This document shows, piece after piece, positions 1-48,043 of a DNA stretch of 48,043 nucleotides. The notes beneath the pieces were generated by a model. It saw only the letters and a list, made by a program, of their open reading frames with translations, did not search any database and was not told the DNA's origin. The translations under genes were made by a program, and so were the position numbers. Location: the sequence record SRR9188676_3046. One strand, given 5' to 3'. The first letter of the stretch is position 1, and each line of letters opens with the position of its first letter.

Positions 1-303
1 TTGGTCTAAAAAACTTAGCTTTTTTCGTTGTGTTGGATTGCAATTAATAGCACTCATAAACTCTGATTTGTTAATATTATACAGTAGGGCTTAGCGTCAG
101 CCATGTGTTATTTTGAGAGTAATGATTTAAATGTCATTGTGAACATTCCCACAAATTCATTTAAAAGCAGATTACTTCAATGTTTTTGAAGTAAATTATT
201 ATGTAATATTGCAATATTACGATAAACATCTAAAATAAAAAAGAGAATGGTTCGTGTTTTCTTTTTGTGATTTGTTTTATTTAACATAACATAAATTATA
301 AAG

Positions 304-1440
304 CTAAACATATTCTTTGCTTATCGCTTCCTTGTACTTATTTAGCAGTAAATGTTTTCCGTTTTCTGAGGCTATTTTTAAAACACTAACTTTACACAAA
401 GCATCGATTCTAGCTATTTGGTCATTAGCTGAATTTATCTTTCCTAATTCATCATCAAAACCTGCAATATTTTTTATAGCATTTTTAATGATTGAAGTAA
501 GTTTTTCAAAGTTTTCAAAAGATAGGTCTGAACTACCCAGATAGTTTTCGAGTCTTGCTCCTTTTCTATAAATTGGATAATTTTCTAATCCCATGAATGC
601 CAACATCCAATCCATATTGTAATAACCAATAGTCTTAGTAATTCCTACATAATCTGCAATTAGTTCGTCGTGAAGGTTATTAGACGCACTGCCATATTTT
701 TTTAGCGTAAATAGATGTGTACACTCATGTTCAAGTCTGATTGAATAGGAATATAACTTCCATTCAGATTCAGATATTGCTAAACTACTAGCAGAAACGT
801 TACTGTAAGGTTTTGTACTTAAAATGATTATTCTATCTTTAAATAATCCTGAATTTGGTAAGACATTTTTTGCAAATTCCTCATTCCAGTTTTCTAAAAG
901 ATTATTTGCTAACCAATCTTGTTTCAAAGAATGTAATCTATCCCAATTATTAATTCCATTAATTAGTATTGCCCCCATTGAGTTAGGAATAGAGATTGGG
1001 TTATTCTTGTATAAAAGGCTTTGAACGATTTGTTTAAAATCCTGATTGTTAGGAACTTTTATGACTGGAATTTTACCCGCTATACTTTCAAAAATATTAA
1101 TTTCAATTCCTTCTGGGTCAATGAGATTTAGTGTACTCTTCCTTTTGACCGTAGCATTTTTCCCTTTCAATACTGTATCAACGTAATCCTCTGTTTTGTT
1201 TATTCCTTCTTCTATAGGGAAATTTAATTGAGGATAACACATTTTCAAAATGGAAAAAGCATTTCCACCAACAGAATCTGTTGCATAACCTTCCCACGAA
1301 CTAATATATGGCTCGTCGATAAATAAGGACTGAGGTTGTGCTTTTGGGGAAGAAAACTTATTCTGAAAATACAATTCCAGTTCTTTAGATAAATCGTCGC
1401 CTTCTTCTTTTAATGCCAAACTTGATAAAGTAGTTTCCAT
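304..1440 (-). CDS. Uncharacterised HExxH protein (DUF7005-like) at the end of the NHLP export operon; possible metalloenzyme
   Basis: 378-aa ORF starting 3 nt after the ABC transporter stop; RLEHECTH motif followed by NNLHDELIADY; family name is from recall. Confidence 0.65.
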   Translation of the reverse strand: METTLSSLALKEEGDDLSKELELYFQNKFSSPKAQPQSLFIDEPYISSWEGYATDSVGGNAFSILKMCYPQLNFPIEEGINKTEDYVDTVLKGKNATVKRKSTLNLIDPEGIEINIFESIAGKIPVIKVPNNQDFKQIVQSLLYKNNPISIPNSMGAILINGINNWDRLHSLKQDWLANNLLENWNEEFAKNVLPNSGLFKDRIIILSTKPYSNVSASSLAISESEWKLYSYSIRLEHECTHLFTLKKYGSASNNLHDELIADYVGITKTIGYYNMDWMLAFMGLENYPIYRKGARLENYLGSSDLSFENFEKLTSIIKNAIKNIAGFDDELGKINSANDQIARIDALCKVSVLKIASENGKHLLLNKYKEAISKEYV

Positions 1441-1443
1441 TGA

Positions 1444-4356
1444 TTAAGCAATTTGGCGTTTGGCAAGTTGTGCAAAAAGAGCATCATTTTCCATTAATTC
1501 ATCATACGTACCCGCTTCAACGATAGTTCCTTTATCCATCACATAAATACGGTCAGCATTCTTGATGGTACTTAGTCTGTGAGCTATTATGATTCGGGTT
1601 GCTTGAAGTTTATCTAAACTTTGAGAAACAATATTTTGTGTTCTGTTGTCTAATGCACTAGTTGCTTCATCCATAAACAGTAACCTTGGCTTATGTACAA
1701 TTGCCCTTGCAATCATCAATCGTTGTCTTTGTCCACCCGAAAATGTGCCTGCTCCTTCACTAACCACGGTGTGCATTTCCATTGGCATTTGCTTGATATC
1801 ATCTTCCATTCCTGCCATACGTGCAGCTTCCCAAGCATCATCTAATGTCAATTCGGAATTTCCCACGATATTTTGATAAATACTTCCTGACATTAATGCA
1901 CCATTTTGTAAAACAACGCCGATTTGTCTTCGTACTAATTCTTTATTCATTGATTCAAAAGAATCTGTATCATAATAAATAGAACCTGCTTCGGCTTGTT
2001 CAAAGCCTAAAAGTAATCTCATAATCGTAGATTTACCTGAACCTGAGGCTCCTACGAAGGCAACCATTTCGCCTGGTTTAACTTTGAAAGTAACGTTATT
2101 TAATACCAGTGGAAGGTCTTCTTTGTATCTAAAAGAAATGGAGTTCATTTCTATTTCTCCTGCTAATTCACCAGGGTCTATACTTTGTTCGGCAGATTCT
2201 GTTTCTTCTTCCAAAATTGGCTTTACTCTTTCATACAATGTAATTACATTCAGAGACGTAATTAGAGCCATACTTAGTCTTAAACTATCATTCAAAAATT
2301 TGTTAAAAGCACTAATAAAAGCCAAAAAAGCTCCTACTGAAAGCATACTTACAGCTCCAGTCGAATTTAATATGGTATAATATAAGAATGAGAAAAAGAA
2401 GATGCTGGTTAAAAGTGGGTAAGACGCATTGAATGTTTCTACAAAATTTTGATACATTCCTGAGTTAAATCCAAGTTTCTTTAAGTTTGAAAACTTATCT
2501 GCCCAAAGTGTGAAAACTCTACTTTCTCCTCCTGTTATTCTTATTTTAGTAATTCCTGATAGAAACTCAAATAAAAATCCTTGTATTTCACCTTGATACT
2601 TAGATACTTGTCGATCATATTTTAATTTTAGTAATCCAATGCAAACTATAAAAGCGGCTGCAATTGCACCTAAGAGTACACCAACCCAAGCCAACTTGGC
2701 ATCATAATAAAAAAGTAATATCAAATTGACAAAAGAGAAAGCTCCACTCAATACCGCTGTCATTAAAGTATTTGAAACAATTTGACGAATAGCATTAATA
2801 CTTAATACTCTATTGGTAAGGTCGCCAGCAGAGAATTTTTTATAAAAAGTCACAGGTAATCTTAGCATGTGATCCATTACACCCGCTTGCAAATTAATAC
2901 TTGACTTTGATTCAACCCTTAATTGTAGGACTCCTTGAGCAAGCTGTAAACCTGCAGATACGAATCCTATCATAATCATAATAGCAAAAACTTCCGTGTG
3001 AAGAGATTTATCAGCAGTTGGAATAACATCATCATACATCAATCCAGATAGCATTGGTATCAATAAACCAATTAAAGTTCCTACGAATGCTGCAAGTATC
3101 AATATTTTTGAATCTTTCTCTACTCCCTTGATGGCAAAAGTAACTACTTTTTTGATTGAAGTCATTTTGCTATCAAATCCAGCAAAGAACATATTGCCAA
3201 TCGGTTCTAAAGTATCTGCAACTTCATTATCAATGACTAACTCTTCGCCACTTGACAAATTTTTCATTACATAACTTGTAGAAGTTTTTTGTATTAATGC
3301 TACTGGAGTTTTGTCTTTTTTGGTAAAAGCCAATAAATGTCCGTTTTCTTCTTTCCACCAAGTTCCTCGCAGAATAACTTTACGAATTCTTATTTTCGAG
3401 CTCTTTGCAATGGCATATAATTGATTGTTAGTACTATTTTGGTAGAATTCTATATACTTGGGCTCTTCCAAATCAAAGCCAATCTGATTTCCAATTAATT
3501 GACAGGTTGCAAAAAGAACACTTTGTTTATTTGAATTTTGATAAACAGCAGATGGACACTTTTCATCATTACCTACTACGATAGATTTTATTTTTTCTAA
3601 AGTAGTTTTTAGTCCTTGCGCTTCATTAATAAGTTTATCTTGGAAACGATTACTTTCTTCTGTTCTTTGGTTTTCAATAATTTTATTAAGTTGAGTATAG
3701 AAATACCCTTCTAGTTTGCTCAATGAAAGTAGAAAATATATTTCGTCTTCAATGAGTACCTCTCTAGTACTTAACACTCTCACTTCTGTAGCATTGGTAA
3801 GAGACTTTATCCATAATTTATTTGAAACAGGTGCAAGAAAATCAGGATATTGCGCTGAGCTGATAGGGGTACTTTCAGAAAAAACGTCAATTTCACCCTT
3901 TAGCAGGTGAATCCAATTGATGCCACTTGAAGGGAAAGCAACCGTATTTTTTTCTAAAGTAGTTATTTTAAAATCATCAAGTGCTGTGTAAATTCTTGGA
4001 GTATTATTAGTATTTAAAATGGTAGATGTTTTAGTAATCCATTTATTAATCATATTCTTTAAAAAGAAGGGATCAACATCAAGTAGATTATTTTTGTCAA
4101 TTGCTAATAAAGTAGCTTCATTTGATGAAATGATAAGCCTTGTATTATCAGTATGCTCAGGAGCCAATAAACTAAATAATATTTCTCCTTTCTGTGCGGT
4201 GTACAAGTGTCTTAAAGCAATTAAATACTCTCCATTTTCACCAATTTTAGTATAAAAAACATTTACTTCACCCGAAAGCACCAGCCAAAATCTATCCGTA
4301 TCGTTCAGAATAAAGGGATTTTCAACTCCGATATATATTTTTTCATTTACAGACAT
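1444..4356 (-). CDS. NHLP bacteriocin-system ABC transporter permease/ATPase subunit with N-terminal cNMP-binding-like region and no active C39 peptidase
   Basis: Walker A GASGSGKST, signature FSGGQRQR, Walker B LFMDEATSALD, AHRL; TM domain; N-terminal FWLVLSGEVNVF...GEILF resembles a cNMP barrel. Confidence 0.92.
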   Translation of the reverse strand: MSVNEKIYIGVENPFILNDTDRFWLVLSGEVNVFYTKIGENGEYLIALRHLYTAQKGEILFSLLAPEHTDNTRLIISSNEATLLAIDKNNLLDVDPFFLKNMINKWITKTSTILNTNNTPRIYTALDDFKITTLEKNTVAFPSSGINWIHLLKGEIDVFSESTPISSAQYPDFLAPVSNKLWIKSLTNATEVRVLSTREVLIEDEIYFLLSLSKLEGYFYTQLNKIIENQRTEESNRFQDKLINEAQGLKTTLEKIKSIVVGNDEKCPSAVYQNSNKQSVLFATCQLIGNQIGFDLEEPKYIEFYQNSTNNQLYAIAKSSKIRIRKVILRGTWWKEENGHLLAFTKKDKTPVALIQKTSTSYVMKNLSSGEELVIDNEVADTLEPIGNMFFAGFDSKMTSIKKVVTFAIKGVEKDSKILILAAFVGTLIGLLIPMLSGLMYDDVIPTADKSLHTEVFAIMIMIGFVSAGLQLAQGVLQLRVESKSSINLQAGVMDHMLRLPVTFYKKFSAGDLTNRVLSINAIRQIVSNTLMTAVLSGAFSFVNLILLFYYDAKLAWVGVLLGAIAAAFIVCIGLLKLKYDRQVSKYQGEIQGFLFEFLSGITKIRITGGESRVFTLWADKFSNLKKLGFNSGMYQNFVETFNASYPLLTSIFFFSFLYYTILNSTGAVSMLSVGAFLAFISAFNKFLNDSLRLSMALITSLNVITLYERVKPILEEETESAEQSIDPGELAGEIEMNSISFRYKEDLPLVLNNVTFKVKPGEMVAFVGASGSGKSTIMRLLLGFEQAEAGSIYYDTDSFESMNKELVRRQIGVVLQNGALMSGSIYQNIVGNSELTLDDAWEAARMAGMEDDIKQMPMEMHTVVSEGAGTFSGGQRQRLMIARAIVHKPRLLFMDEATSALDNRTQNIVSQSLDKLQATRIIIAHRLSTIKNADRIYVMDKGTIVEAGTYDELMENDALFAQLAKRQIA

Positions 4357-4483
4357 GAGAGTAAATTTTATTAGTCCTTGATTTAAGTAATGAATACAAT
4401 TTAAGCGACGTTTTGTGTTTATGTAAATAATTGATTATTAGGTGTATGAAGTGCTAATCATTACCTAAGTAGATAATTATATT

Positions 4484-6673
4484 TTATTTTGATTCAATTA
4501 GCTGAGCGTAAACACCATTTTGTTTCATCAGTTCTTGATGAGTTCCTCGCTCTACGATTTTACCGTATTGCATTACGATTATTTCATCACAATCCATAAT
4601 TGTGCTGAGTCTATGAGCAACAATCAAACAGGTACATCCTCTTCTTTTGATATTATCCATCACTAATTTTTCGGCCGTTGGGTCTAAGGCACTTGTAGCT
4701 TCGTCCATAATCAAAATAGACGGATTGGTGGCTAGTGCCCTTGCTATTTCTAAGCGTTGGCGTTGCCCACCGCTAAAATTAGAGCCGCCTTCCATCACCA
4801 TACTATCATAAGCATCTTTTCTGACTGCTATAGTATCATGAATGGCGGCATCACGAGCAGATTGAATAATATTTTTATCCGAAATGGTAGTATCCCAGAA
4901 GGCAATATTTTCTTTAATTGTCCCATTAAAAATTAGTACTTCTTGGTCAATTACTGCCAAAGAATCTGTAATGATATGTCGGGGAATATCGTCTTTGGGT
5001 TTGCCGTCGAACAAAATTTCACCTTTCCACGGTTTATATAATCCCGAAGCTATTTTAGCCACTGTTGACTTGCCACTACCAGAGCCTCCAACCAATGCAA
5101 CCCTACTGCCGGGTTTCAATTTTAAATTAAAACCTTCAACCAAAGCTGGCATCGTGGTATTATATCCAAAGGTTACATCCTTCATCTCGAAATACCCAAT
5201 CAACTTTTGATTGTTGGCAGTATTCAAATTTTTTGCTTGCTGATTATCACCTCTGAATTGGTCATCCACTTCATAATTTATTACATCGTCTATACGACCC
5301 ATGTCACTTTCTGTTTCATTTAACAATGTACCAACAGAAATTAATTGATTAACAGGCGAGATAAAATTCCCCATCAAGTAAGTGAAAGCTACCAACGCTC
5401 CAAGGGTCATCTGTCCATCCATGATTCTCAAAGCCCCTATGCCTAAAATCAAAGTAGTTGTCAACGAAGTAAGCAAAGGAGGAATGGCATTGAACCTAAC
5501 TGATAACCATCCTAATTCTTGTTGTCCATTGGTTACTTTTGCTAAATATCCAATCCAATTAGTAAAGAAATCATTTTCTCTCCCCGACGCTTTCAAGGTC
5601 TCAATCATACTGATTCCAGATGTTGTTATGCCTAATAGTTTGCCCATTTCGTTGCTCAAACGACGATTTCCATCTTTCCTCGCTCTTGATACATATTTAA
5701 TAACACCCACATTAAGCGCTGCCATTAATATCCCAATAAGGGTTAAGGGAACATCATACGAAAACATCAGGATGGCATAAAATATAACAACAATGATATT
5801 CAATGCAGCATTGGCAAGATCCCCACTTAGTAGTTTCGCTACCTTGTCGTTGAGTGATACTCTGTTACCAATTTCACCACTATAACGTTGCGTAAAAAAA
5901 GCTATCGGTAAATGAAAAACATGCCACAGGAACTTACTGGAAGTAGTTAAAGCTAATTTTGTTTCTAGTTTGAGCAAATAATATTGTTGGAGATAAACTA
6001 GTACTGCATTAATAATTAAGGTTACTCCCATAATCAGTAATAGAGGCATTACAAAGCCTGAGTAGCCATTTATCAAGTATTTATCAATAAATATTTGGAT
6101 AAATGAAGGGATAACTAAACCAGGAATGACTAAGAAAAGACTCACTAAAATAATATAGCCGATACTTAATTTTGAATTTGCAATTCTTGAACCCAAGGAT
6201 GCAAGAAGTCCTCTTTTTTCATTTCCTTTTTCAAATGTTGCACTTGGATTAAATGTAAGTACAACTCCAGTATAAGCTTCATCAAACTCTTGATGACTCA
6301 CTTGGTATCTTCCTTGGGCAGGATCACTTAAAAATACTTTATTTTTGGTAAAGCCTTCCAACACTAAAAAGTGGTTAAAATTCCAAAATATAATCGCTGG
6401 TGTCTGGATTTGCATCAGCTTTTCAAGTGATTTCGCATAGCCTTTAGATTCTAAGCCAAATTCTCTAGCTGCTTTGATAATATTGGTAGCTTTTAAGCCA
6501 TCTCTTGAAACTCCACAAGCGATTCTCAGTTTTTCCAAAGGAACGAACTTTCCGAAATATCCTAATATAATGCTCAGTGCGGCAGCACCACACTCCACAC
6601 TTTCCATCTGTAATACTGTAGGAACCTTAACTGGTCTTGCCTGTTTTTCGATAACAAACTTGGTAGTATCCAT
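4484..6673 (-). CDS. NHLP-family peptidase-containing ABC transporter (C39 peptidase/permease/ATPase)
   Basis: LQMESVECGAAAL (catalytic Cys), WNFNHFLV (His), DPAQG; GGSGSGKST, FSGGQRQR, DEATSALD. Confidence 0.95.
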   Translation of the reverse strand: MDTTKFVIEKQARPVKVPTVLQMESVECGAAALSIILGYFGKFVPLEKLRIACGVSRDGLKATNIIKAAREFGLESKGYAKSLEKLMQIQTPAIIFWNFNHFLVLEGFTKNKVFLSDPAQGRYQVSHQEFDEAYTGVVLTFNPSATFEKGNEKRGLLASLGSRIANSKLSIGYIILVSLFLVIPGLVIPSFIQIFIDKYLINGYSGFVMPLLLIMGVTLIINAVLVYLQQYYLLKLETKLALTTSSKFLWHVFHLPIAFFTQRYSGEIGNRVSLNDKVAKLLSGDLANAALNIIVVIFYAILMFSYDVPLTLIGILMAALNVGVIKYVSRARKDGNRRLSNEMGKLLGITTSGISMIETLKASGRENDFFTNWIGYLAKVTNGQQELGWLSVRFNAIPPLLTSLTTTLILGIGALRIMDGQMTLGALVAFTYLMGNFISPVNQLISVGTLLNETESDMGRIDDVINYEVDDQFRGDNQQAKNLNTANNQKLIGYFEMKDVTFGYNTTMPALVEGFNLKLKPGSRVALVGGSGSGKSTVAKIASGLYKPWKGEILFDGKPKDDIPRHIITDSLAVIDQEVLIFNGTIKENIAFWDTTISDKNIIQSARDAAIHDTIAVRKDAYDSMVMEGGSNFSGGQRQRLEIARALATNPSILIMDEATSALDPTAEKLVMDNIKRRGCTCLIVAHRLSTIMDCDEIIVMQYGKIVERGTHQELMKQNGVYAQLIESK

Positions 6674-6690
6674 CTTTTAAAATTTGTTCA

Positions 6691-7953
6691 TTAGTACAGA
6701 TCAAAAAATTTCTTAAATGCAGGTACCACGATTGTAGCAGGCGCTTCCTGTTTTATGGTAATTTTACCCGTGCAAGAAGTACCTTCTTTTATCAAAATAT
6801 CAGGGCCTTTAGCTGAAGTCCACTTGAATCCGCTGTATGATGCAGTATCTTTTTCAAATTCTACGTGAACTTCAAAAAGAGGTCCAGAGGCTAATAAACC
6901 TTTCGCTAATTGGTCATTCTTGACAGAAGTCATCATACCTTGTTGCGTAATGGGGAAGTCAGAAATGTAAGTTACCTTGGCTTTGATAAAACCGTATTCT
7001 TGTGGTTGTACTGTAGATGGAACCACAAAAGCCTCCATGCCTTTTTTAATTTTCTTACCATCTTGCGAAGGAATATAAAGTACACCCTTCAACTTAGTTA
7101 TTTTTTTTTCATGCAAGTTTTTGACTTTGAACAAAGGCGTACCAGCAGCTACCATAACGCCTGCATCTGTTAGCACTTCAACTACTTCACCATCATAAGA
7201 ACTTCTTATATTCGACTGAATATCATATCTTTCAGATACAAACTGAAGATTCCTTTCGGCTTCTGCAATTCGTTGATTTTGCAAAGTAATTTTTTGCTGT
7301 AAATCAAATCCTATATTGAGTTTTCGGCTTGAGGTTTCTGCCATTTGAGATTTTAATCTTTCGATAGTATTCTTGGAAGCATCAATTTGTTGTTTTGTAT
7401 TAGCAACTTGCGATTTTACGATTAATCCTTTTTCAAGTAAATTATTTTCAGATTCTAACTGATTACTCAGAAATGATAGTTTCTTTTTTTCTGACTCGAT
7501 TTCACCTTGAATACTTATTCTATTTTGATTAATTATTTCGCTCTCCAACTGTGTTCCTTGACTACCGTAAGACATTAATTTCCCCATCTCCAATTTCCTG
7601 TCCGACAATACAGCTTTTGCAGATTCTATTTGTTGAATAAGTTCAGGTTGTTGGATTTCAGCGATAATATCGCCTTCCTTTACATTTGTACCTATAGCAA
7701 CACTCAATTTTACGAGTTGACCTTGCGAAGTTGCAACAACCTCATGAACCTCTCCGCCTAAAACTACTCCAACGGCATTGAGTTTTGTTTTTACTCTGCC
7801 CACAACAGCCCAGCCTATACCTGTACTTAATGCCAAGAAAACCGTAAAAAGAGCAATCCAAGCTTTTGGACCAGTCACTTTTATTAATTGGTCTAATTTC
7901 TCTGGTGTCGAAAGTTTTTCCAATGCTGACTTTCTGAAAAATCCTGCTGCCAT
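6691..7953 (-). CDS. NHLP bacteriocin-system secretion protein (HlyD-type membrane fusion protein)
   Basis: FRKSALEKLSTPEKLDQLI N-terminus, one TM helix, coiled coil, PSTVQPQEYG, FKWTS motifs; lies between TolC and the C39-ABC. Confidence 0.93.
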   Translation of the reverse strand: MAAGFFRKSALEKLSTPEKLDQLIKVTGPKAWIALFTVFLALSTGIGWAVVGRVKTKLNAVGVVLGGEVHEVVATSQGQLVKLSVAIGTNVKEGDIIAEIQQPELIQQIESAKAVLSDRKLEMGKLMSYGSQGTQLESEIINQNRISIQGEIESEKKKLSFLSNQLESENNLLEKGLIVKSQVANTKQQIDASKNTIERLKSQMAETSSRKLNIGFDLQQKITLQNQRIAEAERNLQFVSERYDIQSNIRSSYDGEVVEVLTDAGVMVAAGTPLFKVKNLHEKKITKLKGVLYIPSQDGKKIKKGMEAFVVPSTVQPQEYGFIKAKVTYISDFPITQQGMMTSVKNDQLAKGLLASGPLFEVHVEFEKDTASYSGFKWTSAKGPDILIKEGTSCTGKITIKQEAPATIVVPAFKKFFDLY

Positions 7954-7967
7954 AGTTTTATTTTTTA

Positions 7968-9539
7968 TTAATTATCGGTTTGAGGAATACTATAAAATGA
8001 TTTTTGATCTAAAGTAAATCCCTGATTATCTTGTGAAATTAGCGTTCCAGTTTCATGTCTAAGGTTAATGATTGCATTAGCAAATTGTTGGTAAGCCTGT
8101 AAATATTCTAATTGTGATGCCGTTAAGCGTTCTTGGAATAATATCAAATTTAAAAGAGTAGTCAATCCTGTTTGGAATTTCCCTTGTTCGTTGTTGAAAG
8201 CTACTTGGTAATTATTCAATGCCTCTTTTGCCTTTTCAAGTACAAGTACGCTATTATTCAAATTGTTGAGGGCATTGCTAATATTTAATTCTACATTTCT
8301 TTGAAGATTATCATTAATCACTTTTTGGTCATTTAAGGCAACATTAATCTTAGCAAGATTACCTTTTGCTAAATTATTATTTACAGGAAATGTAAAGCTC
8401 AGTTTAGCTCCAACGCTCATATTTCTACCTTGATTACTTGTGAGAGAAGAGAAGGTTTCGCTAATACCATTACCCATACTTGCACTTCCGTAAGAAGCCA
8501 ATGCCGTTAAATCTAATTGTGGTGTTGTATTATTGGCTGCCAATTTAGCTTGCATTTCTAATGCTTCATATACTTTCTTGAGTGCCTTCAGGTCTGCTCT
8601 TTTTCCTTTTGCAAGTTTAATGAAAGTGTTTTTATCTAAATCTTTCCTATACTCTGACTGAGAAATTGTTGGAAACTCATTTTCAGGAATATCCAACAAC
8701 AGACTTTCTTCGTTACTAAGTCCGATTGCTCCCCCTAAATTAAGCCTTGCTGTATATAAGTTCTGTTCAGCCAAAATCGTTAGTTTTTCCTGATTAGCTA
8801 AATCTGCATTTACCTGTACTATATCTCCCGCTGGTTTTTTGTCGGCCTTTATTAACTCATTTGTGATTTCTAAAACATTTCTAACCCTACTTTCATTCTG
8901 TTTATAAATTTCTACATTTTTAAATGCAGTAAAATAATTCCAGTAAGCAAAGCCTATCTGCAAGATTTCATAAGAATTTGTAAACTCATTATTCTTTTTT
9001 GAGTTCTCTATATAAAGTAGTGATACTCTTTCAGAGACAGTAGTAACCTCACGTCCTCTCCCCCTTAATAATGGTTGTGTTAAAGAAAAATTAATAGTAC
9101 TTGAATGATTTCCCCAATAAGCTCCAACATTTTGATTAAAACTATTGAAGGGGAGATTACTATTATTGAAACCATAATTCAAACTTATATCTGTTGTTTG
9201 CCCTGAACGAAGCTTTTTACGAACACCCGCAGAGAATTCTGAAGTATTTGTTTTTAAAACCTTATCAACAAACTGATTTCTGGTATCTGCATCAAAAAGA
9301 TTGTACCTACTATTTCTAATTAATAATCCTGAATATGAATTAACATCAAATACACTTTTTTGAATCTGAAAATCAGCTCCAGCATCCTGAATGGTATAAG
9401 TACTTCTTTTTAATAAAGGATTTTTATCAAATGCCAGAGATGAGATTCCAATTAAATCACATTTGATTTTTGACTGACCGTATAAGTTGTTGATATAGAC
9501 AACAAATAACAATATGTAAATACATTTACAAAACCTCAT
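7968..9539 (-). CDS. TolC-family outer-membrane efflux protein
   Basis: Signal peptide; SLTQPLLRG, AYWN, PQLDL, GLTTLLNL motifs of OEP repeats; operon context. Confidence 0.9.
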   Translation of the reverse strand: MRFCKCIYILLFVVYINNLYGQSKIKCDLIGISSLAFDKNPLLKRSTYTIQDAGADFQIQKSVFDVNSYSGLLIRNSRYNLFDADTRNQFVDKVLKTNTSEFSAGVRKKLRSGQTTDISLNYGFNNSNLPFNSFNQNVGAYWGNHSSTINFSLTQPLLRGRGREVTTVSERVSLLYIENSKKNNEFTNSYEILQIGFAYWNYFTAFKNVEIYKQNESRVRNVLEITNELIKADKKPAGDIVQVNADLANQEKLTILAEQNLYTARLNLGGAIGLSNEESLLLDIPENEFPTISQSEYRKDLDKNTFIKLAKGKRADLKALKKVYEALEMQAKLAANNTTPQLDLTALASYGSASMGNGISETFSSLTSNQGRNMSVGAKLSFTFPVNNNLAKGNLAKINVALNDQKVINDNLQRNVELNISNALNNLNNSVLVLEKAKEALNNYQVAFNNEQGKFQTGLTTLLNLILFQERLTASQLEYLQAYQQFANAIINLRHETGTLISQDNQGFTLDQKSFYSIPQTDN

Positions 9540-9563
9540 TACATTATATGTTAAATGTTTACT

Positions 9564-10079
9564 TTATACTTCAGAAAATCTATGCAGTATTTGCCCAAAT
9601 CTGGCTCCAGCTTGTGCTACACCATCCAACACATTAATATCTATTAAATCTTCTTCTTCTGGATTTCCATATCCTAACTGATCTGTGGTCTTTCTTAATC
9701 TATTTGATAGAAACAAAGCCAAAGCATAATAGAAATTTGCTCTAAATTCCATATTAGTTACAAATCTAGCTGTTATCATTTCACGAGAAATTTGATAGAC
9801 AACCGTTGGCTGAGTAACGATAACTGAAACAGAAGGTGGTCTGGATTCAAGGAATGACATCTCTCCTACTATTTCACCAGCTTCGAGTTTGGCAACTGTT
9901 TCATTATTGTTGGTACATACTGCCAACTGACCAGACAAAACTATGTACAAACTATCAACAGACTCTCCTTTATTGATGAGTCTATCGCCTGTTTCCAGTG
10001 TTAATTTGCTACCATTGGTAATCATCCACTCAACATCTCTGTCATTTAATTGACCTAAGAAAAAAAGGACTCTTTTCAT
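9564..10079 (-). CDS. Stand-alone cyclic nucleotide-binding domain protein (bacteriocin-transport-associated type)
   Basis: LINKGESVDSLYIVLSGQL...GEIVGEMSFL cNMP fold motifs; no C-terminal HTH; first gene before tolC. Confidence 0.88.
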   Translation of the reverse strand: MKRVLFFLGQLNDRDVEWMITNGSKLTLETGDRLINKGESVDSLYIVLSGQLAVCTNNNETVAKLEAGEIVGEMSFLESRPPSVSVIVTQPTVVYQISREMITARFVTNMEFRANFYYALALFLSNRLRKTTDQLGYGNPEEEDLIDINVLDGVAQAGARFGQILHRFSEV

Positions 10080-10215
10080 AATTATCTTGTTTTAAAGTAA
10101 TACACTAATTTATGCTGTTAAAGCTTGACAATTAAGCCAAAATGTATGTCATTACTGCCATTGAAAGCTTTTGATAAGGTAATAGTTTTGAGTTCAGTCT
10201 GCATAGAATAGACGA

Positions 10216-10872
10216 TTAACGCAGCGTTTTAATAAGGTCTTTAGGCGAAACATTGTATTGGTACATAAACAGCGTTGAAAAATAATGAACATCATTATAT
10301 CCAACGGAATAGGCAATCTGTGAAATAGAATTTTGGATATAATTATCAATCATCTGCTTTGCTTTGTGTAATCGTAGTATCCTTATATATTTATTAGGTG
10401 TTAAACAGACTAAATTCGCAATTTTTCTATGCAACTGTCTTTCGCTAACTGCCATTTTAAACGCTAAATCGTAGAGACTGAGGTAATCTTTGGTGATACA
10501 GCCATAAATCTCTTTTTCAAGGCTCATGAGCCATTCCTGATCCATTTTTGTTATTTTTTGAGGTTTTATCTCATCTGAACACATTGCTCGGACATTTTGA
10601 TTTTCCTCATAAATTTCAAAAATTTCTGGACGACCCTGAAAAGTGACATTGAGGGATTTAGATTTAGCTTTTCGCATTATTTCTTCTACGATGTCACTAA
10701 TTTCTTTGCTACTCGAAAAGATGATTTCATCAACAATATTTTTATGCTCCATCGAACTATTTTGACTCGCACTAATAATGTTTTCTAATGGGTTTTTGAT
10801 ATTCTGAACAATTTGTTCCAAAACATCTGGAGAAGACCAATCGATAGCTATGTTTTTTCTTGTGTCCATCAT
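10216..10872 (-). CDS. AraC-family transcriptional regulator with short N-terminal extension
   Basis: LAFKMAVSERQLHRKI...TPNKYIRILRLHKAKQMI...ISQIAYSVGYNDVHYFSTLF double HTH. Confidence 0.9.
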   Translation of the reverse strand: MMDTRKNIAIDWSSPDVLEQIVQNIKNPLENIISASQNSSMEHKNIVDEIIFSSSKEISDIVEEIMRKAKSKSLNVTFQGRPEIFEIYEENQNVRAMCSDEIKPQKITKMDQEWLMSLEKEIYGCITKDYLSLYDLAFKMAVSERQLHRKIANLVCLTPNKYIRILRLHKAKQMIDNYIQNSISQIAYSVGYNDVHYFSTLFMYQYNVSPKDLIKTLR

Positions 10873-10950
10873 ATTTTTTTGTAAATAGTGTTTAGAGGTA
10901 CTTGAAAAAAATGGTTAATGAAATTCAAGAGTATTTTAATATAACGATAA

Positions 10951-11685
10951 TCAATATACGTTTTTTGCTTTGGTGTTACATTTTAAAAATGTATCAAACT
11001 CTAGGAAATAAAATCTTCGCCAAAAAGTATCTTGTGGATTTCTAAAAGCTTCAAAAGCTAAGATTGTTTCTTTGTCTAGTTGTTCGATGGTTCTATTTTT
11101 TTCTTTTAAAAAAAGCTGTTTCAATTTTTCAGATTTCTCAAACCAATAATTGGCTCGTTCTAAATACAGCTTTTCGCTTGTCAAAAAATAAATGGTTTGG
11201 TAAAGTAATGCTATACCAATTGTTCCACTTTTCAAATCAAAGGTCAAATCTTCTTCTTTAAATCTGTCTTCTTTAATTTTTGAAAAAGATGCTATAAGAT
11301 TAGCTTTTTTAAGTAACCTTTCATCTTGTAATAAAATCGCAATTTTTACAAACAACAGTGCAATTTGTAACTCTCCTTCATACAAAGAAATAATATTATT
11401 GGTAATGATATTATCGCCTTCAAACTCAGCAGGAAGAATTGAAATATCATCTTCAGATAAATCTAAAGGTATCAAATAAGTCCATAATAGATTAACACTC
11501 TTTTGTAAGGTTGTTTTTATTTTCTCTCTTTGAAGTAAATCACTCAAAAAATATTCTTGAATGAGTTGGTGTAAGGCAAGATTATAACCTGTCATGTTCA
11601 AAGAGATATGTAAAATTTCTCCTTCTGCGAGTTTCTCTACAATGCTATCACAGTAGTCTAAATATTGGTTATCCCGATTAAGCAT
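10951..11685 (-). CDS. Truncated, degenerate LanC-like protein (zinc ligands absent)
   Basis: SLYEGELQIAL and FDLKSGTIGIALLYQTIYFLT...ANYWFE align by eye with the WCYG and CHG segments of LanC; only 244 aa. Confidence 0.55.
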   Translation of the reverse strand: MLNRDNQYLDYCDSIVEKLAEGEILHISLNMTGYNLALHQLIQEYFLSDLLQREKIKTTLQKSVNLLWTYLIPLDLSEDDISILPAEFEGDNIITNNIISLYEGELQIALLFVKIAILLQDERLLKKANLIASFSKIKEDRFKEEDLTFDLKSGTIGIALLYQTIYFLTSEKLYLERANYWFEKSEKLKQLFLKEKNRTIEQLDKETILAFEAFRNPQDTFWRRFYFLEFDTFLKCNTKAKNVY

Positions 11686-12256
11686 CCTAGTATTTATTTG
11701 TATCTTTCAGAGATTAATTCATATTTTGATGCTACTTCTGCATTGATGTTGAATGTAAGCAACCAACTTGGTTTACTTCTATTACTGCTTATTACTGCTC
11801 TTTTGTTTCTTTGCCCTCAAAGACTTGAATAAAAGTATTTTAAGTGCCTGTATTAATAAAATTTATTATGCGAAAGTGCCAAAACATTATGTGAAACTTG
11901 ATTTTTGCCTGGATATAACAAATTTGGTTTTAAAGGACTTCGCTGAATATTTAAATAAATACACAACTTTAATGAAAACTAATAAATATGACTTTATAAT
12001 AGACTTGTAGTTTATATCAAATATCACTAATTGTGAACCCCGTTGTCTTTATGGTGTCAAAATTTGTAAAAGTTTTTTGGTGTGCGTATTTTTTTGATAT
12101 TTGTCCGTTGAATTGAGCCACTGTGCTTTTCATTAACAATAATTTTGTTGAATTTTTCATAGTTAAATTGATTTAGTTTATTTACTGAATCAAAATTAAC
12201 GGGCAGTAATGCTGTACAAAAAAATATTATGTGAACACTTTAAAATATTATGTGAA

Positions 12257-13339
12257 ATGCCCAACTTTTTAAGTTTAAACTTTCTTCAATATAAACCGAC
12301 CTCAAAAAAAAATTTCTATCATATATTAGCATGGGGCATATACTTCACTTTAACCAATCTTAATTATTATTTAAGTACTGGGGGGCAGACCGATATTTTA
12401 AGCACCTTGATTAGAATGGTGTTAGTTGCAACTGTTCTTTTTTATGCAAACATCTATTGGGTTATTCCCAATTTTTGGGCTAAAAAAAGATATTTTGGGC
12501 AAGTTATAGCAATGCTGTTTTTAACAATAATATATATATATCTAAGATATTTATTAGATTTTTACTTATTGCCTGCATTAGGAGAAGAATATATTGGTTA
12601 TCAATCTTTATCTAATCAATTTTTTTCTGATTCTATATGGTTCGCCACACAATACTTTTTGCTGAGTTTTGGCTATTGGTATGCTATACATGGAATAGAG
12701 AAAGAAAGAGAAAATAAAAGAATGGCAATCGAGCTTTTTGAATATAAATTACTCTTGAACAAACTTGAATTAGATTTTCTCAGACAGCAAATTAGCCCAC
12801 ACTTTGTTTATAATGTGCTTAGTTCTGTTTATACCAAAGTGTATAAACAATCACCTGATGCCGCAGAAATTATTATGCTACTATCTGAAATAATGTCGTA
12901 TTCAACTGGAGCTTCTAAATCAGACGATGAAGTACCTTTGGAAGAAGAACTCAGAAATGTTGGAAGATTTATTGAGTTAGAAAAATACAGATATGGCTAT
13001 GATTTTATCATCGACTACCATATAATTGGTAGCCCTGATTCAGCAGACCAAATACTCCCATTGATACTCTTAACATTTATTGAAAATGCTTTTAAATATG
13101 GAGATAGAAATAATGCAGAAAGACCAATAACAATCAAAATAGAAATTGATGACGATAAACTGACTTTTTACTGCAAAAATGTAATCCAACAAATCTCTCC
13201 CTACAAAAAATCAAACAAAATCGGGATTGCCAACACCCAGAAGAGGTTAGCGATAAAGTATCCAGGTAAGTTCTTTTTGTCAAATAGAATTGAAGGTGAC
13301 GAGTATGTTGTTCACTTTTCTCTTGATTTGAGGCATTAA
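12257..13339 (+). CDS. LytS/YehU-type membrane sensor histidine kinase
   Basis: About 4 TM helices, LRQQISPHFVYNVL H-box, VPLEEEL, FIENAFKYG, IGIANT. Track start is 12209; ATG 12257 preferred because the extra codons are a DNA tandem repeat. Confidence 0.9.
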   Translation: MPNFLSLNFLQYKPTSKKNFYHILAWGIYFTLTNLNYYLSTGGQTDILSTLIRMVLVATVLFYANIYWVIPNFWAKKRYFGQVIAMLFLTIIYIYLRYLLDFYLLPALGEEYIGYQSLSNQFFSDSIWFATQYFLLSFGYWYAIHGIEKERENKRMAIELFEYKLLLNKLELDFLRQQISPHFVYNVLSSVYTKVYKQSPDAAEIIMLLSEIMSYSTGASKSDDEVPLEEELRNVGRFIELEKYRYGYDFIIDYHIIGSPDSADQILPLILLTFIENAFKYGDRNNAERPITIKIEIDDDKLTFYCKNVIQQISPYKKSNKIGIANTQKRLAIKYPGKFFLSNRIEGDEYVVHFSLDLRH

Positions 13340-13571
13340 ACAAAAAAGCTTATTAGTTATTACTCAATCAGATGGTTTACATATTAGATTTAATTATTGA
13401 TAAATCAACAATTAAATAGTTAAGTGCTTTAAATTGATGTTTAATATTAAAAATTTCACTTTCTCTATTAAAATAAGAACATAAAATACTAATTTTAAAT
13501 AAAATAAAAAATACTAAACCGCCATCCAATCCATTTAACGCTTGATTTTCCACCTTTAATGCCAACATAAA

Positions 13572-14285
13572 ATGCTGAATTGCTTAATCATTGATGATGA
13601 AAACCATGCCATAGAGCTACTTACCGACTATATTAGTAATGTTAGTTTTCTAAAATTAGGAAATACTACCAACGACCCAATTGTTGGCCTAAAACTAATA
13701 AATGAAGGGGATTATGATATAATTTTTTTGGATGTTGAAATGCCTAAAATAACTGGTTTAGAGTTGCTCTCTGGCATTACAAATAAGAGTAAAGTCGTCA
13801 TTACAAGTGCGAATCGTGGCTATGCTGCAGATGGCTATGAAAATGAGATTTTTGATTTTCTTTCAAAACCAATTCGTTTTGAAAGGTTTTTAAAAGTAGT
13901 TCAAAAAATTTTTAATGCTACGACAAAGGAAAATTCAGATGCTAAAGGAGATTATATTTTTGTAAAACTTGAATCTAAAAATAAACTAAAGAGAATTTTA
14001 TACAACGATATTGTTTACGTAGAAGGGGCAGGCAATTATATAACTATTCATACCATTAATGAAAAAGTTGTTACCTATTTAACCATTCGAGATTTTGAAG
14101 AATTAGTGCCTTCTGAGAAATTTATGAGGGTTCAAAAATCATATCTTGTTGCAGTCGAAAAGATTTCGGGTTTGGAAGGAAATGAACTTATCCTCGAAAA
14201 TAACAAAAGTGTATTAGTGGGAGAATCTTATCGGCTGAAAGTCATTGAATTTTTGAGTGGCTTTATGAAGCAGAAAAAGAAGTGA
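13572..14285 (+). CDS. LytR/AlgR-family response regulator (REC + LytTR)
   Basis: IIDDE, FLDVEMP, FLSKP receiver motifs; YVEGAGNY, FMRVQKSYLV LytTR motifs. Confidence 0.95.
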   Translation: MLNCLIIDDENHAIELLTDYISNVSFLKLGNTTNDPIVGLKLINEGDYDIIFLDVEMPKITGLELLSGITNKSKVVITSANRGYAADGYENEIFDFLSKPIRFERFLKVVQKIFNATTKENSDAKGDYIFVKLESKNKLKRILYNDIVYVEGAGNYITIHTINEKVVTYLTIRDFEELVPSEKFMRVQKSYLVAVEKISGLEGNELILENNKSVLVGESYRLKVIEFLSGFMKQKKK

Positions 14286-14298
14286 AACAGAAGATAAT

Positions 14299-15087
14299 TT
14301 ATTTGAAAAAATATAGCCCAATTTCCTCGACGGCATAAGCAATTAATCCATTATTAATGGTTATCAAGATAAAAGCCGTTAGCATACTTTTGAGCAAAAG
14401 TATCCATTTCTTGTAGCCAAAAACTGAAAAATATTGGTAAAAAAACCAAGAGGAATAAATAATTTCTGAAACTGCAAGTCCCTGATTCATAATGCGCAAA
14501 CCTGACATGTTGCTATAAAACAATGAAATAATTACTAATACGGTGGACATTATCAAATATGCACTCAACCTATAAATATTTAATACCAAGTGCTCCGTGT
14601 AGTTTTGGCGACTTTTCCTAAATAGTAAATAGCTTGTTAAAGCAAATAAAGGGATACCTGCAAGTGCTACAACTTTATAATATTCCTTAACTACTTTTTG
14701 AAAACCAGCAAATTTAGCTTCGTAAAGCTCATCTCTATTGATGTTAGACAAAGTACCAAGATAATGATTAATCGCAATGATTACGAGTATAAATGCGAAG
14801 TAATTAAAATGATTTATTCTCCTCCCCTGTATGAATTCTCTGATACTGTGTCCCGGTCTGGTAAAGAGTTCTTTAATCGTGTGTGGAAAGCCTTTATCAA
14901 AGTGAAAAACTCCATGCACAAAATCGTGTACAAAGAAATGCTGCAAAGAAAATCTATGCGTAGAGGTCTTTTGTCCACAAAATGAACAAAAATTGTTTTC
15001 AACAACACTATCACAATTTAAACATTTGTAATGAGTTGAATCAGAAGAAACGGTTAGTTTATCTTGTATTTCAATAGTTGCTCCCAT
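14299..15087 (-). CDS. DUF3667-like membrane protein with N-terminal zinc ribbon
   Basis: CLNC...FCSFCGQ, TIKELFTRPG, EFIQGRR, NYTEHLV, several TM segments. Confidence 0.8.
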   Translation of the reverse strand: MGATIEIQDKLTVSSDSTHYKCLNCDSVVENNFCSFCGQKTSTHRFSLQHFFVHDFVHGVFHFDKGFPHTIKELFTRPGHSIREFIQGRRINHFNYFAFILVIIAINHYLGTLSNINRDELYEAKFAGFQKVVKEYYKVVALAGIPLFALTSYLLFRKSRQNYTEHLVLNIYRLSAYLIMSTVLVIISLFYSNMSGLRIMNQGLAVSEIIYSSWFFYQYFSVFGYKKWILLLKSMLTAFILITINNGLIAYAVEEIGLYFFK

Positions 15088-15106
15088 ATTATTACAAATA
15101 AATTCT

Positions 15107-16642
15107 TTAAATATTTACCCAACGTGTAATATACATTAACTGTTCTTTTTTATGTTCAAGAGAAAATAGGTCTAATCTATGATAGATATTTTCTATACAA
15201 TTGTGTTCAAATATTTTTAAGGAGTCATTCCCTTCCAAAAAATTATCTTCACTTTTCAAGTTGAAAATGGGTATGTCTCCATTAAGCATTTGTTTCATTT
15301 CATAATCAAGAATAAACCTATATTTTTCCATATTTTCTCCTTGAAAAGCTTTCGATAATAAATAGCGTAGCTTTGAGTTATATTCGTCAAAATTTGACAT
15401 GAAAGATGCTGCTCTCATATACTTTAAAATTTTGAAATATATAAAGGTTGGTCGCCAAACATAGCGAACTTCATTATTTTGAAATAATTGTAATAAGAAA
15501 TTATTAGATGTTAATTCCTTTTTTGAATTTAAAATAATATCGTAGGTAGAAGAAAACCCATCAATGAAATACTCTTTGTAATCACTTACCAAAATGTACT
15601 TCCCCTGAAATACAGGAATATTTTTAGCTATTATTTCTTTTGTAGCAAAACGAGTCATCCTCTTAGAATTTATGGTATTGGGATTTACCACGATTGTCTG
15701 TAACTCTGTTACATCGACATACCCATTTACTCCGTAGCCAACATTGTGTAATGGTGCTCCTGTATCGGGATTAACAATCAAAACATTTTCTAATACTGAA
15801 AAAGGAGGAATTTTGAACTGATCATCCCATGAACGAAAAGATTTATCGTTAAAGAATGGCTGAATAATAGTTTCGTGATCAATTATGACAGGATTTTTAT
15901 TTGATGCAATTAAATTCTCACGATGACAATCTCTGCTACCCAAAAGTAAGGTAACAGCTAATAACATCCCAGCTTTGTAGTAGTATTCTCCTAAATCCTG
16001 TTCTAAGGCAACTTCTTCGTAATGTACAAATTCTATCCAGCCATAACTACCACAATCCAACACTTTAAAAGTTTTTAGGTCTGTCTTTAATTTGCAATTA
16101 ATCCAATCAATGAAAGAATTATATGAATTAGTTATTTTTATATTTCTCGGTTTGTATATCAGCTTTGTTCCATCTGACAAATACACTAAGGAAGTGCCCT
16201 CGCCATTGTGTCCATCACCGAGACTTACGTCAATATCTACAATCTTGATGTCTCTTAGGTTGAATATAGATGCTATATTTTCAAAATCTTCTTGAAAATG
16301 AGAAATAATATTATGAATATGATTTGAAAAATTAGTGGTCTTTATCTTTAGAATTTTATCTAAAACAGGATAATCAGATGCTAATGATAAGACCATTTTT
16401 TCTGTAAATTCATCATAGTTTATGTTCCCTTTTTCAATAAAATTATCTAATTCCGACTGTAATGTAACTTCTGCCGAATAACTCAAATCTTCTAATAATA
16501 GCGCCTCTAATTTATTTTTTAGATGAGATGATAAGTCCAAGAAAGAATTATTTGTAAAACTTTCAGTATAGGATAAAAGAATTTCAACAAACGGAATTGT
16601 TTTGAAATTATCCTTTATTAAATATGGGGCTTGATTCGTCAT
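15107..16642 (-). CDS. Stand-alone LanM-type dehydratase domain protein (DUF4135), no cyclase domain
   Basis: GDGH, LIYKPR, YGWIEFV, DCHRENL, IIDHET, VRYVWRPTFIY, GDIPIF; ends at 511 aa. Confidence 0.88.
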   Translation of the reverse strand: MTNQAPYLIKDNFKTIPFVEILLSYTESFTNNSFLDLSSHLKNKLEALLLEDLSYSAEVTLQSELDNFIEKGNINYDEFTEKMVLSLASDYPVLDKILKIKTTNFSNHIHNIISHFQEDFENIASIFNLRDIKIVDIDVSLGDGHNGEGTSLVYLSDGTKLIYKPRNIKITNSYNSFIDWINCKLKTDLKTFKVLDCGSYGWIEFVHYEEVALEQDLGEYYYKAGMLLAVTLLLGSRDCHRENLIASNKNPVIIDHETIIQPFFNDKSFRSWDDQFKIPPFSVLENVLIVNPDTGAPLHNVGYGVNGYVDVTELQTIVVNPNTINSKRMTRFATKEIIAKNIPVFQGKYILVSDYKEYFIDGFSSTYDIILNSKKELTSNNFLLQLFQNNEVRYVWRPTFIYFKILKYMRAASFMSNFDEYNSKLRYLLSKAFQGENMEKYRFILDYEMKQMLNGDIPIFNLKSEDNFLEGNDSLKIFEHNCIENIYHRLDLFSLEHKKEQLMYITRWVNI

Positions 16643-16801
16643 TTTATTACGATAAAAGCAGATGTTAAAATGTCATTTTTGAGTATTAATAATTCAAAGA
16701 GGTGGTGGAATATCTTAATCTTGATTATATCGGGAATAAAACATTATTGTTAAAAAATATCGTTGGAGTTGTTAGAGAGATTCTTACTATGAAAACCCAA
16801 T

Positions 16802-16846
16802 TGCACTTATCTCGATGATTTATTGTAAATCATCGAGATAAGTGCA
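16802..16846 (-). terminator. Perfect 21-bp stem-loop just after the cupin gene (terminator or mRNA-stabilising hairpin)
   Basis: tgcacttatctcgatgattta-ttg-taaatcatcgagataagtgca, 3 nt after the stop codon. Confidence 0.75.
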
Positions 16847-16849
16847 TAC

Positions 16850-18064
16850 CTAATTTAAAACTTTAAGTAACCCGCCTCTCACAAGCCTTTTCGCTAATTT
16901 TAATTTATTTTCATTATTTAAAAATGGAATATCTTTGACTGAGAAAATACCTTTTTGTTCTGAAATAAACACTAATGTATTTACAATTTGCGAAGGTCCT
17001 TTTATGGTATTTCCTTGGAACGAAATTCTTGCCCCTGAAGCACTATTCGTTACTTTTGAGGTCAATCCTTCTCGTTTAGATAGCTGTGATTCTAAATGGA
17101 TATGATTCAGTCTATCTAAACTTGAAAAATGCCCGTCTGGCTTTGGTTGCTCTTTTGTTCTGAACTCTTCTCCTAAAATGTTTAAAGAACCAGCAATATT
17201 TTCCTTCTGAAAGACTTGTTGTAAGATATTAATAAAGTCTAATTCTTCGTCAGTAGATAATAGGTTTTCATTATCAGAATTCAAAAAACCAATAGGAAGT
17301 GCTTTACGCAGTTCTATGTGTTTTTGGCTTAGATTTAATAACGATTTCGTGATAAAATCAATCCATTGTACAGATTGAATACCGACAGTAATGTGCATAG
17401 AGGATTTATCAATTGTGTATGCCTCATGAGGAACACCTCGTGGCATATACAAAATATCCCCTGCACGCATAGTAATTTCTCTTGCACCAGTTAGTTGCTC
17501 TCTTTGAAAAGTAGGTTGATAGCTATTTAAAAGAGGTGTTTTGAGATGAGTCTCATCATACAATATCCAATGTTTTTCACCTGAAATTTGTAAGGCAAAA
17601 ACATCATGCGAATCATAATGAGGGGAAAAGGCTTTTTCGTTTTCTGGAGTTAAATAAAGGTTTGCAGACGCATTGTGACTTATATCATTCCTTAAACTTT
17701 CCATAAGCATTTTAATTGGCTCCCAAAAACGCTGAATTCCATTAATTAATATGCTATATCCATCAGCATAGGCAGTATAAAGCTGATTCAAGTTTAAACT
17801 TCCATCTTGATTTTCGTAAACAGTTGAATTCATTGGCTGATTACTTTTCACAACTTTCAAACTACTACCATGTGGTCGATTATATTCTAAAACCTTGTCC
17901 AAGTCTTCAATTGAGAATAGTGAAAAAAAGAAATCAGGGTTATTTCTTTGGATATGTAAAACTTGCTTTTCCCAATAATTAGCTGCAAAATCTTCTATAT
18001 TAATCGGCTGAATTAAATCGGAGAAATTTTTCAATTCAGTTTGAATTTCGTTATGTGTTTCCAT
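16850..18064 (-). CDS. JmjC/Cupin_4 (ribosomal-oxygenase/YcfD-like) Fe(II)/2-oxoglutarate oxygenase
   Basis: FAANYWEKQVLHIQR, ANLYLTP, PHYDSHDVFALQISGEKHW (HxD plus K), GDILYMPRGVPHEA (distal His), winged-helix-like C-terminus. Confidence 0.9.
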   Translation of the reverse strand: METHNEIQTELKNFSDLIQPINIEDFAANYWEKQVLHIQRNNPDFFFSLFSIEDLDKVLEYNRPHGSSLKVVKSNQPMNSTVYENQDGSLNLNQLYTAYADGYSILINGIQRFWEPIKMLMESLRNDISHNASANLYLTPENEKAFSPHYDSHDVFALQISGEKHWILYDETHLKTPLLNSYQPTFQREQLTGAREITMRAGDILYMPRGVPHEAYTIDKSSMHITVGIQSVQWIDFITKSLLNLSQKHIELRKALPIGFLNSDNENLLSTDEELDFINILQQVFQKENIAGSLNILGEEFRTKEQPKPDGHFSSLDRLNHIHLESQLSKREGLTSKVTNSASGARISFQGNTIKGPSQIVNTLVFISEQKGIFSVKDIPFLNNENKLKLAKRLVRGGLLKVLN

Positions 18065-18497
18065 TTGTTAAAATTTAAAGTAACAAATAATATCTTCGTA
18101 AAACGTAATAAGCATTTATCTGAAAATTATAATATTTCAGATAAAAAGACCCATATAAACTAACCCCATAGTTTCTAATGCTTGAAATAAATTATACACA
18201 AGAGCCTTCTAAAATGAAACTTCCAGAAATTTTTAGAAGCCTTCTGGAAGTTATAGGAAATAGTTTTCTATTGATAGTACACAAGTAGTGAAAAATATTA
18301 CAAGCATACCTATTTTTATATAAACCCCAACAGGGATTAAAAGACATAGTATAACTGCATTTAACTAGCAGGGTCTGTATCAGGTAGGGAATTGAAAACC
18401 GTCCGCCCGTAACATAATCGGAAAAATAAGCTCAAAAATCGTTAGAGACTGCAGTAAATTGTCAGTCGAAGCAATTAAACTTATTGTTCTTAGATTA

Positions 18498-18758
18498 TTA
18501 GTTTGAATTTCTACTTTTTAACTCTTTATCTATAGAACTGACTTGACTATAAACTAGAATCAAAAGGGGTAAAAGTGCAAATGGAACAGCAAGTAAAGGT
18601 GTAACCCCTTTATTGATTGTCTGAAATATAGTGATAATAAGTAGTACCGTTAAAGCTCCTACAAATAAACCAAAAGCGAAAGAAGTAGATTTTTTCTTTT
18701 TGATTAAATCTTCTGTTCCCATGTCGCTAAAATTGTCTTTTTTGAGTTCCATTTTCAT
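18498..18758 (-). CDS. Small membrane protein with two hydrophobic segments
   Basis: 86-aa ORF with plausible topology (basic stretch, two TM segments, IDKELKSR tail). Confidence 0.7.
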   Translation of the reverse strand: MKMELKKDNFSDMGTEDLIKKKKSTSFAFGLFVGALTVLLIITIFQTINKGVTPLLAVPFALLPLLILVYSQVSSIDKELKSRNSN

Positions 18759-18950
18759 TTTGTTAATATTTTTATTTTGTTAGTATTTTTATGCTTACCG
18801 CCAACATAACGATATTATTTTTCTAGTGATTTAGAACGGATGCTTCATAAATACCTTTGAGCAACAAAAGAGGGCAAAGTTTTCTTGAATTAGGATGTCT
18901 TAAATTGCACTATCCAGTTACTTATGATTTTACTTGGTCTTCAATTTTTT

Positions 18951-18996
18951 CCACAAATACACTAATAATTATCGTCAAATATTAGTGCATTCGTGG
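18951..18996 (-). terminator. Stem-loop at the 3' end of the precursor array
   Basis: 17-bp arms ccacaaatacactaata / tattagtgcattcgtgg; both mismatches become G-U pairs in the minus-strand RNA. Confidence 0.6.
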
Positions 18997-19019
18997 CAAT
19001 CAAAAAGCATCAAGTAAAA

Positions 19020-19367
19020 TCAATGAGAACCTTTACCAGCATAATAAGCTCCGGCAACAAGTATAACGCCAAGTGCTATACCTGTAATTAAATCAGTACC
19101 ACCTGCAACCGTTTCCAACTGCTCATCGGTTAATTCTAATTCGTCAATCTCAATTTTTCTTGGAATGTTCAAATATATTTTTGAAGTATCCGTTTGATCC
19201 TCTACTATAATCTTGATATCTGATTGCATCTTCTGCCCAGTAACTGATTCAATTGTAGAGATAGGGTTTTCTATTAGTTGCTCTTTAAAAGCCGAACTTT
19301 CCCATGCTTTCTGTGCAAGAGTTTTCAATAATTCTGCACCTTGTTTTTGTTGTTCTTGAGTTATCAT
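19020..19367 (-). CDS. NHLP-leader RiPP precursor P5; predicted core TDLITGIALGVILVAGAYYAGKGSH
   Basis: KAWESSAFKEQLIENP...IYLNIP...ELTDEQLETVAGG leader. Confidence 0.93.
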   Translation of the reverse strand: MITQEQQKQGAELLKTLAQKAWESSAFKEQLIENPISTIESVTGQKMQSDIKIIVEDQTDTSKIYLNIPRKIEIDELELTDEQLETVAGGTDLITGIALGVILVAGAYYAGKGSH

Positions 19368-19396
19368 AATTGTAAAGGTTTAAAAGTTTATTATTA

Positions 19397-19738
19397 TTAT
19401 TTTTCACGCCCAGCTATGAATGCAGCAGCGACCGCACAACCTATCCCAACGCCACCCCAAAAAAGAACATCAGTACCTCCCGCAACCATTTCCAACTGTT
19501 CATCAGTTAATTCCATTTCATCGATACTAACTTTTCTTGGAATATTTATATACACTAATGATTCATCTGTTTGGTCTTTTACAACCAAAGTCTGTCCTTT
19601 AGGCAAATTGACTTTATTCCCTGTAAACTTTTCAATCGTTTCAATGGGATTAGCGATCAAATCATTTTTAAATTGAGAGTCTTCCCATGCTTTTTGTACG
19701 ATTTCACCGTACACTTTTTGTCCTTGTGTAATGTCCAT
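19397..19738 (-). CDS. NHLP-leader RiPP precursor P4; predicted core TDVLFWGGVGIGCAVAAAFIAGREK
   Basis: KAWEDSQFKNDLIANP...VYINIP...ELTDEQLEMVAGG leader. Confidence 0.93.
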   Translation of the reverse strand: MDITQGQKVYGEIVQKAWEDSQFKNDLIANPIETIEKFTGNKVNLPKGQTLVVKDQTDESLVYINIPRKVSIDEMELTDEQLEMVAGGTDVLFWGGVGIGCAVAAAFIAGREK

Positions 19739-19791
19739 GATTTTAATATTTAATTGTTATTAATTTAAAATTTTAAGAGAAATACTATGTG

Positions 19792-20160
19792 TTAACGAGT
19801 TGGAAACGTAGTGAGAGGTTTTAGAATTTCTTCAATTGGATTGCTAAAAGGACCTCCTGTTGTGCATCCACCACCATCTATTCCTTCCCAAACTCCTCCA
19901 GCCACAAGTTCCAATTGTTCCTCATTCAGCTCCACATCAGCAGTATTTTTTGGTTGGGCTGGGATATTGATATAAACTGTAGAATCATCAGTTTGATCTC
20001 TCACTACCAAGGTTTTACCTGTTGGTAGATTCAATTTATTACCCGTTAATTTCTCAATAGTTGCTACTGGGTTTGCCACCAATTCATTTTTGAATTCAGG
20101 GCTTTCCCATGCTTTTTGCACGATTTCAGCGTACGTTTTTTGTTCTTGTGTGAATTCCAT
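19792..20160 (-). CDS. NHLP-leader RiPP precursor P3; predicted core VWEGIDGGGCTTGGPFSNPIEEILKPLTTFPTR
   Basis: KAWESPEFKNELVANP...ELNEEQLELVAGG leader. Confidence 0.93.
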   Translation of the reverse strand: MEFTQEQKTYAEIVQKAWESPEFKNELVANPVATIEKLTGNKLNLPTGKTLVVRDQTDDSTVYINIPAQPKNTADVELNEEQLELVAGGVWEGIDGGGCTTGGPFSNPIEEILKPLTTFPTR

Positions 20161-20196
20161 AGTTGTTGTGTGTTTATTTGTTTTAAGTATCGTTTT

Positions 20197-20523
20197 CTAT
20201 GAGAAATATTTAGGGTTGAAAATAAAATGAATTAAATTGGTTAATCCATTCTCATCTTTTCCTCCTGCCACGGCTTCTAATTGCTCTTCATCTAATTCTA
20301 CATCTTCTAGGTTTGGTTTAGCAGGAATGTTGATATAAACTGTAGCTTCGTCAGTTTGGTCTCGAACGACTAACTTTTTCCCTGCGGGTAGATTAATTTT
20401 CTGACCTAAATGATTTTCAATGGCTCCTAAAGGATTGGTCATCAATTCATTTTTGAATTCAGGACTTTCCCATGCTTTCTGTACAATTTCTGCGTACAGT
20501 TTTTGCTCTTGTGTGAATTCCAT
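20197..20523 (-). CDS. NHLP-leader RiPP precursor P2; predicted core KDENGLTNLIHFIFNPKYFS
   Basis: KAWESPEFKNELMTNP...ELDEEQLEAVAGG leader. Confidence 0.93.
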   Translation of the reverse strand: MEFTQEQKLYAEIVQKAWESPEFKNELMTNPLGAIENHLGQKINLPAGKKLVVRDQTDEATVYINIPAKPNLEDVELDEEQLEAVAGGKDENGLTNLIHFIFNPKYFS

Positions 20524-20526
20524 GAT

Positions 20527-20859
20527 TTATTGAATTTTAATGTGTTCAGTTATCCCTGCAAATAAATTCTTAATCAAACTCTCCCAAATTGGTTGTCCAC
20601 CTCCTGCAATTGATTCAAGCTGTTCTTCGGTAAGTTCCATGTTCTCAATTTCAGGTTCGGATGGTATATTAAGGTAGATTTTAGACTTGTCTGTTTGATC
20701 TGAAATTACCAATGTTTTTCCTTCTGGGATTACAATTTTCACACCCGTTAGTTTCTCAATTGCTGATACAGGATTGGCTATTAATTCTTTTCTAAAAGTT
20801 GAATCTTCCCAAGATTTAGAAATAACAGCTTGTATGATTTCTTGCTTTTTCTGTTCCAT
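20527..20859 (-). CDS. NHLP-leader RiPP precursor P1; predicted core GQPIWESLIKNLFAGITEHIKIQ
   Basis: KSWEDSTFRKELIANP...ELTEEQLESIAGG leader. Confidence 0.93.
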   Translation of the reverse strand: MEQKKQEIIQAVISKSWEDSTFRKELIANPVSAIEKLTGVKIVIPEGKTLVISDQTDKSKIYLNIPSEPEIENMELTEEQLESIAGGGQPIWESLIKNLFAGITEHIKIQ

Positions 20860-20877
20860 ATCGCTTATTAGTATGAT

Positions 20878-20935
20878 GTAAAATTAGGAGAGTATTTACT
20901 GATAAATTTGCCAAAAAAACCTACAAAACAGCCAA
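20878..20935 (-). promoter_or_regulatory. Putative promoter/operator copy A upstream of the precursor array
   Basis: + strand gtaaaatta-N14-gataaa-N2-tgccaa-N5-cc-N2-caaaa-N-agccaa; minus-strand TAATTTTAC resembles the Bacteroidota -7 element; same spacing in two other copies. Confidence 0.6.
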
Positions 20936-21085
20936 TTCATTTTTTGTTTTATATCTTGATTTATTAATTATTAAAAACGAATTTTATGTGATAATCAATT
21001 GATTGTTAGAGTTATATAAGAAATAACTCTATTTGGATAGCTTACTAATTTTGTATAAATAACTTATGTTTTGTTTTTTTATATG

Positions 21086-21143
21086 GTAAAAGTAGAGCAG
21101 ATTTTCTTGATGAAATTGCCAAATATTCCGTCAAAAAAGACAA
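21086..21143 (-). promoter_or_regulatory. Putative promoter/operator copy C, 208 bp upstream of copy A
   Basis: gtaaaagta-N14-gatgaa-N2-tgccaa-N5-cc-N2-caaaa-N-agacaa. Confidence 0.55.
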
Positions 21144-21159
21144 TGGATAATAAACAAAA

Positions 21160-21189
21160 ACAGATACCTTCGATGATGAAGGTATCTGT
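21160..21189 (-). terminator. Intrinsic terminator downstream of the cyclase gene
   Basis: acagataccttc-N6-gaaggtatctgt followed by a U-rich tract on the minus strand. Confidence 0.75.
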
Positions 21190-21324
21190 CAAATAAAATA
21201 TAAATTAGATTTATATGAAGCCAAAATTCTGCTCAAAATGAAGCGGTATTTATAGCGTATCCCACTAAGTATTTTTCAAACTTCATGAGACAATCTTTAC
21301 TAAGCCTGTCAAAGATTTTTAGTG

Positions 21325-23325
21325 TTAAAATGTATTATTTTCTGTAACTAAGACACTGTTAGCATCCTCAAGTGTATAGTCGTTTCTTTCTACAAAATAC
21401 ATGGCAATTTCTCCCTTGCCTTTCGCTATTATATTTCCTCTATATTCAAAGGTAAAACATTCTTCATCCTTAATTAGGTGATATAACGACTCGCTGATGT
21501 TTACTTTCCCTACCATTCCGTTGCTTTCTATTCTGCTGGCAGTATTTACAGTATCACCCCAAACATCGTACTGAAATTTCTTAACACCAACAATTCCCGC
21601 TACGATTGGTCCTACGTGTATGCCCAGACGCATCTCGAAGAAAGGCTTCTGATACTGCTTATTTTCAATGGCTCTTTGAATTACAAAGGCTTGCATGTCT
21701 AAACCAGCCAACACAATGTTTTTTAATGAATTTTCATCAGGATGTGGAATACCTCCTGCTGCCATATAGGCATCTCCGATAGTCTTTATTTTTTCAATTT
21801 TGTACTTTTCTGAAATCAAATCAAATGCTTTAAAACATACATTTATTTCTTCGACCAAAAGATGAGGAGTCATTTTTTCTGCCGTTTGTGTAAAGGATTT
21901 GAAATCTGTAAAAAGTATTGAGACCAAACTAAAGTCTCGGGCATTCACACTCCCTTTTTGCTTTAATTCTTCTGCTATTTCTGCTGGAAGTATATTCAGT
22001 AATAATGCTTCAGAACGATTTTTTTCAATACCTAAAGCCTTTTTTGACTTTCTTACAAAATTTAAGCTACTCCATAAGCCAACAGCAACAACAAGGGTAA
22101 AACATAGCGAAGCGATAATGATATTTCTTTGCTTTTCCTTTTTTTGTATCTCTTCCTTATGTTTTTGTTCGATGATATTTTGTTTCTTCACATACACAAT
22201 ACTATCCATCAATTGCTGTTTTTGGAATTCCATATTCATCATCCTGTTGGAAGCTTCTTCAGCCTTTAAACTATCTTTAAAAGCATTTGATTTTTCATAA
22301 TATTGAAGCGCTAGCGTACTATTTTCTAAAGATTTATATGATTTATACAAGCATTCACAGGCATCTTTTTTTTCAGAAATTGCTCCCAATTTTTCAGCCA
22401 ATTTTAATCCAGTGCTACATTTTTCAATTGCTTTGTTGTCCTTCTTTAATTGATGGAATATATTACCAATGGCAATCTGAGACACACTTTTATATCGCAG
22501 ATTATCAATTTCTTTGGCATATTGGAAACAAAGATTGTAATAATATTGAGCCTTTTGAAAATCTGATTGTTTGTAAAATAACTCTCCTAAATTTGATAGT
22601 ACTTCTAATTCTAACTGTTTGTCTTTTTCTTCAACTGCAATTTTTAATGATTGATTAAAATCCTCGAAGGCTTTATCAAAATCCCCTTTTTCCATAGAAA
22701 TATATCCTATTTCAATGAGCATTTTGGCAATGCCTTTTCTATCATTAATGCTTTTGAAGATAGCATAGGCTTTATTGATATACCTCATAGCATTCGTATA
22801 GTCTTTTACTTTAGAATAAATAGCTCCAATATTCTCGGTAATGGTTGCTACATTTTTTCTATTGCCTATTTCTTCTTGAATAACAATTGCCTGTCTATAA
22901 TATTCTACTGCTTTGAGGTAATTTCCAAGACTGTAATATATAACTCCGATATTGTTAAGAATATCTGCTATTCCTTTTTTATTTTTTGCTTTTATTTGCC
23001 ATCCTAAACTTTCTTTAAAAAAAAATAAAGTTTTAAAATAATCACCTCTAAAATAATATATTGTCCCAATGCTATTGAAGCAGTCTCCTATTTTTTGATT
23101 CTCCTTAATGCTTTGATAAATGTTCAAACTATTTTCATAAAGGGCTAAAGCCTTTTTTGAGTTTCCTATTTCATCATACTTTGAACCAAGAGCATAAAGA
23201 CTATCCGCTATTACTTTAGATTTTGAGATTTTATTGATTTTCACAGATTGTTGTCCATACCCTTTCTCCTCTATTGCAATGAATAGAATTATTAGGAATA
23301 AAAAATATGCACAGTAGTTTTTCAT
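21325..23325 (-). CDS. Membrane class III adenylyl cyclase with extracytoplasmic TPR sensor domain
   Basis: Signal peptide, multiple TPRs, TM helix (IIIASLCFTLVVAVGLW), LLLNILP helical linker, ILFTDFKSFT, EKIKTIGDAYM, YDVWGDTVNTASRIES; the K and D specificity residues indicate ATP. Confidence 0.92.
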   Translation of the reverse strand: MKNYCAYFLFLIILFIAIEEKGYGQQSVKINKISKSKVIADSLYALGSKYDEIGNSKKALALYENSLNIYQSIKENQKIGDCFNSIGTIYYFRGDYFKTLFFFKESLGWQIKAKNKKGIADILNNIGVIYYSLGNYLKAVEYYRQAIVIQEEIGNRKNVATITENIGAIYSKVKDYTNAMRYINKAYAIFKSINDRKGIAKMLIEIGYISMEKGDFDKAFEDFNQSLKIAVEEKDKQLELEVLSNLGELFYKQSDFQKAQYYYNLCFQYAKEIDNLRYKSVSQIAIGNIFHQLKKDNKAIEKCSTGLKLAEKLGAISEKKDACECLYKSYKSLENSTLALQYYEKSNAFKDSLKAEEASNRMMNMEFQKQQLMDSIVYVKKQNIIEQKHKEEIQKKEKQRNIIIASLCFTLVVAVGLWSSLNFVRKSKKALGIEKNRSEALLLNILPAEIAEELKQKGSVNARDFSLVSILFTDFKSFTQTAEKMTPHLLVEEINVCFKAFDLISEKYKIEKIKTIGDAYMAAGGIPHPDENSLKNIVLAGLDMQAFVIQRAIENKQYQKPFFEMRLGIHVGPIVAGIVGVKKFQYDVWGDTVNTASRIESNGMVGKVNISESLYHLIKDEECFTFEYRGNIIAKGKGEIAMYFVERNDYTLEDANSVLVTENNTF

Positions 23326-23359
23326 TGATTTAAAAATTTCGGTTACTCAAATATCTAAA

Positions 23360-23388
23360 AACGCATATATTCATAGAACATATGCGTT
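23360..23388 (-). terminator. Intrinsic terminator/attenuator between the mini-precursor and the cyclase gene
   Basis: aacgcatatattc-ata-gaacatatgcgtt; one G-U pair and a U-tract on the minus strand. Confidence 0.7.
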
Positions 23389-23416
23389 TAACCCAAAATC
23401 ATTTCAAACCAAAATC

Positions 23417-23617
23417 TCATCCTCCTGTCTTAATAAGCACACCTTCACCTCCCCCCGATATAATATCCAACTGCTCTTCATTCAGCTCTACATCATCTAC
23501 TATAATAGACTTTTCCTGAGAGTTGTTTAAAGAGCTCACATTCTCTTTTTTTTCAGCATCAGAGAACTTTTTCTCTTCGGGAGAATTTGAATTTTTAGGG
23601 TCGTTCGTTAATTCCAT
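23417..23617 (-). CDS. Miniature double-glycine-leader peptide precursor P6; predicted core GEGVLIKTGG
   Basis: DDVELNEEQLDIISGG matches the leader C-terminus of the five NHLP precursors; has its own promoter motif and terminator. Confidence 0.75.
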   Translation of the reverse strand: MELTNDPKNSNSPEEKKFSDAEKKENVSSLNNSQEKSIIVDDVELNEEQLDIISGGGEGVLIKTGG

Positions 23618-23663
23618 GGCTTGTAATTATTAGTTTAAAATATATCTTTTTAAAAAGCACATC

Positions 23664-23715
23664 GTAAAATTATCATGATTTATTACGATAAAACTGACAA
23701 TTACACCGATAAAAA
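23664..23715 (-). promoter_or_regulatory. Putative promoter/operator copy B upstream of mini-precursor P6
   Basis: gtaaaatta-N14-gataaa-N2-tgacaa-N5-cc-N2-taaaa, same spacing as copies A and C. Confidence 0.6.
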
Positions 23716-23886
23716 CTACGGAAGATGCTACTGATTTTACTTGACATATAAACGATAATTGCACTTTAATACCTCAGGTCAACACGTTCATCTAGTTGGA
23801 TTTTTAAATTAAGGTCACAGCTTCTATATTCTATCCGTAATTGGATTACAAATTCCCAGACAAGAAACGTTAAAGCTAATTGTGAA

Positions 23887-24891
23887 CTATCTGACAGACG
23901 AAGCTCTAATGATTAAATTGGATTTCAATACTGTTTTTTCAGGGATACGGTTGAGTCCTTTTTTCTCAATTAATTTAAATAGAATAGTAGCTGATTCTCT
24001 TCCCATTTCAAAAGCTGGATGAGTAATCGTGCTAAGTGGTGGATTTAATAAAGCTGCCATGTACGAATTAGAAAAAGTGATTACTTTAACATCTTTGGGA
24101 ATATTTAAGGCTAATTCTTCGCATATTTGATAGGTGGCTACTGCCAATTTTTCAACAGAAGCAAAAATACCATCAGGTTGAACATTACTGCTGAATAAAC
24201 TTTTTATATTGTCTTTGTTACTTATGTCATCTTCATTACAAAAGCGGATTAAGGATTGGTCATGCTTGATATTATTCGCTTTCAAGGCATCCAGATAGCC
24301 ATTTTTTCTATCATTACTGATAGAAAGGTTTTCCGAAATTGTCAGGAATGCGATGCGCTTACATCCATTGGTAATGAGGTGTTCGGTTGCGATAAATCCA
24401 CAATGATAATCATCAGTAATCACTACAGGAGTGCCTACTTGGCTAGCTATTCTATCAAAAAAAACGAGGGGAATTTCTTTTTCTTTTAAAATATTTAGAT
24501 GGTCAGTATTGGATGTCTGACTTGCTAATGAAATCATAATGCCATCAACTCGCCCGTTTTGTAATAACTTACTAATCTCTAATTCCTTTTGCATGCTGTC
24601 ATGAGTCAAATAAATTAAAACATGATAGCCTTTTTCTTGAGCGATAGATTCGATACCATTGATTACTGGTCCAAAAAAATCGTTGACAACTTCGGGAATA
24701 ATTACAGCAATAGTTTTACTTTTTTGCTTTCGAAAATTACTTGCTAATGGATTTACCTGATAATTCAATTCTTTAGCTTTTTCCAGTACTCTTTGTTTGG
24801 TAGCTGGGCTAATTTCATGGCTATCTCTTAAAGCTTTGGATACTGTTGAAAAAGACAGATTGAGTTCTTTGGCAAGTATTTTAAGATTCAT
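23887..24891 (-). CDS. LacI-family transcriptional regulator
   Basis: LKILAKELNLSFSTVSKAL HTH, YQVNPLA, sugar-binding domain PPLSTI. Confidence 0.95.
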   Translation of the reverse strand: MNLKILAKELNLSFSTVSKALRDSHEISPATKQRVLEKAKELNYQVNPLASNFRKQKSKTIAVIIPEVVNDFFGPVINGIESIAQEKGYHVLIYLTHDSMQKELEISKLLQNGRVDGIMISLASQTSNTDHLNILKEKEIPLVFFDRIASQVGTPVVITDDYHCGFIATEHLITNGCKRIAFLTISENLSISNDRKNGYLDALKANNIKHDQSLIRFCNEDDISNKDNIKSLFSSNVQPDGIFASVEKLAVATYQICEELALNIPKDVKVITFSNSYMAALLNPPLSTITHPAFEMGRESATILFKLIEKKGLNRIPEKTVLKSNLIIRASSVR

Positions 24892-24946
24892 TTTTGTGGG
24901 TTAATGCAAGTATAAATTTGGTAAAACAATTGCTAAAATTAACGAG

Positions 24947-24972
24947 TATTTACGACAACGTTGTCGTAAATA
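24947..24972. promoter_or_regulatory. Perfect 26-bp palindrome, probable LacI operator
   Basis: tatttacgacaac|gttgtcgtaaata with central CG, between divergent lacI-type and AKR genes. Confidence 0.75.
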
Positions 24973-25178
24973 AACAATCGGCAAGTTGACTAAAGCATTC
25001 GTTTTTCCTTGAATTTTGCATGATATAATTTTAATAAATATACATTCAAAATTCAGAAGTATTGGCTCAAATTCAAAAATAGGGATTTTCTAATTTAAAG
25101 AAAAGTATCATAAATTTCTTAGAAAACTACTAAAGAACCTCAGCCAAATACTGATTCCATAAAACAATTAAACAATCA

Positions 25179-26165
25179 ATGTACAAAGCAGCAGACAATC
25201 GTTACGAGCAAATTGCCTACAGAAGATGTGGCAAAAGTGGCATTCAATTACCTGAAATTTCATTAGGATTATGGCATAATTTCGGTGGAGTTGATGTTTT
25301 TGAAAACTATAGAGCAATCCTTAGAACAGCATTCGATAAAGGTATTACTCATTTCGACCTTGCCAATAATTATGGTCCTCCTTATGGTTCAGCAGAAGAA
25401 AATTTTGGGCTGTTGATGAAGAAAGATTTTATGCCATATCGTGACGAGCTGATTATTTCTTCAAAAGCTGGATATGATATGTGGCCTGGTCCTTATGGAG
25501 AATGGGGTTCACGTAAATACTTGATTGCTAGTTGTAATCAAAGCCTCAAAAGAATGGGCTTGGACTATGTTGACATTTTTTATTCGCACAGACCAGACCC
25601 AAATACTCCGATGGAAGAAACTATGGGGGCTTTAGATTCACTCGTTCGTCAAGGGAAAGCACTTTATGTGGGCATTTCAAATTATGATGCAGACCAAACG
25701 AAAGAAGCTTTAAGTATTTTAAAAAGTTTAGGAACGCCTTGTCTTATTCATCAACCAAAATACTCTATGCTTGTAAGAGACCCAGAAGAAGGATTACTAG
25801 ATGTTTTGGGCGAAAGTGGTGTGGGTTGTATTCCTTTCTCACCTTTGGCACAAGGTTTATTAACCAATAAATATTTGAAAGGTATTCCTCAAAATTCTCG
25901 TGCTGCAAAATCGACAGGCTTTTTACAAGAAGACCAAGTAGATACACAAACCATTTCAAAAGTTCAAGAACTCAATATTCTTGCTGAAAGAAGAGGTCAA
26001 AGTTTGGCACAAATGGCGATTGCATGGTTGTTGAAAGACGCAAGAGTAACAACAGTACTTATTGGCGCAAGTAAAGTAGAACAATTATTAGATTCTTTGA
26101 AAGCCGTTGATAATAAGCATTTTGATGATTCTGAATTAGCGGAAATAGAAAAGATTCTTGCATAA
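25179..26165 (+). CDS. Aldo/keto reductase, L-glyceraldehyde 3-phosphate reductase (YghZ/Gpr-like)
   Basis: ISLGLWHNFG, ITHFDLANNYGPPYGSAEENFG, ISSKAGY, FYSHRPD, FSPLAQGLLT. Confidence 0.92.
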   Translation: MYKAADNRYEQIAYRRCGKSGIQLPEISLGLWHNFGGVDVFENYRAILRTAFDKGITHFDLANNYGPPYGSAEENFGLLMKKDFMPYRDELIISSKAGYDMWPGPYGEWGSRKYLIASCNQSLKRMGLDYVDIFYSHRPDPNTPMEETMGALDSLVRQGKALYVGISNYDADQTKEALSILKSLGTPCLIHQPKYSMLVRDPEEGLLDVLGESGVGCIPFSPLAQGLLTNKYLKGIPQNSRAAKSTGFLQEDQVDTQTISKVQELNILAERRGQSLAQMAIAWLLKDARVTTVLIGASKVEQLLDSLKAVDNKHFDDSELAEIEKILA

Positions 26166-26218
26166 TAGTTTTACGGAACATTACCTCAAAAGGGTTAAAT
26201 TTTAACAAGAAACAGAAA

Positions 26219-27289
26219 ATGAAACAATCAGCAATAGAAGTAGAACATTTTGGACAAATGCCAGATGGGCGAAAAACATCTTTATATACCTTGAAAAACG
26301 CCAACGGTATTATTGTAAAAATAACAGACTTTGGAGCAACGATTGTTTCCATTTTCACACCTGACAAAAATGGGCTTTCTGATGAAATTACACATGGTTG
26401 TAATACATTAGAAGGCTATTTGAAAGGTGTTCCTTATTTTGGCGCAACCATTGGTCGCTATGGAAATAGAATTGGAAATGCTTCCTTTTCATTAGATGGA
26501 GAAACCTTTACTTTAGCTAAAAATAATGGACCAAACACACTTCATGGAGGTTTAATTGGGTTTGACAAGGCAATTTGGGAAATGATTGAAATGGTTGAAG
26601 GAGAAGAAACTTCATTATCTTTTTCGCACGTTTCACCAGATGGAGATGAAGGATTTCCCGGAGAACTTTCGTTGGAAGTTACTTTTACTTTGACGAATGA
26701 CAATGAATTAAAGATTAAATATAAAGGTAAAACCAACAAGGCTACCGTGCTGAATATCACGAATCATTCATACTTTAATTTAAGTGGCGGAAGCGACATT
26801 ATGGCGCACCAAGTGAAATTATATGCGGATAAATTCTTACCTGTTGATAGCAATATCGTACCAACTGGCGAAATGAGATGGGTGAAAGATACTCCTTTTG
26901 ATTTTACGGATTTTCATACCATTGGCGAGCGAATCAATGATACAACTGATGAACAAATTGTGTTAGGAGAAGGTTACGACCATTGTTTTGTGATAAGAGA
27001 ACAAGATAATGAAGGAAAACTTAAGCAAGCCGCTACGATTTACGAACCTATTAGTGGACGAATGATGGAAGTATTTACAACTGAACCCGGAATGCAATTT
27101 TATACAGCCAATCATCTTGATGGAAGTATTATTGGTAAAAAAGGAGAGCCTTATATTTATCGTTCTGCATTTTGTGTTGAAACCCAACATTTTCCAGATG
27201 CTCCCAATCAGCCTGCTTTTCCAAGTACAGTATTAAGACCCGATGAGACTTTCAACTCAATAACAATCTATCAATTTTCGATAAAATGA
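26219..27289 (+). CDS. galM: Aldose 1-epimerase (mutarotase)
   Basis: GATIGRYGNRI, LHGG, NITNHSYFNL, GYDHCF, FCVETQHFPDAPN. Confidence 0.95.
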   Translation: MKQSAIEVEHFGQMPDGRKTSLYTLKNANGIIVKITDFGATIVSIFTPDKNGLSDEITHGCNTLEGYLKGVPYFGATIGRYGNRIGNASFSLDGETFTLAKNNGPNTLHGGLIGFDKAIWEMIEMVEGEETSLSFSHVSPDGDEGFPGELSLEVTFTLTNDNELKIKYKGKTNKATVLNITNHSYFNLSGGSDIMAHQVKLYADKFLPVDSNIVPTGEMRWVKDTPFDFTDFHTIGERINDTTDEQIVLGEGYDHCFVIREQDNEGKLKQAATIYEPISGRMMEVFTTEPGMQFYTANHLDGSIIGKKGEPYIYRSAFCVETQHFPDAPNQPAFPSTVLRPDETFNSITIYQFSIK

Positions 27290-27332
27290 GTACTGGAAAC
27301 GAAGTAAAATGTTATTCCAGAAAGATTTTATC

Positions 27333-27381
27333 AATAATCAATATCCAATATTTCTTTTCGATTTATTGGATATTGATTATT
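27333..27381. terminator. Inverted repeat between convergent galM and esterase genes (likely bidirectional terminator)
   Basis: aataatcaatatccaata-N13-tattggatattgattatt. Confidence 0.7.
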
Positions 27382-27387
27382 TAAAAC

Positions 27388-29349
<1,962 letters not shown>

Positions 29350-29406
29350 TTAAACTAAATATATAAGCTGTCTCAGTGTTTCCATTAAAGCAAATGAATG
29401 ATACTT

Positions 29407-31709
<2,303 letters not shown>

Positions 31710-31757
31710 AGTCTAAAATTTTAATTGTTTACTCAAATATTTTAAATGGAACGCTAC

Positions 31758-34700
31758 TTAATACCTCGTACTACTTTGTGAAAGATAGCCTGATCCAATG
31801 TATTTTTCCTGTTTCCTTTTTATTTTTTTAGTAATGCTATTTTTTTCATCCTGCTGTACAAATGAGAGCAATTTATTATTAATCTGAGAAACTAAGTATA
31901 AGCTATTTCCATTTTTCAAATGCAGTTGAGCGATGGCTCTGGCATCGCCTTTTACAAAAAAATTACTCTTTCTTACAGATACATTTTTAAAATTCCCTTT
32001 ACCATCACCTTGTAAATAATTTCCGATTCCAGCGTCATATCTACCCGTCAATACTTCTGTTCCATAGTCATTGCCCACTGATAAAATGTCTAAATTTCCA
32101 TCATTATTAAAGTCTTTGATAAGTGTGCCGTACATCACCGAAAATTGTGTTTCAATTGGTAATGGTTTTAATTCAAAATGTCCATTTCCTTTATTTTCTA
32201 GGTAGGAATTGGCAAAAGTGCAAGCCTGTAATTTTTTAATATTTTTCAAATCTGCGGCAGGAAGTACTTTGTCAAAAGTCGTTTCGCCATACTCTTTAAA
32301 AGTTTTAAAACGTCTTCTCATAGAAATTAATTGACCTATCAAAGTACCTCTTGGATGGACTAAATATTCTTTATCTTGATTATAAGCTGTGAAGAGAGGA
32401 TCCACAATAGCATTATCATCAAAATCTTTGGCATACACACTAACAGGTTGTGATTCAGAGGCTTTCATTTTTGTGTTTAACCCTAAATTGCCTACAATAT
32501 AATCTGTATCGCTATCATTGTCGAAATCCCCACCAGAAATACTGTTCCACCAGCCATTAGATTTTTCTAAGCCTTTGGGTATCATTTTAGTAAATGATTT
32601 CCCTTTGTTATTCTTATAAATACAAATGGGCATAAATTCGCCTACAACGATTAAATCCATCCACGTATCGTTATCGTAATCTGTCCATAAGGCAGCAGTT
32701 ACCATTCCGCAAAGGCTTAAATCTTGTATGGAAGGAGCAATATTATTGAAATGCCCTTTGCCGTTATTTTGAAATAAATATGATTCAGGTGCAAGTGGAT
32801 ATTCTGTTGAACGGACTCTACCCCCACGGAAAATATCCAAGTCTCCATCTTTATCAAAATCACAAGCATTAATACAAATACCACTTGATTTGGTAATGGG
32901 CAAATAGCCGACAGAAGGTTTAAAATTCCCTTTTCCATCGTTCAAATATAGTCTATCTTGATACTTTGTATTGTTCGTTGTAAATTCTGAGCTTCCACTT
33001 ACACAATACAAATCGAGGTCTTTATCATTATCAATATCAATGAGCAGTACGCCCATATCTTCTTCTGTTTTCTCTATAAAGTGTTTTTTAGTAAACTTCC
33101 CATTAGCATTCTGGAGAAAAAAAGCACCTTGTTTATGAGCCGAACCACCCACAAAAAAATCCTCTAAGCCATCATTATTGACATCGCCTACTGCAATCCC
33201 CCCTCCTAACTCAGAATGTTTATGTTGTAAAGTATGTTGAATTAAGAAATCATTATACTCCAATTCTTCAGAATTCCAGTCGATATGATACTCCAGAGAA
33301 ACTTCTTTAAAAGTATAAATTTCCTCCTTCGGAAATTGCTTAGAAATAGACAAAGCATTGTTTTCGTTTATAATCAATACTCTGTCAGGGCTAATATTTT
33401 TTATCACCTGCTCTTTGCCCGAAGCCCATGTAATTTTTAAACTATCAATTTTTGAAGCATTCCCTACTCCAAAATGGATAAAATCTTCAACGGTAGATTT
33501 ATAACCTCTAATCGTTTGGTGTTCGGCAAACTGATATTTTCCCTGATACCAAATATTTACTTTTGCTCCGAATGCACTTCTGTTTTGGTTATTGCCTTGT
33601 AATTTTAGCCTTAAAAAATGGTTGTTGACAGACGAGGCATCTTTATTTTTATCCATCAATTTATTACGGTAAATAAAGGCTTCATCATCAATATTATTCA
33701 TGACTAAATCTAAATCACCATCATTGTCAAAATCGGCATAAGCTGTGCCATTTGTATAGGAAGCATCATCTAATCCAAAAGATTTTGTGGCATTCTCAAA
33801 TTGTAAATTTCCTTTATTTTTAAATAAAAAATTAGGCTTTTTTACGCCTGTTAATGTCGCAAAGGCTTCTTGCATTTTTTTTAGCCTATCTTTAGGATTA
33901 CCAATTGCTTCAAAATCTCTGCGATAAACGATGAAATCTAAGTCGGTTACATCTAAGCGATAACCGTTTGTAATGAGTAAATCTCGCCAGCCATCATTAT
34001 CAAAATCGGCTAATAATGGACTCCACGACCAATCCGTTGCTGCCACTCCTGACAAGTACCCAATGTCGCTAAACGAGCCATTCCCATTATTGATTTGCAA
34101 TACATTCCGAACATATTGAGGATAAAATTTCTTTCTTAAATTATCTTGAAATCTATCATATTCAATATTGGCAAACATGGTTTTTTGTCGGAGATTATCG
34201 TCTGGAAGCATATCCAAAACCACCAAATCATTTAAGCCATCGTTATTAATATCAGCCATATCTACCCCCATAGAATTCTGAGATAAATGTCTGAAATACT
34301 CATTTGTTTTATTACTAAAAGTGCCGTTTTTATTATTAATATATAGGTGGTCATTAGAGAAAAAATCATTGCCTACAAAAATGTCTGGATAACCATCCTG
34401 ATTGATATCGTTGATAATTACGCCTAAACCCCAACCGTCATCTACAATTCCTGCTTCTTTTGAAACATTTCTAAAAATGGGCAAGCCTTGTTTATTATTA
34501 CCTTCATTTCTAAATAATTTATCTACTCTTCTTCCCGAAGCATCATGATGTTGTCCAATACTATTATTTCGATTATAACCTTCCATCGCATTTGTTAGCA
34601 AATACATATCCAAATCTCCGTCTAAATCATAATCAAAAAAACTAGCTTGTGTACCATAAGAATCATCTGCCAAGCCTACTTCTTTCGCTGATTCCTTAAA

Positions 34701-35159
34701 AATTGGAACGCCATTTTTATCATTACCTTGATTAATAAAGAGTAATTTGAGGGCAGATTTGTTTCTGTCTGGATGAATCGTAGAAAGATAAATATCTAAT
34801 TTTCCATCTTGATTGATGTCTATCATAGCTACACCTGTACACCACGATTTTGTGCTAACATTTGCTTTTGTAGTAATATCTTCAAATTCAAAATTTCCTT
34901 TATTTAGATAAAGCTGAGAACTCACCTGATTACCAGCAAAAAATATATCTGTTAATCCATCATTATTTACATCGCCCACACCCACACCAGCTCCATTATA
35001 GATATACTCAAACTCAAGTACGTTTAACGAATCTGTAACTTTAATGGCATTATTAAAGGTAATATTGGTATGATTAGCACTTACTTTTTCAAATAAAGTA
35101 TCTTCAGAAGTACAAGCCCCAAACAAGAGAAAAAAAATAATGAAAAAAGGATATTTCAT
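31758..35159 (-). CDS. VCBS/FG-GAP repeat, ASPIC-UnbV-type lipoprotein
   Basis: Many DxNxDGxxD repeats; lipobox LFGAC after ATG 35159 (the track start 35183 is TTG). Confidence 0.88.
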   Translation of the reverse strand: MKYPFFIIFFLLFGACTSEDTLFEKVSANHTNITFNNAIKVTDSLNVLEFEYIYNGAGVGVGDVNNDGLTDIFFAGNQVSSQLYLNKGNFEFEDITTKANVSTKSWCTGVAMIDINQDGKLDIYLSTIHPDRNKSALKLLFINQGNDKNGVPIFKESAKEVGLADDSYGTQASFFDYDLDGDLDMYLLTNAMEGYNRNNSIGQHHDASGRRVDKLFRNEGNNKQGLPIFRNVSKEAGIVDDGWGLGVIINDINQDGYPDIFVGNDFFSNDHLYINNKNGTFSNKTNEYFRHLSQNSMGVDMADINNDGLNDLVVLDMLPDDNLRQKTMFANIEYDRFQDNLRKKFYPQYVRNVLQINNGNGSFSDIGYLSGVAATDWSWSPLLADFDNDGWRDLLITNGYRLDVTDLDFIVYRRDFEAIGNPKDRLKKMQEAFATLTGVKKPNFLFKNKGNLQFENATKSFGLDDASYTNGTAYADFDNDGDLDLVMNNIDDEAFIYRNKLMDKNKDASSVNNHFLRLKLQGNNQNRSAFGAKVNIWYQGKYQFAEHQTIRGYKSTVEDFIHFGVGNASKIDSLKITWASGKEQVIKNISPDRVLIINENNALSISKQFPKEEIYTFKEVSLEYHIDWNSEELEYNDFLIQHTLQHKHSELGGGIAVGDVNNDGLEDFFVGGSAHKQGAFFLQNANGKFTKKHFIEKTEEDMGVLLIDIDNDKDLDLYCVSGSSEFTTNNTKYQDRLYLNDGKGNFKPSVGYLPITKSSGICINACDFDKDGDLDIFRGGRVRSTEYPLAPESYLFQNNGKGHFNNIAPSIQDLSLCGMVTAALWTDYDNDTWMDLIVVGEFMPICIYKNNKGKSFTKMIPKGLEKSNGWWNSISGGDFDNDSDTDYIVGNLGLNTKMKASESQPVSVYAKDFDDNAIVDPLFTAYNQDKEYLVHPRGTLIGQLISMRRRFKTFKEYGETTFDKVLPAADLKNIKKLQACTFANSYLENKGNGHFELKPLPIETQFSVMYGTLIKDFNNDGNLDILSVGNDYGTEVLTGRYDAGIGNYLQGDGKGNFKNVSVRKSNFFVKGDARAIAQLHLKNGNSLYLVSQINNKLLSFVQQDEKNSITKKIKRKQEKYIGSGYLSQSSTRY

Positions 35160-35236
35160 GATTGTGGTTTTTATGTAAATCAATTACCTCTACTATATAT
35201 ACGATTATAAAAATGCCGATTGTAAGAAACAATTAA

Positions 35237-35281
35237 TTTTCAATAAGTAGTTGCTGATTTTCAACGACTACTTATTGAAAA
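35237..35281 (-). terminator. Stem-loop after susD
   Basis: ttttcaataagtagt...actacttattgaaaa inverted repeat. Confidence 0.65.
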
Positions 35282-35304
35282 ATTTAACTTAAAGATACCG
35301 TATC

Positions 35305-36867
35305 TTAATATCCAGGATTATTGTTTTTTATGTTAGGATTATTATCAAGTTCCCCTTGAGGAATAGGTAATAACTCATGCTTATTAGCAACAAAATAGGG
35401 AAGAGGTTCTTTTTTCAATTTCCCTTGTTTTCTCCAACGAACAATGTCCTTAGCTCTCAACCATTCTGCAGAAAATTCTACTCTTTTTTCATGTTGAATA
35501 GCAGTCATCACTTGTTCTTTTGTACTTACTGGATAATTGCTTGTTGGATAATTTGGCATTTTTACATCAGCACGATTCCGAAGTTGATTCAATAATCCAA
35601 CTGCTACTGCTGTATTTCCCAATTCATTTTCACATTCTGCTAAATTTACCAATACCTCTGCATAGCGCATTACACGCATATTGATTCCACTTAAATCATA
35701 GAAACCATCAGCATTTCTGTATAAGGCAGAGTATTTTCTCCAACTAATTCTTTGCTCAACACCATCTAAAATAGAAGTATTTCCTTGAACAGGATAATCA
35801 ATTTCTAATCTACCTTTTCCTTGATTAACCAAATCTCCTTTGAAATATAATGAAAAGCCCATACGAGGATCTCTTTTAGTATCTCCTTTTTGTGTACGTT
35901 CAAATTCATTAATAATATCATTAGATGGAATAAGGTTTCTCCAACCTACAGCAGAATATTCTTGATGACGAATTGACGATCTTCTTGGGCTACTTCCTGC
36001 TATGTTATCGCTATCACCGTTATCCCAGCTCATGCCGTTTTTACTATCAAAGCCAACTTCAAAAATAGATTCCTTATTATATTCAGTTTCTTCCAGAAAA
36101 TTATCTAAGTAATTATCTGTCAAACCAAACAAGCCTGAGGAAACAATCTTTGTTAGTTCAGTTTTAGCCGCAGCAAAATCTCCCTTGAACATCAAAACTC
36201 TTGCTAATTCAAGTTGTGCAGCGTGTTTTGTGGCACGTCCTAAATCTGCACCCGTATAAGATGAAGGAAGGTCAGCTTGAGCTTCAGTTAAATCTTTTAT
36301 TACTTGCGCAAAAACTTCGTCTTGTGTATTGCGAGGTTTAGCATCGGTTGATTTTGTAGCCGATGTTGTATAGATAGGTACACCACCCCACATGGTACTA
36401 AGCTCATAATATGCCATTGCTCTTAAGAATTTTGCTTCAGCAACAATTCTTTTTTTCCTAGTCTCATCTGTTGCATTAAATGTTTTAACATTGTCTTTCG
36501 CATCAATGACCACGTTAGCACGGTGAATCATGCGAAACAGACCCGTCCAAACAGCCCCTAAAACAGAGTTAGTAGGTTGATGAACACCATTTAGCATCTG
36601 AGCACGCGGGGCCTCTAATTGCCCGCCACCTGTTGCAAAGTCATCACTACGTAAATCATTCGTAAAAAAATATTCTCTTCCAAAAAGGTTTGAGCCTGTT
36701 AAAAGGCCATATACAGCAGTAACGCCTGATTCTAATTCTGTTGTATTTGAAAAATAACTATCGGAAGTAAGTGAGCCTGGATTTGTTTTATTTAACTCAT
36801 CATTGCAGCCAAAAGCAATGCTAAGTGATAATACTCCTATGTATATAAGGTTCTTTTTCATTTTCAT
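35305..36867 (-). CDS. SusD/RagB-family glycan-binding lipoprotein
   Basis: Lipobox AFGC, AEAKFLRAMAYYEL, MRYAEV, EKRVEFSAE, LPIPQGE; follows susC. Confidence 0.95.
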   Translation of the reverse strand: MKMKKNLIYIGVLSLSIAFGCNDELNKTNPGSLTSDSYFSNTTELESGVTAVYGLLTGSNLFGREYFFTNDLRSDDFATGGGQLEAPRAQMLNGVHQPTNSVLGAVWTGLFRMIHRANVVIDAKDNVKTFNATDETRKKRIVAEAKFLRAMAYYELSTMWGGVPIYTTSATKSTDAKPRNTQDEVFAQVIKDLTEAQADLPSSYTGADLGRATKHAAQLELARVLMFKGDFAAAKTELTKIVSSGLFGLTDNYLDNFLEETEYNKESIFEVGFDSKNGMSWDNGDSDNIAGSSPRRSSIRHQEYSAVGWRNLIPSNDIINEFERTQKGDTKRDPRMGFSLYFKGDLVNQGKGRLEIDYPVQGNTSILDGVEQRISWRKYSALYRNADGFYDLSGINMRVMRYAEVLVNLAECENELGNTAVAVGLLNQLRNRADVKMPNYPTSNYPVSTKEQVMTAIQHEKRVEFSAEWLRAKDIVRWRKQGKLKKEPLPYFVANKHELLPIPQGELDNNPNIKNNNPGY

Positions 36868-36929
36868 TTAATTTTAATTTTCCTTGAAATGATACTATCC
36901 AAGAAAAGAGCATTGTTACGGGATAAATA

Positions 36930-39900
36930 TTAAAAACCTAATTGAAGACCTGCCATCAAAGTACGAGCTTGTGGATATTGTCCATTATCTATACCATATA
37001 CAAGTTGAGCATTATCACGAGAGCCAATTTCTGGATCGTAACCACTATATTTTGTGAAAGTCAATAAGTTTTGAGCTGACACATACACTCTTACTCTTGA
37101 AATTGAACCACCCGCAAAAGATTTTAGAATACTTGAAGGTACTGTATAACCCAAGCTTATATTTTTTACACGCATGAATGAGCCTTTCTCTACCCATCTA
37201 TTAGATGGACGAGTAGTATTTAAATTTGGGTCTCCACTTACAGCTCTTGGAATATTAGTATTCGTATTTTGTGGCGTCCAAGCGTTCAAGACATCAGTAG
37301 TTGCTCCGAATAAACGAACCATTCCTTGTGTCTGAGTTTTTAGATTGTTGTAAATATCATTTCCTTGAACACCTTGTAGAAATAAAGTAAAGTCAAAGTT
37401 TTTGTAGTTAAAGTCGAAATTGACACCATAAGTAAAATCAGGAAGTGTGTTGCCTATCATTGTACGGTCTGAATCATCTATTTTGCCATCACCATTCAAA
37501 TCCTTGAAACGAATATCTCCTGGTGCTGCTGCGCCCCCTTGGTAACTATCCCAGCTTTTACTTTTTGCTAAAGCTGCATCAGCATCAATTTCTCCCTGAT
37601 TTTGGTAAATTCTATCAACTACATAACCATAAAGGTATTGTACAGGCATACCTACCTCTGTTTTAGTGACACTTGCTCCTGTTTCAGCATGACCGCCTGC
37701 AAAAATTGGAGCTTCTAATGACGTTACTTTGTTTCTTACAATGCCTAAATTTCCTCCAATTTTCCATTTAAAGTCGCCTCCATTATGATTATAACTAATC
37801 TGAAGGTCTAACCCTGAGTTTTTCATTCCTCCAAAATTGGCAATGGTATTGTTTGTGTAGCCAAGAGATGTTGCTAATGGTCTTGCGAGAATCAAACTAT
37901 TATCAGATGTTTCTCGCACATAGTAATCGGCAGAAAAAGTAACTTTATTTTTAAATAAACCTAAATCAACCCCAATATCAGCCATTTTAGTTGTCTCCCA
38001 ACCTAATTCTGTATTACCAAGTTGATTCGTTGATAAACCAGGAACTGTTCCATTCCCGAAAACATAAGTAGTAGCAGCACCTAATAGTGATTGCCAAGCA
38101 TAATTAGGTAAACCACTGGTATTACCAACCAAACCATAGCTTGCTCTTACTTTTAACTCGTTAATAGATGCAATCTCCTTCATAAATTCTTCTTCGCTGA
38201 TTCTCCAACCGATTGAGGCTGCTGGGAATGTTCCCCATTTTTTACCAGGAGCAAACAATGATGAACCATCACGACGAATAGATGCACTTAAAAGATACTT
38301 TCCTCCAAAATCATAATTTACACGGGCAAGATATGATAAGATAGTAGTTTCACTTTTAGAACCACCTGCCGCTGGACTTGTTACATTTGGCGTAACAATG
38401 GTGAAAGTATTAGTGGAGTAATTTCCAGAAGCTGTGATACTTTCTGATTTACCAAATTGTTGTTCAGCTACTACAATTGCATTAATGCTGTGTTTTTTAA
38501 ATGTTTTATCAAACGAAAGTTGATTCGTATAAAGTGTTCCGATAAAATCACCTCTTGTATCTGAAATACTATTAAATGGACTACTCATTTGTCCCGCAGT
38601 ATAAATGGGAGTACGGCTCAAACTTCTTGTTGAATTATAGTCTAAACCAACAGAAAATCTATACTTTAGGTAGTCTGTAAATTTTATTTCTGTAAAAATT
38701 GAACTTAATAATCTTACATTACGATTTTGACTTCTAATTAATACAGCTGGAATCAATGGGTTTACTGGGTCAGAACCATCAGCGTTTGTTGTACCAAAAT
38801 AACCGCCGATTTCTGTAGGATTATATACAGGAGTATATGGCAAGCTTTTAATCACATTGGCCAATGCTGTACGTCCACCGCCTACTCCTTCATCTAATCT
38901 ACTTCCCATGGCAACTGTCAATGTTTGTCCGATAGTAAAGTGCTTACCAATATTATGATCTGAATTAAGACGTAAATTTCCTCTTTCATAATTAGTACCC
39001 ACATAAATACCATCTTGTTTGAAATAACCAAAAGACGTTAAGAAACGAGATGTTTCATTTCCCCCCGAAATAGATACGGTACTATTAGATAAAATACCTG
39101 TTTGAAATAAGTAATCTTGCCAATCAGTGTTTGTATTAGCGAAAGTAACGCCAGAACCAGGGTAGGTTTCATTATTCATCTGACTCCAACGGTCAGGGAA
39201 AGCTGCTCCAGCAGCAGTTAATAATGCTTTACCATATTGTAAGTATTGTTGCGTATTTAAAGTATTCAATTTTTTCCAAGCAGTTTGTGTTGCCTGATAA
39301 GTTTCTACATTTACGTGTAGTTTTTTATCTCTTGTACCTTTTTTGGTTGTAACTAAAATTACTCCGTTAGCTGCACGAGAACCATAAATAGCCGCTGCAC
39401 TTGCATCTTTTAGTACTTCTAAAGACTCAACATCTTTCATATCTAAGTCATTCATGTTCCCTACAGGATACCCATCAATCACATATAATGGGTTTGCTGC
39501 ATAATTAATAGAGCCAACGCCACGTATTCTTACGACTGGTGCAACACCCGGAGAACCATTATTAGTTACTTGTACACCAGAGACACGGCCTTGTAAAGCA
39601 CCTTCAATACTTGGAACAGGCAAAGCCGTTAAATCTTTTGCACTTACTGATGCTACAGCCGCTGTTACAGAAGACCTTTTTTGAGTACCATAACCAACTA
39701 CCACAACTTCTTCTAAAGCACTTACATTTGATACTAATACGACATCAACTACATTGCGACTTCCAACTTTAATTTCTTGACTAACATAACCTACCGAACT
39801 AAAGATTAAAACATCTTGGGCAGATGCCTTTAGGCTAAATGCACCTACGGCGTCTGTTGAAGTACCAATTTGAGAATTTTGTACTCTTACATTGACACCC

Positions 39901-40010
39901 GGTATGGGCTTTCCGTCATCCCCAGTGACTTTACCTGAAATATTTTTTTGAGCTCTTGCAAATGAACAGCATAGTAAAAGCCCGAATAGAAATAATAGTT
40001 GTTTTTTCAT
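36930..40010 (-). CDS. SusC/RagA-family TonB-dependent transporter
   Basis: EEVVVVGYGTQK, PLYVIDG, VLKDASAAAIYGSRAANGVILVTTKKG, C-terminal Phe. Confidence 0.97.
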   Translation of the reverse strand: MKKQLLFLFGLLLCCSFARAQKNISGKVTGDDGKPIPGVNVRVQNSQIGTSTDAVGAFSLKASAQDVLIFSSVGYVSQEIKVGSRNVVDVVLVSNVSALEEVVVVGYGTQKRSSVTAAVASVSAKDLTALPVPSIEGALQGRVSGVQVTNNGSPGVAPVVRIRGVGSINYAANPLYVIDGYPVGNMNDLDMKDVESLEVLKDASAAAIYGSRAANGVILVTTKKGTRDKKLHVNVETYQATQTAWKKLNTLNTQQYLQYGKALLTAAGAAFPDRWSQMNNETYPGSGVTFANTNTDWQDYLFQTGILSNSTVSISGGNETSRFLTSFGYFKQDGIYVGTNYERGNLRLNSDHNIGKHFTIGQTLTVAMGSRLDEGVGGGRTALANVIKSLPYTPVYNPTEIGGYFGTTNADGSDPVNPLIPAVLIRSQNRNVRLLSSIFTEIKFTDYLKYRFSVGLDYNSTRSLSRTPIYTAGQMSSPFNSISDTRGDFIGTLYTNQLSFDKTFKKHSINAIVVAEQQFGKSESITASGNYSTNTFTIVTPNVTSPAAGGSKSETTILSYLARVNYDFGGKYLLSASIRRDGSSLFAPGKKWGTFPAASIGWRISEEEFMKEIASINELKVRASYGLVGNTSGLPNYAWQSLLGAATTYVFGNGTVPGLSTNQLGNTELGWETTKMADIGVDLGLFKNKVTFSADYYVRETSDNSLILARPLATSLGYTNNTIANFGGMKNSGLDLQISYNHNGGDFKWKIGGNLGIVRNKVTSLEAPIFAGGHAETGASVTKTEVGMPVQYLYGYVVDRIYQNQGEIDADAALAKSKSWDSYQGGAAAPGDIRFKDLNGDGKIDDSDRTMIGNTLPDFTYGVNFDFNYKNFDFTLFLQGVQGNDIYNNLKTQTQGMVRLFGATTDVLNAWTPQNTNTNIPRAVSGDPNLNTTRPSNRWVEKGSFMRVKNISLGYTVPSSILKSFAGGSISRVRVYVSAQNLLTFTKYSGYDPEIGSRDNAQLVYGIDNGQYPQARTLMAGLQLGF

Positions 40011-40395
40011 ATTATTATTTGAGATTAAAAAAATTGAAAAGTCAGAGGGTAAATTGTTTTTCCTTTACCAAAAATCTTTAGCTCTTTCTATAGAAAATCA
40101 TTACTAGTTTGATTACTCCATAAAGGGCAAAGAAAGCCCAGTCTTCAATAATTTCATTGAAAATCATTGAAGGGAATAAAGTATTTAACTAGAGATATTT
40201 TCAGCTTTATTTAATGAGCATACAAGATTGGGTAAAGTAATAGCATCATAATACCATCTGTAATAAAGTCAATATGTTTCTCTGGCAAATTTCATATTGG
40301 CTTTTAGTAAAATCTGTACGATATTCTCGAAAGACTTTCTTTTGAGAATGTTTAATAATTTATTTCACCATAAGCAATAATCCTTTGTTTAAAAT

Positions 40396-40770
40396 TATCT
40401 TATAACACCATAGAACACTATGTTGAAAATAAAAGGCCTTTCTCTCTGGGAAATCCTTTATTTTCTACCAATTAATCTTACTGAACAGGCAAAAAATCAT
40501 CGCAATAATTTTGTTTAGCATTATTGGCTTATGAAAATCTAACAAGTGATATGAATCACTTTCTTTAAATTTTCCTCATGGAAACAATGAATTGATTGGA
40601 TAATTGTACCGTCTATCAAAATTGAAATCAATAGCTCTCTCTGGATATTTACTTCTATTAATTTTTCAACGTCAATAGCTTTTTCATGAAAATCATTTTA
40701 AACAATTTTAGTCTTTACATTTATCATAGGCAATATTTTTAAGAGATTATAGTATAACACAATAGAACAC
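40396..40770. repeat. Two copies of attat-N2-tataacac-N-atagaacac (40396-40418, 40746-40770) upstream of susC
   Basis: 18-bp core with one mismatch (40401-40418 vs 40753-40770) containing AACAC direct repeats 10 bp apart; the N2 spacing is exact for the second copy and the first copy's attat lies at 40394. Confidence 0.5.
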
Positions 40771-41020
40771 CCAATGCAAAAAAATGCAGGATAGTTCAAT
40801 TAACGATTGAGGAAAATAATGCAAAAAACCTGTGCTAAAGTAACACTTTTGAAAAACTAAAGAAGACCAGAGAGAATCCAATACACTTGGATTGTATATA
40901 TTAAAATTAAATATAAAATATAATACCAGCAACTTTTTATTTAATAAATTCAAGAATAAAAGCGTTCCTGCATCTCTATATTTAAACCTCTCTAAAATCA
41001 AATTTAGTATAAAATGATAT

Positions 41021-42301
41021 TTACTTAGGCTTGATAATCTGATACTTACCACTCAGGTGCATCAAACTAAACAAATACATTAATCCATCATAATAAGGGT
41101 CAAAATATCCATCTTCGTAAGGTTCTAATTTAGCATTCCAAATAGCTCGCACAAAATCAACATTGTTTTTATCCTGATTAATAAGCGATGCTGTTGCTGC
41201 TGTAGAAACTAAACCAATTGAATGTCTTAATTTTGGAACATTACCAGCTTTCAAAATAAAATCAGGTTTTGAACCATCCAGATTAAACTGGTCATCATAA
41301 GTATCAATACCCTTTGAACGAAGAAAGTTTTGAAACCTTTTGGCATAATCTTCTTGCCAAGTTTTATCTTCTCCAAACCATGTATAATCCATCGTAATAT
41401 TCATAGGCACTCTCCATGAATCATAACGAAAACCTGCTGGCATCCAACGAGTTGGGTGAGGTACTCCACTAAATTCTGTATAATCAGAATTTAACCCTGT
41501 TATTGGATGACAAGCTCTGTGTAAAAAGACACGAGAGGTATCGGCACATTCTTTATAAAAAGCTTCATGACCATCTTTAGCATATAACGCCCATACTTCA
41601 TAAAATGCAGGTAGGTGGTATGATGGGTCTGTCCACTTATAACTATTCCCTTCTGGTACAAAAGTAATTTGCTTATGTTCTGTATTTATCAGATTATAAA
41701 TATTCCCTGTACCATCTTTTTTCCACATGGCATCTAATATTCTTCGGGCTTCATTGTAATAATGAATACCTGTATTATTTCCCCATTTGTTAGCTGCGAA
41801 GAGCAAACTCGTAACATAATACAATTCGCCATCAGAAGCTGAACCTTCTGAATTTTTTTTCATGGTTTCGGGATTGATACTCCATGCAAAGTATCCTTCT
41901 CGTGGCCCGCTTTGATGTTGGAGGTACTTTTTTGACCATCTCCAAATTTTATCAAAAACCTCCTTTTTATTGAGTTGAACCGCAATCATCATTCCATAAG
42001 AAAGCCCTTCGGTTCGGGCATCATGATTTTTTACATCAGATACATAAGCCATAGAATCACCTACGGCAAAATATACCCGATTGGACCCTTCAAAAATATC
42101 ATAATATGCTTTGTTAACTTTAGCATCTATCTCGTTTTGACTATATCCTACTTCCAAAAACAGATTACGATATTTCCCTGAAACAATGGATGCTTGGCTA
42201 TTTCCTTTTTCCGAATAAAAGTTTTTGTCTTGTGAAAAAGTATTAAAGCTTGTCATTAACAGACCGATTACAACTAAAAAATATAATCTCTTTTTGTGCA
42301 T
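41021..42301 (-). CDS. Glycoside hydrolase family 8 (xylanase / reducing-end exo-oligoxylanase-like)
   Basis: DARTEGLSYGMM, SASDGELY, TDPSYHLPAF, YDSWRV; signal peptide. Confidence 0.9.
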   Translation of the reverse strand: MHKKRLYFLVVIGLLMTSFNTFSQDKNFYSEKGNSQASIVSGKYRNLFLEVGYSQNEIDAKVNKAYYDIFEGSNRVYFAVGDSMAYVSDVKNHDARTEGLSYGMMIAVQLNKKEVFDKIWRWSKKYLQHQSGPREGYFAWSINPETMKKNSEGSASDGELYYVTSLLFAANKWGNNTGIHYYNEARRILDAMWKKDGTGNIYNLINTEHKQITFVPEGNSYKWTDPSYHLPAFYEVWALYAKDGHEAFYKECADTSRVFLHRACHPITGLNSDYTEFSGVPHPTRWMPAGFRYDSWRVPMNITMDYTWFGEDKTWQEDYAKRFQNFLRSKGIDTYDDQFNLDGSKPDFILKAGNVPKLRHSIGLVSTAATASLINQDKNNVDFVRAIWNAKLEPYEDGYFDPYYDGLMYLFSLMHLSGKYQIIKPK

Positions 42302-42302
42302 A

Positions 42303-43436
<1,134 letters not shown>

Positions 43437-44022
43437 TCAATGATTTAATTGTGATTGTTTTTCAATAGTTTGGTTCGGATATAAATTAAGTAGTGATATA
43501 TTTTTAAATTTCTTCTCAGCTTTAGTGTATTTATTTAGCTGAATTTCCCCTTTCATTTTTCCAAGAATATACTCTACTCATAAACTATACCTATCAAAAA
43601 TCTTCTTGATAAGTCGATTTCATGTGTTAACCTTTCTTAATAAAAGATAGGTTTTATTGATAAAGCGAAATCTCTATTTTTTGATGGTGTAAAGTAAACG
43701 AATAGTTAAAAAATTGAGTAGCACAGATTAGCAAATATGCCTACAAAATGTTCAATGAACCCAAAATTTTCAAATTAATATCAATAATATTATAAAAATG
43801 AATCCTAAATATAGAAAATGTAAAGAGTAAAAATATTTTTCATAGAAATAGGCAACTTGTATAAAGTCAAAAAAATGCTTCATTATTGCTACTTATCAGT
43901 AACGTTTTCATGCCTTTATTAGGAATAATCAAGTGAAGAGGCTGTTCAAAAATGGAGTTACAAACAAGTATTTTCCGACCCAAATAAAACCTCGTAACAT
44001 CATTCAAATTAATGAATGTATT

Positions 44023-47000
44023 TTATTTCCCTCTTTTTAACTTAATGTATTCTGTAGGCGAAATTTCGTATTTGATTTTAAAGGCACGAGTAAAATAATT
44101 TGGATTTGAAAAGCCAGCTTCATAAGCAATTTGTGAAACTTTCATATCACTTTTTTCAAGTAGCGGCAAGGCTTTAGTCAATTTAATAGAACGGATATAC
44201 TCTATCGGCGTTTCTCCAGTAATCTTCAAGAGTTTACTGTAAAGTGTACCTCTACTCATATTCATTATCTGGCTTAATTCTTCAATAGAAAGCTCAGAAT
44301 CATGAATGTGTTCATCAATGTATTTGTTAATTTTTAATAAAAACTTTTCATCTTCCAAAACAACCTCTGTTTCAGAGGTTTCTATATTAATTTGCTTTTT
44401 ATACGTATTTTTAAAAGTACTGTTTAGCTTTAGCAGATTGTCTATTTTAATGCTAAGAACCTCGAAACTGAATGGCTTGGTCAAATAATCATTTGCTCCT
44501 GTTTTAAGCCCTTCTAGTTGTTCTCCTTCATCTGTCAAAATAGTTAAGAGTATAACGGGAATATGCTTTGTTCTTTCATCTTTTTTTATTTTGTTCACCA
44601 TTTCTATGCCATCCATATTAGGCATATTTACATCACTCACAATGATTTCTGGATGCGATGATAATGCCTTTTGCCAACCCTGTTTTCCATCAGCGGCTTC
44701 AATGATTCTATACTTTGATTTTAAACTTTCTCTTAGAAATATGCGAAGGTCGTAGCTATCGTCCACAATCAGGACTACAGGTTTTTCTGTAATGTCAATT
44801 TCTTCCTCACTCTTGTGTATATACGATAAGTCTTCTGATACTGTTTTTTCGTCCTCTTTATTGGTTTGGTTAATCTTTTGTTGTTCTTGAATAAAAGGGA
44901 AATATAGGGTAAAAACACTTCCTTTATATTCTTCACTTGCTAATTTGATAGTTCCGCCATGTAACTTAACAAACTCCTGAGCAATAGATAAACCAATTCC
45001 ACTACCTTGGTTAAGAATATGGGATGGACTACTTACTTGGAAAAATCTTTCAAAAACTTCTGCCTGCATTTTCTTAGGTATGCCAATGCCCGAATCACCA
45101 ATGATGAGTTCGACACCATTATTTGAAATAGATTTGATGTGACAGTATACATTACCATTTTCGTTGGTAAACTTTATTGCATTTGAGAGTATATTTATCA
45201 AAATACGCTCCATTTTATTTTTATCAAAATAAGTACTGTATTCATCAATAGTACTGGCAAATTCAAGATGGATATTTTTTTCTGAGGCAATATATTTAAA
45301 TGAGTCAAAAATTTCCTTTACCAAAGGAACAAGGTCTTGCAACATTAAATTTAGCTTGAGTTCATTTTCCTCAATTTTCCTGAAATCAAGTAATTGATTA
45401 ACAAGGTTCAAAAGTCTTTTTGAATTTCTATTGATAAGATTTAGCATTTCAATTTTATCATTACTTTTCTCTCGGAACAAAAGATTTTCTACTGGATTCA
45501 AAATTAAAGTAAGGGGCGTTTTTAATTCATGGCTCAAATTGGTCAAGAATTTAATCTTAAGTTGTTCCAATTCCATTTTACGTTCTGCCTCGGTTCTCTC
45601 CTGTTCAAGGGCAAATTCATTTTTTAATTTTTGAACTCCCCTTCTCCTTATCATCCATAAAGTAAATATCAATGCTACCAAATATGCTACATAGGCATAA
45701 TAAGTACGCCAAAATGGTGGGTGAACATTAATAAGAATGGTTTTTTCGGGCGTTTGCCAAGTACCATCCTCACTTTTTACTTTTAGCCTAAAAGTATATT
45801 TTCCGGGGTCAAGATTGGTATAAACGGCTGTCGTAACAGAGCCAACATTGTTCCATTCTTTATCAAAACCTTCAAGCTGATAAGTATATTGGTTTTCATG
45901 CGGAGCAGTGTAATTTAAAGCGACAAAGTCTAAAGAAAAATTTTGTTTATAGCTTAAATTGATTTCTTTGGCTAAAGTAATATCTTCTTTAAGTTCTGTA
46001 TTTTCAATAGGATTAGCTCGTTTATTATTGATTTTTATATCAGTAATTACAACGGGCGGAGTTTTAGTATTTTGAAACAAATGGCTGGGGTTGAAAAAAT
46101 TAAAGCCATCTAGCCCACCAAAATACATTTCTCCTGTTTTTGTTTTGATTCCAGCGCCGACATTGAATGTTGTATTTTGAATACCGTTTCGATAAGTAAA
46201 ATTCTTAAATCTTTTTTTACTTAAATCAAACATCGAAATTCCTTTATTGGTACTCAACCACAGTTTTCCAGCATTATCTTCTAATATTTTATAAATAACA
46301 TTATTAGAAAGTAAGTGTTCTTCTCCATACTGTTCAAATTTTCTTCTTTTTTTATTGTATAAGTATAATCCTTCTCCCCATACACTCACCCATATTCTAT
46401 CCAGTTTATCCGAATAAATACTGAGTATTCTATGAATAGGTAAATTATCTTTCGTTTGATTAAAGGTAATTAATGTATGTTTATCTGAATTATAAATTAT
46501 GAGTCCACTTCCGTTTGAGCCAACCCAAACATTTCCTTCTTTATCTTCTTCAATTGCTGTAATAAAATCATTTAAAGAATACTCTTTTTTGAGTTGTTTA
46601 TCGAGAATATTCGTGAAAGGGACGAATGTACTTGACTCAGCCAAGCAAACATACAAACCTGCACCATTTGTACCAACCCAAATGTTACCCTTCGAGTCCA
46701 CTTTTAGGCAATTAATCACAATAAAGTATTTGTTCAATTTATCTTTAATAGCGAACAGAGGTTTTGTTAGGTGTGTTTTTTCATTGAGGCTAAATATTCC
46801 CTCACTACTTGTGCCAACAATCAAATCATCTCCTTTTTTTTCTAAAGCTGAAATATTTTTAATCTTTCCTTGGGAAGAGTAAATCGCAACATCATGAAAA
46901 ACGTTCTTTTTAGCATCAAAAATATTAAGCCCTCCCCCATCTGTACCAACATAAAGATTCCCTGAAGCACTCTCTGCAAAAGCCATCACAGAAGAGCCTT

Positions 47001-48043
47001 TCAATCCATAACTTTCATTGGAAAGATGAAATCTATGCTGAAAGAAAGCTAAATTTTTATCATACTTATTCACCCCTCCGTTGACGGTAGCAAACCAATT
47101 AATACCATCTTTTCCGATATAAATGTCTTTTATATTATAGCCCGCAAAACTTCCAAATGGATTGTTTTTATCTGGCAAAAGGCTTTTTACTCTAAATGCT
47201 GTATGGTTTTTAATATCAAAAATTGACAAACCATGTTCTGTGCCAACCCAAAGATTGCCATTGCCATCAAAATTAATTTTATTAATGATGTTATTGCTAA
47301 TCGTTAGTTCGTCAGTCTCAATACTTTTAAAACTATCAATTTTTCCTGTGGTGAGATTCAATACATTTAAACCTAAATCAGTACCTATCCATAAATTCCC
47401 GTTTCGGTCTTCCGAAATGGTTCTGACACTATTGTTTGAAAGTGAATTAGAATTATTGTTTTCGTGCACATATTTTTTAATCACTCCTTGATTACAATCA
47501 AGTAAATACAAACCTGATTGTGAACCAACCCAAATCTGCTTTTTACTATCTTCAAAAATACAATAAACCAATTCCGAGGCTACATTTTTTCTATCAACCT
47601 TATACGAACTAAAAGCTTTTGTTTTTCTAGTTTTAGTATCAAAATAAAAAAGTCCATTGTAAGTACCAACCCATATATTGCCCAAATGATCGGAAGAGAG
47701 TGTATGTATCCAGCCTGTTTTTGTAAAATCAAAGTTGGTGAATTTGTCTGAACTCCTATTATATAATGCCAGCGTTAGTTTTGTACCTATCCATAAATTT
47801 CTGTTTTTATCTTCAGTAATAGCCATTACTTCACCTCTTCCTATACTCTCTTTATCATTTTGTTTATGCCTGTAAACGGTAAAATTTTGTCCATCAAATT
47901 TATTAAGTCCGTCTTCAGTACCAAACCACATGAAGCCTAATTTATCTTTATAAATAGCATAAACAGTATTTGAAGCAAGCCCATCTTTGCTATTAATATT
48001 GATAAAATTATAATTTTTTACTTGTCCAAAAGATTGTTGGAAC
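44023..48043 (-). CDS. Hybrid two-component system (beta-propeller, Y_Y_Y, HisKA, HATPase, REC, AraC); 5' end lies beyond the window
   Basis: WIGT propeller repeats, PPFWRT, LSHELKTPL, GSGIGLS, VSDVNMP, IAYEAGFSNPNYF; the frame stays open from 47931 to the window edge (...SKDGLASNTVYAIYKDKLGFMWFGT). Confidence 0.96.
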   Translation of the reverse strand, partial: FQQSFGQVKNYNFININSKDGLASNTVYAIYKDKLGFMWFGTEDGLNKFDGQNFTVYRHKQNDKESIGRGEVMAITEDKNRNLWIGTKLTLALYNRSSDKFTNFDFTKTGWIHTLSSDHLGNIWVGTYNGLFYFDTKTRKTKAFSSYKVDRKNVASELVYCIFEDSKKQIWVGSQSGLYLLDCNQGVIKKYVHENNNSNSLSNNSVRTISEDRNGNLWIGTDLGLNVLNLTTGKIDSFKSIETDELTISNNIINKINFDGNGNLWVGTEHGLSIFDIKNHTAFRVKSLLPDKNNPFGSFAGYNIKDIYIGKDGINWFATVNGGVNKYDKNLAFFQHRFHLSNESYGLKGSSVMAFAESASGNLYVGTDGGGLNIFDAKKNVFHDVAIYSSQGKIKNISALEKKGDDLIVGTSSEGIFSLNEKTHLTKPLFAIKDKLNKYFIVINCLKVDSKGNIWVGTNGAGLYVCLAESSTFVPFTNILDKQLKKEYSLNDFITAIEEDKEGNVWVGSNGSGLIIYNSDKHTLITFNQTKDNLPIHRILSIYSDKLDRIWVSVWGEGLYLYNKKRRKFEQYGEEHLLSNNVIYKILEDNAGKLWLSTNKGISMFDLSKKRFKNFTYRNGIQNTTFNVGAGIKTKTGEMYFGGLDGFNFFNPSHLFQNTKTPPVVITDIKINNKRANPIENTELKEDITLAKEINLSYKQNFSLDFVALNYTAPHENQYTYQLEGFDKEWNNVGSVTTAVYTNLDPGKYTFRLKVKSEDGTWQTPEKTILINVHPPFWRTYYAYVAYLVALIFTLWMIRRRGVQKLKNEFALEQERTEAERKMELEQLKIKFLTNLSHELKTPLTLILNPVENLLFREKSNDKIEMLNLINRNSKRLLNLVNQLLDFRKIEENELKLNLMLQDLVPLVKEIFDSFKYIASEKNIHLEFASTIDEYSTYFDKNKMERILINILSNAIKFTNENGNVYCHIKSISNNGVELIIGDSGIGIPKKMQAEVFERFFQVSSPSHILNQGSGIGLSIAQEFVKLHGGTIKLASEEYKGSVFTLYFPFIQEQQKINQTNKEDEKTVSEDLSYIHKSEEEIDITEKPVVLIVDDSYDLRIFLRESLKSKYRIIEAADGKQGWQKALSSHPEIIVSDVNMPNMDGIEMVNKIKKDERTKHIPVILLTILTDEGEQLEGLKTGANDYLTKPFSFEVLSIKIDNLLKLNSTFKNTYKKQINIETSETEVVLEDEKFLLKINKYIDEHIHDSELSIEELSQIMNMSRGTLYSKLLKITGETPIEYIRSIKLTKALPLLEKSDMKVSQIAYEAGFSNPNYFTRAFKIKYEISPTEYIKLKRGK

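Follow-up and report, generated by a model that had tools for sequence, protein, structure and literature searches.

Organization of the locus

The window, that is, the whole stretch of DNA analysed here (48,043 nucleotides), contains an Arcicella gene cluster in which a small ORF, P6 (positions 23417–23617, minus strand, stop codon at 23417–23419), precedes the gene of a protein combining TPR repeats with a class III cyclase domain (21325–23325, minus strand). The P6 product has 66 residues, begins with MELTND and ends in VELNEEQLDIISGG plus GEGVLIKTGG, which confirms the double-glycine leader end and 10-residue core described in an earlier note on this DNA. From its translation and the family alignment, P6 divides into a leader of residues 1–56 (23450–23617), a degenerate remnant of an NHLP leader, and a core of residues 57–66 (23420–23449). 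On the same strand lies an array of five NHLP precursors, P1 to P5 (19020–20859), recognized by their TIGR03793 matches and having cores of 15–35 residues. The P1 core is conserved across genera, and so are families resembling P3, P4 and P5.

The export genes (304–9539, minus strand), assigned from profile matches and conserved gene content, encode a TolC-like protein, HlyD (TIGR03794), the C39 peptidase transporter ABC1 (TIGR03796), ABC2 (TIGR03797) and a DUF7005 protein. Next to them are the genes of a 171-residue cNMP-binding protein (9564–10079, minus strand; TIGR03896-like, PF00027) and of a 218-residue AraC-type HTH protein (10216–10872, minus strand; HTH_18), both with a putative role in downstream signalling and 61–80% identical across the clusters of Arcicella, Rudanella, Flavobacterium and Hymenobacter. 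The conserved core of the cluster comprises the P6-type ORF, the cyclase, P1, the AraC-type and cNMP-binding proteins, the exporter and DUF7005, whereas the tailoring genes, JmjC and LanM-N, vary; the Chryseobacterium clusters were compared within 3-kb flanks. A LytS-type histidine kinase and a LytTR regulator are also encoded inside the Arcicella cluster (12209–14285, plus strand).

P6 belongs to a conserved precursor family

Membership in TIGR03793 is defined by a score above 50.9 bits over a nitrile-hydratase-like domain of about 77 residues. In the profile search P1–P5 scored 51.4–61.7 bits, and P6 stayed under the cut-off, giving no match to this model at E ≤ 0.1, in agreement with the claim that it lacks the NHLP fold; a Pfam search of P6 gave no match either. 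P6 is nevertheless not the orphan that the earlier note took it for, but represents Arcicella in a conserved family of precursors that we call U. The search for similar small ORFs upstream of orthologous cyclases, which the same note had suggested, recovered this family, in a phylum-wide scan, from Cytophagia and Flavobacteriia, with cores that co-vary with the TPR domain (see below). Of 37 evaluable loci, 30 have a U ORF immediately ahead of the orthologous TPR/class III cyclase gene; one further locus carries a U copy with an in-frame stop, and the other six have no adjacent peptide, nor any NHLP precursor in the DNA examined around them. All six relatives with a full-length cyclase orthologue have a U member directly upstream of it, and none of 14 paralogous TPR-protein or cyclase loci has a U-type ORF. 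The peptide–cyclase pair occurs twice in tandem on one MAG contig, and in five loci the U ORF runs up to or into the start of the cyclase gene (gap of −4 to 14 nt).

Codon comparisons indicate that the U ORF is under purifying selection. Between loci L040 and L037a the leader shows 10 synonymous-only codon differences and no amino-acid change, and between L048 and L052 the core shows four synonymous differences, again with no amino-acid change. The N-terminal half of P6 is of low complexity and fast-evolving, and the leader in the window differs from that of A. rosea by 10 amino-acid changes and five synonymous-only codon differences. Since the ORF is both conserved and subject to purifying selection, P6 is not a decayed NHLP duplicate, the outcome that the earlier note had named as refuting its proposal.

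The alignment of family U also points to the origin of the short leader. The full NHLP leader is kept in the U members of Flavobacteriia (Chryseobacterium, Flavobacterium), the helical core of the domain is deleted in Spirosomataceae, and the short forms in general are devoid of it, so that by sequence comparison P6 is a miniaturised orthologue of the full-leader precursors of these two genera. Core lengths are 19–25 residues in Flavobacteriia, against 8–11 in the short forms. All 31 U cores have an acidic residue within the first five positions, 30 contain Lys or Arg, none contains Cys, and seven have no Ser, Thr or Cys at all. Class II lanthipeptides require Cys together with Ser/Thr in the core for (methyl)lanthionine formation, a combination that family U does not offer.

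Leader end, export and tailoring

The earlier note had described the leader end of P6 as nearly identical to that of P3, also at the DNA level. The resemblance itself is real, since the 18-mers at 23478–23495 and 19922–19939 differ at one base and no such match is expected in shuffled sequences, but it does not reflect a special likeness to P3: the signature LDxxSGG is specific to family U, being found in 29 of its 31 members, whereas the array precursors mostly have LExxAGG. The terminal GG is invariant in the 24-row U alignment. Leader recognition by C39 peptidases is described as relying on Gly-Gly at −2/−1 and hydrophobic residues at −4, −7 and −12, and the corresponding transporters as exporting quorum-signalling and antimicrobial peptides with double-Gly leaders (PMC6363468). 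The P6 leader end, V-E-L(−12)-N-E-E-Q-L(−7)-D-I-I(−4)-S-G-G, fits these positions; position −8 is Gln rather than Glu, as in array leaders. A cognate C39-peptidase ABC transporter is encoded in the locus by the ORF at 4484–6673 (minus strand), with 1057 bits to TIGR03796 (cut-off 853) and 133 bits to Peptidase_C39.

The proposal that P6 bypasses the tailoring enzymes had been derived from the missing NHLP domain. This argument alone is insufficient, because related arrays have short-leader precursors with Cys-containing cores. The proposal itself finds better grounds in the composition of the U cores (0 of 31 with Cys, 7 of 31 without Ser, Thr or Cys) and in the variation of the tailoring genes while the peptide stays, and we consider that the exported P6 peptide is probably unmodified.

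Promoter and hairpin

Upstream of P6, at 23664–23714 (minus strand), a predicted promoter/operator consists of direct repeats, TTTTATCGG, 5 nt, TTGTCAG and then TTTTATCG, followed after 14 nt by the box TAATTTTAC (23664–23672). The same architecture is found ahead of P1 and the array (20878–20928, minus strand). The composite pattern was built from these two upstream regions and matches them by construction; a third, independent match occurs at 21086–21136, with 0.02–0.04 matches expected, which bears out the promoter motif that had been noted as common to P6 and the array. In orthologous upstream regions of Arcicella, Chryseobacterium, Flavobacterium, Spirosoma, Nibrella and Rudanella, repeated TTTTGTCAG units are likewise followed by TAAnTTTAC or a variant of it, and the pattern is missing in four of the 19 regions compared (L032, L036, L038 and L054). 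As judged from these patterns, the operator is common to the P6 and P1 promoters and present in most of the orthologous upstream regions compared from both classes.

Between P6 and the cyclase gene, RNA folding revealed a terminator-like hairpin with a 14-bp stem, a 3-nt loop and a following U-run (about 23357–23389, minus strand), in accordance with the separate terminator previously assigned to P6. The 105-nt stretch that contains it has a minimum free energy of −28.9 kcal/mol (z = −5.5), and none of 200 shuffled sequences was as stable; a consensus terminator scan missed it because the stem has too few G-C pairs for its rule. A homologous hairpin is present in 22 aligned loci, where 8 of the 13 pairs have changed on both sides with pairing kept, and it is absent in 8 of the 31 loci that keep the U ORF.

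The TPR-cyclase as candidate receptor

The protein encoded after P6 has 666 residues, with a hydrophobic signal segment at the N-terminus (residues 1–19), a TPR region (about 25–395), one transmembrane helix (about 399–424) and a class III cyclase domain (462–646), as deduced from profiles (PF00211, 177 bits; TPR_12, 120 bits) and hydropathy. From its position between the signal segment and the single transmembrane helix, the TPR domain is inferred to be periplasmic. Its residues Cys82, Cys303, Cys323 and Cys325 are invariant or near-invariant among orthologues. The nearest solved relatives of the cyclase domain are adenylate cyclases, and the blocks FTD, IKTIGDAYM and YDVWGDTVNTASR line up with conserved blocks of AC8 and AC9, in agreement with the metal-binding, substrate-specifying and transition-state residues of a catalytic class III domain; the domain also has a Lys/Asp pair, which we take to denote ATP specificity. 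For the TPR domain, the nearest relatives of solved structure comprise, among others, LGN/Pins, kinesin light chains, OGT and Rap proteins (Rap E-value about 2e-12), which bind peptides in the TPR groove.

Modelling of P6 with the TPR domain had been proposed earlier, and the model places the core, not the leader, in the TPR groove. The complex prediction, run without alignments of our own and by a method whose stated benchmark excludes peptides and disordered chains, gave a score of 0.67, against 0.01 for the best control. Among solved complexes 51 of 78 attain this level, as do 2 of 108 mismatched pairs and 7 of 44 pairs of neighbouring genes drawn blindly. At least 75% of the contacts recur between runs, and the partner pLDDT is at least 56. 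On the peptide side the predicted interface is formed by residues 56–65, which belong to the core and not to the leader helix, and on the TPR side it includes the invariant residues G80, G118, N124, N125 and N165.

The comparison of loci L024 and L029, whose flanking DNA is about 95% identical, reveals where peptide and candidate receptor diverge. Identity of their DNA is 92–97% in the promoter and leader, drops to 35–70% (one window at 78%) exactly at the core codons, stays low across the intergenic region and some 300 TPR codons, and returns mostly to 82–97% in the transmembrane and cyclase part, with single windows at 78% and, at the 3′ end, about 70%. The proteins accordingly share 98% identity in the leader, 20% in the core, 61% in the TPR domain and 97% in the cyclase domain. 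A weaker repeat of this pattern is found between L034 and L055. P1, on the other side of the cyclase, shows no co-variation between L024 and L029 and was rejected as a ligand of the cyclase, as it remains 82–98% identical where the TPR domain has been replaced.

The same relationship is apparent at the level of the predicted interface. Where cores are the same or very similar, 27 of 27 interface positions are identical while the rest of the TPR domain is at 79–94%, and interface identity falls to 44% in L024/L029 and 41% in L024/L026, against 62–64% elsewhere in the TPR domain; two pairs, L034/L055 (63% versus 57%) and L043/L044 (70% versus 65%), show no excess divergence at the interface. In partial Mantel tests, whose statistics are inflated by relatedness and by many Chryseobacterium rows, core and interface distances correlated with r = 0.64 when controlling for the cyclase domain and r = 0.42 when controlling for the whole TPR domain, and none of 2000 permutations reached either value. 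In these sequence comparisons, core divergence tracks the divergence of the predicted binding surface, and peptide and putative sensor input co-vary, as they do between pherotypes, in our data between species or MAGs only. The block of divergence, the tracking of the interface, the complex prediction and the tandem pair all suggest that the peptide core has the periplasmic TPR domain as its partner.

Proposed mechanism and alternative explanations

On this basis we think it rather likely that P6 gives rise to a pheromone that is exported and probably carries no modification, that the TPR-adenylate cyclase senses this peptide, and that the resulting cAMP signal is passed to the conserved cNMP-binding and AraC-type proteins and the exporter. 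Motifs and gene content suggest that the C39-peptidase exporter (ABC1/ABC2–HlyD–TolC-like) would cut the 56-residue leader after the GG and export the core GEGVLIKTGG or a trimmed form of it. The peptide would then reach the periplasm and lie in the concave TPR groove, a candidate binding mode that draws on the co-variation and on the controlled model. Counting against this reading, a peptide of about 1 kDa would have to re-enter the periplasm, because a tripartite exporter normally delivers its cargo beyond the outer membrane. Further points against it are the longer cores of Flavobacteriia (19–25 residues) and the six of 37 orthologous cyclases that lack a peptide gene beside them. Binding may alter, in either direction, the activity of the cytoplasmic class III domain, whose sequence is adenylate-cyclase-like, and judging from the conserved gene content cAMP could have as its targets the 171-residue cNMP-binding protein, the AraC-type regulator encoded beside it and the exporter, singly or in combination; these targets are not assured, because the cNMP-like domain of the exporter HetC bound ppGpp, not cAMP (PMC10986499). 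The shared, conserved motif suggests that these proteins would act on the direct-repeat operator of the P6 and P1 promoters, so that the peptide and the bacteriocin-like array would be autoinduced, and the hairpin after P6 may set a high peptide-to-receptor transcript ratio. As core and TPR groove diversify together, we propose that strains would therefore fall into pherotype-like specificity groups.

Four other explanations merit discussion. The U peptides could be another exported product of the cluster (a small bacteriocin, a helper or an immunity-related peptide) that is conserved first in the operon, with the TPR-cyclase sensing the envelope state or a competitor's molecule and the co-change arising from neighbours being swapped together. 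Other cores of the array (P1, and the P3-, P4- and P5-like families) are indeed conserved across genera too, adjacency lets a single recombination event replace core and TPR domain without a functional link, and homologous recombination would favour a breakpoint at the conserved leader end anyway; the two pairs without interface enrichment (L034/L055, L043/L044) and the six of 37 cyclases without an adjacent peptide fit as well. However, the Cys-free cores of 8–11 residues are unlike those of the array, the distance between cores tracks the predicted interface even after the whole-TPR control, and the interface is fully identical where cores match although the rest of the TPR domain has drifted to 79–85% identity. 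In addition, it is the core that the model docks in the groove and not the leader, the best control scoring 0.01, and the pair is found in tandem as a unit on one MAG contig. We therefore judge this explanation unlikely.

A peptide that signals through the in-cluster LytS-type kinase and LytTR regulator, as in Gram-positive three-component bacteriocin regulation, with the cyclase as a separate input, appears very unlikely. The pair sits in the Arcicella cluster, Arcicella sp. LKC2W has retained it (71% and 83% identity), and direct repeats precede the P6 and P1 promoters. However, a close counterpart is absent from the examined cluster regions of Flavobacterium limicola and Hymenobacter rigui, and only a paralogue of 28–34% identity is found near the Rudanella one, whereas peptide, cyclase and operator are conserved there; moreover, the pair is on the opposite strand.

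Still less probable, in our view, is that P6 works in cis as a uORF or attenuator, its translation and the hairpin tuning transcription or translation of the cyclase with the peptide product being irrelevant. The hairpin conserved with compensatory changes between ORF and cyclase in 22 loci, and the five loci in which the ORF overlaps or abuts the cyclase start, could be read in this way. Yet a cis-acting ORF would need neither the invariant double glycine (GG in 24 rows, LDxxSGG in 29 of 31 members) nor the pattern seen within specificity groups, where 23 core codons show 4–5 synonymous-only differences and no replacement, and the ORF is kept in the 8 of 31 loci where the hairpin is missing. 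Finally, that P6 is a decaying, functionless NHLP pseudogene, as its failure against the NHLP model and its low-complexity, fast-evolving N-terminal half (see the A. rosea comparison) might suggest, can be considered negligible. It conflicts with the comparative data, in which 30 of 37 loci from two classes have an intact ORF, several pairs show synonymous-only divergence, and conservation extends to the leader end, the promoter and the hairpin.

Returning to P6 as the precursor of a pheromone sensed by the TPR-cyclase, we tentatively advance a wider proposal, to which we give somewhat less than an even chance: a peptide quorum sensing of Bacteroidota, in which an NHLP-derived double-glycine pheromone acts through a periplasmic TPR-adenylate cyclase and cAMP to autoinduce the peptide and a multi-bacteriocin array, with core and groove forming a swappable specificity cassette across Cytophagia and Flavobacteriia. 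If this is true, cyclases that kept the groove and lost the peptide gene, as in two Hymenobacter species, would be eavesdropping receptors. Signalling by peptide pheromones through receptors of their own is characteristic of Firmicutes, and the signals of diderm bacteria are mostly considered to be small lipophilic molecules; we know of no peptide quorum sensing in Bacteroidota, and the literature examined describes none. A conserved peptide–receptor pair in this phylum would add a new receptor architecture, in which TPR repeats outside the cytoplasm are linked to a class III cyclase, would connect peptide signalling to cAMP and would explain the cNMP-binding proteins in NHLP export systems. 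TPR-cyclases form a very large class in which most members have no known ligand; the P6 core would supply one of them with a ligand open to direct testing, and the cores ADLSQYKP and GDIPGLAKGS, on near-identical backgrounds, would serve as natural specificity variants for dissecting recognition. The pair could also offer a handle to switch on otherwise silent RiPP or bacteriocin clusters of environmental Bacteroidota.

Comparison with known systems

In the titles and abstract openings of the literature on NHLP, cNMP-binding ABC transporters and peptide quorum sensing, we found no description of a peptide–TPR cyclase system. The terms 'cyclic nucleotide', 'TPR' and 'Bacteroidetes' are absent from the paper that defined NHLP, and 'cyclase' occurs in its reference list only; it therefore describes neither where the nucleotide signal comes from nor a peptide dedicated to signalling (PMC2887384). 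The cluster shares with the NHLP export system (TIGR03794/03796/03797 with the accessory TIGR03896) the same exporter families, above their cut-offs, and a cNMP-binding accessory protein. In Nostoc, the peptidase ABC exporter HetC, which has a cNMP domain and whose presumed cargo is a signalling peptide, sets a precedent for a diderm that regulates peptide export by a nucleotide, with ppGpp and not cAMP as the nucleotide bound (PMC10986499).

The RRNPP receptors (PlcR, NprR, Rap, PrgX) are TPR proteins that bind short unmodified peptides in their groove (PMC5007282). The P6 system would resemble them in a TPR superhelix that is predicted to hold an extended peptide of 8–10 residues on its concave face, and Rap is among the sequence relatives. 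In contrast, RRNPP receptors are cytoplasmic, their peptides are exported by Sec and reimported by Opp, and their outputs are HTH or phosphatase functions, whereas the P6 system has a predicted extracytoplasmic TPR domain, a GG leader and a cyclase output, placing it outside RRNPP in localisation and output.

In staphylococcal agr, a hypervariable block extends over the codons of the mature peptide and the ligand-binding part of the receptor, and the signal has thiolactone chemistry. As in agr and the pneumococcal and Bacillus pherotypes, a contiguous divergent block covers the peptide codons and the ligand-binding part of the putative receptor between near-identical loci. Unlike in agr and Bacillus pherotypes, the divergence of the P6–cyclase pair is seen between species or MAGs, the proteins are different ones and there is no thiolactone. 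Alleles of PlcR/PapR, for comparison, form four pherotypes (PMC2441798).

The three-component loci of Firmicutes share further traits with P6. Those loci, which regulate class II bacteriocins and competence, include plnA-plnBCD, comCDE, blpC/blpHR and sppIP-sppKR. As in these, a small double-glycine peptide gene adjoins a candidate sensor gene in a multi-peptide bacteriocin-like locus, export by the locus's own C39 ABC transporter is predicted, a repeat operator is common to the peptide and bacteriocin promoters, and the peptide and the putative sensor input diversify together. Unlike in these, the conserved neighbour of the peptide gene is a TPR-cyclase and not a membrane histidine kinase that signals to a LytTR regulator: the candidate sensor of P6 joins a periplasmic TPR domain to a class III adenylate cyclase instead of being a polytopic HPK10 kinase, the predicted output is cAMP rather than LytTR phosphorylation, the host is a diderm of the Bacteroidota, and the leader derives from NHLP.

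Upstream peptides of the cyclase form a conserved family

The P6 gene (23417-23617, minus strand) encodes 66 residues, MELTND...VELNEEQLDIISGG followed by the core GEGVLIKTGG. The product matched no Pfam family, nor the NHLP model TIGR03793, against which the array precursors P1-P5 (19020-20859) score 51-62 bits (cut-off 50.9), as expected from the earlier note, which had described an ORF without the NHLP fold. The near-identical 18-mers that it quoted from the leader ends of P6 and P3 were located at 23478-23495 and 19922-19939, and differ by one base. The sequence features that the note had described are all confirmed. The nearest genome to the window has a P6-like gene in one copy only.

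The note had also called P6 an orphan and proposed a search for similar ORFs upstream of orthologous cyclases. Such ORFs were found, and the orphan status has to be abandoned. Among 61 relatives of the nearest genome, six have a full-length cyclase orthologue (59-100% identity), and all six carry a P6-like ORF directly 5' of it. A wider scan, with the TPR-domain alignment as query and one genome per species, returned 40 loci (L numbers below) from Cytophagia and Flavobacteriia, the closest to the window being from Arcicella (99% and 94%). Thirty-eight had at least 43% identity, and leaving out L057, which is without upstream DNA, 37 could be evaluated. An intact double-glycine-leader ORF lies on the same strand just 5' of the cyclase in 30 of these; in one, the proximal (second) peptide copy of the Spirosomataceae MAG locus L037, the ORF is interrupted by an in-frame stop within ELNE*QLD. 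The other six (Runella L025, L027, L028 and L033; Hymenobacter L035 and L042) have no upstream peptide, and NHLP precursors are also absent from all their available locus DNA. No P6-like ORF was found at 14 paralogous TPR-protein or cyclase loci.

With the distal L037 copy counted in, family membership comes to 31: 16 are full-length NHLP precursors of 97-113 residues (Chryseobacterium, Flavobacterium, H. rigui and one MAG) and 15 are short forms of 57-66 residues, from which the helical core of this domain has been deleted, with Hymenobacter glaciei as a deletion intermediate (alignment A5). The leader ends in LDxxSGG in 29/31, and mostly in LExxAGG in the array precursors inspected. All 31 cores have an acidic residue within the first five positions and 30 contain Lys or Arg, with a hydrophobic triplet usually preceding the basic residue (GEGVLIKTGG, GDGGFIIKG, VDGGLILKP, ..GDPPIYIKP..). 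In three pairs, codon differences are mostly synonymous only (10, with no amino-acid change, in the L040/L037a leaders; seven, with one change, in the L024/L029 leaders; four, with none, over the 23 core codons of L048/L052), and these comparisons show, at the level of codons, selection on the protein sequence. We are almost certain that P6 is a real and conserved feature.

The cyclase and the surrounding gene cluster

The gene next to P6 (21325-23325, minus strand) encodes a 666-residue protein with a hydrophobic N-terminal segment (residues 1-19), a long TPR region, a single transmembrane helix (~399-424) and a class III cyclase domain (PF00211, 177 bits). Since a single helix separates the TPR region from the cytoplasmic catalytic domain, the former should face the periplasm. 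Cysteines 82, 303, 323 and 325 of the TPR part are invariant or near-invariant in the ortholog alignment, which would fit an oxidising compartment. The best alignments of the catalytic domain are to adenylate cyclases, with the conserved blocks intact and a Lys/Asp pair that we take to confer ATP specificity.

Downstream are encoded a JmjC-type oxygenase, a LanM-N-terminal (DUF4135-only) protein, an AraC-type protein, a 171-residue cNMP-binding protein, a DUF7005 protein and a complete NHLP export set above curated cut-offs: TolC-like, HlyD (TIGR03794), C39-peptidase ABC1 (TIGR03796) and ABC2 (TIGR03797). Comparison with larger regions of Arcicella sp. LKC2W, Rudanella, Flavobacterium limicola and Hymenobacter rigui gave a conserved core of peptide, cyclase, P1, NHLP array, AraC-type, cNMP-binding, TolC-like, HlyD, ABC1, ABC2 and DUF7005 genes, with the JmjC and LanM-N genes variably present.

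Several other genes deserve mention. The DUF7005 gene (304-1440, minus), last of the export operon, shows 51-66% identity across the four clusters examined; its product holds an HExxH-like string (HECTH) and could be a metalloprotease trimming exported peptides. The LanM-like protein (15107-16642, minus, 511 residues) consists of the N-terminal dehydratase/kinase-like part alone, and a separate 244-residue ORF (10951-11685, minus) has a sub-threshold LanC-like match (18.3 bits, cut-off 23.2); together they may represent a lanthionine synthetase in split or reduced form. A histidine kinase of LytS type and a LytTR response regulator (12209-14285) lie within the cluster on the opposite, plus strand, and among the regions compared have a close counterpart only in Arcicella sp. 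LKC2W. An 86-residue protein (18498-18758, minus) with weak membrane-protein-like matches only has relatives of 36-37% identity in H. glaciei and Rudanella (L038 2511-2750; L055 2044-2277), where they immediately precede the peptide gene; it may be an immunity or accessory protein.

The peptide core varies together with the TPR domain

The clearest case of core/TPR co-variation, which the note had suggested looking for, is the L024/L029 pair. Their DNA is 92-97% identical over promoter and leader, falls to 35-70% (one window 78%) over core codons, intergenic region and ~300 TPR codons, and returns to mostly 82-97% in the transmembrane and cyclase part (single windows 78%, 3' end ~70%) and 82-98% in P1. 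For the proteins the values are 98% for the leader, 20% for the core (ADLSQYKP vs GDIPGLAKGS), 61% for the TPR and 97% for the cyclase. L034/L055 have a similar, weaker profile, and L043/L044 have it for TPR vs cyclase only. Among the pairs compared, those with TPR domains at least 93% identical always had cores at least 78% identical. The P1 precursor (20527-20859, minus) keeps its core (GQxIWxDLVxxLFPxLKDxIKI-like) in both classes and directly follows the cyclase wherever a downstream precursor was found (L021-L058); it shows no co-variation with the TPR domain, unlike the upstream peptide.

We predicted the complex of TPR residues 24-395 and P6 residues 37-66, without supplied alignments, and obtained a median score of 0.67 against 0.01 for the best of three controls. 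The passing mark was reached by 51/78 solved complexes and 2/108 mismatched pairs in a benchmark that covers no peptides, and by 7/44 blindly drawn neighbour pairs. At least 75% of contacts agree between runs, and partner pLDDT is at least 56. Of the peptide, the model brings only residues 56-65 into contact, the core rather than the amphipathic leader; they lie along the concave side of the first TPR repeats, where the contacts include the invariant G80, G118, N124, N125 and N165 and the near-invariant D81.

In pairs with the same or very similar cores, all 27 predicted interface positions are identical, against 94% of the rest of the TPR for window/A. rosea and L043/L058 (Fisher two-sided p 0.38 and 0.39), 79% for L045/L048 (p 0.004) and 84% for L048/L051 (p 0.02). 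Where cores differ, identity at the interface vs the rest is 44% and 62% in L024/L029 (p 0.10) and 41% and 64% in L024/L026 (p 0.02); excess interface divergence is absent, despite different cores, in L034/L055 (63% and 57%, p 0.69) and L043/L044 (70% and 65%, p 0.68). Over 29 loci, core and interface distances correlate with cyclase-domain distance controlled (partial Mantel r = 0.64) and with whole-TPR distance controlled (r = 0.42), with 0/2000 permutations reaching the observed value in both, although related rows inflate these figures.

Peptide and cyclase also behave as a module: the peptide ORF runs into or abuts the start of the cyclase at five loci, and L037 (419-4938) holds peptide, cyclase, peptide and cyclase in tandem on one contig. 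In the cyclase behind its interrupted peptide copy Gly replaces the otherwise invariant Asn125, a hint, from a single MAG, of a peptide-TPR partnership. The peptide-less Hymenobacter cyclases L035 and L042 match that of H. rigui (peptide VDGGLILKP) at 26 and 24 of 27 predicted groove positions; they may be 'solo' receptors. On these alignments and the predicted complex, we consider a functional link between P6 and the TPR domain of its neighbour likely.

Promoters and hairpin

The promoter motif that the note had seen in both P6 and the array, direct repeats plus a TAATTTTAC box, is present on the minus strand at 23664-23714 upstream of P6 and at 20878-20928 before P1; these two sites match by construction and a third, at 21086-21136, independently, against a chance expectation of 0.02-0.04 matches. 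Upstream regions of P6-type peptides and of P1 are laid out alike. In front of the peptide, two or three TTTTGTCAG-like units ~11 nt apart precede TAAnTTTAC or a variant in the loci read from Chryseobacterium, Flavobacterium, Spirosoma, Nibrella and Rudanella. In front of P1, TTTTGACAG / TTTGGCAA / ATTCATCAG-type units precede the same box. The Arcicella peptide promoter is a diverged version, and the layout was not seen in 4/19 upstream regions inspected (L032, L036, L038, L054). This common layout argues for peptide and P1 belonging to one regulon, with autoinduction possible; our guess is that the conserved AraC-type protein binds the repeats.

The third site (minus strand) lies just past the cyclase terminator (21159-21190) and ~210 nt before the P1 promoter, and no ORF follows it down to 20928. 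Two tandem promoter copies before P1 also occur in L023, L024, L026 and L029, with a short hairpin after the first in L026. The extra copy may drive a small RNA or be a duplication remnant.

P6 does have its own terminator-like hairpin, in which a 14-bp stem closed by a 3-nt loop is followed by a U-run; it lies between P6 and the cyclase (~23357-23389, minus; z = -5.5). It is kept in 22 aligned loci, with pair-preserving double changes in 8/13 pairs. The hairpin is missing from eight loci, the five with overlapping or abutting genes and three others. Sequence as well as structure is conserved across the two classes (consensus AAACGTATATATTC ... GAATATATACGTTT), and the mismatches inspected (L021, L022 and the Chryseobacterium loci that read GTG) still pair, as G-U, on the sense strand. 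As judged from the alignment, this conservation is in excess of what a plain terminator needs.

Is the upstream peptide modified?

Because Cys is absent from all 31 family cores, and Ser, Thr and Cys are all absent from seven, lanthionine chemistry is excluded for these cores on their composition. Tailoring genes vary among clusters that all keep the upstream peptide. In PMC12537861 an NHLP-specific LanM required its own NHLP leader, and in PMC6363468 a C39 protease still accepted N-terminally truncated leaders. Taken together, these four points are most simply read as an exported, unmodified peptide. The missing NHLP domain, on which the note had partly relied, is no proof of it, since precursors that pair a short leader with a Cys-containing core are found in the array of A. 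rosea and in two from MAGs. The P3-like precursors of the L022, L024 and L029 arrays have Cys-containing cores (e.g. VIDGSNGGCIPTFPW...) behind 32-residue leaders without an NHLP domain, so that the domain was lost more than once in these clusters.

Comparison with known systems

Our conclusions come from comparing sequences and from a single structure-prediction test. The best-supported mechanism is an exported pheromone that would control the cluster through cAMP; we would moderately favour its signal-receptor part, P6 and the cyclase, and put forward the full quorum-sensing circuit more tentatively. Caution on the cAMP step comes from HetC, a peptide exporter whose cNMP-like domain can be important in signalling but binds ppGpp. 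No description of this peptide/TPR-cyclase system was found in the literature searched, and the paper defining NHLP leaves cyclic nucleotides, TPR and Bacteroidetes unmentioned. The proposed logic resembles that of Firmicute pheromone-controlled bacteriocin loci and pherotype systems (PMC2441798), and the predicted binding mode that of TPR peptide receptors (PMC5007282), whereas the receptor architecture, the cAMP output, the NHLP-derived leader and the phylum set the P6 system apart from them.
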